From Candidatus Atribacteria bacterium (GTDB lineage Bacteria; Atribacterota; Atribacteria; Atribacterales; JASGLU01), in NCBI GenBank assembly GCA_030156825.1, contig JASGLU010000003.1, positions 1 through 56,624 on the forward strand: 56,624 bases of DNA, written 5' to 3'. The position numbers were made by a program, and so were the translations under genes. This document shows, piece by piece, positions 1 to 56,624 of this stretch. The notes under the pieces were generated by a model. The model ran no database searches, was not told the origin of the DNA, and worked only from the letters and a program-made list of their open reading frames with translations. The stretch's first letter is position 1, and every line of letters begins with the position of its first letter.

Positions 1-43
1 ATAACCCCCAAAAAACAAAACAAAGACAAAAAGATAGAGACTA

Positions 44-176
44 ACTGAGGAAGAAAGACACTTCCTCAGTAATAGGGGGTAAACCCCCTATAACCCCGAA
101 AGGCAAAAAACATAAAAAAACAAATACAAACAATAACGGATGAAGTGGATGCCTGATTAAGAATTTCAGACATGAC
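44..176. repeat. Cluster of REP-like palindromes
   Basis: ACTGAGGAAG-N7-CTTCCTCAGT (44-70), ATAGGGGGT-AA-ACCCCCTAT (72-91), GGATGCCTGA..TCAGACATGAC (147-176); the first and third recur at 18197-18237/19881-19905 and 18137-18166/22873-22902. Confidence 0.7.
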
Positions 177-239
177 AAATGAAAACAACCGGAGAGCCCC
201 TCCTTTATGGCTCCCCAGGAAACAAAGAAAAGACCGGCT

Positions 240-1043
240 CTACCGAATCAGGTAATTGATAGTTTGTTTTGCCGCCTCAGAAAAGTTGGGTTGCTGAATA
301 ATTTCGGCCGAGACAAAACCCTGATAGTTTATATCCTGCAAAGCCCGAAAGATAGAGGTAAAATCGGTGTGACCCCAGCCCGGCGCCCAACGGTTACTAT
401 CGGCAACATGAAAATGCCAGATGTACTTTCCGGCCCCAAATATGCTCTGGTAGAAGTCAACTTCTTCTATGTTCATATGAAAACTGTCGGCTAAAATCCC
501 CAAATTATCATCTTGTAAAGAAGAGATAAACTCCGAAGTTTCCTCTATAGTATTTAGAAAATTAATTTCGTATCTATTCAAAGGCTCGATCACCAGCTTG
601 ATTCCTTTTTCTTTGGCAAAGTGGCTGCATTCCAAAAGGCTTTCCTTAAAGTATGCCAGGGCTTCCCCTCTTTTCTCTTCTTCCAGTGGCAGGTTACCTC
701 GGATAAGCCCTATAATTACCAAACTTCTCCACTGAGAAGCAAAATCAACATGGCTTTTCAAGCGCTCTATCGTCTTTTTTCTTACACCTGCTTCCAGACT
801 GCTCAGGCTTAAGCCCTCTTCTATAAAAGCCTGGCCAGTCCCGATAGCAGGAACAGTTAACCCAGAATCATCTATCGCCGGTTTTACCTCTCCCATCTCT
901 ATCTCATTCGGGTTGCGGACCGCTAACTCTATCCCTTGATAACCCAGCTTTTTCAACTCAGAAACAATAGCGGTAAAAGACTCGCCAAAGGCAATGGCTC
1001 CAAATTTTGTTTTCTGTAAAGAAACGGCAAAGCTCAGTTTCAT
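240..1043 (-). CDS. iolO: 5-keto-L-gluconate epimerase (xylose-isomerase-like TIM barrel)
   Basis: AIGTGQA, LVIIGLIRG, IEPLNRYE, DSFHMNIEE, HFHVADSNRWAPG motifs match my recollection of T. maritima IolO; iol context. Confidence 0.85.
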   Translation of the reverse strand: MKLSFAVSLQKTKFGAIAFGESFTAIVSELKKLGYQGIELAVRNPNEIEMGEVKPAIDDSGLTVPAIGTGQAFIEEGLSLSSLEAGVRKKTIERLKSHVDFASQWRSLVIIGLIRGNLPLEEEKRGEALAYFKESLLECSHFAKEKGIKLVIEPLNRYEINFLNTIEETSEFISSLQDDNLGILADSFHMNIEEVDFYQSIFGAGKYIWHFHVADSNRWAPGWGHTDFTSIFRALQDINYQGFVSAEIIQQPNFSEAAKQTINYLIR

Positions 1044-1055
1044 GGTTTTCCTCCT

Positions 1056-2090
1056 TTATATTTTTGTTTTATCAATTCGGGCACAACTTTTTCGAATGAC
1101 CAGTTTGGGCGGGAAAACTATTTGCTGCCGAATGTCTCTCTTGTCCGGGTTCAAAATCTTATCCATAATAATTCTTCCGCTTAAAGCCCCCACTTCGGCA
1201 ATAGATTGAGAAATAGTGGTAAGCTGAATTAACCCCAATGAACTAAGAGGAATATCATCAAACCCGATAACCGAGAGCTCTTCTGGCACTTTAACTCCTT
1301 GTTCATTGCAAGCTTCAAACACCCCAATAGCCATAGCATCGTTAGCGGAAAAAACAGCAGTAGGCCGGTATTCTCCCGCTCGGAGCATTCTCATTCCTTC
1401 CTGGTAGCCGTTTTCCATCCTGAATTCGCCACAATAGATGTACTCCTCCTTTGCTTCTATCCCTGCTTCCGCTAAGGCTTTTTTATAACCTTCCAGACGC
1501 TCTAAGTTAGAAGAGGTAGGCCAATGACCTCCCAGGTATGCAATCTTAGTATGGCCTAAAGAAAGAAGATACTTAGTAGCCAAATATCCTCCCAATACAC
1601 TATCCACTATTACATAATCATATTGTTCCCGGTTTTCTGGTAGACGCGAGACAAAAACCATAGGAGTCTGATTTTGAGCCAAGCTCTGAATTGCCTGATC
1701 GTTCATCCGAGTGGCCCCCAGAATTATGCCGTCTACCTTTTTCCCCATAAGCGACCTGACATATAGCTCTTCCTCTTCTTCTCTTCCATTGGTGTTGCAA
1801 AGAAAAATATGGTATTGGTAACTCCGACATACCTCCTCAATGTTTCTCACCATCACTGCATAAAAGGGATTAGTGATATCGGAGATTACCACCCCCACTA
1901 TTCCGGTTCTTCGAGTAGTGAGACTCTGGGCTAACGGATTGGGGTGGTAATTTCTCTGTTGAATCACTTTTAATACTCTTTCCCTGGTTCTCTTGGCCAC
2001 CTTTTCCGGATTATTTAACACTCGAGAAACAGTGGCTTTCGAAACCCCAGCCTCTCGCGCTATATCGTTTATAGTAATTCCTTTATCCAT
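1056..2090 (-). CDS. LacI-family transcriptional repressor (probable inositol regulon repressor)
   Basis: N-terminal TINDIAREAGVSKATVSRVLN HTH plus sugar-binding domain. Confidence 0.93.
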   Translation of the reverse strand: MDKGITINDIAREAGVSKATVSRVLNNPEKVAKRTRERVLKVIQQRNYHPNPLAQSLTTRRTGIVGVVISDITNPFYAVMVRNIEEVCRSYQYHIFLCNTNGREEEEELYVRSLMGKKVDGIILGATRMNDQAIQSLAQNQTPMVFVSRLPENREQYDYVIVDSVLGGYLATKYLLSLGHTKIAYLGGHWPTSSNLERLEGYKKALAEAGIEAKEEYIYCGEFRMENGYQEGMRMLRAGEYRPTAVFSANDAMAIGVFEACNEQGVKVPEELSVIGFDDIPLSSLGLIQLTTISQSIAEVGALSGRIIMDKILNPDKRDIRQQIVFPPKLVIRKSCARIDKTKI

Positions 2091-2107
2091 TTTTCTCTCT
2101 TCCTTCT

Positions 2108-2308
2108 TGAAACCGATTTCTAATGTTTTACTAAATTATTTTATGATAAATCATCGAGTTTAGCAAGTAAAGTTGACGGAAAAAGTCTGTTTTAAGCTAA
2201 AATTATTCATTAAAATTTCCTGAAAATTTTGATCATCTCTGTCTTGACAAACCAACAAAACTAATTTATCCTAAAACCAGTTTCATAAATTGTCTAATTA
2301 AAGGAGGA
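2108..2308. promoter_or_regulatory. Bidirectional promoter module copy 1 with two LacI-type operators
   Basis: + strand TTGACA(2244)-N17-TATCCT then AAAACCAGTTTC (2273-2284); - strand TTGCTA(2166)-N17-TAAAAT then GAAACCGATTTC (2109-2120). Confidence 0.8.
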
Positions 2309-2496
2309 TAACTTATGAAATTGGTAAAATTAATCTTAATTCAAGAATAAATTTTCGTTTTATCAAAAATTTAGGAGGTGCAGCATAAAACAAGGTGTGT
2401 GGTGTTTTGCTTAGTGTTCTGATCATGTTGTTTGGTATCAGTGAAGTAGTTCTTGCAGACTTTTAACTAGAGTGAAAAACAAAAGGAGGCAACAAA

Positions 2497-3582
2497 ATGA
2501 AGATTTTAAAAGGTACCTTTACTATTTCGTTAGTGGTATTACTGTTTATGTCTTTTGCAATTACAGCGTTTGGCCAAGAACTGGAGATTATCCCCATAGG
2601 AGAAAAATTTTACTTTAAAAATACCCACTCTCATAACGATTATTACAGAGCTCGTCCACTATTAGATGCTATCGACAATGGGATGGGTAGTATTGAAGCT
2701 GACGTTTATTATATAGAACTCTCCATCACCGATGATGAGGGAAATTCCAGAGTTATGAAAGAATTGTATGTAGCACATGATTGGGATGAAATTACAGGAG
2801 ATTCCGATTATAAAACGAAAGGAACCCTCCAAAGCCTGTATTTAGATCCTCTCTATAAGATTTACCTCTCAAATGGAGGAAAGATTTATAATACACCCGA
2901 AGAAACTCTCTTGCTCCATGTAGATTTTAAAACCGATACCGATAAAACCTGGAATCTTCTCCAAAGCATTCTAAAAAACTACCCTGGGCTTTTTACAATT
3001 TACGAGCGAGACACTAAAAAAGTGACTCAAGGCCCGGTGACAGTATTCACCAATGCGGAACCCGAAAATATTCCAGATGAATGGTCAATTTTCTACTCAA
3101 CCGCAGACGGAAGATTTGGAAACATTTACGACCCCGAGGTTTGGGAATCTGATGCCTACCTCGACTTCAAGCATAGAATGCCAATCATTAGTAGCAATCT
3201 TATAGCGTATAACGATATTACTCAATTTTTCGATTTTTTAGTGTCGAAAGAAGGTATTGTAGAAGAATACGCCGACGATTATCCAAATTTATCTATAGAT
3301 ACCCTATATGACGCTTTGCAAGATGATGAGTGGGCTTTAGCTAATCGATTAATAGAAGATGGAAAAATTAAGGTTTCTGATTATCTGATTTCCCAGATGA
3401 AAAAGGCAGATCTTCTTGGTAAAGAATATGGCCACCTCATGCGTTTCTGGGCTTCTCCTGATTACCAATGGTTTTGGGATATTCAAAGCTCTTTAACAAA
3501 TGTTATGATAAACACAAATAGACCGGAAACACTAAGAAAATATCTTATGCACAAAGCTTACATTGCACAACATACCCCATAA
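2497..3582 (+). CDS. Secreted PLC-like/GDPD-like phosphodiesterase (Aim6-like HSHNDY family)
   Basis: Signal peptide ending AFG; THSHNDY..LLDA..GMGSIEADV, LYVAHD, LYLDPL, MRFWASPD motifs; RBS AAGGAGG. Confidence 0.75.
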   Translation: MKILKGTFTISLVVLLFMSFAITAFGQELEIIPIGEKFYFKNTHSHNDYYRARPLLDAIDNGMGSIEADVYYIELSITDDEGNSRVMKELYVAHDWDEITGDSDYKTKGTLQSLYLDPLYKIYLSNGGKIYNTPEETLLLHVDFKTDTDKTWNLLQSILKNYPGLFTIYERDTKKVTQGPVTVFTNAEPENIPDEWSIFYSTADGRFGNIYDPEVWESDAYLDFKHRMPIISSNLIAYNDITQFFDFLVSKEGIVEEYADDYPNLSIDTLYDALQDDEWALANRLIEDGKIKVSDYLISQMKKADLLGKEYGHLMRFWASPDYQWFWDIQSSLTNVMINTNRPETLRKYLMHKAYIAQHTP

Positions 3583-3584
3583 TT

Positions 3585-3628
3585 AGCTAAAAGAGGGACG
3601 GGAGTGGAACTCCGTCCCTCTTTTAGCT
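3585..3628. terminator. Bidirectional intrinsic terminator
   Basis: AGCTAAAAGAGGGACGG..CCGTCCCTCTTTTAGCT between convergent genes. Confidence 0.85.
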
Positions 3629-3650
3629 GGTAACCAGACCTTCATTTATA

Positions 3651-4544
3651 CTATAGATAATTTTTGTAATAACTGTTTATATAAGCTAATACATCTTCCC
3701 TAGCGCCTTTAAACGGTCCTGATGTTTCCATCTTGAGCGATGTTAAAGCAGCAGCATAATATAGAGCTTCATCAGGTTCTCTATGGATCCTTTCGGATAT
3801 ATAGGCGCCGAAACAAGTGTCACCTCTACCGGTTCTCCCTGATAAGTTTCGCGGCTTAAACGGAGCCTTATAATATTGATGACCATCGTAAACTAATACC
3901 TCGGTATTGTATGTTATCATTACTTCTTTTGGCCCCCAGGTGCAGAGCAGCTCGGCGGCTTTTTCCCTATTTTCTATGCCAGTCATTATTCTAGATTCAT
4001 TTGCATCAGTTTTCAAAAAATTAATATATGGCAAATACTCATATTTTTTATCCCAATCTTCATAAAACATATGCCCATTGTTGCTTTTGCGCAATAAACC
4101 CTGGGCATCTACCGCTACTTCCCCCTTCTTTGAAAGACTTTTTGTTAAATCATATTCAAAGTCTCCCTGAATTAATCCTGCCAGATAGTATATATTAGCG
4201 TCTACATTGGGTGGTATTTCCTCCATCCTAAACGGATCAGCTACACTTAAAACAGTAGATACTCTACTTTCCCTGTCTTCAGTCAAATACTCATTTCTAA
4301 TAGATGTAGTTTTGCCTGATTTTATATGATAAATATCCTCTTTAGGAATGTTGAATAAACTAGCTATTTTCTCGTCATCCTCAGACGATTTTGTTAATAT
4401 TCCTATTTTATTCTGCCCAGTTGCAGCTGCGCAAGCAGCATACAACACGGCCCCACCATATATCCTTTCAGTTTGATCATGATAAATGTTCTCGTCCCAA
4501 GATATGTGACCGATAATAAAGATATCGTATTTTTTAACGTTCAC
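3651..4544 (-). CDS. PfkB/ribokinase-family kinase with PPi-dependent inositol kinase signature (TM0415/IolK-like)
   Basis: DAQGLLR, FLKTD, APF..SGRTGRGDT, TSLKM motifs; GTG start at 4544 behind GGAGG (ORF track starts 4559). Confidence 0.8.
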   Translation of the reverse strand: MNVKKYDIFIIGHISWDENIYHDQTERIYGGAVLYAACAAATGQNKIGILTKSSEDDEKIASLFNIPKEDIYHIKSGKTTSIRNEYLTEDRESRVSTVLSVADPFRMEEIPPNVDANIYYLAGLIQGDFEYDLTKSLSKKGEVAVDAQGLLRKSNNGHMFYEDWDKKYEYLPYINFLKTDANESRIMTGIENREKAAELLCTWGPKEVMITYNTEVLVYDGHQYYKAPFKPRNLSGRTGRGDTCFGAYISERIHREPDEALYYAAALTSLKMETSGPFKGAREDVLAYINSYYKNYL

Positions 4545-4650
4545 TTTCTCTTCCTCCATATTACTGGTTTAAAAGCAACATGGTTTACATAGTCACTATA
4601 AGCCATCTTCATAATTTTTTTGTATTTCCAGCATCATTTTTTTCTTCTTC

Positions 4651-4844
4651 GAAACCGCTTTCTAATTGTGAAGTTATTTTACAACAATCTGTAGAGCTTA
4701 GCAAATAATCTGAGAAAAAAAGATTGTTTTAGATTAAACTTGTCTGTTAGAGCCATCTGTCAAATTCGGCACTTTGCTCTTGACAAACGATTAAAATTAC
4801 TTTACTATAAAACCAGTTTCATAAATTGTCTAATTAAAGGAGGA
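4651..4844. promoter_or_regulatory. Bidirectional promoter module copy 2 with two LacI-type operators
   Basis: + TTGACA(4780)-N17-TACTAT then AAAACCAGTTTC (4809-4820); - TTGCTA(4704)-N17-TAAAAT then GAAACCGCTTTC (4651-4662). Confidence 0.8.
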
Positions 4845-4850
4845 ATTGTT

Positions 4851-6035
4851 ATGAAAGCCGTAAGATTACATGCTCAATGGAGTCCCAAGCCAGATTTCAA
4901 ACTCGGTCCCAAAGATATAGAAGGAAAGGTTACCTGGTTAGGGAGCAAGGTGTGGCGGTATCCAGAAGTAAAATTTGAAGACATTCCTAAGCCAGAAATC
5001 AAAAGACCAACCGAGGTTGTTATCAAAGTACGAGCTTGCGGGATATGCGGTAGTGATGTCCACATGGCACAAGCTGATGAAAATGGTTACATCTTCTACC
5101 CCGGTCTCACCGGCTTTCCAGCGGTTTTAGGTCACGAATTCTCAGGTGAAGTAGTAGAAGCCGGGCCAGAGGCCATAAACCGCAGAAATAACCAACCATT
5201 TGAAATAGGAGAACCGGTAACTGCCGAAGAAATGCTCTGGTGTGGTTACTGCCGGCACTGCGCTGATGGTTTTCCCAACCACTGTGAAAACCTGCATGAG
5301 ATAGGCTTTGACGTTGATGGAGCGTTTGCCGAGTATATCGTAGTTGATGCTAAATATCTCTGGAGCTTGAAGGAATTAGAGAAAAACTATGCCGGGGAAA
5401 AGCTCTTTTTAGCCGGAAGCATAGTAGAGCCAACCTCTGTCGCTTACAATGCAGTGATTGAACGAGGAGGAGGGGTCAGGCCGGGAGATAGCGTAGTAAT
5501 TTTCGGAGGAGGACCTATTGGTTTAGGCGCCTGTGCTGTCTTGAAAAGAGGCGGTGCCCAGGTTATTCTCTCTGAACCTTCAGAAGTCAGAAGAAAGATG
5601 GCAGAAGAAATGGGAGTTGACTTTACCATCAATCCTCAAAAAGAGAATGTAGCCGAAGCTATTCTCGAGTACACCAAAGGGATGGGAGCAAAAATCTACC
5701 TGGAGGCTACCGGTGTGCCCCAAATAATCTGGAAAGATTTGGAAGAAACTATCTGGAGTGCTCGCGGTATCAATTCCACCGTGGTGGTGGTAGCCCGAGC
5801 TGATGTGGAGATCCCCTTAACCGCTGAAGTTTTTCAAGTTAAACGAGCACAGATTGTAGGCTCACAAGGACACTCAGGACACGGTAACTTCCCCCATGTT
5901 ATTTCCCTTATGGCTGCCGGCATGGATATGACCAAAGCAATCTCCAAAACCGTTACCTTGGAAGAAATACCTCAATACATAAAACGCTTACAAACTGATA
6001 AAGACTTAATAAAAGTTACCGCAATAAACCAATAG
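4851..6035 (+). CDS. iolM: scyllo-inosose 3-dehydrogenase (Zn-dependent MDR)
   Basis: MKAVRLHAQW..KLGPKDIEGKVTWLGSKVWRYP N-terminus characteristic of IolM; CGICGSD, GHEFSG, structural Zn Cys cluster; ATG 4851 behind AAGGAGG. Confidence 0.9.
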   Translation: MKAVRLHAQWSPKPDFKLGPKDIEGKVTWLGSKVWRYPEVKFEDIPKPEIKRPTEVVIKVRACGICGSDVHMAQADENGYIFYPGLTGFPAVLGHEFSGEVVEAGPEAINRRNNQPFEIGEPVTAEEMLWCGYCRHCADGFPNHCENLHEIGFDVDGAFAEYIVVDAKYLWSLKELEKNYAGEKLFLAGSIVEPTSVAYNAVIERGGGVRPGDSVVIFGGGPIGLGACAVLKRGGAQVILSEPSEVRRKMAEEMGVDFTINPQKENVAEAILEYTKGMGAKIYLEATGVPQIIWKDLEETIWSARGINSTVVVVARADVEIPLTAEVFQVKRAQIVGSQGHSGHGNFPHVISLMAAGMDMTKAISKTVTLEEIPQYIKRLQTDKDLIKVTAINQ

Positions 6036-6282
6036 GGGAAGAGAGAATAAAGAGAGGAGGTGAGGACACGTAGATAAAATTTAGTTAATAGTCTTCAAGA
6101 AAGTCTATGGGTAGGTTGCCTGAGAAAGAAAATTATCTCAAAGAAATTAAAAAGAGGTTGAAAATAAATTGAAGCAGTTTTTGAAAGAAGGGAAGGAAAA
6201 CTATTTATCCCAAGGCAACAGGTGGTAAGAGTGACGAAAATAGCTTTGTTAAGAACAATAATTTGGTTTATGGGAGGATAAA

Positions 6283-7299
6283 ATGATTAGTTTAGCAAAA
6301 AAAACGTTTTTGCTGTTTACCGTGGTGTTAGTGTTGATATCACTTTTTATGGCAGCAAGTGTTTATGCGTCCGAATCTCTAATTGTATATAGTCCACTTC
6401 ACGAAGAAGAAATCGCTCGCATTCTTGATAAGTTTTCTCAAGAAACTGGAATTAAGACAGAATTTATCCGTTTAAGTGCAGGAGCTGTTGCCGCAAGACT
6501 AATAGCAGAGAAAGACCGTCCAATGGCAGATGTTTTTTTTGGTGGTTCTGCAGAGAGCCATGAATCGTTAATAGGCGAAGGGATACTTAGGCCCTACCAA
6601 TCTCCTGTTCTTCAGGATATAGATCCTAGTTTCTATCACCCTGAATACTACTGGAGTGGTTTCTATGTTGGTGCCATTGGTTTTGCAATTAATAATAATA
6701 GATTTAAACAAAAATACCCTGATAAAGAATATCCAGCTACATGGGAAGATCTTTTAGACCCCAATTATAAAGGAGAAATCTCGATGGCTTCACCAGCTGC
6801 TTCAGGTACCGCCTACACTATCGTAGCAACTCAGTTTTTCCGCCTGGGTGAAGAAAAAGCTTGGGAATATTTAGAAGAACTCGACAAAAACATTGCTTTT
6901 TATACCTCTGCGGGAGCGGCTCCGGCACAACATGCTGCTATAGGAGAATGTATAATTGGCATTGCTTTTGGGCACGATGTTATGAAGCTTATACAAAGCG
7001 GTTACGACCTCAACCTTGTCTATCCTAAAGATACTGGTTGGGAAGTTGGCGCTGTTTCGATTGTAAAAGATGGACCCAATCCAGAAGCGGCGGAAAAGTT
7101 TGTTGATTGGATATTGAGTGTAGATGGTCAACAACTCCATTCAGACATAAGCCTACGCGTAGCAACACACCCAGAAGTCGTATTACCGGAAGGATCAACA
7201 CCTATATCTGATTTACAGCTCGTAGATTATGACTATGGATGGGCTGGCCAGAATAGAGAACGCATTGTTGAAGAGTGGAACAATCGTTTCCTTGATTAA
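6283..7299 (+). CDS. ABC transporter substrate-binding protein, AfuA/FbpA-like (sugar-phosphate/Fe3+ class)
   Basis: Signal peptide; RLSAG..ARLIAEK, DVFFGG, ASPAASGTAY, IAFGHD motifs. Confidence 0.85.
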   Translation: MISLAKKTFLLFTVVLVLISLFMAASVYASESLIVYSPLHEEEIARILDKFSQETGIKTEFIRLSAGAVAARLIAEKDRPMADVFFGGSAESHESLIGEGILRPYQSPVLQDIDPSFYHPEYYWSGFYVGAIGFAINNNRFKQKYPDKEYPATWEDLLDPNYKGEISMASPAASGTAYTIVATQFFRLGEEKAWEYLEELDKNIAFYTSAGAAPAQHAAIGECIIGIAFGHDVMKLIQSGYDLNLVYPKDTGWEVGAVSIVKDGPNPEAAEKFVDWILSVDGQQLHSDISLRVATHPEVVLPEGSTPISDLQLVDYDYGWAGQNRERIVEEWNNRFLD

Positions 7300-7377
7300 A
7301 AGACCTGATTCAGGGGAGGGTTTCTCCTCCCCCCCCTTTGTTACATAAGATAAAACCAAATAACGGAGGCGAACATA

Positions 7378-9045
7378 ATGTCGTTTGAGTTACAATACGA
7401 AGAAGGAACACAGCGTCCTTCGCGATTCAGCCTTAGAAAATTTTTGCAAGATCCTGCTTTTTTTTTCGCTATTGCGGTTATTGGCATATTATTATTCTTA
7501 CTAATTGTTTACCCTCTCCTAAGCGTAGTAACTTATCCAACTTTAGAAACCTGGAGGAAGTTTCTTACACAAGCACGTTATATAAAGGTTCTTGGGAATA
7601 GCGTTCTTCTTGCAATTTTAACAACCTTTAGTTCAACACTTGTTGGATTTTGTTTCGCCTATGCCTTAACTAGAGAAGATTTTCCTTTCAAAGGCTTTTT
7701 TAGAACAATAAGCATTCTTCCGCTAATATCTCCACCTTTTGTTACGGGATTAGCTTTAATTTTACTTTTTGGACGCCAAGGGTTAATCACTCACGCTTTA
7801 TTAGGTTTAGATGTTTCTGTTTATGGTCTATTTGGATTATGGTTTGCTCAAACCATAGCATACTACCCGGTCGCAGCCTTAACGCTTTCGGGAGTGTTAA
7901 AAAGCATAAACCCAACTTTGGAATATGCGGCAAGAGACTTAGGACAAAGTGAATGGGGAATATTTAAAACCATTACCCTGCCATTAATTACTCCCGGAAT
8001 AGCCAGCGCAGCTCTCTTGGTATCCATGTACGCCTTGAGTGATTTTGGTAACCCAATGGTTATCGGAGGGCCTTTCAGGGTTTTGGCAACAGAAGCTTAT
8101 ATGCAGGTTACCGGAATGTATAATCTACCAATGGCTGCTGTAGTCAGCTTTTTTCTTTTAATTCCTAGCCTGTGTGTTTTTCTTCTACAAAGATACTGGG
8201 TCGGTCGCAAACAATATGAAACAGTGACTGGCAAAGGAGGCACACTCGAACCTCCCCCTACTCCAGCGATTGTAAAATATAGCTTATTAATTATTCTTCT
8301 TATTGTATCATTGTTAACTCTTGCAATTTTCGCAGTGGTTGTTTACGGAGCTTTCACCAAGACATGGGGAGTTGATTGGAGTTTTACACTTGCCAATTTT
8401 AGTTATACATTACTATCAAAAACAAGAGATATTTGGAACTCACTTTCTTTCGCGCTTTTAGCCGCGTTAGGAACCGCACTATTCGCCACTTTTGCCTCTT
8501 ACATAATTTATCGTAAGAGATTTTTTGGTAGAAAAGTGCTTGATTTAATTGCCGTATTACCAGGCGCTCTACCTGGCACTATGGTTGGTATTGCCTACAT
8601 ATTGGCCTTTAATCAGAAACCTTTATTATTAACAGGCACGGCAACAATAGTAATTCTGAGCATGATTGTAAGAAATATACCATTTGGCTATAGAAACAGT
8701 TTGTCGGTATTACATCAAATAGATGAGTCAATAGAAGAAAGTGCAGCAGACTTAGGAGCAAATACTCTACGGACGTTTAAAGATATCATGCTTCCCTTAC
8801 TTAAATCAGCTTTTTCAACAACTATAGTTTATGTATTTATTAAATCGGTAAACACTGTTTCTGCAGCAATATTTCTGGTTTCACCAAAAACAAACATTGC
8901 TACAACTTCGATCTTAGGATTATCAGAACATGGCTATTGGGGACAAGCAGCAGCAATGGCAACAATTCTTATCGGAATAACACTTCTAACAACGTTAGTA
9001 TTTGAAGCAATCGGTGGAAAAGAAAAGAAATTATTCGATTTTTAA
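7378..9045 (+). CDS. ABC transporter fused double permease, AfuB/FbpB-like
   Basis: 555 aa, two EAA-like loops (LEYAARDLG, IEESAADLG), SDFGNP motif. Confidence 0.88.
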   Translation: MSFELQYEEGTQRPSRFSLRKFLQDPAFFFAIAVIGILLFLLIVYPLLSVVTYPTLETWRKFLTQARYIKVLGNSVLLAILTTFSSTLVGFCFAYALTREDFPFKGFFRTISILPLISPPFVTGLALILLFGRQGLITHALLGLDVSVYGLFGLWFAQTIAYYPVAALTLSGVLKSINPTLEYAARDLGQSEWGIFKTITLPLITPGIASAALLVSMYALSDFGNPMVIGGPFRVLATEAYMQVTGMYNLPMAAVVSFFLLIPSLCVFLLQRYWVGRKQYETVTGKGGTLEPPPTPAIVKYSLLIILLIVSLLTLAIFAVVVYGAFTKTWGVDWSFTLANFSYTLLSKTRDIWNSLSFALLAALGTALFATFASYIIYRKRFFGRKVLDLIAVLPGALPGTMVGIAYILAFNQKPLLLTGTATIVILSMIVRNIPFGYRNSLSVLHQIDESIEESAADLGANTLRTFKDIMLPLLKSAFSTTIVYVFIKSVNTVSAAIFLVSPKTNIATTSILGLSEHGYWGQAAAMATILIGITLLTTLVFEAIGGKEKKLFDF

Positions 9046-9062
9046 GGGAGGATTGAAACCAT

Positions 9063-10196
9063 ATGAACATTATTAGTAAAGAATTAAAGGAAGAAAATAT
9101 CAAGACCAAGAATATTGATGATGGAAATGATAAAGTTCATGTTGAATTGGTTGGTCTAAGCAAAAAATATGGAGAACATTATGCGGTAAAAAACCTAAAT
9201 CTCAAAATTAAAAAGGGAAGTTTTACATGTCTTTTAGGGCCTTCTGGTTGTGGAAAAACCACTACCCTGAGAATGATTTCTGGTTTTGTAAATCCTACCG
9301 AGGGAGACGTTATTATTTCTGGCGTTTCTCAAAAAGATATCCCACCTCACAAGAGAAGTACTTCAATGGTGTTTCAGGAGTATGCACTTTTCCCTCATAT
9401 GACAGTTAGGGACAATATATCTTACGGGCTCAAGCTAAAAAGAATATCTGAAATGGAGCTGAAAAAAAGGGTAGATTACATATTGGAATTTATGAATCTT
9501 ACTTCTATGGCAGATAGATTCCCTAAATTTTTATCCGGAGGTCAACAGCAGCGGGTCGCACTCGCTCGTTCTTTAGTTATGGAACCAGAGGTTCTTTTAA
9601 TGGATGAACCCTTATCAAATCTAGATGCGAAATTGAGGGTAAAACTCCGTTCTGAGTTGAAAGAAATACAACAAAGATTGGGCATAACCACTATTTATGT
9701 AACCCACGACCAGGAAGAAGCTTTATCAATTTCTGACTATATAGCTATCTTAGATGAAGGTATCCTGCAACAATTTGATTCACCATGGGAGCTTTACTTT
9801 AACCCTAAAAACAAGTTTGTAGCTGATTTTGTTGGTTTAAACAATTTCATTCCCGTTAAGGTTGAAAAAGTTGAAAAAAATTATATAGCTGTAAAAGTAG
9901 CCGATAAAACCTTAAAGGTAGAAAATAGATATTTAGTGTCAAACATAAAAGAAAATATGATTTTAAGTATTAGACCGGAAAGTATAAAACTTAACCCTCC
10001 GGAAGAAACAGACAACCTAATCAAGGGAAGGGTAAAAGTACATAACTTTTTAGGTTCTGTTGTAAGATACTGGGTAGACATCGGAGCTGGAAGTCAAGAT
10101 ATAATTGTTGATGACCATGATCCTTATAGGAAATCAATATTATCGGGGGAGGTAAATCTTAAATTTGAATCTTTCGGAATCAAGCTTTTTGATTAA
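9063..10196 (+). CDS. ABC transporter ATPase, AfuC/PotA-like
   Basis: GPSGCGKT, LSGGQQQR, MDEPLSNLD, VTHDQ; C-terminal TOBE-like region. Confidence 0.92.
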   Translation: MNIISKELKEENIKTKNIDDGNDKVHVELVGLSKKYGEHYAVKNLNLKIKKGSFTCLLGPSGCGKTTTLRMISGFVNPTEGDVIISGVSQKDIPPHKRSTSMVFQEYALFPHMTVRDNISYGLKLKRISEMELKKRVDYILEFMNLTSMADRFPKFLSGGQQQRVALARSLVMEPEVLLMDEPLSNLDAKLRVKLRSELKEIQQRLGITTIYVTHDQEEALSISDYIAILDEGILQQFDSPWELYFNPKNKFVADFVGLNNFIPVKVEKVEKNYIAVKVADKTLKVENRYLVSNIKENMILSIRPESIKLNPPEETDNLIKGRVKVHNFLGSVVRYWVDIGAGSQDIIVDDHDPYRKSILSGEVNLKFESFGIKLFD

Positions 10197-10234
10197 TAAA
10201 GATGCTCAAATTAAATATAGGAGTTAGTGGGCAA

Positions 10235-11149
10235 ATGAATAATGTATCGGTTTATGATATTGCCTTTATAGGCCATTATACAAAAGATATAATTATTTCC
10301 CCATCGGGGAAAAGAATTGTAGACGGTGGTGCGTTTAATTATGGTTCTCATGTTGCCATTCGCATGGGATTAAGGGTGGCTACGATCACAAGTCTTGCCC
10401 CGGGAGATTCTCGGGTTATAGACAAACTTGAGGATCTAGGGGTAGAAGTGTTTTTAATCCCTTCGAAGCGTTCAACCTGTTTAACCATAGAGTATCCAAC
10501 AAATAACGTTGATGAGCGAATTTTGTTAATCACAAGCTTTGCTGAGCCATTTTCTCCTTCAGATGTAAAAGATATTTCAGCAAAGGCCTTTGTTATTGGA
10601 ACTTCTGTTCGTGACGAAGTTTCACCAAAGGTTATAGAGGAAATCCGAAAAAAAGATACATTTATCTCAGCAGATGTGCAGGGTTTTATGCGGGTAAACC
10701 GTGGCGGCAGGTTAGTTTATGAAAAGTGGCCTGAAAAGGAATATATATTGGCACATATTGATGTGCTTAAAGCAGATGCCATTGAAGCTGAAGCACTTAC
10801 GGGAGAAAAAGATATAAAAATTGCTGCAAAAAAATTATCTGCACTAGGCCCCGATGAAATTTTGATTACTCATAAAAATGGAGTTTTACTATATGTTAAC
10901 AACAACTATTACGAAGCTAAATTTTATCCGGAAAAATTGGTTGGTAGAAGCGGACGGGGAGATACTTGTATCGCAGCTTATATGGCACAAAGATTAACGG
11001 TATCTCCACCCGAGGCTCTTCTTTGGGCTGCAGCAGTAACAAGTTTGAAGATGGAAAACGAAGGACCTTTCCAAAAGAGTTTATCAGAAGTAGAAGAATT
11101 GCTTAAAAATAAATATTATCCAACGGATCGGCTTAAAGAAGAAACGTGA
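10235..11149 (+). CDS. Second PfkB-family kinase with PPi-dependent inositol kinase signature
   Basis: DVQGFMR, VLKAD, AKF..VGRSGRGDT, TSLKM; likely ATG 10235 (ORF track 10202). Confidence 0.8.
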   Translation: MNNVSVYDIAFIGHYTKDIIISPSGKRIVDGGAFNYGSHVAIRMGLRVATITSLAPGDSRVIDKLEDLGVEVFLIPSKRSTCLTIEYPTNNVDERILLITSFAEPFSPSDVKDISAKAFVIGTSVRDEVSPKVIEEIRKKDTFISADVQGFMRVNRGGRLVYEKWPEKEYILAHIDVLKADAIEAEALTGEKDIKIAAKKLSALGPDEILITHKNGVLLYVNNNYYEAKFYPEKLVGRSGRGDTCIAAYMAQRLTVSPPEALLWAAAVTSLKMENEGPFQKSLSEVEELLKNKYYPTDRLKEET

Positions 11150-11184
11150 CTTTGATAGTTATAAATGGGAAAGGAGAAGCTACT

Positions 11185-12003
11185 ATGAAACTGGGGTTTA
11201 ATGGAGCTACTACTATGAAAGCCAGCTTACTGGAAGACGCTATAGCTAGCAGTAAAGCCGGTTTTGATTATTTAGAATTAAGAGACAATAAACTGGAAGA
11301 TTTGCTAAAAACTATGAACCTAGAAGAAATTAATCACTCTTTTCAAGAGCTCCACATCCAACCAATAGCTATGAATTCTCTGGAAAGAGCAACTCTGCAA
11401 GATGCTACTGGTTTTAAAGAGATAATAAAAAGGGCTGATGTCCTCTGCCGGTACTCTTCTGCCCTTCGCTGCCCCATATTAATTGCCGTACCAAGTTTCT
11501 TAGAAAATTTGTCGCCTACTAAAAAAGAAATTAAAGAAAATGCCCAGATGGTACTCAAAAAATTGGAAGAGCTATCTCGTCCCTACGAAGTAAAAATTGC
11601 TTTTGAGTTCTTGGGATTTGCCGACGCCTCAGTAAATACTCTCTCCTTCTGTAATGAAATAGTAGAAGAACTGAATAACGACCGGATAGGAATGATAATA
11701 GATACCTTCCATTTTTACTTAAGCGATGAGCCGCTATCAGTAATAGAAGAGGTGAATCCTGAAAAAATCTTTTTAGTACATATTACCGATGCCGAAGATT
11801 TACCTAAAGCTCAGCTAAAAGATGCTAATCGAGAGGTGCCAGGAAATGGGGTAATACCTCTTAAAGATATCACCCAAAAATTAAAGGACATAGGGTATAA
11901 AGGAGCGTATTCCATCGAGCTTTTTAATCCCATTTATTGGGACTGGGAACCGGAGCGAGTAACCAAGCTCTGTTATCAGAGAATGAAAGAATTGCTGGAC
12001 TAA
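11185..12003 (+). CDS. iolI: Inosose isomerase (2-keto-myo-inositol isomerase)
   Basis: MKLGFNGATT, KIAFEFLG, DTFHF, SIELF pattern resembles B. subtilis IolI; ATG 11185 behind AAGGAG. Confidence 0.75.
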   Translation: MKLGFNGATTMKASLLEDAIASSKAGFDYLELRDNKLEDLLKTMNLEEINHSFQELHIQPIAMNSLERATLQDATGFKEIIKRADVLCRYSSALRCPILIAVPSFLENLSPTKKEIKENAQMVLKKLEELSRPYEVKIAFEFLGFADASVNTLSFCNEIVEELNNDRIGMIIDTFHFYLSDEPLSVIEEVNPEKIFLVHITDAEDLPKAQLKDANREVPGNGVIPLKDITQKLKDIGYKGAYSIELFNPIYWDWEPERVTKLCYQRMKELLD

Positions 12004-12048
12004 TTAATTAGCCGCTCCTGGTTAAAACTAATAAATACCAGATTCACC

Positions 12049-12080
12049 CCATGTGGCCGAAGTTTTACTCGGCCACATGG
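12049..12080. terminator. Stem-loop in convergent intergenic region
   Basis: CCATGTGGCCGA-N8-TCGGCCACATGG; a second inverted repeat lies at 12183-12229. Confidence 0.6.
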
Positions 12081-12298
12081 ATGGGCTTGTAATGCCGAAA
12101 ACGGTTTTTTCCCAGGTCCGGGGCATTCGTTACTCAAAATCAAATTTCTTGACTTAGCTCCCCTTGGAAATTACGTCCCCAAAACAGGGAGGCAGGGACT
12201 ATAGCTATCTTTTTCTCTACCTCCCTGTTAAAAAACAGGTAAACCAAGTTAGTTTGACTTTATGACGACTCCAAATTCAAACTGCCCTAATGGCTACC

Positions 12299-13429
12299 CT
12301 ACAAGCTATTTATCTGCCCGATATAAGGCAGCTCGTAAACTGATTTCCAGCCTTCACTCATTGGTTCTCTTAAAAAAGGTTCCATTTCCTTGGGATCGCG
12401 CAAGGTAATTTTCTCTACTGGTGGTAATTTACCAGCCGGATAGGCTTCCAAAATTTCGTCATGTACTAAAGTTAAGTATTTTAAAATAGCGGCAACCGGA
12501 CGCTTACCTTTTTGCGCGGTGGCTCGAGTAGGATGTCCCACTACTCCTTCCGGAACCGCTGCTCGTTCAATTGCAGCGTGACCCTCTCCCTGCTGCCACA
12601 TCTGTGGACGGCGGTAAGGATCAACCGAGGTATCAAAGTGGCCTCCAGGCAGCAAAGGTTCGCCTTCAGCGTCAACCGCGTACTTCATATTCAGCATCTC
12701 CGGGAATAAGAGAAGAGAAACCGACGCTTCTGACTCATCAGCGTGGACAAAATCGGTAGTCAGGCTATCTTCCCGGTCAATGGGAGTAAAGAATTCCCTT
12801 ACCGCCCGATGCCAGTCAAGCACCCTTATAATTGCCGGCAATTGATAACGTTTGAAAAACTCTTGCAGACCCGATTCCAACATCCACAGTTGCCCATGGT
12901 TATTAATCCAAATTTGCTTTCGGAAACCATCATTCCAAAGACCCAACATAACGTTGATTACCGTTTCTCGAACCACGTCTTCAGGCATAATAATAGTCCC
13001 GGCCATTCCAAAGTGATGATAGGGATGCCCGCCGTAGTTGAGAGGAGGTAAAGCCAAGTTGACCGGCGCTCCCCTTTTTGCAGTATAGCGCCGAACTCCT
13101 TCGCAAATCTGGGTTACCATAAAGGTGTCTAAACCACTGTTGGCATAATCACCATGGCATTCAGTACAGCCAACTGGAACAAAAACAATATCGTTTTTCC
13201 GGCGATTTTCAATAACATGCCGACGGGGGGTATTCTGGATATAGCTACCCGCTTTCCCCAGCTCCGAAGGTGAAGGAATCTCATATTCCTGGAGAATCTC
13301 TTCAATCTTGCTCATCGGAGCATCAAATATTTCCTTTTTTAACCGGCCTACTTGGGTGTTCTCAAATACTATTTGAGGATAATCTGTAGTAAGCCAACGG
13401 TCATCTTTTTTATTAACCATCTTATTCAT
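12299..13429 (-). CDS. iolN: 3-dehydro-scyllo-inosose hydrolase (creatininase family)
   Basis: PVGCTECHG, HPYHHFGMAGT, WNDGFRKQIWINNHGQ, HADESE, PEGVVG, YPAGKLPP motifs shared with IolN. Confidence 0.85.
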   Translation of the reverse strand: MNKMVNKKDDRWLTTDYPQIVFENTQVGRLKKEIFDAPMSKIEEILQEYEIPSPSELGKAGSYIQNTPRRHVIENRRKNDIVFVPVGCTECHGDYANSGLDTFMVTQICEGVRRYTAKRGAPVNLALPPLNYGGHPYHHFGMAGTIIMPEDVVRETVINVMLGLWNDGFRKQIWINNHGQLWMLESGLQEFFKRYQLPAIIRVLDWHRAVREFFTPIDREDSLTTDFVHADESEASVSLLLFPEMLNMKYAVDAEGEPLLPGGHFDTSVDPYRRPQMWQQGEGHAAIERAAVPEGVVGHPTRATAQKGKRPVAAILKYLTLVHDEILEAYPAGKLPPVEKITLRDPKEMEPFLREPMSEGWKSVYELPYIGQINSL

Positions 13430-13462
13430 CTCCTCATATTTAATATTTTGTCTTATTTCAAA

Positions 13463-14485
13463 TCAATTTATTTGTAATTTTACAAAACTTCCTTTACTCA
13501 GTGACTCTTTGGCCGCATACCCCATCTCAACCGCAATTTTACCGTCTCGTCCCCCTACTGAGGGTTTCCGATTCTCCAAGATACAATTGATAAATTCTTC
13601 CATTTCCGCTAAATATGCTTCTTTGTACCTTTCAACGAAGAAAAAGAGGGGTTTATCGGTTTTAATATCTTCCGCACCTTTAACGGTTACTTCGGTTTGC
13701 CTCGGATTGCCTACCATTACACAACCCTCCGAGCCAAAAACTTCTATCCGCTGGTCATAGCCATACACTGCCTTTCGGCTATTGTCGATCGTCCCCCAAG
13801 CACCTTCTTCGTATTTTAAAGTGACTATTGCTGTGTCAATATCTCCTGCTTCTCCAATTGTCGGGTCCACCAAACAACTGCCCACCGCCATCAGCTCCAC
13901 CACTTCTTGATCTAACAGATAGCGAGCCATATCAAAATCATGGATGGTCATATCTAAAAATATTCCCCCGGAAACTTTAACATAACCGATAGGAGGCGGT
14001 TCCGGGTCTCGACTGGTTATACGCACCAAATGAGGTGTGCCAATTGTCCCCTTCCTAACCAGATCCTTCGCTTTTTTAAAGCTGGGGTCAAACCGACGAT
14101 TGAACCCTACCTGTAATTTTACCCCGGCTTTTTCAACCGCAGCCAAAGCTTGGTAAATTTTATCAAGCTCTAAAGCAATGGGTTTTTCACAAAAGATATG
14201 TTTGCCACTTTGTGCGGCCTCAGAGATTATCTGGGCGTGGGTATCAGTAGAAGAACAGATTACTACCGCATCAATTTCCTCATTTTCCAGCAAGGCTCGA
14301 TAATCTTTCTCGACCACCGGAATCTCTAACTGAGAAGCCACTTCATGGGCACTTTTTTCCAAGATATCTGACACGCCTAACACTTTTGCCCCCGAAATTT
14401 GATACTTTAAATTTCGGGCATGCAGTCGCCCAATCCTGCCAGTACCAATTATACCCAGGTTAACCGTCTCCACTCTTTCAATCAC
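13463..14485 (-). CDS. iolG: myo-inositol 2-dehydrogenase (Gfo/Idh/MocA)
   Basis: GTGRIG, FCEKP, VGFNRRFD, ITSRDP, GGIFLDMTIHDFD, YGYDQRIE. Confidence 0.9.
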   Translation of the reverse strand: MIERVETVNLGIIGTGRIGRLHARNLKYQISGAKVLGVSDILEKSAHEVASQLEIPVVEKDYRALLENEEIDAVVICSSTDTHAQIISEAAQSGKHIFCEKPIALELDKIYQALAAVEKAGVKLQVGFNRRFDPSFKKAKDLVRKGTIGTPHLVRITSRDPEPPPIGYVKVSGGIFLDMTIHDFDMARYLLDQEVVELMAVGSCLVDPTIGEAGDIDTAIVTLKYEEGAWGTIDNSRKAVYGYDQRIEVFGSEGCVMVGNPRQTEVTVKGAEDIKTDKPLFFFVERYKEAYLAEMEEFINCILENRKPSVGGRDGKIAVEMGYAAKESLSKGSFVKLQIN

Positions 14486-14620
14486 CCCTTTTACCTTTTT
14501 CTATCCCCTTTAGGTTTCGCTACATCTCTCAATTCAACTCCTAAGGTTAGAAAATGGAGGTGAAGATTACCCAAAGGTGATAATTCCTAACTCAACTTTT
14601 TCAAAATTAAACCTATCATC

Positions 14621-14825
14621 AAAACCGGTTTCAGAGTAAATTAGTTTTATCCTTTTGTCAAGAGCAAATTATGAATACTATTAGAAAAATTTTAATTCAA
14701 TTCACATTATAAATCGCAGAAATTAACCCTTATCAGGTCGTTTTCTAAGATTTTTACTTTTAGAAAAAGATAATAGAGCTACTTGTCAAACCTTATAAAC
14801 TATTCTATAATTAGAAAGCGGTTTC
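14621..14825. promoter_or_regulatory. Bidirectional promoter module copy 3 (inverted) with two LacI-type operators
   Basis: - TTGACA(14661)-N17-TACTCT then AAAACCGGTTTC (14621-14632); + TTGTCA(14783)-N17-TATAAT then GAAAGCGGTTTC (14814-14825). Confidence 0.8.
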
Positions 14826-15120
14826 AAAAAAGGGGGGCGATAGCTTCGTCAGATCACCTTAAAAACAAATTAGCAATATTGCAAAATCATATCCAATTAG
14901 AAAAGTGTTCTAACAGAACCAGCTTTCAAAGAAAAATTTTCCTCCAAAACGGGGCTTACGACTGTTCTCCTGCCATTTGAAAAGTATAAATCTTTATTTA
15001 GTCAAAGGGGGTGAGATAACAAAAAAATAAACCGTAAAGCTGCAAATAACCACGATTGGCACAAGGTGAAAAGAGTTGGAAGTGACTAATTTTCAAATTA
15101 CTTGATTGGAGGATTAAAAA

Positions 15121-16116
15121 ATGAAAGCTGGAAAAAAATTGCTTTTAGTTTTAACCGTAGTTTTACTATCCACTCTTCTTCTGGGAGTTGGTCTGAATGT
15201 TGCCTTAGCCCAAGAAGAAGAAAAAGTTAATATCTGGGTAGTAGTCCATGGAGGGATAGCCGATCCTTTTTGGAAACGAGTAGAAAAGGGAGTAATGGAT
15301 GCGGCCAGTAACCATCCCGACCTGGAAGTCACCTACACCGGCCCCTCGGTTTACAATTTCACCGAGTTTATGGCCGATATTGAAGCTGCTATTGCCAGCG
15401 AACCAGATGCTTTAGTGTGTACTTTAACCGAACCCGATGCGATGGATGAAGTATTACGGACCGCCATTGCCGATGGATTGCCAGTAGTGGCCATCAATGC
15501 TCCTGACCTGCGAGAGCCGCCAGAAAGCCGGATACCGGTTCTAACCTATGTGGGAGAAGACTCTTATTACATAGGAGTAGCAGCCGCTGAAGAAACCTTA
15601 AAGCGGTTCACCCCTAAGCGAGCAGTATTTGCCAACCACCATCCAGGAGCCAAAAATATCGAAATGAGAAGCCGAGGGTTCATTGAAACTATGGAGAAAA
15701 ACGGTGTTCCGGCCGAATCACTCGATATTACAGCCGATGCCGTTCAGGGAGCTGAAGTTACCCTGGCTTATCTCACTGCCAATCCTGATACCGAGGTTAT
15801 TTTCAGCACCAATACTCTCCGAACGGAAGCCATTGTAACCCGACTTTTAGATGAGGGAATAGATGTAGGAAATGAAGTAAAAATTGCCTCCATGGATATT
15901 TCTGACAAAGTGCTCGAGTATATCCAGGAAGGAAAAGTGATGTTTACCCTTGACCAACAACAATACTTGCAGGGTTATTTAGGAGTGGAATTTGCTTATC
16001 TCAATGCTAAATATGGGTTCACTCCTCCTCCAGCACCAGTTTCTACCGGACCAGCGGTTATCACCGCCGAGGATATCCCCAACTTACTGGAAGGGGTAGA
16101 AAAAGGTTATCGGTAA
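15121..16116 (+). CDS. Sugar ABC substrate-binding protein (RbsB fold), probable inositol-binding
   Basis: Signal peptide; VVHGGIADPFW, DQQQYLQGY typical of inositol-binding proteins; divergent from iolG. Confidence 0.85.
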   Translation: MKAGKKLLLVLTVVLLSTLLLGVGLNVALAQEEEKVNIWVVVHGGIADPFWKRVEKGVMDAASNHPDLEVTYTGPSVYNFTEFMADIEAAIASEPDALVCTLTEPDAMDEVLRTAIADGLPVVAINAPDLREPPESRIPVLTYVGEDSYYIGVAAAEETLKRFTPKRAVFANHHPGAKNIEMRSRGFIETMEKNGVPAESLDITADAVQGAEVTLAYLTANPDTEVIFSTNTLRTEAIVTRLLDEGIDVGNEVKIASMDISDKVLEYIQEGKVMFTLDQQQYLQGYLGVEFAYLNAKYGFTPPPAPVSTGPAVITAEDIPNLLEGVEKGYR

Positions 16117-16124
16117 GAATCCTA

Positions 16125-16153
16125 AGTGGCGGGGTAGATAACACCCCGCCACT
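16125..16153 (+). terminator. Stem-loop after binding-protein gene (partial terminator or 3' stabiliser)
   Basis: AGTGGCGGGGT-N7-ACCCCGCCACT, no U-tract. Confidence 0.55.
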
Positions 16154-16174
16154 CTAACTTAGGAGGTAAATTCA

Positions 16175-17194
16175 ATGTTGACCATGAAAACTCAAGAGAC
16201 AACATCTGCTGAGGAAGCTGCCCTCTCGAAGTGGAACTTAAGAGACCTGCGGAAAATCCCGGAATTTGGGGCACTGGTAGCCTTTTTAGCCCTTTTCATA
16301 TTTTTTGCCATCTTTGCCCCTCGCTTTTTTTCTCTTCGAAATATTACTTCCCTGCTCACTATCACAGCCGAGTTGGGAATTATGACTGTCGGCATATCTT
16401 TCCTGATGGTTAGTGGGGAAATTGACCTTTCTGTCAGCGGTGTGTACGCTATGGCCGGCTTCATTTTTGTTACCCTGGCCAATATTTTCACTTTTCCCCT
16501 GGGTTCTCTCGTAGCCCTGGTTGTTGCCCTACTCATTTCCATTTCCATCGGTTTTATCAACAGCCGAGTGGTTTTAAGAGGAGGCATCCCCTCCTTCATC
16601 GCCACCTTGGGAATGATGATGTTTCTCCGGGGGATACTTCTGGGAATCACCGGTGGGCGTTCTATTTCCTACGCTGGCGATAGTTTGGTTCCCAGCTTAT
16701 TAACCGGAATCATGGCTTACAGATTTAGACCATCCCATTTCTGGTTTATTGCTCTCGTAGTCATTTTTTCCTTTATTCTTAACCGGACCGTGTTTGGTAA
16801 CCGGGTATTTGCTACCGGGGGAAAGAGGCAAGCCGCCTATACTATGGGAGTCAACGTAAACCGGGTAAAGACCGCTTGCTTCATGATTTCAGCTGCTCTG
16901 GCCGGTTTATCAGGTGCGATTGCCATCAGCCGGTTTAACCTGGCTAACGTATCTTTTGGCCAGGGGATGGAGTTGGAAGCAATTGCCGCAGCAGTAATCG
17001 GCGGCACCCTGATGACCGGGGGCTACGGTTCAATCATAGGGGCAGCTTTTGGAGCAGGTATCATGGGCATGGTGCGAACCGGCCTGGTCATGACAGGCGT
17101 CCCCAGCTACTGGTACAATGCCTTTGTGGGGGTAATTTTAGTGATAGCCGCTATAGTAAACTTAAAGTTGAGAAGTGCTGTCCTGGGAGAGTAA
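16175..17194 (+). CDS. Sugar ABC permease (RbsC-like)
   Basis: GEIDLSV, IPSFIATLG, ELEAIAAAVIGG. Confidence 0.92.
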   Translation: MLTMKTQETTSAEEAALSKWNLRDLRKIPEFGALVAFLALFIFFAIFAPRFFSLRNITSLLTITAELGIMTVGISFLMVSGEIDLSVSGVYAMAGFIFVTLANIFTFPLGSLVALVVALLISISIGFINSRVVLRGGIPSFIATLGMMMFLRGILLGITGGRSISYAGDSLVPSLLTGIMAYRFRPSHFWFIALVVIFSFILNRTVFGNRVFATGGKRQAAYTMGVNVNRVKTACFMISAALAGLSGAIAISRFNLANVSFGQGMELEAIAAAVIGGTLMTGGYGSIIGAAFGAGIMGMVRTGLVMTGVPSYWYNAFVGVILVIAAIVNLKLRSAVLGE

Positions 17195-17206
17195 GGAGGT
17201 GGAAAG

Positions 17207-17971
17207 ATGAATCAAAAACAAGCGTTGGTAAAAATGGAAAACATTCAAAAGAGATTTGGCAAAGTCAGGGCCCTAAAAGGAGTGGATTTTGAGGTTTACG
17301 AGCAGGAAGTAGTGGGCCTCTTGGGAGATAACGGAGCGGGGAAATCGACTTTAATTAAGATTCTCTCTGGTGTTTATCGGCCCGATAAGGGAAACATATA
17401 TATTCAGGGTAAAAAAGTGGAAATCAATTCTCCCGAAGAAGCTCGGGAGCTGGGGATTGAAACTGTCCACCAAGACCTCTCCTTGATAGAGAAAATGAGT
17501 GTGGCTCGCAACTTCTTTTTGGGTAAAGAGCCCACCAAAAAAATAGGCACTCTGGAAGTTCTGGATTTAAGAAAAATGAACCGTGAGTGTATGAGCGGGC
17601 TCAAACAGGTAGGAATCGAGCTTCGTTCTCCCACTGAATTTGTTTCCACTCTCTCTGGTGGCCAAAGACAGGCCATTGCTATTGGCAGAGCAGTTTACTT
17701 TGGAGCTCAAATTCTTATTCTGGATGAACCTTTGCGTAACCTCTCTATCCGGGAGCAGCGAACCATATTAAATCATATTCAGGAGGCCCGAAAACAAGGG
17801 TCCTCAGTCATTTTTATTACTCACAACGTTCACCACGTATGCCCGGTGGCTGACCGGATAGTGCTGTTAGAAAACGGAGAAAAACTGGGGGAGGTGAAAG
17901 CGGGAGAACTAACTCCAGAAGAGATTGCCGAGTGCATTGCTAACGGCCAAATGATAGAAAAAGCTAAGTAG
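17207..17971 (+). CDS. Sugar ABC ATPase (single domain)
   Basis: GDNGAGKS, LSGGQRQ, LDEP, ITHN. Confidence 0.92.
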   Translation: MNQKQALVKMENIQKRFGKVRALKGVDFEVYEQEVVGLLGDNGAGKSTLIKILSGVYRPDKGNIYIQGKKVEINSPEEARELGIETVHQDLSLIEKMSVARNFFLGKEPTKKIGTLEVLDLRKMNRECMSGLKQVGIELRSPTEFVSTLSGGQRQAIAIGRAVYFGAQILILDEPLRNLSIREQRTILNHIQEARKQGSSVIFITHNVHHVCPVADRIVLLENGEKLGEVKAGELTPEEIAECIANGQMIEKAK

Positions 17972-18029
17972 ATTTTTATTTTGTCCACCTCGTAGACTGT
18001 TTTGTGGCAATCTAAAAGCGAGACTACCA

Positions 18030-18237
18030 TGTCACTGGAGCGTTTTGCTCCAGCGTTCTTATTTTATTTCCCTGATGCTGCTTCGCAGCACCAGATGACA
18101 ATGAAAATAGAATCCTTTCCTTTGGAAGGAAATTTTGGATGCCCGATTACTAATTTCGGGCATGACAGAAAATAGGTATAACGTAGGAGACTGAGGGAAT
18201 ACAACTGAGGAAGGAAAGCACTTCCTCAGTTGTATTC
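18030..18237. repeat. REP-like palindrome cluster
   Basis: CTGGAGC-N5-GCTCCAG, CTGATGCTGC-TTC-GCAGCACCAG, GGATGCCCGA..TCGGGCATGAC (18137-18166), 17-bp-stem hairpin 18197-18237. Confidence 0.7.
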
Positions 18238-18257
18238 TATAAATTCTTGTTAAAGAG

Positions 18258-19757
18258 GTGAGATTTTTGTTTGAAGAAACCAAAATCTTAGTAGAACAAG
18301 TTGCTCAAAAGGAAGGCATTTCCCTTCGGGTTTATCCCCGTCCAATTGAGTTGCCGGCTTTATCCTCCCTACTTTTCCCGGTAAAGGGAGAAAGGGTCTT
18401 TTATTTGGGAGCCTGGTCAGAAAAAGCCGACCATTTTTTACAACATCCCCAATTCTTCCAATTTAAGCCGGATAAGAACAAATACTTTAGCCTTTACCCT
18501 TTTGATTTTGCCAACTATCAGCTTTTAAGTCAACATCTCCCCCGGCTTCGGCCGGCTCCGGCTCGAGTGCGTTCCTCGGTGGGGAGCGGTGACCGACTGG
18601 GACTGGTTTCAGCTACCCATCTGGAGGTATTCCGAAACTATCCCTTCTTCCCCATCATTGCCCAACAATCTCCTCGAGAACTGGAAAAAACTCACCGCAC
18701 TTTTGAAGAAGTTCTTCTCAGTGCCGCTTGGGGAGTATTGGAAAGTGGTTTTGAAGGCCAATTCGGGGCCGATGCCGACCATATAAAAGACGAAAATTAT
18801 CTCAGAGCTGGCATTAAAAGTCACTTTACCATGTTTACTCTGGATGGAAGCGAGGTTATTCGTCCCGAAGGTTTTAGTCTAACTGCCAACCAGCTTAAAG
18901 CCGAGTTTGACCGCCTCTCCCCCTCCCAAAAAGAGATATTCAACCGCTACCAAGGGAAGGAACTACACCTTGGGGGAGGAATCACTTTAAACTTTAAGCC
19001 GGAGACCCTGTTACCCATCGTAATTGCCCTCTTTGGGGTAATAGAGTGGGTAGAGCAGATGAACTCTATTTTAAACGATGAGCTCTCCGACTTTGACCTC
19101 GAGGTCTCTCTGGATGAAACCGAAGTCATCACTTCTCCTGAAGCCCACTTTCTGGTGGCAGAAGAGCTCCATCGTCGGGGAATAGACTTCCAGAGTCTGG
19201 CTCCCCGTTTTCCGGGTAAGTTCGAAAAAGGAGTAGACTACCAGGGAGATTTGTCAGAGTTGACTCAAGAGTTGAAAGCCCAGGTAGCAGTACAACAGGA
19301 AATAGAGGGATACCGCTTGAGCCTTCACTCTGGGAGCGATAAGTGGACAGTTTACCCCCTCTTTGCTGAGCTTACCGGGGGCTTATTTCACTTGAAGACC
19401 TCGGGTACCAACTGGCTGGCAGCCCTTTCGGTTTTAGCAAAGCTCTCTCCTTCCCTTTTCCGACGAGCTTACCAGATAGGGATGGACCACTTAGAAGAAA
19501 GCCTGCAGGCCTATTCCATCTCCTTTGACCGGGAGGAACTTCCCTTGGATTTGAGTTCTACTCCCGATGATCGTTTACCCGAGTTGATGGATAAGCGAGC
19601 TCCCCGGCAGATGCTTCACATCTCCTATGGGCCTATCCTGGAAGAGATGGGAAAAGAGCTTTACCAATTTTGGTTTGAAGCAGAAAAAGAACACTATCAG
19701 AAGGTGGGAGACAACTTAAAGCGCCATCTTGAACTTTTAACCCAAGTTGCACCATAA
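18258..19757 (+). CDS. uxaE: Tagaturonate/fructuronate epimerase
   Basis: GSGDRLG, AQQSPREL, GADADHIK, FEKGVDY, LHSGSDK, HLKTSGT. Confidence 0.9.
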   Translation: MRFLFEETKILVEQVAQKEGISLRVYPRPIELPALSSLLFPVKGERVFYLGAWSEKADHFLQHPQFFQFKPDKNKYFSLYPFDFANYQLLSQHLPRLRPAPARVRSSVGSGDRLGLVSATHLEVFRNYPFFPIIAQQSPRELEKTHRTFEEVLLSAAWGVLESGFEGQFGADADHIKDENYLRAGIKSHFTMFTLDGSEVIRPEGFSLTANQLKAEFDRLSPSQKEIFNRYQGKELHLGGGITLNFKPETLLPIVIALFGVIEWVEQMNSILNDELSDFDLEVSLDETEVITSPEAHFLVAEELHRRGIDFQSLAPRFPGKFEKGVDYQGDLSELTQELKAQVAVQQEIEGYRLSLHSGSDKWTVYPLFAELTGGLFHLKTSGTNWLAALSVLAKLSPSLFRRAYQIGMDHLEESLQAYSISFDREELPLDLSSTPDDRLPELMDKRAPRQMLHISYGPILEEMGKELYQFWFEAEKEHYQKVGDNLKRHLELLTQVAP

Positions 19758-19790
19758 GTTCCAGAAATCAGCCTGTATCAGGCTTTTGTC

Positions 19791-20001
19791 TTTTAGCGCC
19801 GCAGGCGGTCTACTGGAAATTATCAAGGTAAGCGCTTATCCAGATATTTGGGGAAAAAACATCCCAAAGATCTGGATAAGACTGAGGAAGTGCTCTTTCC
19901 TCGGTAGGCTTTTCCTTTTAGTTTTTTGCCTTTTAATCTTACATCGACCGTAGGTTGTTTTCTTACGCCATAGGCGGTTTGTTTTTAACACCGTAGGCGG
20001 T
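19791..20001. repeat. Intergenic repeat cluster (CCGYAGGCGG motif and hairpins)
   Basis: TTTTAGCGCCGCAGGCGGTCTA at 19791-19812 is identical to 22918-22939; variants near 19966 and 19991; ACTGAGGAAG hairpin at 19881. Confidence 0.65.
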
Positions 20002-20047
20002 TCGAGCAAGTCTATGTTAAAATAACTAAAAATAACAGGAGGAAAAA

Positions 20048-21469
20048 ATGCCTCAAAAATGTGATATAGGGATTATCGGCATGGCGGTAATGGGCCAAAA
20101 TTTAGCTTTAAACATCGCTCGCAAAGGGTTTTCGGTTGCAGTTTTTAACCGAACTGCAGAAAAAACCAGGCAATTTTTTGAAAATCGGGTTAAAGATGAA
20201 CCTATCTATCCCGCCTACAGTTTGGAAGAGTTTATCGATCTCCTTCGGTCACCTAAAAAAGTGATGCTCATGGTCAAAGCCGGAAAACCAGTAGAAAGTT
20301 TCTTGGAATTGCTCTTCCCCCTGCTTGAAGCGGGAGATTTAATTTTAGACGGGGGGAACTCCCACTTCCAAGACACCGAAAGAAGAATTGCCCAGGCAGA
20401 AAAGAAAGGCCTGCTCTATTTAGGGGTGGGGATAAGTGGCGGAGAGGAAGGAGCACTCAACGGTCCTTCTATCATGCCGGGTGGACACCGGGCAGGATAT
20501 GAATTAGTCGAAGAAATCCTCAAGCAGGCAGCTGCTCAGGCTGATGGTCCTTGTACAACTTACTTAGGACCGGGAGGAGCCGGACATTTCGTCAAAATGG
20601 TACACAATGGAATCGAATATGCGATTATGCAAGCTATCGCCGAATGTTACGATTTATTCCGGAAAGCTTACCAGTTAAAAGCTCCCCAAATTGGTCAAAT
20701 ATTTGACCAATGGAATCAGTCACCTAATCTCCAATCCTATCTGCTTGAAATATCGAGTCAGGTGCTGCAGTACCAGGACCAAGAAACAAAGACTCCCCTG
20801 GTAGACTTGATTTTAGATCAGGCAGAGCAAAAAGGAACCGGGAAATGGACTTCCCAAACTGCCTTTGACCTGGGAGTGCCTACCCCCACCATCAATCAAT
20901 CGGTAATTACCAGAACTTTATCTTCTTTTTCAGACCTCCGTCAAAAGACTTCCAATCTCCTAAAACCGGAGGAAAAAGAAGGACCAACTTACCTTGTAGG
21001 GGAAGAAGGGGCCCGCTCTCTCTTTTCCCAGGCTCTTTTTCTAACCGAACTGGCTGCTTTCTCTGAAGGGTTCCATTTACTATACCAGGCTTCTTCTGAG
21101 CTCAACTACCATCTTTCTCTACCCGATATTGCCCGCATCTGGCAAGGAGGTTGCATCTTACAGGCTCCTCTTTTAAAGAGGATTCAAGCAGCTTTCAAAA
21201 CTGATAGTTTTCCCCTTCTTTTTGCCACTTCCCAATTTAAACAAGAAGTAAAAGATAACCTGCAGGCTTTGGTGCAAACGGTTACCTTAGGTGCCCAAAA
21301 CAATACTCCACTTCCCTGTCTGGGAGCTGCTCTTTCTTACTATCAAGCCTGGCAAGCAGAAACCTTACCTACCAACCTTATCCAGGCCCAGAGAGACTAT
21401 TTTGGCGCCCATACCTACCGCCGAATCGATCGGGAAGGAATTTTTCACACTATATGGAAGGAGGGATAA
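20048..21469 (+). CDS. gndA: 6-phosphogluconate dehydrogenase, decarboxylating (NADP)
   Basis: GMAVMGQNLALN, GISGGEEGA, HFVKMVHNGIEY, QKGTGKW, QAQRDYFGAH. Confidence 0.95.
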   Translation: MPQKCDIGIIGMAVMGQNLALNIARKGFSVAVFNRTAEKTRQFFENRVKDEPIYPAYSLEEFIDLLRSPKKVMLMVKAGKPVESFLELLFPLLEAGDLILDGGNSHFQDTERRIAQAEKKGLLYLGVGISGGEEGALNGPSIMPGGHRAGYELVEEILKQAAAQADGPCTTYLGPGGAGHFVKMVHNGIEYAIMQAIAECYDLFRKAYQLKAPQIGQIFDQWNQSPNLQSYLLEISSQVLQYQDQETKTPLVDLILDQAEQKGTGKWTSQTAFDLGVPTPTINQSVITRTLSSFSDLRQKTSNLLKPEEKEGPTYLVGEEGARSLFSQALFLTELAAFSEGFHLLYQASSELNYHLSLPDIARIWQGGCILQAPLLKRIQAAFKTDSFPLLFATSQFKQEVKDNLQALVQTVTLGAQNNTPLPCLGAALSYYQAWQAETLPTNLIQAQRDYFGAHTYRRIDREGIFHTIWKEG

Positions 21470-21471
21470 AC

Positions 21472-22767
21472 ATGCTCCTTTTTGAAAAAGGCTCGGCCGA
21501 TATCAACTTTACCCCGGAAGAAATTGAAGAGAGCTTACAGGAAGCGGCAGAACGGCTCGAACTGGGAGGGAAAAAAGTGCTGGTCATCGTTCCCGATGCC
21601 ACCCGCACTGCTCCTATGAAAACTATTTTTTCAACTTTGCAGCGATATGTACGGCCTAAAGCACAAAAACTCGATTTTTTAATCGCTCTTGGCACTCATC
21701 CCCCCATGAGGGACGAAGAAATTAAAAATCACTTAGGGGTAACCCCTCAGGAAGCAGAAGCTATGGGGATTTCTATCTTCAACCACTCCTGGGATGACCC
21801 AAAAACCCTGAGAACTATCGGCACCATATCTCCTCAAGAAATGAAAGAAATATCAAACGGACTATTAGAAGAAGAAATACCGGTGTCGGTTAACCACCGG
21901 ATTTTTGACTATCAGGAGCTTTTGATTGTAGGACCAGTTTTCCCGCATGAAGTAGTAGGTTTTTCGGGAGGATACAAATATCTCTTCCCCGGAATTTCGG
22001 GAGGAGAAATCACCAACCGCTATCACTGGTTAGCCGCTTTAATCACCAATCCTAAAATTATTGGCCACAAATACACTCCCACCCGAGAAGTGCTAAACCG
22101 GGCAGCCCGTTTCATTCCTATCCCCATCTCGGCTATTTGTTTTGTTATGCAAGGGGAAGCGATGAGCGGCCTTTTTGCCGGTGACGTGGTTGAGGCCTGG
22201 TCAAAAGCAGCTGACTTATCAGCTCAGGTTAATATCACCTATGTAGAAAAGCCATTTCATACCGTAATCTCAATTGCCCCTCCCATGTATAACGAGCTTT
22301 GGGTGGGAGGAAAATGTATGTACAAATTAGAACCGATAGTAGCTGATGGGGGGACCGTTATTATTTATGCCCCTCAAATAAAAGAGATTTCTGTCACTCA
22401 CGGTCGTTACTTGCAAGAAATCGGTTATCACACCCGCGACTTTTTCTTAGCACAATGGGATAAGTATCAATCCTACCCTGGAGGGGTGCTGGCTCACTCC
22501 ACTCATGTGAAAGGCATTGGCAAGTTCTTAAACGGACGTGAGTATCCCCGGGTAGAAGTAGTCTTGGCTACTGGTATCCCGAAAGAGATATGCCAAAAAA
22601 TCAACTTAGGGTACATGGATTATAAAAAAATCAATCTGGAAGAATATCAAAACCGGGAAGAAGAGGGAATTTTAGTAGTTCCCCGGGCGGGAGAAGTCCT
22701 CTACCGCTTAGCTGACGGCTCTTTTCCTGATATTGATAAATTGGAGTTCTCTCAGTTAGTCCATTAA
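21472..22767 (+). CDS. LarA-family nickel-pincer racemase/epimerase (probable GntE-like mannonate/gluconate 2-epimerase)
   Basis: PDATRT, IALGTHPPM, PHEVVGFSGGYK LarA motifs; context with uxaE and gnd. Confidence 0.8.
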   Translation: MLLFEKGSADINFTPEEIEESLQEAAERLELGGKKVLVIVPDATRTAPMKTIFSTLQRYVRPKAQKLDFLIALGTHPPMRDEEIKNHLGVTPQEAEAMGISIFNHSWDDPKTLRTIGTISPQEMKEISNGLLEEEIPVSVNHRIFDYQELLIVGPVFPHEVVGFSGGYKYLFPGISGGEITNRYHWLAALITNPKIIGHKYTPTREVLNRAARFIPIPISAICFVMQGEAMSGLFAGDVVEAWSKAADLSAQVNITYVEKPFHTVISIAPPMYNELWVGGKCMYKLEPIVADGGTVIIYAPQIKEISVTHGRYLQEIGYHTRDFFLAQWDKYQSYPGGVLAHSTHVKGIGKFLNGREYPRVEVVLATGIPKEICQKINLGYMDYKKINLEEYQNREEEGILVVPRAGEVLYRLADGSFPDIDKLEFSQLVH

Positions 22768-22773
22768 TGAGGT

Positions 22774-22939
22774 ATTGTAGGGGCGTATGGCCATACGCCC
22801 CTACAATGTTTTTTTTGCATTCTCTGTTTCTCGTCTTCATTATCGCAGGCGGTCCACACTATAAACCGCCTTGGATTCCCGATTAAAAATTTCGGGAATG
22901 ACAAAGTTTCTTTCTGTTTTTAGCGCCGCAGGCGGTCTA
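22774..22939. repeat. REP cluster including a perfect 34-bp GTAG-type palindrome
   Basis: ATTGTAGGGGCGTATGG|CCATACGCCCCTACAAT (22774-22807); GGATTCCCGA..TCGGGAATGAC (22873-22902); 22-bp repeat 22918-22939. Confidence 0.75.
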
Positions 22940-23851
22940 TACCATATACGGTTCTAAAAGTTGCTTAGCCAGTAAAATACCTCGTAATTTACTGGCAGTA
23001 TCTTTTTCAAAGCTGCGATCCTCATGCTCGATGCTTACTACATAATCGTAACCCACTTCGTAAAGGGCGGTGATGAAAGAATTCCAATCAATATCTCCAG
23101 TTCCGGCCACTTTATCTATGTACCAGCCAAAACCAAAGATTCCCACTTCGTTTAATTTATCCCAGTCAATGCGCGTATCTTTGGCATGGACATGGAAAAT
23201 TTTTTCCTTAAAATCGTGCACCACTTTTACATAGTCAATTTGTTGCCAGATGAGATGCGAGGGGTCAAGGTTAAGACCAAAATAATCCGAAGGGATGGCT
23301 TCAAACATTCTGCTCCAGATAGCGGGAGTGGTGGCCAGATTAGTTCCTCCCGGCCAGCGGTCTAAGCTATAGAGCATGGGGCAATTCTCAATGGCTAATT
23401 TTACTCCGTGGTCTTCGGCAAACTTGACCAGGTCGGGAAAAACTTTTCCATATTCTGCTAACGCCTCTTCCAAGTTAGTTTTAGGGTCTCTGCCTACGAA
23501 AGTGCCCACTATCCCTACTCCCAGCTCTTCAGCTGCCCGAATAACTTTTTTTAAGTGTTCATGGTAGAACTTTCGGTTTTCTAAGTTTGGGTCCAGATGG
23601 TTGGGGTAATAACCCAGAGAAGATATTTCCAGCTGGTTCTGAGCTAAAAGCTCCTTAACTCTTGCAATTTCTTGTTCGGTCAGGTTATCTACTTCAATAT
23701 GTTGAGTACCGGCGTATCTTCTTTTCTCAAAAACCTTGGGCCAACAGGCCACTTCCAGCATACCAAAACCTTGTTCACCCGCCCATTTGGCTATCTCTTC
23801 TAAACTTAATTCCGGTAAACAAGCAGTCATAAAACCCAGTTTCATATCCAC
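22937..23851 (-). CDS. Sugar phosphate isomerase/epimerase family TIM-barrel protein
   Basis: IENCPM, NLDPSH, HVHAKD, SIEHED metal-binding motifs. Confidence 0.85.
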   Translation of the reverse strand: MDMKLGFMTACLPELSLEEIAKWAGEQGFGMLEVACWPKVFEKRRYAGTQHIEVDNLTEQEIARVKELLAQNQLEISSLGYYPNHLDPNLENRKFYHEHLKKVIRAAEELGVGIVGTFVGRDPKTNLEEALAEYGKVFPDLVKFAEDHGVKLAIENCPMLYSLDRWPGGTNLATTPAIWSRMFEAIPSDYFGLNLDPSHLIWQQIDYVKVVHDFKEKIFHVHAKDTRIDWDKLNEVGIFGFGWYIDKVAGTGDIDWNSFITALYEVGYDYVVSIEHEDRSFEKDTASKLRGILLAKQLLEPYMV

Positions 23852-23859
23852 ACCTCTTT

Positions 23860-25017
23860 CTATTCAACTTTAACCCATTTTTCTTCCTTAGCACTACGCA
23901 GAATGGCCTCACACAGGACAACTTCTCTCAAACCATCTTGGAAAGTGGGAAAACTCGGGCTACCCTCCCCTGATCCTTGCCCCAAAATTTGCAGGTAAAC
24001 TTCTCGGAAAAGTTGTTTGGAAGTGTCAGGGAATCCTTCATTGTGCCCTCCCGGGAAGGAAATAATTTTTCTGGTTTCTTCACTCACCAAAGAAGGGTCT
24101 TTCAGCAAGTACTCGTTAGCTTTGTCTCGACGACCGATCCAAAGTTCATTCGGTTTTTCCGAATCCCAAAAGAGAGCAGAATGAGAGCCATCGATTTCAA
24201 AAGAACAGCGATTTTTCCTACCAGCTGCTACCTGGTTTACCGTCAGCACTCCGTGTGCTCCATCTGCAAAATGCAAGAGTACGCTGGCATAATCCTCAGT
24301 GGAAATAGGCACATCCTGGTAATCTTCCGGTTTCAATATTTTGCCGGCATAGGTTTCTACCGGTTTCAGAGGTTTCTTTCTGATTTTGTGAAAAGTGGCA
24401 AAATCAGCCATAACCTCTACCACTTTTTTCTGGGTAACGTATTCTATCAGGTCCAACCAGTGAGAACCAATATCGGCTATAGCCCGAGACTCACCGCTAA
24501 GTTCAGGTTCTAACCTCCAGTTATAGTCAGTTTCGTAGAAAAGCCAATCCTGAAGGTAGGAACCATGCACTGCCAACACTTTCCCCACTTCTCCTGCTTT
24601 AACCATCTGGGCTGATTCCCGCACTAAAGGATAATAGCGAATATTAAAGTGCACGGCGTTCATCAAACCTTTTTTCTCGGCCAGCTCCACCAACTCTTCT
24701 GCTTCTTTCCGGTTCATAGCCAGCGGTTTTTCGCACAAAACATGTTTTCCCGCCAGTAAAGCTTCTTTAGACATCTGATAGTGTAAATAGTTAGGGGTGC
24801 AAATATGGACCAGCTCCACCTCTTCATCTCTTAAAAGGTCCTGGTAGTTGCCATAGTACTTTCCTATCATATATTGTTCGGCTTTAGCTTTGGCTATTTC
24901 ATCGTTTAAGTCGGCCAGAGCTACCACTTCGGCCATAAAAGTCCGTTTAGCAGCTTCAATGTGAGCCGGACCGATAAAGCCAGTCCCAATAACCCCGATT
25001 TTCAAAGTATCCGCCAT
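23860..25017 (-). CDS. Gfo/Idh/MocA family oxidoreductase
   Basis: GTGFIG, HICTPN, CEKP, YLQDWL, DIGSHW. Confidence 0.9.
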
Positions 25018-25029
25018 TTTATTTCCTCC

Positions 25030-26001
25030 TTAGCGATTTTTTTCTTTTGCCCAGGTAGCGGTTCCAATTACCCCGGCATCCATCCCCAATTCTGCCGGAA
25101 CAATTTGGATAGTGTTAGAAGGAATGATAAAGAGCCGCTCTTCAATACCCTGACGAATGCTTTCAAACAAAAGCTCGCCTGCTTGAGCCACTCCGCCACC
25201 GATGACAACCATCTCCGGATTTACTGCCACACAAGCGCAGCTCAGGGCCTGTCCAATATAGGAACCAGATTTAATTAAAATCTCCCGGGCAATCTCATCT
25301 CCTGCCCGAGCCGCCTGAGCAATCACTTTAGGAGTCACCCGGTTAAGGTCTCCCTCTACCAAATCCCGAATCAGGGTATCGTTTTGTTGAACCAGAGCCC
25401 GTAGTGCTTGGGCCACCATCGCCGGTCCGGAAGCATAAGCCTCCAGGCAGCCCCGGTTACCACAACCACAGCGGACTCCCTGGGGTTCCACCGTAATATG
25501 GCCCAATTCGCCGGCTCCCCCGTCTTTTCCGATATAGAGGTTTCCATTTACCACTACCCCGCCCCCAATTCCGGTACCAATGGCTATCATAATTAAACTA
25601 TTTACCCCTTTGCCTGCTCCAAACCTCTTTTCCGCCAGAGTAATAGCTCGAACATCGTTGATTACCGAAACCGGGATAGAAAGTGCCTCTTCCAACCAGG
25701 ACTTTATCGGGATTCCCTGCCATTTGTTGGGAAAGTTGGGAAGCAAAAGACAAATCCCCTCTTGCCAATCGATTAATCCCGGTATACCAATTCCCAGCCC
25801 CCCCACTTGGTAGCCCTTTGTCTGGGCAGCGAGCTGCCCATTGCGGGCGGCAACGGCAATATCCTCTACCACTTCTTTTGCAGGACGCATTGCTTTAGTA
25901 GGAATAGTTTCTCTGACTAAAATTTCTCCTTCTCGACTTACGACGGCTATCTTAGTATTAGTTCCCCCCAAATCCACTCCCAAAAAAGCAGTTTTTTCCA
26001 T
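25030..26001 (-). CDS. ROK family sugar kinase
   Basis: DLGGT, IGTGIGGG, GELGH, CGCGNRGCLE; no N-terminal HTH. Confidence 0.9.
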   Translation of the reverse strand: MEKTAFLGVDLGGTNTKIAVVSREGEILVRETIPTKAMRPAKEVVEDIAVAARNGQLAAQTKGYQVGGLGIGIPGLIDWQEGICLLLPNFPNKWQGIPIKSWLEEALSIPVSVINDVRAITLAEKRFGAGKGVNSLIMIAIGTGIGGGVVVNGNLYIGKDGGAGELGHITVEPQGVRCGCGNRGCLEAYASGPAMVAQALRALVQQNDTLIRDLVEGDLNRVTPKVIAQAARAGDEIAREILIKSGSYIGQALSCACVAVNPEMVVIGGGVAQAGELLFESIRQGIEERLFIIPSNTIQIVPAELGMDAGVIGTATWAKEKNR

Positions 26002-26003
26002 GT

Positions 26004-26810
26004 CTAATCCTCCTCCAATTCAATTTGTCGGCGAATCTGAGCTTGATCGGCTACCAACTGAACGGTAAATCGGACCCGGTCTCCGCGGGATACCGATCTG
26101 GTCAACTCAACCGGAACCCCGGTCTTTAAAAAAGACACCCTTTCGATAAAAAAAGCCAGGGATTTTTCCGGACAGTTAAGTGCTTCTGCCTCTTCCCGGG
26201 TTAAAGCAGTAACTTCATAAGTTTCAGAGGCATGATCCAACCAAAGACGGTATTTTTTTCGCAGAATATCATAAAGTGAACCCTGCTCCAGGTTTTCTTT
26301 CACCAGATCCGGACACAGATAGTGAGGAACAAAGGTCCGCTCAATGAGAATCGGTTCCCCATTAGCCAGTCTTACTCTCACCAATTTGGTAACTCGTCGA
26401 TCGGTGTCAGGCAACTTTAAAAGCTCAGCTACCTCTTCCTCTGCCTCTTCCACTTTCTGTTCCAAAGTGCGAGACGAAGGTTCCAAACCTAATTCCCGCA
26501 TATCCTCACTAAAACTGTAGAGGCGAGGAAGTCTCCGCCGTAGTTTAGGAGAGGTAACAAAAGTCCCTTTACCTGGACGGCGATATAGCAAACCTTCCTG
26601 CACTAAAGAGGCAATAGCCTGCCTTACAGTAATTCGGCTAACTCCATACCTAGCGCATAGCTCGCTTTCGGAAGGTATCTGGTCCCCCACCCGGAAAGTC
26701 CCGTTTAAAATCTGGCCTTTTAAAATGTTCTTTAGCTGCTGATAGAGAGGAAGATTATTTTCCTCGCTAATTTCTTCTGGTTTCGGTAAAAAATCCCCTT
26801 TTTCGTCCAT
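26004..26810 (-). CDS. GntR-family regulator, HutC/UTRA subfamily
   Basis: PLYQQL..IPSESEL..YGVSRITVRQA..GKGTFV plus UTRA domain. Confidence 0.92.
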   Translation of the reverse strand: MDEKGDFLPKPEEISEENNLPLYQQLKNILKGQILNGTFRVGDQIPSESELCARYGVSRITVRQAIASLVQEGLLYRRPGKGTFVTSPKLRRRLPRLYSFSEDMRELGLEPSSRTLEQKVEEAEEEVAELLKLPDTDRRVTKLVRVRLANGEPILIERTFVPHYLCPDLVKENLEQGSLYDILRKKYRLWLDHASETYEVTALTREEAEALNCPEKSLAFFIERVSFLKTGVPVELTRSVSRGDRVRFTVQLVADQAQIRRQIELEED

Positions 26811-26946
26811 CTAAACCTCAAAATTAAGCTTTTTTAGAGTCTTCCGCAAAACCTCTTTAATCCTCGCCACTTCATTGCGAACCGAAGATGTAGCGTTTCG
26901 CTGCTTCTTCCCTTTTTAACATGAACAAAAGCTCCCACTTTAAAAG

Positions 26947-26968
26947 TGAAACCGATTTATATTTTAAC
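26947..26968 (-). promoter_or_regulatory. Extended -10 promoter with LacI-type operator upstream of gntR operon
   Basis: - strand TGtTAAAAT followed by AAATCGGTTTCA; 12 nt identical to 2108-2119. Confidence 0.5.
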
Positions 26969-27006
26969 ATAAGCTGGTGTCCAAAATCCCCGATTAAGCG
27001 ACCAAA

Positions 27007-27047
27007 AGTCGGGGTTAGAATTATACGGCAATCTCCTAACCCCGACT
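27007..27047 (-). terminator. Probable terminator after the OYE gene
   Basis: AGTCGGGGTTAG..CTAACCCCGACT followed by TTT on the - strand. Confidence 0.6.
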
Positions 27048-27067
27048 CAAGCCTTAATTAGCAAACC

Positions 27068-29185
27068 CTATTTAATTTCAGTAGGGAGGTTAGCAATTGG
27101 GCTGTTATTAGCGTTCATCATTAAATCCACATCTAAGGTAAGACCGATGTTGGCTCCGTCAGTAACCGCCCCTCTCAAGTTTCTTACTTGCTTAGCATCC
27201 CCAATTTTACCTACTACCAAACCAGCATCAACTAATTCCTGATAAAGAGTATCATTGGGTACCACTTTAGCCAAAACCACGTTGTCCACCTGAACAGTTA
27301 ATTTATTAAATTCTTTATCCTGAATTACTACTTCCCCGTTTTGTTTAATCTCCACCACCGTAGAATTAGTAAATACTTTAACCGGATGGGCATAACAGCG
27401 GGTGCGGAGCCCTTCTCCATTTCCCCCGGCAAGACGCTTCAGCATTACATCCCGATGACAGGGCTCCATCCAAGAGGCAAATTCCCGATTCTCGGTAACC
27501 ACAAAAACTTCTTTCCCTTCAAAACCAAGTTTTTCTACCGCATCAGCTGCTCCAAAGTGGTCTCCCCAAACCAGAACTCGATTACCGCACTCTACCGGCT
27601 CTGGTTTATTATCAGGATAAAATTCACAAGTAGTTTTCTTACAACGCAACACGTCTTCAAAGGTTACTACCAGCGGTAAGTCAATCCCTGGAATTTGAGG
27701 ACGCTCTATCATTCCACCGGTAGAGAGTATTACTGCATCAAAATCTTTTAAATCTTGAGCAGTTACTTCCTGTCGATAATTCACCGTAACTCCTAATTCG
27801 GCTATCTGGTGACGAATCCAATCGGCATACCATTTCATCTTCTCTTTTCCAGGAACAGTGCAGCAATAAAGGATAGCTCCTCCCAGCTCGTCGCCCTTTT
27901 CAAAAATGGTCACCTTATGTCCCCGTAAAGTAGCAATACGAGCAGCTTCCATCCCTCCTGGCCCACCACCAACTATGGCTATTTTATATTTCTCTTCTGC
28001 CGGTTGTATATGGATAAACCTTTCATCGCCAACTGCCGGGTTAATGGCACATCGCATCTCTCTTTTAATCAGCAGAGATTCTTGCCAGCAGCCTACCAGA
28101 CAGGAAATACACCGTCTAATCCCTTTTGTGTCTCCTTTTTTAGCCTTGTTAGACCAGTACGGATCGGCCACCATTTGGCGAGATAACCCTACCAAATCCG
28201 CCTGCCCTTTAGCCAGAACTCGCTCACAATAGGCGGGATCCCGCAGAGAATGGGTAGTAATAACCGGAATATTAACCTCTTTTTTGATTTCAGCGGCAGC
28301 ATAAGTGTTCCAACCTTGAGGATAGTACATGGGGTCCATAGTAGGGCCAGGCATCTCAAAGATACCGGCGCTGATATCTAAATAAGCTACCCCGCTTTCC
28401 TCCATCAATTTGGCCACCTTAATACTTTCGTCTAAAGTTCTGCCCCCCTCAATCCATTCTTCCCCAGAATAACGAAGGCCAATAGGAAAGTCTTTACCAC
28501 ACTTTCGCTGGATACGATCAACAATTTCCAGCACAAACCGCATCCGGTTGATAAAACTGCCACCAAAACGGTCATTCCGGTGATTTACATAAGGACTCAT
28601 AAACTGAGCAATCAGATATCCATGGGCTCCATGAAGCTCTACTGCATCAAATCCAGCCTGTTGGACTCTCCAGGCAGCTTCAGCAAATTTTTCAATAATA
28701 TCGTATATTTCCTCTGGAGTCATGGCTCGAATCGATTTCCCCTTAGAACCTACTTCCTCAGCATACACCACTTCGTGTCCGGCTGAACCTGGCAGCGAAA
28801 CCACCATATCGGTAGGGGCAAAAAGGTCTTTGCGAGGCCAGGCGGCTTGCCGCCCGGGATGTTGAATCTGAACAGCACACCTTGCTCCATGGCGATGCAT
28901 AGCTTCTGCCAGCTGGGCTAAGCCCGGAATCATGGGGTCTTCATCGGCTGCCAGGCAGGTTACTGTGGGACGACCAGTAGCTTTATCCGGAGTAGTAGCA
29001 CCTACAATGATAAAACCACAGCCTCCTTTGGCAATCTGTTCATGGTAGGTAATAACTCTTTGATTGACTGACCCATCAGCGTTAGCCGAGCTGATATCGG
29101 TGGGAGCATGGGCGATCCGGTTAGGAACTACAAAATTACCAATTTGTACCGGAGAAAATAAAGTTGGATAGCGAGAGTTTGTCAA
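27068..29185 (-). CDS. NADH:flavin oxidoreductase (OYE TIM barrel + 4Fe-4S + FAD/NAD domains)
   Basis: QIQHPGR, ELHGAHGYLIAQF, CISCLVGC..C cluster motif, GGGPGG; TTG start behind GGAGG. Confidence 0.9.
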   Translation of the reverse strand: MTNSRYPTLFSPVQIGNFVVPNRIAHAPTDISSANADGSVNQRVITYHEQIAKGGCGFIIVGATTPDKATGRPTVTCLAADEDPMIPGLAQLAEAMHRHGARCAVQIQHPGRQAAWPRKDLFAPTDMVVSLPGSAGHEVVYAEEVGSKGKSIRAMTPEEIYDIIEKFAEAAWRVQQAGFDAVELHGAHGYLIAQFMSPYVNHRNDRFGGSFINRMRFVLEIVDRIQRKCGKDFPIGLRYSGEEWIEGGRTLDESIKVAKLMEESGVAYLDISAGIFEMPGPTMDPMYYPQGWNTYAAAEIKKEVNIPVITTHSLRDPAYCERVLAKGQADLVGLSRQMVADPYWSNKAKKGDTKGIRRCISCLVGCWQESLLIKREMRCAINPAVGDERFIHIQPAEEKYKIAIVGGGPGGMEAARIATLRGHKVTIFEKGDELGGAILYCCTVPGKEKMKWYADWIRHQIAELGVTVNYRQEVTAQDLKDFDAVILSTGGMIERPQIPGIDLPLVVTFEDVLRCKKTTCEFYPDNKPEPVECGNRVLVWGDHFGAADAVEKLGFEGKEVFVVTENREFASWMEPCHRDVMLKRLAGGNGEGLRTRCYAHPVKVFTNSTVVEIKQNGEVVIQDKEFNKLTVQVDNVVLAKVVPNDTLYQELVDAGLVVGKIGDAKQVRNLRGAVTDGANIGLTLDVDLMMNANNSPIANLPTEIK

Positions 29186-29245
29186 TTTTTAGACCTCCTT
29201 CGTTTCTAGTTGGTTTTATTCAAAATCTTAAGGGAAGAGCATCAA

Positions 29246-29941
29246 TTAACAGCAGTCCCCTTTTTCTTTTCTCTTTTTACACTCCTCTATAATTTCCACT
29301 GTTCTGGTTGCTCCAAAGCGGGTAGCCCCCACTTCCTTTACTTTGAGAGCCGCATCTAAGGTCCTCACTCCCCCGGCGGCTTTTACCTGTACCCGGGGAG
29401 AAACCACTCGCCGCATCAACTGCAGGTCTTCAATGGTAGCTCCGCCCGGAGCAAATCCGGTAGAAGTTTTAACAAAATCGGCTCCAGCTTCCTCGGCTAA
29501 CTTACAGCCAATTTCTTTCAGCTCATCATCCAGATAACAATTTTCCAAGATAACTTTTAATATTACTCCATGCTGATGGGCAACATTGGCCACCGCCTCA
29601 ATATCGTCTCTGACATAGTCAAAATCACGGCTGCGCAGTTTCCCAATATGGATTACCATATCCAATTCTTCTGCTCCATCTTTAATCGCTTCTTCTGCCT
29701 CAAATACTTTGGTCTTTGTCTTGTGGGAACCATGGGGAAAGCCTACTACTGCGTCCACTTTCACCCCGCTGCCCCGGAGCAGCTCTTTTACCCGGATTAC
29801 ATCAGAAGGTCGACAGCATACTGCTGCTACTTGATATTTCCTGGCAATATCACATCCTTCAAGAATATCGCGATCGGTTAGTTCGGGACGCAAAAGGGAA
29901 TGATCAATCATCTTCGCAATTTCTTCACAAGAATAATCCAT
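29246..29941 (-). CDS. deoC: Deoxyribose-phosphate aldolase family
   Basis: IDHSLL, VGFPHG, ELDMV, KVILE, FVKTSTGF, KAAGGVR; real ATG 29941 behind AGGAGG. Confidence 0.88.
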   Translation of the reverse strand: MDYSCEEIAKMIDHSLLRPELTDRDILEGCDIARKYQVAAVCCRPSDVIRVKELLRGSGVKVDAVVGFPHGSHKTKTKVFEAEEAIKDGAEELDMVIHIGKLRSRDFDYVRDDIEAVANVAHQHGVILKVILENCYLDDELKEIGCKLAEEAGADFVKTSTGFAPGGATIEDLQLMRRVVSPRVQVKAAGGVRTLDAALKVKEVGATRFGATRTVEIIEECKKRKEKGDCC

Positions 29942-29952
29942 TCCAACACCTC

Positions 29953-30007
29953 CTATAACATTATAACAATTATAACAACATTCTAAATGATAATAACTTT
30001 TTGTCAA
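29953..30007 (-). promoter_or_regulatory. deoC-OYE promoter with triple TGTTATA direct repeat (candidate GntR sites)
   Basis: - strand TTGACA-N16-TAGAAT then TGTTATAATTGTTATAATGTTATAGGAGG. Confidence 0.65.
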
Positions 30008-30144
30008 CTAATTTTCGAGTGCTCAAATAACGGCAAGATAAAAAGGTAACACCGGGTCGTTGCAAGCTAAAGGCGTGGCAACCTCCGGGAGGAAACAAAG
30101 GTAAGAGATTTTTATGAGATTATGCGCGGTTAACCCTCACCACC

Positions 30145-31107
30145 TTACCGGCTGCGACGGTTGCTAGCATAAAAGGAAAGAAGGACATAAAGCACAATGC
30201 CGAACACCAACCACTTTCCGGCATCGCCCAAGCCCAAGGCTATCAGCAGATTAGTTAAGGCCTGCAAAAAAATAGCCCCCAAAATAACCCCGATATAATT
30301 CCCATCTCCGCCGGTAAGCGACACTCCCCCTACTACTACGGCAGCGATGCTGGGCATAACATAGTTGGAAGCCATATCCTTGAAAGCAATTCCCATATTG
30401 CCAATCAAAAGCAAGCCTGTGAGACTGGCCAGCACTCCACTAACCATAAAAGCAATACATCTTACCCACTTCACATTGATGCCGCTCAGATAGGCAGTCG
30501 TTTCATTAGACCCTACCCCAAAAAGAATCGTTCCCCACTTCGTTTTATTAAGTATGATGGTAACTACCACCGTAATAGCAAGTAAAACAAAAAGAATGTT
30601 GGGAAAACCAGCGGTGGATTTGGCAGCAACAGTTGCCAGAATCGGTGAAGGCCTTCCGGTAATATTTCTTCCTGCCGTATAGGCGTTTACAATCCCCTGA
30701 AGAATGCTAGCCATAGCCATGGTTACTACCAAAGGTGGGAGCTTCAAAAAAGAGGCCAATGCTCCGTTAGCCAAACCGATAGCACTCCCCAAAACCAGAG
30801 CAATTAAAACAGCGGTTAGTAAATTAGCATTTTGCCCATCCATAACGCTGGCGGTGAGAACAGCCGTCAGAGTGGCAGCATAACCGACAGACAGGTCCAG
30901 GCCACCGCCCCCAGCAACAATTACAATCATTTGACAAAGAGCAAACAGGGCAGTAAACGAAGCCAGTTTCAAAGTAAACAAAACTTGTTCCACAGTCAAG
31001 AAGTTGGGTACTATTATCCCACCCAAAGCAAAAAGAAGCACGATTAAGATGAAAGCCACAATTATTTTTTTATACCTTTCAAAAAATATCGATCCGCTTA
31101 AAATCAT
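30145..31107 (-). CDS. Sugar ABC permease
   Basis: GGLDLSV, LPPLVVT, SIAAVVVGG. Confidence 0.9.
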   Translation of the reverse strand: MILSGSIFFERYKKIIVAFILIVLLFALGGIIVPNFLTVEQVLFTLKLASFTALFALCQMIVIVAGGGGLDLSVGYAATLTAVLTASVMDGQNANLLTAVLIALVLGSAIGLANGALASFLKLPPLVVTMAMASILQGIVNAYTAGRNITGRPSPILATVAAKSTAGFPNILFVLLAITVVVTIILNKTKWGTILFGVGSNETTAYLSGINVKWVRCIAFMVSGVLASLTGLLLIGNMGIAFKDMASNYVMPSIAAVVVGGVSLTGGDGNYIGVILGAIFLQALTNLLIALGLGDAGKWLVFGIVLYVLLSFYASNRRSR

Positions 31108-31120
31108 ACCGTCATTCTCC

Positions 31121-32140
31121 TCAATCTTCTTTACTACTATGCAAGTTATAAGCTACAGGAGCAGCAATAGCAACAATTACGATTAATCCTGACACCAGAG
31201 TTTGATAAGCGTAAGAAATATTGGCAAAGAAAATAATTTTATTTACAAAACTAAGAATCAGGGCTCCCACCAGGGCAAAATAAACACTTCCTCGGCCTCC
31301 GGTTAGAGCTATTCCCCCAACAATGGCAGAGGCAATCGCCCGCAGGGTTAAGGGATCACCCATTCTTGCATCCCCGGATTGGTTCTGTCCTACAAAAAAT
31401 AAAGCTGCCAGAAAAATAAATATCGAGTTAATAACGCAAGCCAACAGCTGCACTTTTGCTGTATTAATACCACTGGCATAGGCGTTATCGTTGTTACTTC
31501 CGACCGCATAAATGTACCTCCCGGTTTTAGTTTTGCTAACAATAAACCATATAAAACAAGCTATTAAAACTAAAATTAAAGCCGGAGGGATAACTCGACC
31601 AAACTGCTCAATAGCGGGATGAATGCCGTCCACCATTGCCGGATTATAGAACATCCTGAACCAGGCAACCGACTCTCCTCCGGGAGTAGGCCGTAAGAAA
31701 AGGCCGATTCCTAACCATATGTAAGAAGTGGCAAAGGTAACAATAACCGGGGGAATTCTAAGGTAACCGATACCAATACCGTTAACCACCCCCACCATAA
31801 TTGCTACCGCAAAGGTAATAATTATGGCGTACACTCCGGTTATCGGCTCTCCTCTTTTCATAACCGTTGTCAGCACACAGGTAAAAAGAGAAAGGGCCGC
31901 ACCAGCAGAAAGGTCCAGTCCACCAGATATAATGACTACCCCCGCCCCCATTGCCAGCAGTATCAACGGAGCAAAGGCGTTAATATTTCTCACAATGGAC
32001 TTGATGGTAAAGAAATTTTCCTGCAGCACGGCAGTAATCACAACCATTGCTATCAATATCACCAAACTGGAAAACTCGGGACGAAAAACATAGTTTGCTA
32101 AATTAAGTCTCGGGGAATTATGGTTGGTTTTATTCATCAT
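31121..32140 (-). CDS. Sugar ABC permease
   Basis: GGLDLSA, IPPVIVT, AIASAIVGG. Confidence 0.9.
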   Translation of the reverse strand: MMNKTNHNSPRLNLANYVFRPEFSSLVILIAMVVITAVLQENFFTIKSIVRNINAFAPLILLAMGAGVVIISGGLDLSAGAALSLFTCVLTTVMKRGEPITGVYAIIITFAVAIMVGVVNGIGIGYLRIPPVIVTFATSYIWLGIGLFLRPTPGGESVAWFRMFYNPAMVDGIHPAIEQFGRVIPPALILVLIACFIWFIVSKTKTGRYIYAVGSNNDNAYASGINTAKVQLLACVINSIFIFLAALFFVGQNQSGDARMGDPLTLRAIASAIVGGIALTGGRGSVYFALVGALILSFVNKIIFFANISYAYQTLVSGLIVIVAIAAPVAYNLHSSKED

Positions 32141-32150
32141 TTATCACACC

Positions 32151-33650
32151 TTATCTCACCCGCATAGAACAGGCAATAATTGTGTCTTCGCTTATATCTT
32201 CGCCTTCAAGAGTGGTAACAATTTGCCCTTCATACATGATGAGAACTCTATCACAGTAGTCTACCAACTCTTCGTTGTCACTGGCATACAAGATAACACT
32301 CATGTTCTTTTCTTGCACTTGATCTACAATATACTGGTATAAATCTCTTTTTGCCCCAATATCAACTCCCTTAGCCGGATCAGCCAGCAGAAGAACATTG
32401 ATATCAAACGGCAACCATTTTCCTACCACCACTTTTTGCTGATTTCCACCTGATAAAGTCTCTACTGGCGCATCAACCGTAGGCGTTTTTATCGAAAGAA
32501 CATCCACTATTTCCTCACATTCCTCCCGGTATTTCTCATAAGGAATAAAGAGCGGATGATGGGGAAGACTCATCTTAGGAAAAATTATATTAAATAATAC
32601 CGAATGCCTCAGAAAAAGACCTTCCAATTGCTTATCACCCGGGACCAACAGAATACCCTCTTTTATAGCATTCACTGGCTTGTTCAGTTTAACTTCTTTT
32701 CCCATGAGCTCTGCCTCACAGCTAATACCGGGGAAACTGCCAGCTAAAGCATGCATCAACTCGAGCTGACCCTGTCCCGCCAGCCCTCCTACACCTAATA
32801 TCTCCCCTTTTTTTAGCTCAAACGACACGTCTTTCAGTTTACCGTAATTTAAATTTTTGATACGCAAAATTGTTCCACCGGTTACCGCTTTTCGCTTCTC
32901 TTCTACTCTCTCTTTTTGGGTTTCTCCGGTAATATAACTTACAATTTTTTCTGGATCTTTTTCTTCTTTTTCAAAATCAATACTGGCCACATTTTCGCCA
33001 TTCCTGAAAATAGTAGCATCGTCACAAATCTCCATTACTTCCCAGAGACGATGGGAAGTAAAAATCATAGCTACCCCTTTTTTAGCCAACGCTCGCATGT
33101 AATTAAAAAGATTTTTAACTTGAGCCTGCTCTAAGGCAGCGGTAGGCTCATCCAGGATAAGAAGTTGAGGGTTTTGAGAAACGGCCTTGGCTATTTCTAC
33201 AATTTGCATTTCTCCCGGATTTAATTGGGAAACTTTTTTATTGATATCTAACTCGGGAAGAAGTTGGGCTAAAATCTTGGTAGACAACTCTCTGGCACTA
33301 TCGTTGTCTAAAAACATACCCCTACTTTCTTCTGCTCCTAAGACGATATTTTGCCAAACGGTTAGATCTGCCACTAAACTGAGATTTTGAAATACCATGG
33401 CAATCCCGTCTTTTCGAGCTTCACTCGGACTCCGGTAGTTTACCACTCTACCTTTATATCTTATCTCTCCTCCATCAGCCTGGTAAACTCCGGTGATAAT
33501 TTTGGACATAGTGCTCTTACCGGAACCATTGGCCCCCAAAAGACCGGTGATTCTCCCTTGGTAACAACGCAAATTAGCATTGGCAAGAGCAGTTACCCCG
33601 CCAAAATGCTTTTTAATCCCTATCGCTTCTAAAATTACCAACGTTATCAC
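32151..33650 (-). CDS. Sugar ABC ATPase (two-domain RbsA-like)
   Basis: GANGSGKS, LDEPT, LSGGNQQK; start uncertain (33650 or ORF-track 33677). Confidence 0.9.
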   Translation of the reverse strand: MITLVILEAIGIKKHFGGVTALANANLRCYQGRITGLLGANGSGKSTMSKIITGVYQADGGEIRYKGRVVNYRSPSEARKDGIAMVFQNLSLVADLTVWQNIVLGAEESRGMFLDNDSARELSTKILAQLLPELDINKKVSQLNPGEMQIVEIAKAVSQNPQLLILDEPTAALEQAQVKNLFNYMRALAKKGVAMIFTSHRLWEVMEICDDATIFRNGENVASIDFEKEEKDPEKIVSYITGETQKERVEEKRKAVTGGTILRIKNLNYGKLKDVSFELKKGEILGVGGLAGQGQLELMHALAGSFPGISCEAELMGKEVKLNKPVNAIKEGILLVPGDKQLEGLFLRHSVLFNIIFPKMSLPHHPLFIPYEKYREECEEIVDVLSIKTPTVDAPVETLSGGNQQKVVVGKWLPFDINVLLLADPAKGVDIGAKRDLYQYIVDQVQEKNMSVILYASDNEELVDYCDRVLIMYEGQIVTTLEGEDISEDTIIACSMRVR

Positions 33651-33676
33651 TCGCTCTCTCAATGAATAACAGCTCA

Positions 33677-33706
33677 CCCGAGGGGGTAAAAAACTACCCC
33701 CTCGGG
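33677..33706 (-). terminator. Stem-loop after binding-protein gene
   Basis: CCCGAGGGGGTA-N6-TACCCCCTCGGG. Confidence 0.6.
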
Positions 33707-33733
33707 AATTAGCAAATAAAAGGCGATTTCCTC

Positions 33734-34792
33734 TTATTCAAATAAGGCTGCCACTTCTTCTTCAGACATAATTTCGCTTAACAGGTAATCATCTGGTTTA
33801 TCTTTTAAGAGCTCCCAAGCTTCATCAAAGTTTTCATCGGTAACGAACATGCTAACCTGATAATAGAAGGTGTTATCTTGCAAAATATCTGGTTTGAAGT
33901 TTTTCCCGTTATAGAGCTGCAAAGCTATCCGGAAGGCAGTTCCACCAATCCCCGGAGGATTAGGCTGAGTACAGGCTTTAAAATCAGCTCCCTGATCTCG
34001 CAGTTTCTTCCACTCTTTAAAGAAGGCAGTACCTGGGTCGCCATACATAACTTTGGGAAGCTTGTTGGCATCTAAGAAAGCAGAAAGAATTCCATAGGCC
34101 ATACCATCTTGGGTAATAACCGCATCGATTTGCTGACCGGAAGCAATAATCTGGGTGGCCACTTCTTTGGCCTTGGTTTGATCCCAATAGCCCGAAGTGT
34201 CGGCAATCAACTTGATATCCGGATAGTTGGCAAGGACATCATAAGTCGCTCTAATCCGATCGTTGTTTGCCGGATGTCCTTCTAAACCATAGATCTGGAT
34301 AGCATTTCCTTCTTGCAAGGTGGAGGCAATAAACTCCACATTGTTCTTATTCCAGGCATAGTGGTCCAGAGTGATATTAATTACATCAGGAGCGGTTACC
34401 GTAGCATCAAAAGCCACTACTAAAATGCCTTCCTCCTGAGCTTCCCTGATGACGCCGTTGAGTGCATCCGGGGAGTTAGGATTTACCAGAATGATGTCTA
34501 CCCCCTGGGATATAAAATCACGGAGGATATTGGCCTGCTCAGTAGCATCACCGTTGGTAATATTGTTTACTATCTTGTAGTCAGCAATTTTACCCGCCGC
34601 TTTGTATTCATCACCGACTTCTTCTATGGCAGCTATCATGATATCCCGCCAGGAAGTACCGGATGAACCGGTGGAAATTCCTACTACCGGTGGCTTTTGA
34701 GCAAAAGCCTGTCCAGCAACGGCGAGAAACAACACACAGATAAGACTGAAAATCAACACCCCACTGGTAGATTTAAACATTTTGTTTAACAC
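33734..34792 (-). CDS. Sugar ABC substrate-binding protein
   Basis: Signal peptide ending AFA; SWRDIM, QGVDIILVNPNS, periplasmic binding fold I. Confidence 0.88.
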   Translation of the reverse strand: MLNKMFKSTSGVLIFSLICVLFLAVAGQAFAQKPPVVGISTGSSGTSWRDIMIAAIEEVGDEYKAAGKIADYKIVNNITNGDATEQANILRDFISQGVDIILVNPNSPDALNGVIREAQEEGILVVAFDATVTAPDVINITLDHYAWNKNNVEFIASTLQEGNAIQIYGLEGHPANNDRIRATYDVLANYPDIKLIADTSGYWDQTKAKEVATQIIASGQQIDAVITQDGMAYGILSAFLDANKLPKVMYGDPGTAFFKEWKKLRDQGADFKACTQPNPPGIGGTAFRIALQLYNGKNFKPDILQDNTFYYQVSMFVTDENFDEAWELLKDKPDDYLLSEIMSEEEVAALFE

Positions 34793-34991
34793 GTCAACAA
34801 CCCCTTTCTTTTAGTTTTTGATTAAAAATAAAAAACAGACTTCCTTACTATTTAACAAATTTGACCTATCCTCTCACCTCCTTTTTAAGGAAATAATAAC
34901 CTTTCTTTCAATTCAATTCAATTTTTAATAAACTTTATTTGGGTTAACTTGAGCCAACCATAGCTCTGAAAGTTTTAAAATTTGCTTTAAC

Positions 34992-35050
34992 ACATCATGT
35001 TAGTTATGACATTATATCATGTATTATATCCCGTTCTTTTTAATTTGCAA
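34992..35050 (-). promoter_or_regulatory. Promoter of the ABC operon with candidate GntR-type site
   Basis: - strand TTGCAA-N16-TATAAT then ACATGATATAATGTCATAACTAACATGATGT. Confidence 0.55.
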
Positions 35051-35118
35051 CCCTGGCCTGTGTTTTAATGAGTGAAGAAATTCTATAAACCAAAACAGCA
35101 AAAACTGCTAAAAACATA

Positions 35119-35166
35119 TTATTAATCCCACCAACATAGGCAAAAACCAGCTGGTGGGATTAATAA
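35119..35166 (-). terminator. Probable terminator
   Basis: TTATTAATCCCACCA..TGGTGGGATTAATAA inverted repeat. Confidence 0.55.
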
Positions 35167-35385
35167 TTATATACTATATACTACTTGAGGTTAATACTAC
35201 CCACAACGGTAACAACAGTAGTAATTTTGGCCGATAACCCTCATATGATTGCTACTATCAATTTGTAATTGGATTTATTCCTTTGGCGTCTATTTTTTGC
35301 ATACGACTCTGTTTAGATTTAAGTCTTTCCCTGCTGGTATTAAGAACAGCCTAAGCTTACTGGCTATATATTTTTAAAAATATAA

Positions 35386-36432
35386 TTACTTACTTTCTCT
35401 TTCCCTCATTTTGGCCTCATAATAAGCTAAGTCATATTGAAATTTGTCTGCTTCCACTCCGGCAAAATAAGCATCCTTTTTCCAGGGAATCGCCGAATCT
35501 ACATTTTCCTCGGTAATTAAATCCGAATAAACTGTCAAGAGCCTTTCAAAAGGTTCCCCTTTAAAGTATCTCACCACCTGTTGAAAAGATAAGTGAGCAC
35601 ATAACGATGGTGGATCTGGAGCCGTAGCTGCCACCTTGCCAGCCTTGATCCACTCTATACCTTCTTCTTTGCCATTGGTAGTAAGTATAATTTTATCCTT
35701 GCCAGGAACGATTCCCTGCTCCTCAAACACTTGGAGAACCCCAGCGGTCATTTCCTCATTCATTACATAGACTATATCAAATTCTCTACCAGAAGCCAAA
35801 AGGTCCTGAGCAACTGGTATAGCTTTAGTACGTTGCCACTCGCCCGAGCCCACACTCACAGCTTCAATCCCTGTGTTATAGTCATCCAGAGCATCCTGTA
35901 TTCCTTGAGCGTGAGCTTCGGCTGTTCCCTGACCGTACATGCCGTCTATGGTAACTACTTTAGCGTTCGGGTAATTTTTAGCAATCCATTCACCGTTCAT
36001 ATAACCACAGTTGTAATAACTGAAACCTACATGACCATCAACCCGACCACCGGTTGATTCTTCATCGGGCCGCCCCACCACAAAAAATATGGGAACACCC
36101 GCCTCATTAGCTATTTTGGCAGCCTGACCAGCAGAGTATACATTTGCAGTGATAACAACTATTGCGTCTACTCCTTTAATTATCAGATCCTGCACGTTCG
36201 AAATTTCTTTCTCTGGTGAATATTCGGAATTTAAAACCGTAACTTCCCAACCCATATCTTTTGCCAAAGCTTCGTAAACATCGAATAGCTTGTAGTAGTA
36301 ATCATCTGGACCAGCATTCACCAAACCAATACTTTTCCCAGCTAAATCAGAATCCACCGCTTCCCCAAAAGCGAAGGCGGTTGAAGCTAATAACAGAGTA
36401 ACCACCATGACAAACAGTATTAATTTCCTCAT
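35386..36432 (-). CDS. Sugar ABC substrate-binding protein (RbsB-like)
   Basis: Signal peptide; EISNVQDLIIKGVDAIV, YVMNEEM. Confidence 0.88.
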   Translation of the reverse strand: MRKLILFVMVVTLLLASTAFAFGEAVDSDLAGKSIGLVNAGPDDYYYKLFDVYEALAKDMGWEVTVLNSEYSPEKEISNVQDLIIKGVDAIVVITANVYSAGQAAKIANEAGVPIFFVVGRPDEESTGGRVDGHVGFSYYNCGYMNGEWIAKNYPNAKVVTIDGMYGQGTAEAHAQGIQDALDDYNTGIEAVSVGSGEWQRTKAIPVAQDLLASGREFDIVYVMNEEMTAGVLQVFEEQGIVPGKDKIILTTNGKEEGIEWIKAGKVAATAPDPPSLCAHLSFQQVVRYFKGEPFERLLTVYSDLITEENVDSAIPWKKDAYFAGVEADKFQYDLAYYEAKMRERESK

Positions 36433-36546
36433 CCTATTTACCTCCTTTGATTAAAGATTTTAATTCTAACACCAGCAGGGAAAACTTTTAAACAAATTCA
36501 GTATCAATCCAAAAAATACGCCCCTCCATTCTTATTTTTGACTTAC

Positions 36547-37521
36547 TTACACACCGCTCGACCTTAAACTGCTATAATAGCTAACCATTACAGAAACTAC
36601 GATAACTGTACCTTTAAAAACATACTGCCAGTGAGGGGATATACCAATAACATTCATTGCATTAGTAATACTACCAAGTAAAAATACACCGATAACCGTA
36701 CCCCAAATACCACCTTTGCCACCGCTTAATGCAGTCCCACCCACTACAGCTGCAGCAATAGCATCTATTTCTTTTCCTGAACCCATTAGAGGATTACCCG
36801 TACCCAGCCTTGATAGCTGAGTCATAGCTGCTATAGATACCAACAAACCGTTAATAATATATATAATTAATTTGAAGTTTTTAACATTTATACCGGCCAG
36901 ATAGGCCGCATTTTCATTGCATCCAACCGCATATATCCGTCTTCCAAATTTTGTATACTTAAGTATCAAGCTCAACAATATTGCTAGAGATATAAATACA
37001 TAAGCCGGCATCCCAATGCCAAGCGGAAAGGTTCTTCCCAATAACCTGAACCGATCTCCAATGCCTATCTCTGAGCCTTTGGTTATTAAATAGGTAAAAC
37101 CCTGATAAATAATCATAAATCCTAAAGATACAATGAATGGTTCCAATTTAGTCCTAGAGATTATGAACCCCATTACTCCAGAAGATAAAATTGCAGCAGC
37201 AACACCTAAAATCACGACAACTGGTATTGGCAACCCTGCCACCATTAAATAAGCCATTGCACAACCAATAAAACTTACAAACCAACCAACAGATAGATCA
37301 ATCCCCCCCGAGAGCATAACTAATGTCATTCCTAAAGCCAGCATGCCTGTTATCGAAACCTGAATTAATATGTTTCTGATGTTTAGGGGCATCAAAAATC
37401 GAGGTTGAATAATACTAACAATTACAATAAAAACAAGGAAAACAAGGAATATTGGAGCAGTGTCGCTATGCAAGTACCTCACGACAGACAACCTATTTCT
37501 TTTGCCTGTTTTAGGATCCAA
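36547..37521 (-). CDS. Sugar ABC permease (RbsC-like)
   Basis: GGIDLSVG, EPFIVSLG, DAIAAAVVGG. Confidence 0.92.
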   Translation of the reverse strand: MDPKTGKRNRLSVVRYLHSDTAPIFLVFLVFIVIVSIIQPRFLMPLNIRNILIQVSITGMLALGMTLVMLSGGIDLSVGWFVSFIGCAMAYLMVAGLPIPVVVILGVAAAILSSGVMGFIISRTKLEPFIVSLGFMIIYQGFTYLITKGSEIGIGDRFRLLGRTFPLGIGMPAYVFISLAILLSLILKYTKFGRRIYAVGCNENAAYLAGINVKNFKLIIYIINGLLVSIAAMTQLSRLGTGNPLMGSGKEIDAIAAAVVGGTALSGGKGGIWGTVIGVFLLGSITNAMNVIGISPHWQYVFKGTVIVVSVMVSYYSSLRSSGV

Positions 37522-37534
37522 AATTGTCTACCCC

Positions 37535-39034
37535 CTAATAAACTCCTATTGAATATTTGAGAATGTTTTCCTCGGAAAAATCATCCCGCTTTAATTCTGC
37601 CACTATTTCGCCATCACGCATTACGTTTATTCTGTCACTCATGGCTATCAATTCCATCATATCCGAGGAAATCATTATTATACTTTTACCCTCTCTTAAA
37701 AGGCTTATCATCAATTTGTATATTTCCTCTTTAGCACCTACATCTATACCTACTGTGGGTTCATCAAATATAAATATTTGACCGTCTGTTAAAAACCACT
37801 TCCCCAAAATTACCTTTTGTTGATTGCCCCCGGATAAAAACACCACCTTCTGATATATTGTAGGGGTAACAATATTCAGCTTCTCAACGTATTCTTTGGC
37901 TTTTTGAGCATCTTCTCGGGGCGAGACTAATTCCGACTTCGTATTTGTATAGTTAGCCATAACTAAGTTATCTACCACCGGAAGCTCTAAAAATAAACCA
38001 CTTCCTTGCCTATCTTCAGTTATAAAACACATTCCATTTAGTATGGCCTCCTTAGGAGAAGCAATACTTGCTTTTTTCCCGTTTATTCTTATCTCTCCAC
38101 TATCGGCCGGCTTTACACCAAACAAGAGTTCAGCCAATTCTGTTCTTCCCGATCCAACCATCCCGGCAATCCCCAGAAGCTCTCCCTTGCGGACATAAAG
38201 CGACGCGTTCTTCACTCCATTTCCACTTAAATTACGAGCTTCAAACACCAATTCCTCTTCTATAGAATGTTCTCTTAGTAGTTCGTCTCCTCCTTTGTAA
38301 AAAGTTGATATATCTCTACCTATCATATCTTTTATTATCTTTTCCTCAGTTACATCCTCGATTTCGTAAGTGTTTATTTTTGCCCCGTCACGGATAACCG
38401 TAACCCTGTCTGCAATTTTAAAAACTTCCTCCAAGCGATGCGAGATATAAATAATACTTACCCCTTTTTGTTTAAGCTTCCTTAAAACTTTAAAAAGGTT
38501 ATCTATTTCTTCTTCCCCCAAGGAAGCGGTAGGCTCATCAAGAATCATTACCTTTGATTCCTGTATAAGACCTCTTGCTATTTCTACAATCTTTTTCTTA
38601 CCACTACCTAAATATTGAACAATCGTATCAGGGTCGATATCTGCATTAAGATCTTTGAATATCTCCCGGGCTTTCTCCCTCATCTTTTGTTTGTCTACAA
38701 ACAATCCCCCTTCTTCTCTACCTACAAACAGATTTTCAGCAACGGACAAAAGAGGAAATAAAGTATGTTCTTGATAAATCGTCTGTATTCCCAATGCTAT
38801 AGCGAGGTGAGGGTTTAGTCGGTCCAGCTTTTTGCCTTCAAAATATATAACACCTTCATCAGGGGCATAGGCACCAGAAAGAATTTTTATCAGCGTAGTT
38901 TTCCCAGCACCATTTTCTCCACAAATACAATGAATCTCGCCCTCTCTCAAATCAAAATCAAATCCACTGAAAACCTTTACTCCGGGAAACGACTTAGATA
39001 TGTTTTCTACCTGCAAACAAACTTTTTCCTGCAC
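37535..39034 (-). CDS. Sugar ABC ATPase (RbsA-like)
   Basis: GENGAGKT, ISHRLEE, LSGGNQQK, DEPTVGIDVG. Confidence 0.92.
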   Translation of the reverse strand: MQEKVCLQVENISKSFPGVKVFSGFDFDLREGEIHCICGENGAGKTTLIKILSGAYAPDEGVIYFEGKKLDRLNPHLAIALGIQTIYQEHTLFPLLSVAENLFVGREEGGLFVDKQKMREKAREIFKDLNADIDPDTIVQYLGSGKKKIVEIARGLIQESKVMILDEPTASLGEEEIDNLFKVLRKLKQKGVSIIYISHRLEEVFKIADRVTVIRDGAKINTYEIEDVTEEKIIKDMIGRDISTFYKGGDELLREHSIEEELVFEARNLSGNGVKNASLYVRKGELLGIAGMVGSGRTELAELLFGVKPADSGEIRINGKKASIASPKEAILNGMCFITEDRQGSGLFLELPVVDNLVMANYTNTKSELVSPREDAQKAKEYVEKLNIVTPTIYQKVVFLSGGNQQKVILGKWFLTDGQIFIFDEPTVGIDVGAKEEIYKLMISLLREGKSIIMISSDMMELIAMSDRINVMRDGEIVAELKRDDFSEENILKYSIGVY

Positions 39035-39361
39035 CCACTTTCCCCCTTTTAATACACAACATCTTAGCCTAAAACTAAATAGCCAAATTGAGTAAGGCTA
39101 TTTATCCAGAACCCCCATTGGGTAAGCCGGCATAATAAAAAACCAAGGAGGATGGCACAAACACGCTCAGTGACTACGTATAGCTGACCACCCTTGAGGG
39201 AGCTTTCAGATTAGTAAACACCTTCCACCTAAAGTCTTATAATCTAACGCTCCCTCCTTTGTACTTCACTCCTTAACTGGGGAACCATCCTCCTTTTATA
39301 GGCTTTTTCTCAATCAATAAAAAGAATCTAACTTGCTTGCAGCCCCTAATCCCATTATCTC

Positions 39362-40444
39362 TCAATCGATATCAATCATCACCCTTAACGGATTCCCTCG
39401 TTTCTCCTTTGCTACAAGCAGTCCTTCCATCAAACTTTCCAAGGAGAAATGATGGGTTATTAATTTATTAACATCTACTAAGCCGCTATCCACCGCTTGA
39501 ATAGCTTCTACCCAGGTAAAAGAGGCCAACCAGGAAAAGCGGATGGTTTTATCCCAGAAAATGGTTTGCAAAGCAGGAACCTCTAATAAATCTTTCTCCC
39601 CTGGTAAACCAAAGTAGACTATAATTGATCTTCTCCCCGAAACTTCAAGGGCCATTTGCATGGCTTTCTTTGACCCGGTCACCACAATTACTCTGTCAGC
39701 CATCTTGCCTTCAGTTAGCCGGCCAATTTCTTCCTTAAAATCAGAAGTATAGTAAGGGGATTGCTCTTCGTTAAGGTTATAAACGCGATCTACCCCCATA
39801 TTTTTCCCCACTTCCAGCCGATAATCCCGGGTCCCAGCCAGAATTACCTCTCCCGCTCCTCTTTTTTTAGCTAAAGTAGCTATAGATAAACCAATTGGTC
39901 CCGGTCCAAACACCACCACCCTGTTTCCCAAACCGACGTCCAGATTTTTTACTCCATACACTGCGTTAGCTAAAGGTTCAACAAAAGCACCGGCTGAGTA
40001 GGAAACATTGTCTGATAATTTATAAACATGCTGATAATTAGCCGCTACATATTCGGCAAAAGCACCATTGGCCGAAACTCCCAAAACCGCTTTGTTTTCA
40101 CATAAGTTTACCTGACCTCGGTAACAGACTTCGCAAGCATTGCAGTATTGAACCGGGTTTACTGTGACTCTGTCGCCGGCTTTCAAAAGCTTTTTCTGGG
40201 CAGGAATTTTTCCTACCTCTACTACTTCCCCCGAAAACTCGTGTCCCAGGATAAGTGGCCCTTTACCATCGGGAGTTTCCAGGGGAGAATCACCCCAGTA
40301 ATAAGCCACATCAGAACCACATATTCCACAAGCCTTTACCTTAATCAAAACCTCATCATCTTCTATTTGAGGAACATCAACTTCCTCCAACTTCATGACT
40401 TCTGGTTCGTAAAATACCCAGGCTTTCATCTTTTGAGAACTCAT
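39362..40444 (-). CDS. Zn-dependent polyol/sugar dehydrogenase (MDR)
   Basis: CGICGSD, GHEFSG, CNACEVC..C, GPGPIG. Confidence 0.9.
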   Translation of the reverse strand: MSSQKMKAWVFYEPEVMKLEEVDVPQIEDDEVLIKVKACGICGSDVAYYWGDSPLETPDGKGPLILGHEFSGEVVEVGKIPAQKKLLKAGDRVTVNPVQYCNACEVCYRGQVNLCENKAVLGVSANGAFAEYVAANYQHVYKLSDNVSYSAGAFVEPLANAVYGVKNLDVGLGNRVVVFGPGPIGLSIATLAKKRGAGEVILAGTRDYRLEVGKNMGVDRVYNLNEEQSPYYTSDFKEEIGRLTEGKMADRVIVVTGSKKAMQMALEVSGRRSIIVYFGLPGEKDLLEVPALQTIFWDKTIRFSWLASFTWVEAIQAVDSGLVDVNKLITHHFSLESLMEGLLVAKEKRGNPLRVMIDID

Positions 40445-40458
40445 CAATTTATCCTCCC

Positions 40459-41370
40459 TCACATCCCCAGACGTTGGAATAAATCTCTCAAAAATTTAAT
40501 AGAATCTTCAGTTATTTCCCAGGCATTGGGCCAAAAACAAAGGTCAATACACCACCAGGGAGACCGATAACCATTATCTACCAAGGCGGGGATCACCTTT
40601 TCAAAATCCACATACCCAGTCCCAAAGGGAGCATGAGTGCTGGTTTCCTCATCGTGGAGAGTGTTGTCTGAATCAATTAAGTGAACATGGCCAATATATC
40701 CCCGCAGCATTTCTACAAATTCAAGCACTCCCCCTTTTAAAGTCTCTTTGGGTTCTACTTGTTTTGCCCCCACTACAGCACTCATTTGAGCATGGCTGGT
40801 ATCAAAAAGAACTTTGAAATTTTCCCGGTTAACATCGGTATACATTTTTTTCACTTCACTGGGTTTATTAAAAATATAACCGGGCTCAAATTCCCAGACC
40901 ACCATCTTTCCCACATCTTTAGCCTTGTCAGCACATTTTTGAAACATTTCTACTACTCTTTTCCAAGTTTCTTGATAATCCCAATCGCGAGGAAAAGGAG
41001 TCCCAGTAACAGTATCTACTCGAATTTTTTCAAATCCGCAGTCTACACACAACTCAAGCGACCGGTCATACATATCCTCATAGGCCTTTACCATTTTTGG
41101 GTCTCCACTGGCAAAAGGAAAACTCCAAAGGTCAGGAACATAGGCGCTCACTCCTAACCCCGCCTTTTCCAGCATATTTAATAATCCCTTCCTATCTTCT
41201 TTGGTGGGGTAAAGATCTGGATGGGCATGAGGTTTAAACCCTCCCAGCTCGATTCCATCAAATCCTAACTGGGAAAGCTTATGAATTACTTCATCTAAGG
41301 GTACAGGGTGGTCAGCATAAGGACCAATGGTATAAGCCCAACTGCCAATGGATATTTTTGATTGCGCCAA
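40459..41370 (-). CDS. Sugar phosphate isomerase/epimerase family TIM-barrel protein
   Basis: WEFEPG, FDTSHA, HVHLIDSD motifs; TTG start behind AAGGAGG. Confidence 0.85.
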   Translation of the reverse strand: MAQSKISIGSWAYTIGPYADHPVPLDEVIHKLSQLGFDGIELGGFKPHAHPDLYPTKEDRKGLLNMLEKAGLGVSAYVPDLWSFPFASGDPKMVKAYEDMYDRSLELCVDCGFEKIRVDTVTGTPFPRDWDYQETWKRVVEMFQKCADKAKDVGKMVVWEFEPGYIFNKPSEVKKMYTDVNRENFKVLFDTSHAQMSAVVGAKQVEPKETLKGGVLEFVEMLRGYIGHVHLIDSDNTLHDEETSTHAPFGTGYVDFEKVIPALVDNGYRSPWWCIDLCFWPNAWEITEDSIKFLRDLFQRLGM

Positions 41371-41407
41371 GGTTAAACCCTCCTTAATAAGTTAGTTTAA
41401 GTGGTTC

Positions 41408-41435
41408 TAAATACGTTTTTATGAAAACGTATTTA
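41408..41435. promoter_or_regulatory. 12-bp inverted repeat, candidate operator in a divergent promoter region
   Basis: TAAATACGTTTT-TATG-AAAACGTATTTA; TTGACA on - strand at 41466-41471. Confidence 0.55.
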
Positions 41436-41757
41436 TATTTAAAGAGTATATTAAGATTTTTTAATTGTCAATCTTTTCAATTAAAATTAATTGACTAAAA
41501 TTTTTAAACAGGTAAGATGCGCCGTCAGATTCACCCTGTTTCAATTTTTATAAAATTAGGATCTCTCAAAATGGGCATATGATAAAATGAAAATAGATCA
41601 TGAAAATCCGCTTTTGCCGAGTTGGCCTAATTGGAAAGGAGGTGGATAACTATTTTTTCCAGTGAGCAAAGAGCGAAGAACCATTTTTGCTTTTAAAAAA
41701 GTACTTGTTAGAATTAACAAGTCAGAAAATAAAAATAAAGGGGGATTTGATAATATC

Positions 41758-43170
41758 ATGCGAAAAATAGCAATTATTGGTGCGGGAAGCATTGTTTTTT
41801 GTAAAACTTTGATGTTAGATATCATGGCTACTGATGGATTACAAGACACCCTTTTTGCCCTGATGGCCCCCAGCAAACGTAATACTCCAAAAGTTGAGGC
41901 TTTTGCTAATCGGGTTATAAAAGAAAATGACTTACCGACAGAAGTTTATACCACTACAGATAGACGCGATGCTTTAAAGGGGACCGATTATGTAATTTCG
42001 ACATTTCAGGTGGGAGGGGTTAAAGCATTTGAATATGACTGGAAAATTCCTAAAAAATATGGAGTTGATCAGTGTATTGGTGATACCTTGGGTCCAGGAG
42101 GTATTTTTCGTGCCTTAAGAAGCATCCCTGTTACGTTGGATATGGCAAAAGACATGGAAGAACTTTGCCCAAGAGCATTACTACTCAATTATGTTAACCC
42201 GATGGCCATGGTTTGTTGGGCCCTGGGAGAAAGCAAGGTTAACTTCGTAGGACTGTGCCACGGGGTCCAAACTACATTAGATTTAATCGCCGGTTATGTT
42301 GGCGTACCAAAAGAAGAAATTGATTTTATATGCGCTGGAATCAATCATATGGCCTGGTTTATTAAATTGGAAAAGGACGGACAAGATTTATATCCTATTC
42401 TAAAAGACAAGTTTGAACGGCCAGAATATTACGTAAATGAGAAGGTGCGTGGTGAAGTATTGCGCCAGTTTGGTTATTTTATGACCGAATCTACAGGTCA
42501 CCTCTCAGAGTATGTACCATGGTTTCGAAAAAATCAGAAATCACTTGATATGTATTGTGATGAACCTGATTTCGGCGGTGAAGCAGGAGCCTACTATAAA
42601 TGGTGTGCCCATGTAGCCGAGAAGTATAGTAACAGGGACATGTTAGCAGAAGAACCAACTAAATTACCTCCACGTAGCGTTGAATACGGCTCTTATATTA
42701 TTGAAGCGATAGAAAACCGTAAGCCTTTTAAGTTCAACGGTAATGTCCGAAATGATGGTATGATTACTAACCTGCCGGATGATTGTTGTGCAGAAGGTCC
42801 CATATACGCAGATGGAAATGGGCTGCACAAAACTATCGTTGGAGCACTGCCACCTCAGTGTGCTGCTTTAAACATGACTAATATAAATGTTCAACGCTTA
42901 GCAGTACTTGCAGCCAAAAGCGGAGATCCAGAAATCGTTGTCCAAGCCTGCGCAATGGACCCGTTAACCGGAGCCGTTCTCAATTTACATGAAATACGAG
43001 AAATGGCAAGCGAAATGTTAGAAGCGGAAAAACAGTGGTTACCTCAGTTTGAAGGTAAAAGTATTAGAAAAACTCCAATCATTAGTATCCCTAAAAATGT
43101 TCAGCGAGCAGAAGTCCCAGTAGACCCCGCTTTAGCTATCATTCATCGCTTTGAAAAGCTGGCAGAATAA
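41758..43170 (+). CDS. melA: GH4 NAD-dependent alpha-galactosidase/glycosidase
   Basis: IIGAGSIVF, QCIGDTLGPGG, LNYVNPM, VGLCHGVQ, GINHMAW, TESTGHLSEY. Confidence 0.8.
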   Translation: MRKIAIIGAGSIVFCKTLMLDIMATDGLQDTLFALMAPSKRNTPKVEAFANRVIKENDLPTEVYTTTDRRDALKGTDYVISTFQVGGVKAFEYDWKIPKKYGVDQCIGDTLGPGGIFRALRSIPVTLDMAKDMEELCPRALLLNYVNPMAMVCWALGESKVNFVGLCHGVQTTLDLIAGYVGVPKEEIDFICAGINHMAWFIKLEKDGQDLYPILKDKFERPEYYVNEKVRGEVLRQFGYFMTESTGHLSEYVPWFRKNQKSLDMYCDEPDFGGEAGAYYKWCAHVAEKYSNRDMLAEEPTKLPPRSVEYGSYIIEAIENRKPFKFNGNVRNDGMITNLPDDCCAEGPIYADGNGLHKTIVGALPPQCAALNMTNINVQRLAVLAAKSGDPEIVVQACAMDPLTGAVLNLHEIREMASEMLEAEKQWLPQFEGKSIRKTPIISIPKNVQRAEVPVDPALAIIHRFEKLAE

Positions 43171-43177
43171 TTTAGAA

Positions 43178-43232
43178 TACAAGAAGAGGAGCAACCCAGG
43201 TCTTATGAGGATCGGCTGCCCCTCTTCTTGTA
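43178..43232. terminator. Stem-loop between convergent genes
   Basis: TACAAGAAGAGG..CCTCTTCTTGTA. Confidence 0.65.
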
Positions 43233-43344
43233 AACAAATATCCCCCTAACCAAACGAGTTCCATTATTTTATACCCAAGAAGCAAAACATAGATAACAGG
43301 CTGTTGTTAACATAGCAAGTAATAAAAATAGAGCCCAATTAATA

Positions 43345-44187
43345 CTATTGCTCCCAGTTCTTTTTCAAAAACTCAAGACCCTGTCGGGCAATGTAATCAC
43401 TATCGGGGGCCAGGGGTCTCCAGATAGAAGCTGCTCGAGCAATTTCTTTAACTCCCGGAACAAAAGATTCGATGACCAGATCCCCCTGGTAATTTATTTC
43501 CCGTAGGGCCCGAAATACTTCGTTCCATTCTACATGCCCCTCTCCGGGAGTTCCTCGGTCATTTTCACAGGTATGAACATGAAAGAGGTGCCTCCCTGTT
43601 TGTTTTATTGCCCGATAAAGAGATTTTTCCTCTATATTCATGTGAAAAGTATCGAGATGGATTCCCACCCAGGGATTATCTACCTCTTCTACCAACCGGA
43701 CAGCATCTTCGGCGGTATTCAAAAAATAAGTTTCAAAGCGGTTTAAGGGTTCCAAGGCCAGCTTGACCTGGCAATCTTCTGCTACTTTAGCTAATTCCTT
43801 AAGTCCTTCTACTGCTCTTTTCCATTCTTCTTTTGTCCGGCTCTGACCAGTGAGTTTACCCACAGCCGAATAGCAGGGACCACACAATACCGTCCCCCTC
43901 CAGGCAGAGAGCATCTTTAAACAACGGGAAAAATACTCCTTCGCTTCCTGGCGAATCTCAGCTTTATCGCTGATTAAATCTCTCCTTTCTCCCACCACCG
44001 CACAACCAGTTACCCGCAACCCGTTTTCTTCTAAAAGATGTTTGGTTTTTTCTACATCGATTTCATCCAGCAAATCCAGAGGTATTTCTACTACATCAAA
44101 CCCCAGATTTCGCACCAAAGGGAAAAGCTGCTCCCCCTTATCAGTATAAGCTGCTGTCCAAAGAAAAAGGTTAACTCCGTAAACCAT
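43345..44187 (-). CDS. D-tagatose/D-psicose 3-epimerase family ketose epimerase
   Basis: LEPLNRFET, HLDTFHMNIEE, HVHTCENDRG, VIESF, IWR. Confidence 0.88.
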   Translation of the reverse strand: MVYGVNLFLWTAAYTDKGEQLFPLVRNLGFDVVEIPLDLLDEIDVEKTKHLLEENGLRVTGCAVVGERRDLISDKAEIRQEAKEYFSRCLKMLSAWRGTVLCGPCYSAVGKLTGQSRTKEEWKRAVEGLKELAKVAEDCQVKLALEPLNRFETYFLNTAEDAVRLVEEVDNPWVGIHLDTFHMNIEEKSLYRAIKQTGRHLFHVHTCENDRGTPGEGHVEWNEVFRALREINYQGDLVIESFVPGVKEIARAASIWRPLAPDSDYIARQGLEFLKKNWEQ

Positions 44188-44200
44188 ATTTCATCCTCCT

Positions 44201-45286
44201 TCACCAGATTCTCTCTTCTGTTTGACGGTCAAAAATATGAAGCTTATTTTCCTTAAAATTAAAGAAAATTTGTTCCCCTACAGTAAAGCGAGCTTTTTCT
44301 TCACTTCTCACTCGAAGAAAATAACCATCGAGGCGCAAACGAACGATTTGCAAAAGCCCTAAGGGTTCGATTATCTCTACCTCCCCCGGATAAAACCCCT
44401 CTTTTTGCTCGCGAGAGATTAAGATGTCTTCCGGCCTTACCCCCAAGTAAATCTGAGCGGAAGAAAGCTTTCCCAAAGCAGTTTGAGCAATCTCCTTTGT
44501 AAGAGGCAGAACAAAACATCCCGGCCCCACATTAAGATTTGTTCCTTCTAAAATAGCAGGAATAAAGTTCATGCTCGGGCTCCCCACCAAATCAGCCACA
44601 AATAAATTACGAGGTTGGTGGTAAATCTCAGCTGGGGTTCCTTCCTGCATTAAATGACCGTTTTTTATTACCGCCACCCAGTCAGCCATAGAGAGAGCTT
44701 CTGCCTGATCCGGAGTGGCGTAAAAGAAAGTAGCCCCGCTTTCTGTCTGTAACCTTTTTAATTCCGTTCTCATCTCTTCTCTGATTTTAGCATCTAAATT
44801 GGTGAGAGGTTCATCCAGAAGGAAAATTCGGGAGTCTCTCACCAAAGAACGAGCAATAGCTACCCTCTGCATTTCTCCTCCACTGATAAAAATAGGTTTG
44901 CGGTCCAGGAGTTGCTCAATATGCAGAAGTCTGGCTGTTTCTTTCACTTTTTTATCTATTTCTTCCCGGGAAAAACCACGAATACGTAAAGGAGAGGTAA
45001 TATTTTCGAAAACAGTATAACGGGGATAGAGAGAGAAATTTTGAAAGACAAAGGCCACATCTCGCTCTTTAGGAGGCAAATCGTTAATTAGAATTCCATC
45101 AATTTTTATTTCTCCCTCATTCGGCTTTTCTAAGCCTGCCACACAACGCAAGGTGGTAGTTTTTCCTGCTCCAGTAGGACCTAAGAGAACAGTGATTTTC
45201 CCACTTTTTACTTCCAGAGAGAGTTTAGAGATCGCCATCGTGCGTCCAAATTTTTTGGTTAAATTAGTAATTGACAGATTAGACAT
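44201..45286 (-). CDS. CUT1 ABC ATPase with degenerate H-loop
   Basis: GPTGAGKT, ISGGEMQR, LDEPLTNLD, YATPDQ in place of THDQ. Confidence 0.9.
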   Translation of the reverse strand: MSNLSITNLTKKFGRTMAISKLSLEVKSGKITVLLGPTGAGKTTTLRCVAGLEKPNEGEIKIDGILINDLPPKERDVAFVFQNFSLYPRYTVFENITSPLRIRGFSREEIDKKVKETARLLHIEQLLDRKPIFISGGEMQRVAIARSLVRDSRIFLLDEPLTNLDAKIREEMRTELKRLQTESGATFFYATPDQAEALSMADWVAVIKNGHLMQEGTPAEIYHQPRNLFVADLVGSPSMNFIPAILEGTNLNVGPGCFVLPLTKEIAQTALGKLSSAQIYLGVRPEDILISREQKEGFYPGEVEIIEPLGLLQIVRLRLDGYFLRVRSEEKARFTVGEQIFFNFKENKLHIFDRQTEERIW

Positions 45287-45297
45287 CTTGTTTCCTC

Positions 45298-46374
45298 TCA
45301 AGCAACGAGTTTTTCAGTTTGAGCGTCGAAAATTCTGATTTCCTTAAAATGTAGATTCACTATCTCCCCCGATGAAAGATATATGTCTCCTGGCAAAACC
45401 GCTTTGACCAAGTGTCCATCGATTTTAAAAGTAACCACATTTTCTGCCCCCAGAGGTTCAAAAACATAAACCTCGGCTTTTATAGTACCTTCCTCAGTCA
45501 GTGCTATGTTTTCTGGTCTCACCCCTAAAATCACCTTGCGGGAGGTATCTTGTTTCTCCATAGCTCGTAGCTGCTCTTCCTCCAAGGGAATAAAATAACT
45601 ACCATTAATAATCACTCCCAATCGCTCTTTTTGTAATAATTCCCCCGGAATAAAATTCATACCTGGACTACCAATAAAACGGGCCACAAAAAGGTTGGCC
45701 GGGTAGTGATATACCTCATGAGGCGATCCGATCTGTTGAACATCACCAAAGTTCATTACCACAATTTTATCTGCCATAGTCATAGCCTCTACCTGATCAT
45801 GAGTAACATAAATAGTAGTCGCCTTTATAGACCTCTGCAGTTTCTTGAGTTCTCCCCGGGTTATCTCCCTCAGTTTAGCATCGATATTAGAAAGGGGCTC
45901 ATCTAACAAAAAAACTCGGGGACGTCGCACAATTGCTCGACCTAACGCTACTCTCTGTCTCTGGCCACCGGTCAGCTTTCGGGGTTTTTGGTGTTTAATT
46001 CCATCTATCTGTAAAAACTTGAGCACTTCTTCTGTTCTCTTTTCTACCTCTTCCTTAGGTAAACCTTCTGCTCGTAGAGGAAAAGCCACATTATCATATA
46101 CTGAAAGATGGGGATAAAGGGCATAGAGTTGGAAAACAAAAGCAATGTTGCGAGCAGCTGGTCCCAGGTCAGTTACATCTTCTTGATCGAAAAAAATTCT
46201 TCCGGAATCAGGAACTTCCAGACCAGCGATACAGCGCAAAGTAGTAGTTTTGCCACATCCTGAGGGCCCAAGAAGAACAACAAACTCCCCCTCTTCTACT
46301 TGAAAAGAGATTTCCTTAATCGCCTCCACCTGGCCAAATCTTTTAGATAAGTGTTCTACTCGAACTAAGGACAT
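45298..46374 (-). CDS. CUT1 ABC ATPase (MalK-like)
   Basis: GPSGCGKT, LDEPLSNID, VTHDQ; real start MSLVRVE at 46374. Confidence 0.9.
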   Translation of the reverse strand: MSLVRVEHLSKRFGQVEAIKEISFQVEEGEFVVLLGPSGCGKTTTLRCIAGLEVPDSGRIFFDQEDVTDLGPAARNIAFVFQLYALYPHLSVYDNVAFPLRAEGLPKEEVEKRTEEVLKFLQIDGIKHQKPRKLTGGQRQRVALGRAIVRRPRVFLLDEPLSNIDAKLREITRGELKKLQRSIKATTIYVTHDQVEAMTMADKIVVMNFGDVQQIGSPHEVYHYPANLFVARFIGSPGMNFIPGELLQKERLGVIINGSYFIPLEEEQLRAMEKQDTSRKVILGVRPENIALTEEGTIKAEVYVFEPLGAENVVTFKIDGHLVKAVLPGDIYLSSGEIVNLHFKEIRIFDAQTEKLVA

Positions 46375-46378
46375 CTCA

Positions 46379-46582
46379 TTATGCCCCCTTCCTCTCCTCG
46401 AGCTCCTCCAAAGAGGGAATGTGAGAGAACAAGATATAAAGTCCAGCCCCAATCCCCAAAAAAGCAAACCCATAATGATAAAGAAAAAAAGTAAACGGTT
46501 GACAAAGACTAAAGATGCCAAAAAGAATCATTCCCATTGAGAATGGTTCCATAAATTTTTTTAACCGAGCAAAATACCACAC
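46379..46582 (-). CDS. Small two-TM membrane protein within the ABC operon
   Basis: 67 aa hydrophobic ORF tightly packed between permease and ATPase, RBS AAGGAG. Confidence 0.7.
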   Translation of the reverse strand: MWYFARLKKFMEPFSMGMILFGIFSLCQPFTFFLYHYGFAFLGIGAGLYILFSHIPSLEELEERKGA

Positions 46583-46588
46583 AGTTAT

Positions 46589-47476
46589 CTACTCCTTTAT
46601 CGCACCAAAGGTAAAACCTCGAACCAAATTATCCCCAAGAAGGAAAGTAAAAATCACCACTGGAATTACCATCAGAAAAGACCCGGCTGCAATTTGCCCC
46701 CAATTAACACCAGCCGTTCCCAGAGATTGGGCAATACCAGGAATAGCAGTACGAGCGTTCTCTCCCGTTAAAAGAAGGGCAAAGGTAAATTCATTCCAGG
46801 TCATAACCAGATTAAAAATGGCAGTAGCTGCCATCCCTACTCTCATTTCCGGAAAAACAAATTTGAAAAAAGCTTGAAACCGGGAGTAACCATCTACCAA
46901 AGCCACTTCCTCATACTCTTTGGGGATATCATCTATAAAACTTATCATCATCCACACCGAAAAAGCTAAATTGAAAGCAGTATACATGATGATAAGGCCA
47001 CCCCTGGTGTCAAAAAGCCCCAGAGCTCGACACATAATAACCAACGGTATAGCAACCACTACCGGAGGTAGCATACGACTACTTAAAATCACAAACAGAA
47101 GGTCATCTTTTCCCCGAACAGTCATTCGCGAGAAAACATATCCCGAAAGAGCCCCCAAAAAAGTAGCCAGAATAGTGCTGATAAAAGAAACAATAATACT
47201 ATTAGTAAACTGCCGTGCAAAAGCCGAAGGTTTGGATTCCACCTCAATACCTCTCACCCTTCCCAGTGCTCCGCCTGTGCCAGTGAAGAAAATATCCCGG
47301 AAGTTGTTAAATTGAGGTTTCCAAATCCACTTGGGAGGAAAAGAAAAAGCCTCCGCTTTGCTTTTGGTAGCAGTAGAAAACATCCAATAAATGGGGAAAA
47401 AGTAAACCACCAGTATAACCAACAAAACCACTACGATAACTCGATTTTTAGCTTTTCTTCTTTGAAATTCATTCAT
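46589..47476 (-). CDS. CUT1 ABC permease (MalG-like)
   Basis: RMLPPVVVAIP, EYEEVALVDG, WNEFTFA. Confidence 0.9.
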   Translation of the reverse strand: MNEFQRRKAKNRVIVVVLLVILVVYFFPIYWMFSTATKSKAEAFSFPPKWIWKPQFNNFRDIFFTGTGGALGRVRGIEVESKPSAFARQFTNSIIVSFISTILATFLGALSGYVFSRMTVRGKDDLLFVILSSRMLPPVVVAIPLVIMCRALGLFDTRGGLIIMYTAFNLAFSVWMMISFIDDIPKEYEEVALVDGYSRFQAFFKFVFPEMRVGMAATAIFNLVMTWNEFTFALLLTGENARTAIPGIAQSLGTAGVNWGQIAAGSFLMVIPVVIFTFLLGDNLVRGFTFGAIKE

Positions 47477-47486
47477 GGTTTTCCCC

Positions 47487-48395
47487 CTAAGCCCGTCGAA
47501 CACGATTGAGATAATTAATATAGATATTGCTTAAAGCAATAACAATAATTAAAAGAATATAAGCCAAAGCACAAGACCTACCCGTATGCCAATAGGAAAA
47601 AGCTAACTTATAAATGTAAATGTAATAAGGAATAAGTTGAGTGGAATAGCCTGGCCCGCCTTCAGTTAGAACATAAATCACATCAAAAAATCGGAAAGCA
47701 TCCATAGTCCGGAAAAGAAGTGCTAAAGTAAGAACCGGAGCGACATAAGGCAAGGTAATGTAGCGAAATTTAAACCAGCCTGAGGCCCGGTCCACATCGG
47801 CTGCTTCGTAAAGGTAACGAGGCACACTGGAAAGTCCTGCCAAACTCAAAAGCACTATAAATGGAGTCCAAATCCAAACATCAGTGATTACTAAGGAATA
47901 AATAGCATACTCATAGCTGGTGGTCCAGGCAATTTTAGGAATTCCAAAAAGTGCCCCTAAAATATAATTGACAATTCCCCAATTGGTATCTAACATAAAA
48001 CGGAAAAACTTACCCACCACCACCGGAGAAAACATCATGGGAAGAATAAAAAGAGTGGTTAAGACTCTTTTCCCATAAAATTCCCGATTTAAAAGCATGG
48101 CAATACCAAAGCCTAAAATAAATTCGAAAATTACTGCCAAAAGCACGAATTCCCCGGTAGCCACAAATCTTTCCCATACATCTTTTTGTTGAAAAAGAAA
48201 ACTATAGTTCTTAACTCCTATAAAAACCGGTGGATTAGCCGTATTAGCTGAATAATTGCAAAAACTTAAATAGAGCGACCAGACCAAAGGAAATACTATC
48301 AGGAAAAGCAAGAAGGCAAAGGTAGGTAAAAGGAAAAAGTAGAGCATCCCTCGATCTGTTACCCGGTTGGCCCAGGTATTCTGGATTCCTGGCAA
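47487..48395 (-). CDS. CUT1 ABC permease (MalF-like)
   Basis: DVWIWTPF, YEAADVD, MDAFRFFD. Confidence 0.9.
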   Translation of the reverse strand: MPGIQNTWANRVTDRGMLYFFLLPTFAFLLFLIVFPLVWSLYLSFCNYSANTANPPVFIGVKNYSFLFQQKDVWERFVATGEFVLLAVIFEFILGFGIAMLLNREFYGKRVLTTLFILPMMFSPVVVGKFFRFMLDTNWGIVNYILGALFGIPKIAWTTSYEYAIYSLVITDVWIWTPFIVLLSLAGLSSVPRYLYEAADVDRASGWFKFRYITLPYVAPVLTLALLFRTMDAFRFFDVIYVLTEGGPGYSTQLIPYYIYIYKLAFSYWHTGRSCALAYILLIIVIALSNIYINYLNRVRRA

Positions 48396-48414
48396 CTTAT
48401 TCCCTCCTAAGTCT

Positions 48415-48452
48415 TTGCTCTATCGGGGGGCAGTTGCCCCCCGATAGAGCAA
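48415..48452 (-). terminator. 18-bp stem-loop after binding-protein gene
   Basis: TTGCTCTATCGGGGGGCA-GT-TGCCCCCCGATAGAGCAA. Confidence 0.65.
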
Positions 48453-48459
48453 TAATTTC

Positions 48460-49778
48460 TCAGTCATAGTATCCGGCCATTTCCAAAATTACTTCATGCC
48501 GTTCAGCAATAAGGTCCATCGCCTCTTCAGGAGTGTACCTTCCCAAAAGAGCAGCATTTATGATTTCAGCCATTACTGTTCCCATTTCATTGTATTCAGG
48601 AATTTCCCAATAATCACGAAGTACAGGATAACTAGCTCGAGCCACCTTGTTAACCGGGGCGAAATCAAGATACTGGTCATCTTCTACAATAGATTTAAGA
48701 CAACTAAACATCCCTGCCTGTGCCCATTTCCACTGTACTTCAGGGGAAATCCACCATTCCAAGAATTTTAGGGCTTCTTCTTTGTGGGGGCTATAAGCAG
48801 AAATGGACATCCCCTGTCCACCTAACTGGACCCACCATTCTTTCTCCCGAGGGGTGGGACAAAAGTCAATTTTATCCCAATACAGGGAAAGATCGGGATC
48901 CAACAAACCAGGATAAAAAGCAAGGTAAGTAGTCATCATGGCTATTAAACCTTGCTGCATAGCAGTATTCACTTCATCCATACCATAGTTGGTAGAACCA
49001 GGAGGACAAAATTGATAAAGGTCTACCCAGAAACGAGCAACTTCTTTACCAACTTCATTGTTGAGGATACTTTTTACTCTTTTGGTTTCCGGATCCCATA
49101 GTTCTCCTCCAAAGGACCACAAACAGCCTAAAAATACATCAGTCAACCCCCCCCCGAGGGTATGGGCGCTTGCCACAGACCTACTCCATAGAGATTCTGC
49201 TCCGGACGAGTAAAGAACTCAGCTATATCTCGGAGCTGGCTCCAAGTCTCAGGAGGCTTAAGGTTATAACCATATTTTTCTTTAAAAGCAGCTTGTTCTG
49301 TAGGGTCATCAAAAAGATCAGTTCGGTAAGCCATTCCACAAAAGTCCCCCAGGGCTGGCACTCCATAGTACTTACCACTTCCATCGGGGTACTCGCAGAA
49401 GGATTCAACAAAAGTCTCATAGTAATCTTCAGGATTTACATGCTGGTTAAACCAGTCAGTAATATCTACTAAATGGTTACCCACTACTGCTTCCCCTAAC
49501 CACTGAGAATCAGGGAGAACGATGTCGAAGCTAGTTTTTCCCGAAGCAAATTCGGTAAATACCTTATCGTGGTATTGGGGCCAAGGGATGGGATCTCCTT
49601 TTACCTTTATCCCGGTCTGAGCAGTAAAATCTTCTGCAAGAGCAATCAGGGTGTCCATTGGAGCCCAAGCTGCCCAAGTGATAGTAAGCGTAACTTCTTC
49701 TTTCTCCTGAGCAACTGCACCTCCTACTAAACCTATCACTAAAAACATTACCAAAATTAACAGAATTGGTTTACGCAT
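48460..49778 (-). pseudogene. CUT1 substrate-binding protein frameshifted at a G9 tract
   Basis: ORFs 49143-49778 and 48460-49176 join into about 439 aa if the C9 run at 49147-49155 is C10 (or C7). Confidence 0.8.
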
Positions 49779-49917
49779 TAGTAACCCTCCTTTTTTCTAA
49801 AATAAAAATACTAAAACAATCTACTATCTAAAACTACTTTCACCCTTTTTTCTCCCACCTCCTTTTTTAAAACTTTGGCTCTATCTCAGGGTCAAATTTT
49901 AATAGCATTCATCACTC

Positions 49918-50758
49918 TCAAGCATACTTAAACTTAATCTTACCTTCCTTTTGTCGAGCTTCGGTTAAAATAGAGGCATACTCTCGATCGTGGGTAGCAC
50001 ATCCTGTATTTTTCTGGCGTACTAGAAGTTCCATACAGTTATCACAGAGAGTACACCATTTTATTTCCTGGGTTTTACCTGCCTTTAACTTGACTGGAAG
50101 TAAGGGGTCAGCAAAAGACTGCCTACCAATAGCTACCAAATCTACTACTCCATCTCGGATATTTTTATCTCCCCAGTAAAGCAGGTTATTTTTACCTTCT
50201 TCTACTCCTTGAAAACCATTTTTACCATCTCGAAAAACAGAATAAGCTGAACCGATAACCGCTACTTTTGGAGACACAACTTTCTTTACTTCTCTCTGAA
50301 AAGTATGGTGAAGATAAGCATAATCAGGAACTCTTTTATCCGGATGGGCCAATGCCACAGTAAGGTTGGGATTACCAGCCGAAACTAAGATAAAATCAGC
50401 CCCACGCTCTTCTAACCCCCGAATCAAATCCAAAGGCTCAGAAAGGTCCATACAAGAAGTATCCGGACCAGCACATCCCTGACCTCCAGGAATTCCTTCC
50501 CACATGGTTATCTTAGATCCTATCAGAAAGTTAGGATCGCTAATTTCTTTGGCAATTCTCTCATAAATCTCGTACGCGAAACGGCGCCGATTTTCCCATG
50601 GTCCACCATATTTCCAGTTTCGATCGTTATAGGGTCGCAAAATCTGAGTACCCAGATAACCGTGGCACAACTTTATATCCACCCCATCAGCACCTGCATC
50701 ATGGGCAATCTTAGCTCCCAGTACAAACTGGTCTATAATTTCATCCACTTCGTCTTTA
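49918..50758 (-). pseudogene. OYE/NADH:flavin oxidoreductase, N-terminus cut off by IS21
   Basis: Homology begins mid-domain (DEVDEIIDQF..AGADGVDIKLCHGYL); the IS21 end abuts at 50759. Confidence 0.8.
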
Positions 50759-50886
50759 TGTTTGGTAGAATAGAAATGCAGCACAGTGGAAGTTAAAAAA
50801 TACAGCAGGAAATAGAAACTCCATTGCCAGCACCCTTAAAATAAATTACCCTTTTAGAAGCTGAATCTAAAGGGGGTAAAGAAAGG

Positions 50887-52389
50887 ATGCTAACAATGGA
50901 GCAAATATATCATATCAGATTTGAACATCATGAAAAAGGTAAATCATTGAGAAGGATAGCCCAAGAAACCGGATTTAACTTCCGAACGGTTCGGAAGTAT
51001 GTGGAAAGGGAGGATTTTAACATCAAGAAAAAAGCTATTCATACCCGGAAAGGTAAACTGGATCCCTATAAAGAAACCATAGATAAGTGGCTTACTGAAG
51101 ACCTAAAAGCCCGACCTAAGCAAAGGCATACTGCTCAACGAGTCTATAATAGACTAAAAGAGATTTACCAGGATGACTTCCAGGTTTCTGATAGAGCAGT
51201 GAGAGCTTATGTAGCAAAGAAAAAGAAAGAGCTATCTTCCGGAAGTAAAGCTTATCTTCCCTTAGAGCATAAACCAGGAGAATCTCAGGTAGACTTTGGG
51301 GAGTGTCAGTTTATAGAACGAGGTATTAAATATGATGGTTTTTATCTTAACCTCTCTTTTCCTCACAGTAATGGAGGATATCCTCAGTTATTCAAAGCTC
51401 AAAATCAAGAATGCCTGTGCCAGGGGCTACAGGATATCTTCCTCCATATAGGAGGAGTACCGAGGGAGATATGGTTTGATAACTTATCTCCGGTAGTAAA
51501 TGCTATAGGTAAAGAGGGAGCAAGAGATTTGAATAAAGGATTCTTAAGATTTGCCCTGCATTATGGATTTTCCAGTAACTTCTGTAATCCCGGGAGTGGT
51601 AATGAGAAAGGGCATGTAGAAAACAAAGTAGGCTATCATAGAAGGAACTTTTTAGTACCTATACCAGAGTTTAATGACCTCACTGAATTTAATCGTCAGC
51701 TCTTAACCATAGGTGACCAGGATATGAAAAGACCCCACTACCAAAAAGATGGTAGCATTGCGGAGCTCTTTATCCAAGACAAAAAAGCTCTCCTTCCTTT
51801 ACCTAAAATCCCTTTTGAAGTATATAGGTTGGAGAAAGGAAAAGCTGATAACTATGGTAAAGTGAAATTTGATAATCGTATATACTCCAGTAGCCCCGAC
51901 TATGCCCACAGCCAGATATGGATAAAAGCCGGAGCTTACACAGTAGAGATAATGGATGCTGACTATCATACCATCGTTACCCATCCCCGGCTTTATGGGA
52001 GAGAGAAAGAATCCATGAAGTGGGAGCCTTATCTGGACTTGATAGCTCAAAGACCAAAAGCCTTAAAATACACTGGCTTCTTTGACCAGCTTCCCCTATC
52101 TCTCCAAGACTACTTTACCGAATGTGACCATAAAACCAAAAAGGAGACTTTGCAGATGTTAGCCCGGATGGTTAAAAAGAGTGGAATGGATGTTTCCACT
52201 CAGATCTTACAAGAGATACTTCACCAGGGAATTAAAGATCCCGATAGTATATGGGCCTATTACTGTCGGCTGACTATGGAAGACTCAGATAACTTATCTC
52301 TGAAACTTCCCCCGGGAGTTCCGGAAGTTAAGGAATATCATACTGATATCTCCCCCTACGATAACTTACTGCGAGGAGGTAGAGACTAA
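50887..52389 (+). CDS. istA: IS21 transposase
   Basis: N-terminal HTH, QVDFG, WFDN, EKGHVE DDE motifs. Confidence 0.93.
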   Translation: MLTMEQIYHIRFEHHEKGKSLRRIAQETGFNFRTVRKYVEREDFNIKKKAIHTRKGKLDPYKETIDKWLTEDLKARPKQRHTAQRVYNRLKEIYQDDFQVSDRAVRAYVAKKKKELSSGSKAYLPLEHKPGESQVDFGECQFIERGIKYDGFYLNLSFPHSNGGYPQLFKAQNQECLCQGLQDIFLHIGGVPREIWFDNLSPVVNAIGKEGARDLNKGFLRFALHYGFSSNFCNPGSGNEKGHVENKVGYHRRNFLVPIPEFNDLTEFNRQLLTIGDQDMKRPHYQKDGSIAELFIQDKKALLPLPKIPFEVYRLEKGKADNYGKVKFDNRIYSSSPDYAHSQIWIKAGAYTVEIMDADYHTIVTHPRLYGREKESMKWEPYLDLIAQRPKALKYTGFFDQLPLSLQDYFTECDHKTKKETLQMLARMVKKSGMDVSTQILQEILHQGIKDPDSIWAYYCRLTMEDSDNLSLKLPPGVPEVKEYHTDISPYDNLLRGGRD

Positions 52390-52714
52390 TGGAAGCAAGG
52401 GAAGCAACGATAAAAGAATACTGTAAGCAATTAAAAATGGGGAAGGTATTCTATCAGGAATACCAGGATATTCAGGCTGACACTCAGGAAGCTTTTCTGG
52501 CAGAACTTCTATCCCGGGAACTGGAACATAGAGAAATGACCAGGAAAAATAGGAATCTTAAAGCAGCCAACTTTGATAGGATAAAAACTTTTGAAGGTTA
52601 TAGCTTTGATAATATCCAATTACCTGCTTCTTTAACTGTGGAAGATATCAAGAAGATAGAACCAGTAAAAAGGAAAGAAAATCTAATCCTTTATGGACCA
52701 GTGGGAACTGGTAA
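52389..52714 (+). pseudogene. istB: istB helper ATPase, 5' part (ends in Walker A GPVGTG)
   Basis: ENLILYGPVGTG followed by foreign sequence. Confidence 0.88.
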
Positions 52715-52799
52715 TTATCGAAAGTTTTTGTTTATGGAAAGATTTCTAATGAAAGCCTGTTAAATTAAGAGGTTCCTATTAAAAATCTTTCCATAATAA

Positions 52800-53824
52800 T
52801 TACCGGCAGAATTCTTCCAGCCAATGTAGAAGTTCTGTATCCTCTGTCCACCCAGGTGTATCTGCGGAAACTACTTCTGGATAGGCAGATTCCAGTGCAA
52901 TCCTTTTCAGCTCCGTATCAGCCCTGAGGTAAATTTCTGTAGTAGTAACACTGACATGGCCCAGGAGATCACGGATGTATATCAGATTTACTCCTGATTC
53001 CAGCAGATGGAGTGCTTTGGTATGGCGAATCATGTGGGGATGAATTGCTTCGGGGAAAACCACCTGGGGATGAAGCTGTTTTGCCCTGGTAAAATATTTG
53101 TTTAAAATATAGGTGATTCCGGGCCGGGTAAAAGGTTGATATCGACTGTTATAAAAAAGCGGACTCTGTTGCCGGCTGTTCTCCAATAGATGGTTTTCTG
53201 CCATATAGGCCTGGAGGAGATGATGGGTTTTATCCATCAGAGGAACAACTCTCTTTTTGTTACCTTTCCCGGTTAGGGTAATGGTGGTAGGTTTTGTTAA
53301 CCTGACAGCTCTGACTTTTAAGTCTATCAGTTCCTGTACTCGGGCTCCTGTATCATAAAGAGTGACCAACATGGCTAAATCACGGCGTCCCTTTTTGGTG
53401 GATGTATCAGGTTGTTCCAGCAGAAATTTCAATGCCTCCTTGCTCAGGTAATCGATGGGAGAGTACTGCCTTTTCTGGAAAGGAATTCCCAGAATTTTCT
53501 GGCTTTCAAAAAGTAGATCGGGACATTCTGTCTGGGCATACCGGTAAAAACTGTGAATGGCGGCCAGTCTCTGGTTTCTGGTATTAATACTGACATTCCG
53601 GACTTTCTCCAGCCAGGTCAGGAATCCTCTAATCTCACAAGAGGTGATATCTCTGAAGGTCAGGTATTCAGGTCTAATCCCCTGCTCCTCTTGGAGATAA
53701 AGGAGAAGTTGTTTAAAAGTATCCCGGTAAGACTTGATGGTATGGGAGCTGACATTCCGCTGTCCGGGTAGGAAATCAGCCAGATAATGGGTCAGAGAAT
53801 GCGGGCAAAATCAGTCTGCTTCAT
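52800..53824 (-). pseudogene. RitC tyrosine recombinase with a 2-bp frameshift near codon 10
   Basis: ATG 53824 MKQTDFARIL*, continuing LTHYLADFLPGQRNVSSHTIKSYRD in the frame of ORF 52800-53432; GARVQE, HMIRH, LGH, Y motifs present. Confidence 0.8.
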
Positions 53825-54791
53825 TTGCTTGCCCCTCCGGTATCAACCAGGCACAGCTTGCTGCTACTTTAGCCGTTATATCTGAGTATAAATCCGCTGT
53901 CAATCGTAGATACCGTTGGCTGCCTCGTAAATCTTCATGACCAAGGTATACTGAAAGGTAGGGAAGGCAGTTGCTTAAGTCCCGGCCGGTTAGAACCCAC
54001 TTCTTTAGACAATGGACACTGAAAGTATGCCGGAGGTCATGCAAGCGGGGACCTTTTCCCGAATGGGATATCCCCGCTTGCCACAATACTTTGCGAAACA
54101 GGGAATATAGGGTGGAGCTGGCATAATGACCGCCATGGGGAGAGGGATAAAAAGGATAGTTACCACTCTTATCGGCCAGAACTGTCATTCGGTAGTTACG
54201 GCACCGCTCCTGCAGACTGAGCGACATAGGAATAAGCCGTTCTTTACCAAACTTGGTATCGGTTATGAGCAGTGTCCCTTGATTTAAATCAACATTCTCA
54301 ATGGTCAAATTCACTGCCTCTGAAATTCTCAAGCCACAACCATAAAGCATCCGGATGATCAATGGCAGGATAAGATGGCGATAGGGGGATGCTTTGGTTG
54401 CTGGATAACAGTCACAGACATTGAATATTGCCCGCAGTTCTTCCTCAGAAAAAATGTAGGGCAGATATGAATATCTATCCACTGTAACCAGGGCGCGGGG
54501 ATAAGTATAGGCGGGATAACCTAAGCGGTTCATATATTCAGCCAGTCCTCGCAGGAGGGAAATTCTGTGGCTCTGGTTGGAGATGGTTTCATTAGGATTT
54601 CGTTTGGTCCAAGCCAGAACCAGTTTTTTCGGCAGACAGACAGTCGTTAGATTCCAAGACTGGACAAAAATATCGAACCTTCTAAGCATCGCCTTTCCCT
54701 TTTCAAACTTATAGCCCAGCGCTTTTTTCTCCTCCAGATACCCTTGAAGCGGAGCTGAAAGTATACTGTGGAAAACCAGAGCATCAGTCAT
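53811..54791 (-). CDS. RitB tyrosine recombinase
   Basis: GLRISE, TKFGKER, HDLRH, YLGH, QRY; ATG overlaps the ritA stop. Confidence 0.9.
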   Translation of the reverse strand: MTDALVFHSILSAPLQGYLEEKKALGYKFEKGKAMLRRFDIFVQSWNLTTVCLPKKLVLAWTKRNPNETISNQSHRISLLRGLAEYMNRLGYPAYTYPRALVTVDRYSYLPYIFSEEELRAIFNVCDCYPATKASPYRHLILPLIIRMLYGCGLRISEAVNLTIENVDLNQGTLLITDTKFGKERLIPMSLSLQERCRNYRMTVLADKSGNYPFYPSPHGGHYASSTLYSLFRKVLWQAGISHSGKGPRLHDLRHTFSVHCLKKWVLTGRDLSNCLPYLSVYLGHEDLRGSQRYLRLTADLYSDITAKVAASCAWLIPEGQANEAD

Positions 54792-56021
54792 GGGCCAATA
54801 CCTCCTCGGGATCAAGGGCACAGGCTTTTAACCCTTTCATGCTGGTGCGGAGATATACTGCAGTTGACCTGGAATCCACCTGTCCTAATATTTCTGAGAT
54901 CAGAGGTAGAGGGGTTCCCTGCTCCAGTAGGGTGCTGGCCAGTGAGTGGCGGAGGGAATGTAACCCATGGCGCTTTCCTGGAGGAACGACAATGCCGGCT
55001 GCTCTGGTATATTTGGTGATGATATTATGCAGATTGGCGTTCTCTCCAAAAGCGGTATAAGGAGCACATAGTCTTACAAAAAGGTAAGGGGAATCACAAA
55101 TTGGTCTACCGTTTTTCAGATAATCAATCAGTGCCCAGCCCAGGTCATTCAGGATAGGATAAGTGACTTTAACTTTAGTTTTTTCTTGAATGATACTTAT
55201 GGTTCTTGTCCTCCAGTCCAGGTCAGAAAGCTTCAACGATTTTACATCTCCTACCCGCATACCCAGTCTTGCTACCAAGAGGAGGATGGCATAGTCCCTT
55301 TTCCCTTGGGGATTTCCCCGGTCTAAGGAAGCCAGCATCTGCTTTACCTCTGCTGGTTTCCAAGTGGAAGGGAGGGGTAGTAATAACGGCTTTGCTTCGG
55401 GACACTGACTGATAAATCAGCTGTAGTATAGCCGTTCTGATAAAGAAAACGCAGGAATACTCTAAGCGTAGTAAGGATGGCAGCTATACTTTTTTCATGG
55501 TGGGGGAAGATGGTCTTCACATAATCTGAGATGATAAGCGGTGTTATTTCATTTACCTCTTGTATTCCCCTCAGTGCCAGGTAATCCACGAAGAAGAATA
55601 ATCTTTGCTGCCGGCTGCGCATGCCGCGCCTTGAATACTCATTTGCCTGGCATTCCTGTTCATAGGCAGTAAGGATATGCTCAAACTGAGGTGGTTTGAC
55701 ATAACCCGGTTTCTTTACTATCCGCCGGATAATGACCCCATGCAACTGGTAATCACCCAAAAGACGGATACTGCGGATAGCGTGTTTAGTCCCTTGAGGA
55801 TAGGATTGCAGGTAATAATTAACGGTACATCCGTACCGTTCTTCCAGGAACTTTTTCCCCAGCTCCTCGGGAAAGAACTCCTCTCCCTGGGACTGGGCAA
55901 AAGCCTGGAACCTTCGGAAAAGAGACCTGAACCCACAGAGCGAATTATACGAGTAACCCAGCTTTGTTAGTTCCTCAACAACTTTGGCCGTTAGTTCACT
56001 AATAGTAAGTTTCGTTTCCAT
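54784..56021 (-). pseudogene. RitA tyrosine recombinase with a frameshift near 55365-55378
   Basis: YYYPS.. continues PSTWKPAEVKQMLASLDR in another frame; GMRVGD, HSLRH present. Confidence 0.8.
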
Positions 56022-56104
56022 GATATACCCCCTTGAATGGATTTGTAACACCCATTCTGAGGTATTATGGAAAGAAATAAAAGCCCAGATCCTTGCAGAT
56101 AAAG

Positions 56105-56133
56105 AGTATATTCTTATTTCTTTCCATAAACAA
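56105..56133 (-). promoter_or_regulatory. Probable ritA promoter overlapping the right inverted repeat
   Basis: TTGTTT-N17-TATACT on the - strand, overlapped by a TTATGGAAAG box. Confidence 0.5.
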
Positions 56134-56173
56134 AAACTTTCGATAATTACCGTTATGGAAAGCTTTCCATAAC

Positions 56174-56526
56174 GGTAAAAGCCATCTGGCGACTGCTATA
56201 GGAGTAGAAGCCTGTAATCAAGGTCAAAGGGTAAAATTCTTCTCTACTGCTTCCTTAGTAAATCAGCTTACCGATCTCAAAGAGAGGGGGGAACTGAGGA
56301 AGTTTATGAACCAGATAGAGAAATGTGACCTCTTGATTTGTGATGAATGGGGTTATGTACCTTTGGAGAGAGGAGGTGCTCAATTACTTTTTCAGGTGAT
56401 ATCGGAATGCTATGAAAAACGGAGCGTCATTATTACTACCAATCTGGAATTCAGCAAGTGGAATGGAATATTTTATGATGAGAGGATGACAGCCGCCATC
56501 ATTGACCGTTTAATTCACCACAGTCA
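56174..56526 (+). pseudogene. istB: istB 3' part (GKSHLATAIG..LICDEWGY..DRLIHHSH)
   Basis: Would be in frame with the 5' part once the RIT is removed; Walker B present; truncated at 56527. Confidence 0.88.
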
Positions 56527-56624
56527 TGTCAAGGCCGGCCTTAAATTGACCCACTTTGGCCGGTTTAAAATTGACCCACCTCCTGCTTTTTAACCTGATG
56601 AATTAGAATTAGGTGCTCCATAAA
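56527..56624. mobile_element. Terminus of a second IS21-family element
   Basis: TGTCAAGGCCGGCCTTAAATTGACCCA-CTTT-GGCCGGTTTAAAATTGACCCA: TG start with tandem subterminal repeats typical of IS21 ends. Confidence 0.75.

Follow-up and report, generated by a model that had tools for sequence, protein, structure and literature searches.

An inositol gene cluster of an uncultured Atribacterota anaerobe suggests the use of phosphate-linked inositol

The window, the whole 56,624-nucleotide stretch of DNA that was analyzed, contains at 2497-12003 a locus whose host is an Atribacterota MAG near Ca. Sordicultor. Profile searches identified IolO, a 5-keto-L-gluconate epimerase (240..1043, minus strand; NF041099, 337 bits, cut-off 300), IolM, a scyllo-inosose 3-dehydrogenase (4851..6035, plus strand; NF041097, 510 bits, cut-off 450), IolN (12299-13429, minus strand; NF041098, 315 bits, cut-off 245) and IolG (13463-14485, minus strand; TIGR04380, 467 bits, cut-off 355). 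A TTG start for IolM at 4740 is less likely than the ATG at 4851; the NF041097 match opens at residue 38 of the 4740 ORF. An IolI-like inosose isomerase with a TIM barrel (11146..12003, plus strand) matches B. subtilis IolI (1i60, E = 2.6e-47). The lower pathway is encoded at 18258..22767 (plus strand) by UxaE (PF16257, 467 bits in a Pfam search), 6-phosphogluconate dehydrogenase (NF006765, 605 bits, cut-off 413) and a LarA-like putative hexonate epimerase (NF052594, 195 bits, under the cut-off of 500). A separate ABC transporter at 15121..17971 (plus strand), already recognized in the preliminary description, is confirmed and is of the RbsB type by profile search (Peripla_BP_4; rhizopine-SBP model 191 bits, under the cut-off of 420). 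Neighborhood comparison finds this transporter type within iol operons of Thermotogota, and it is the candidate for free inositol.

The preliminary description had also placed a phosphodiesterase, an AfuA/B/C-class transporter and two kinases amid iolM and iolI, and every one of these genes lies where it was placed. An exported PLC-like phosphodiesterase of the GDPD / Ca-dependent PI-PLC fold (2497..3582, plus strand; HSHNDY motif) converges on the kinase KinA (3651..4559, minus strand). Behind iolM follow an AfuA-class substrate-binding protein with a signal peptide (6283..7299), a fused two-domain AfuB-like permease (7378..9045; two BPD_transp_1 stretches), an AfuC-like ABC ATPase with a TOBE domain (9063..10196; Pfam/NCBIfam search) and a second kinase, KinB (10202..11149), all on the plus strand. 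The assigned families (PLC-like phosphodiesterase, AfuA-class importer, PPi-type kinases) are borne out by sequence and fold matches.

A LacI-family repressor (1056..2090, minus strand; Pfam LacI and Peripla_BP_3) is the likely regulator of the locus, and a LacI-family gene adjoins the phosphodiesterase gene in relatives as well (L004, L005, L126-L129). Operator-like sites common to the promoters uphold the proposed co-regulation with the iol genes. The operator pattern RAAASCRNTTTC occurs at 8 places (0.63 expected), 7 of them intergenic within the locus, an enrichment that is inflated because the pattern was derived from those very sites. One site, GAAACCGATTTC, is located in the LacI/phosphodiesterase intergenic region (2109..2120), a palindromic one, GAAACCGCTTTC, in the divergent region of KinA and IolM (4651..4662), and two more in the divergent region of IolG and the RbsB-type transporter (14621-14632 and 14814-14825). 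The iolM promoter region (4778..4868, plus strand) consists of TTGACA-17-TACTAT, an operator (4809-4820), an RBS and the ATG at 4851. Its promoter, operator (2273-2284), RBS and first codons are duplicated 5′ of the phosphodiesterase gene (2242..2332, plus strand) as a direct repeat of 91 nt with 82% identity, which carries the promoter TTGACA-17-TATCCT at 2244-2272 and terminates in an 11-codon remnant ORF. Where the phosphodiesterase and KinA genes converge, a GC-rich inverted repeat seen in the sequence (3589..3624) is probably a two-way terminator; it has no entry in a simple terminator scan. A hairpin lies 3′ of the binding-protein gene within the operon (7313..7332, plus strand). RNA-library contigs in three runs span the phosphodiesterase gene (2381-3577) and KinA.

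The phosphodiesterase is a signal-peptide protein of 361 residues; its N-terminus is hydrophobic (MKILKGTFTISLVVLLFMSFAITAFG/QE), and HSHNDY occupies residues 44-49. Sequence searches of Pfam, NCBIfam and the PDB returned nothing for it, even at E ≤ 10, and a profile of its family found no PDB sequence; its phmmer relatives extend to PF13653 GDPD_2 and 'PI-PLC domain' proteins. The nearest folds to its AlphaFold model (pLDDT 93.1) are Ca-dependent PI-PLCs (5fyo: Z 14.8, rmsd 3.7, 223 residues aligned; 3h4x: Z 14.4) and GDPDs (Z 12-13). As the GDPD folds follow at most about 2 Z below the PI-PLCs, the fold is compatible with cleavage on either side of the diester.

Among solved structures, the nearest relatives of the 6283 protein bind organophosphates (AfuA, 4r72, E = 1.4e-56; the pyridoxal-phosphate binder 6wce, E = 1.1e-45), and iron-binding proteins match at E = 6e-19 or weaker. 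Its T176, H231, D232 and E254 correspond to AfuA T150, H205, D206 and E229, all four retained in 27 of the 27 kinase-linked binding proteins aligned. The permease scores 324 bits with a PhnU2-like model, under the cut-off. The available text of PMC4546632 describes H205/D206/E229 as the sugar-contact (specificity) triad of AfuA and hexose 6-phosphates as its ligands, with G6P told apart from G1P; that text reports no inositol phosphate ligand, the word 'inositol' occurring 0 times. Because the triad is fully kept, hexose 6-phosphates are equally plausible as ligands of the 6283 protein.

Both kinases match TM0415 or a solved relative (KinA, 1vk4, E = 2.9e-45, motif RTGRGD; KinB, 7e4l/1vk4, E = 2.6e-49/3.4e-48, motif RSGRGD). 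Each carries the full five-residue PPi donor signature defined in PMC5931981 (K171, F221, R229, R232 and M266 in TM0415 numbering), in line with their earlier assignment as PPi-type, together with D234 and the three residues D11, Q141 and R145 that hold inositol in TM0415 (PMC5931981). A new observation is that their acceptor pockets differ: judged by residue identity, KinA is of the TM0415, Ins(1)P-making type (I76, N78, S89, L116), and KinB, with L, I, L and S at positions 76, 78, 89 and 116, is of a non-Ins(1)P type. The products of homolog No. 49 (N78L, S89L, L116S) excluded Ins(1)P, and Nagata's group thought that its true acceptor is not myo-inositol (PMC5931981). TM0415 itself was measured in the forward reaction (kcat ~10 per second, Km(PPi) <15 µM), and its Km of 12 mM for inositol led the authors to suspect another acceptor among pathway intermediates; 'reverse' and 'reversible' are used there for other enzymes only, never for TM0415 (PMC5931981).

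We compared the neighborhoods of these genes in other genomes, using loci picked for long contigs, so that the sample is not random. Of 16 fetched Atribacterota loci with a KinB-type kinase, 15 have the importer no more than 3 kb from that kinase. The 20 Thermotogota loci with a kinase include 10 where the pair is equally close, and IolM/G/N accompany it in 9 of these 10. In those nine, the importer has the inositol transporter and the kinase on one side and IolO on the other. A Cof-type HAD phosphatase lies between the ATPase and IolO in 9 of the 10, which fits import of a phosphorylated compound. Across 86 Atribacterota genomes, which are related and thus not independent, binding protein and kinase occur together in 30, the binding protein alone in 4, the kinase alone in 6 and neither in 46. 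The link between transporter and kinase is strong and old. The expected co-occurrence holds less well for the phosphodiesterase, which is carried by only 3 of 41 related genomes and stands with such kinases at 7 of 27 close-family loci (three lineages), the other contexts being unrelated.

The clustering of iol genes with two PPi-type kinases, an importer of the sugar-phosphate type and a secreted phosphodiesterase suggests that this uncultured anaerobe takes inositol from phosphate-linked forms. We tentatively favor a Thermotoga-type inositol regulon (IolG, IolM, IolN, IolO, IolI, UxaE) under one LacI repressor, to which a branch for phosphate-linked inositol has been added. The exported phosphodiesterase would cleave inositol phosphodiesters outside the cytoplasm, candidates being glycerophosphoinositol, lipid head groups and di-myo-inositol phosphate; the phosphorylated cyclitol product would enter via the AfuA-class system, and free inositol via the RbsB-type system. 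Inside the cell, both TM0415-like enzymes would convert inositol monophosphates to inositol or the reverse, using PPi/Pi; KinA would serve the 1D-Ins(1)P position, KinB a different one, and IolG would receive the resulting free inositol. Gene content, families, signature residues, shared operators and importer-kinase conservation are established. The importer very probably carries an organophosphate, and the odds that this is an inositol phosphate are slightly less than even; an inositol diester as substrate of the phosphodiesterase is a little less likely still. That the kinases run on balance in the PPi-forming direction is doubtful. The scavenging reading of the preliminary description is thus supported in part, by the family calls, the co-regulation and the importer-kinase co-occurrence. 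One of its arguments, that no inositol monophosphatase is present, holds for the window but fails for the genome, where two genes of the IMPase family (PF00459) lie on other contigs. A membrane H+-PPase gene is also present in the genome.

Alternatively, the AfuABC-like system could import hexose or heptose 6-phosphates, as the available text of PMC4546632 describes for AfuABC in Actinobacillus, KinB being a PPi-dependent kinase acting on the imported sugar phosphate or another sugar and the iol placement reflecting general carbohydrate scavenging. The invariant triad and T150 speak for this, as does the likeness of the KinB pocket to that of homolog No. 49. A PPi-phosphofructokinase (NF010675, 340 bits, cut-off 273) adjoins the importer in 11 of 20 fetched Atribacterota loci, most of which have no IolM/G/N inside the stretch fetched, and would suit import of fructose-6-phosphate. 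Elsewhere in the phylum there are 47 more AfuA-like genes at E ≤ 1e-55; 21 of them share their contig with a kinase and 26 do not, many of the latter on short contigs. We nonetheless consider this alternative unlikely: the Thermotogota importer is inside iol operons at 9 of 10 loci, the importer of the window is transcribed behind iolM from an operator-bearing promoter and followed by IolI, and KinB keeps the residues that hold inositol.

A similarly low probability attaches to the kinases working forward only, on a substrate other than the importer's cargo, with PPi phosphorylating inositol for biosynthesis (inositol lipids or di-myo-inositol phosphate) or a later intermediate, such as a hexonate converted to 6-phosphogluconate for the neighboring dehydrogenase. 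The forward kinetics of TM0415 and its Km for inositol agree with this, and 6-phosphogluconate dehydrogenase and the LarA-like putative epimerase follow UxaE in the window and stand beside KinA in L091. The genome has no dedicated gluconate kinase of SKI type above cut-off and at best 348 bits for the FGGY type (cut-off 648), but such activity could come from one of its ~20 FGGY kinases. Likewise, some Atribacteria encode di-myo-inositol-phosphate synthesis according to the available text of bioRxiv 10.1101/536078, but a search of this genome (92.85% complete) gave no inositol-phosphate synthase. Moreover, the kinases are under the same repressor as the catabolic genes, four gene layouts tie them to importers and phosphoesterases, and in Thermotogota a forward inositol kinase and the adjoining Cof-type phosphatase would work against each other in a futile cycle.

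Least probable of all is a chance capture of the 2497 protein by the iol locus of this lineage; it would then be an exported phosphodiesterase for scavenging phosphate in general, or for another diester, with no working role in an inositol pathway: its rarity among related genomes, the 18 of 27 close loci with no kinase, iol or AfuA-like gene nearby (5 of them <4 kb; Trueperaceae, Thermotogae UBA12178 and several metagenomes have no related neighbors) and distant Bacteroidota relatives fused to alkaline phosphatase (PF13653 + PF00245, e.g. P0087) speak for it, but the gene lies behind the duplicated iolM promoter and operator, its family in two further lineages adjoins a KinB-type kinase (L132) or follows LacI, GDPD and a TM0415-like kinase (L135), it stands beside GDPD in both L006 and L135, and the top fold matches of the model are Ca-dependent PI-PLCs.

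The T. maritima operon TM0411-TM0416 reportedly comprises IolR, IolM, IolN, IolG, TM0415 and IolO. This inositol operon, of Rodionova et al. 2013, is cited in the available text of PMC5931981 and PMC3750489. The window resembles it in IolG, IolM, IolN and IolO, all above NCBIfam equivalog cut-offs, in a TM0415-like kinase within the cluster and in UxaE downstream, and differs in a LacI-family rather than ROK-family regulator. Beyond the T. maritima operon it has a second kinase with a different pocket, an AfuA-class importer, IolI and the exported phosphodiesterase; an AfuA-like importer is missing from the five fetched T. maritima-type loci (L109-L111, L116, L119), all of which hold the kinase. 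Both kinases share with TM0415 (1vk4, 5ysp), a PPi-dependent myo-inositol 1-kinase, the five donor residues and the RxGRGD motif, and KinA shares the acceptor residues too, whereas KinB in its pocket residues resembles homolog No. 49 and also the chain 7e4l, which has L at 78 and 89. A precedent for a PPi-forming 'PPi-dependent kinase' is the acetate kinase of Entamoeba histolytica, thought to run chiefly in that direction (PMC5931981), although its fold is unrelated and its substrate is an acyl-phosphate, a phosphomonoester giving a lower driving force. The 6283-10196 system is laid out like AfuABC of Actinobacillus pleuropneumoniae / Citrobacter rodentium (4r72-4r75), with fused permease and ATPase, and its binding protein has AfuA as best solved relative, the four residues in common and Ala in place of S37, a Ser standing one position earlier; unlike AfuABC, it belongs to an inositol regulon and has PPi-type kinases as neighbors. 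The modeled phosphodiesterase has the TIM barrel of the Ca-dependent PI-PLCs and GDPDs, at an identity of just 11-13% and with no fitting Pfam model, and adds a predicted β-hairpin (63-92) and helices (251-311). E. coli scavenges glycerophosphodiesters with UgpBAEC/UgpQ and GlpQ, that is, with a phosphodiesterase and an organophosphate ABC importer. The same logic is seen in the window, and also in L121 (DeoR, TM0415-like kinase, CUT1 ABC transporter and GDPD, adjoined by IolD/E/G) and L135, where a CUT1 ABC transporter and GDPD lie beside the TM0415-like kinase; the window differs from Ugp/GlpQ in that its diesterase is exported and of another family, its importer is of the AfuA class and PPi-type kinases are attached.

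The iol region of the window opens with IolO (240-1043, reverse strand; NCBIfam equivalog, 337 bits against a cut-off of 300) and a LacI-family regulator (1056-2090, reverse strand), followed by a predicted exported phosphodiesterase of 361 aa (the 2497 protein, 2497-3582), the kinase KinA (3651-4559, reverse strand) and IolM (likely start at 4851, to 6035; equivalog, 510 bits, cut-off 450). An AfuA-class importer, comprising an SBP_bac_6 binding protein (the 6283 protein, 6283-7299), a fused double permease (7378-9045) and an ATPase (9063-10196), precedes a second kinase, KinB (10202-11149). The TIM barrel encoded after KinB matches IolI of B. subtilis (1i60, E 2.6e-47), and beyond it lie IolN and IolG on the reverse strand (315 bits, cut-off 245, and 467 bits, cut-off 355), an RbsB-type ABC transporter (15121-17971), and UxaE (PF16257, 467 bits), 6-phosphogluconate dehydrogenase and a LarA-like putative hexonate epimerase (18258-22767). 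Gene order was derived from open reading frames and family scans of the window, and these confirm the presence of the genes named in the preliminary description. Since IolG, IolM, IolN and IolO each score above the NCBIfam equivalog cut-off, and UxaE is also present, this Atribacterota genome encodes a Thermotoga-type inositol pathway.

The set of UxaE, a true 6-phosphogluconate dehydrogenase and the LarA-like, putatively nickel-dependent hexonate epimerase (18258-22767) recurs with an SDR and UxaC at L091:12199-19320 (L-numbers denote fetched gene loci of relatives). This set points to a possible lower route, in which hexuronate or inositol would pass by way of mannonate and gluconate to 6-phosphogluconate and ribulose 5-phosphate. 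A search of the window's genome for gluconate kinases found no enzyme of the SKI type, and of the roughly 20 FGGY kinases present not one exceeded the cut-off for GntK, a result that is uninformative on the rival reading of a hexonate kinase.

Contig C90, which is the window, belongs to a genome of 1.98 Mb in 98 contigs, with an estimated completeness of 92.85%. Its nearest public records, Candidatus Sordicultor aquaticus and 'Atribacteria bacterium UBA3950', both belong to the Atribacterota family Caldatribacteriaceae and have phosphodiesterase genes 98% and 92% identical to that of the window. The segment 2001-12000, which spans the phosphodiesterase, KinA, IolM, importer, KinB and IolI, has a G+C content of 0.36-0.41 against 0.43-0.47 on its flanks; acquisition as a block and the composition of membrane-protein genes are both possible explanations. 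IolM of the window (4851-6035) is only 48% identical to IolM in the loci of its closest relatives (L005, L127, L128, L129), and the LacI regulator, phosphodiesterase, KinA, binding protein, permease and ATPase of the same relatives are 84-95% identical to those of the window, so that iolM looks to have been swapped for a distant copy in one lineage. The iol region is bracketed by an intergenic repeat of 28 nt that can form a hairpin (AACTGAGGAAG...CTTCCTCAGT; 43-70 and 18203-18230, 89% identical), and a looser look-alike was noticed by eye only near 19880. Further along are two adjoining reverse-strand open reading frames (48460-49778), of which the 238-aa one matches the C-terminal half of SBP_bac_1 and the 211-aa one its N-terminal half; they probably represent a single binding-protein gene broken by a frameshift or by misassembly. 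Three phage-integrase-family genes and one gene with a Mu-transposase C-terminal domain close the window (50887-55338), probably as a mobile element or a cluster of recombinases.

The module of importer and TM0415-like kinase is conserved across two phyla. KinB relatives (E<=1e-20) were found in 36 of 86 Atribacterota genomes and binding-protein relatives (E<=1e-30) in 34; 30 genomes carry both, 4 the binding protein alone, 6 the kinase alone and 46 neither, in a survey whose related genomes are not independent. Among 20 Atribacterota loci fetched, picked for their long contigs, 16 encode a KinB-type kinase, and in 15 of these 16 the binding protein, permease and ATPase lie within 3 kb. Seven of these loci also have a KinA-type kinase (48-56% identity), and L097 has a more distant one (37%). 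IolM, IolG and IolN are absent from the fetched stretch in most Atribacterota loci and present in L097 and L102. KinA relatives occur in 34 of 151 Thermotogota genomes; in half of the 20 loci fetched from these (n = 10) the kinase abuts an AfuA-like importer, with IolM, IolG and IolN present in nine of the ten. The order in these nine loci is IolM-IolG-IolN, RbsB-type ABC transporter, kinase, AfuABC-like importer and IolO. A Cof-type HAD phosphatase (Hydrolase_3, E 5.8e-58; TIGR00099, 174 bits, cut-off 137) sits between the ATPase and IolO in 9/10 of the importer-bearing loci; the 20 Atribacterota loci and the window yielded none, and the window's genome gave weak partial matches only. The five T. 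maritima-type loci differ in that the kinase is accompanied by a CUT1-type transporter instead of an AfuA-like one, and at the Thermotogota locus L121 a DeoR regulator, the kinase, a CUT1 ABC transporter and a GDPD adjoin IolD/IolE/IolG-like genes. The co-occurrence that the preliminary description had put forward as a check on its proposal is therefore borne out for importer and kinase, which adjoin in 15 of 16 KinB-type Atribacterota loci and in 10 of 20 Thermotogota loci.

The closest solved relatives of the 6283 protein are AfuA (4r72-75, E 1.4e-56), 8x1a and a pyridoxal-5-phosphate binder (6wce, E 1.1e-45). AfuA holds G6P through H205, D206 and E229 for the sugar and S37 and T150 for the phosphate, and tells G6P apart from G1P; the H205/D206/E229 triad is described by its authors as the specificity filter of the family (Sit et al. 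2015, PMC4546632). Alignment to AfuA places H231, D232 and E254 of the 6283 protein at the triad and T176 at T150, with A66 aligned to S37 and S65 adjacent to it. Both the triad and this Thr are kept without exception in the 27 kinase-linked binding proteins aligned, and 22 of 26 homologues have Ser at both the S37-aligned and the preceding position. As the nearest solved relatives are organophosphate binders and the AfuA contact residues are kept, the predicted cargo is likely an organophosphate; retention of the triad makes hexose 6-phosphates possible candidates. Iron transport is judged unlikely from the same comparison, in which iron-binding proteins match at E 6e-19 at best against 1.4e-56 for AfuA; the AfuA class is characterised by ligands such as G6P, F6P and S7P and not by iron. 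In 11 of the 20 Atribacterota loci (e.g. L084:17927-19978, L091:9708-12181) a PPi-phosphofructokinase (NF010675, 340 bits) occurs together with a highly conserved 347-aa protein that has no Pfam or NCBIfam match and is 70-97% identical between loci. This pair adjoins the AfuA-like binding-protein gene in several of the 11 loci, and both genes are absent from the window.

KinA and KinB both match TM0415, a PPi-dependent myo-inositol kinase that yields 1D-Ins(1)P with a Km of <15 uM for PPi and 12 mM for inositol (Nagata et al. 2018, PMC5931981). The donor signature reported for TM0415 consists of K171, F221, R229, R232 and M266 with the RxGRGD motif, the bulky F221 and M266 closing the ATP pocket in the PPi-dependent subgroup of the ribokinase family, and its inositol contacts are D11, N78, Q141 and R145 (PMC5931981). 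KinA contains RTGRGD and KinB RSGRGD, so that R229, R232 and the catalytic D234 have counterparts in each, and K, F and M occupy the positions aligned with K171, F221 and M266. With all five donor-signature residues kept, along with D11, Q141, R145 and D234, both kinases are predicted members of the PPi-dependent TM0415 group, whose phosphoryl donor is PPi and not ATP or ADP. Their acceptor pockets are distinct, as judged from aligned residues. KinA has all four inositol contacts and I76, N78, S89 and L116; in KinB the latter four positions read L, I, L and S, the Ile replacing N78, and the other three contacts are kept. The KinB pattern matches homolog No. 49 of Nagata et al. (N78L, S89L, L116S), for which Ins(1)P was excluded among the products (PMC5931981), and also chain 7e4l, with L at positions 78 and 89 where 1vk4 has N and S. 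The 51 kinases taken from the window and the fetched loci divide cleanly: the TM0415-type pocket is found in 20/20 Thermotogota kinases and the Atribacterota KinA group, and the other pocket in the KinB group.

The N-terminus of the 2497 protein is hydrophobic, and an HSHNDY motif occupies residues 44-49. The protein gave no match in Pfam, NCBIfam or PDB sequences even at E<=10, no hit to the curated models PF03009, PF13653, PF16670 and PF00388, and, when a profile of its 58-sequence family was compared with PDB sequences, chance matches only (E about 1). With no direct family match, its assignment rests on fold and transitive homology. A phmmer search returned 91 proteins at E<=1e-3 out of 1818 candidates; about 41 are close relatives (36-91% identity), all without a Pfam domain, and the remainder are distant bearers of PF13653 (GDPD_2) named 'PI-PLC domain' or AIM6-like, a few of them fused to alkaline phosphatase. 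These PF13653-bearing relatives (E 6e-19 to 1.5e-4) provide the transitive link, to which Atlas features at 0.94 are added. H44, H46, N47, D48, E67, D69, H94, D143 and K145, among them candidates for the catalytic His pair and acidic metal ligands, are invariant in the 58 aligned sequences, and their spacing resembles the GDPD layout, H-R...E-x-D...H...E-x-K. The AlphaFold model (pLDDT 93.1) is a TIM barrel of the PLC-like superfamily type, and its Foldseek matches at E about 1e-4 include GDPDs and the catalytic domains of PLC-beta. A structure search independent of Foldseek had a pair of Ca-dependent PI-PLCs at the top (5fyo, Z 14.8, rmsd 3.7, 223 aligned; 3h4x, Z 14.4), followed by lysoplasmalogen PLD (13.4) and many GDPDs (12-13), with unrelated barrels at <=9.6. 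The modeled fold is that of the PLC-like phosphodiesterases, and the margin in Z between PI-PLCs and GDPDs is too narrow to indicate which side of the diester is cut.

Conservation of the phosphodiesterase beside the kinases, which had also been proposed, held in part. Among 27 loci of its close family (9 from genomes, 18 from metagenomes), a TM0415-like kinase is present in seven, five of which (L005, L126-L129) come from relatives nearly identical to the window. The remaining pair consists of L132, with a phosphodiesterase 76% identical and a KinB-type neighbour, and L135 (53% identical), laid out as CUT1 ABC ... LacI, GDPD, kinase, phosphodiesterase. Two further loci of the window lineage stop short of the kinase position, and in 18 of the 27, five of them shorter than 4 kb, nothing related was found nearby. 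A Spirochaetales MAG (L006:31-12244) encodes a homologue 58% identical in the order DUF5054, GH38 alpha-mannosidase, metallo-beta-lactamase-fold protein, phosphodiesterase, GDPD and CUT1 ABC transporter; this locus may serve mannosylated phospho-inositol or glycerophospho head groups.

Intergenic regions of the locus have a half-palindromic motif in common, RAAASCRNTTTC, with 8 sites (10 matches when strands are counted separately) where 0.63 would be expected, a statistic inflated by derivation of the pattern from the counted sites themselves. Seven of the operator-like sites are intergenic (2109, 2273, 4651, 4809, 12097, 14621 and 14814) and the eighth lies within uxaE. The 91 nt at 2242-2332 repeat 4778-4868 with 82% identity; they comprise -35 and -10 boxes separated by a 17-nt spacer, a 37-nt segment of operator and RBS without any mismatch between the copies, and ATGAAA. 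By this similarity, the phosphodiesterase gene is preceded by a duplicate of the iolM promoter and predicted operator, followed by an 11-codon remnant, which speaks for recruitment of the gene into the regulon; we regard the phosphodiesterase as an addition in one lineage under a duplicated promoter. No RAAASCRNTTTC site was found upstream of the binding-protein gene at 6283, which is probably transcribed by read-through from iolM. Contigs from three RNA libraries span 2381-3577 (one 1196-nt contig, 14 differences) and KinA; such contigs do not show strand or transcript ends and may include DNA carry-over. The many bins without cover over the transporter genes in four RNA runs have no bearing on expression.

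TM0415-like kinases adjoin importers and phosphoesterases in four separate layouts, which points to phosphate-linked inositol as their putative working context. The tie of the kinase to sugar-phosphate-class importers and to phosphoesterases, in two phyla and several layouts, makes phosphate-linked inositol more likely than free inositol as the physiological substrate. No inositol-phosphate synthase was found in the 92.85% complete genome, so inositol compounds are probably acquired from outside the cell. In the best-supported model, the exported diesterase would act on inositol diesters, the AfuA-class system would bring in a phosphorylated cyclitol, and the phosphate would be handled in the cytoplasm, with free inositol passing to IolG. 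The scavenging scheme of the preliminary description is supported in part. The argument that the kinases must run in reverse for want of a monophosphatase fails, as the genome carries two PF00459 genes on contigs C26 and C40, and we reject it.

Reversal may be considered apart from that argument. It is conceivable, though we think it improbable, that KinA and KinB act in vivo as position-specific Ins-P:phosphate phosphotransferases (Ins-P + Pi to inositol + PPi), KinA on 1D-Ins(1)P and KinB on another isomer, e.g. Ins(3)P from di-myo-inositol phosphate. 1D-Ins(1)P is the isomer set free from inositol lipids. By an estimate from textbook free energies, the reaction is endergonic at standard conditions by several kJ/mol, and PPi formation is feasible if Pi greatly exceeds PPi and IolG draws off inositol. 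Three observations are compatible with PPi formation and have other explanations as well: an H+-PPase in the genome, a PPi-phosphofructokinase by the importer in 11/20 Atribacterota loci, and the position of KinB at the place that a phosphatase holds in Thermotogota. If this reading were true, imported inositol phosphates would be dephosphorylated with the ester energy kept as PPi for the H+-PPase or PPi-phosphofructokinase, KinB in Atribacterota would replace the Cof-type phosphatase beside the same importer of Thermotogota, and TM0415 would gain a physiological role. The system might then add a means of conserving phosphoester energy as PPi.

TM0415 is reported to sit in a catabolic operon and to have a 12 mM Km for inositol, and the paper on it uses 'reverse' and 'reversible' only for other enzymes (PMC5931981). 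Two studies of T. maritima report no growth on inositol and an IolR unresponsive to inositol, scyllo-inositol, myo-inositol phosphate, 2-keto-myo-inositol and glucose (PMC3750489, PMC3553997). Within Atribacterota, inositol is reported to be fermented by Caldatribacterium saccharofermentans (PMC13408713), and di-myo-inositol-phosphate synthesis to be encoded by some Atribacteria (bioRxiv 10.1101/536078). Our literature search found no description of an inositol-phosphate ABC importer tied to TM0415-like kinases, and an earlier mention is possible. The locus combines elements of known kinds, an iol regulon, an AfuABC importer and predicted PPi-dependent kinases, and their combination is a new variant.
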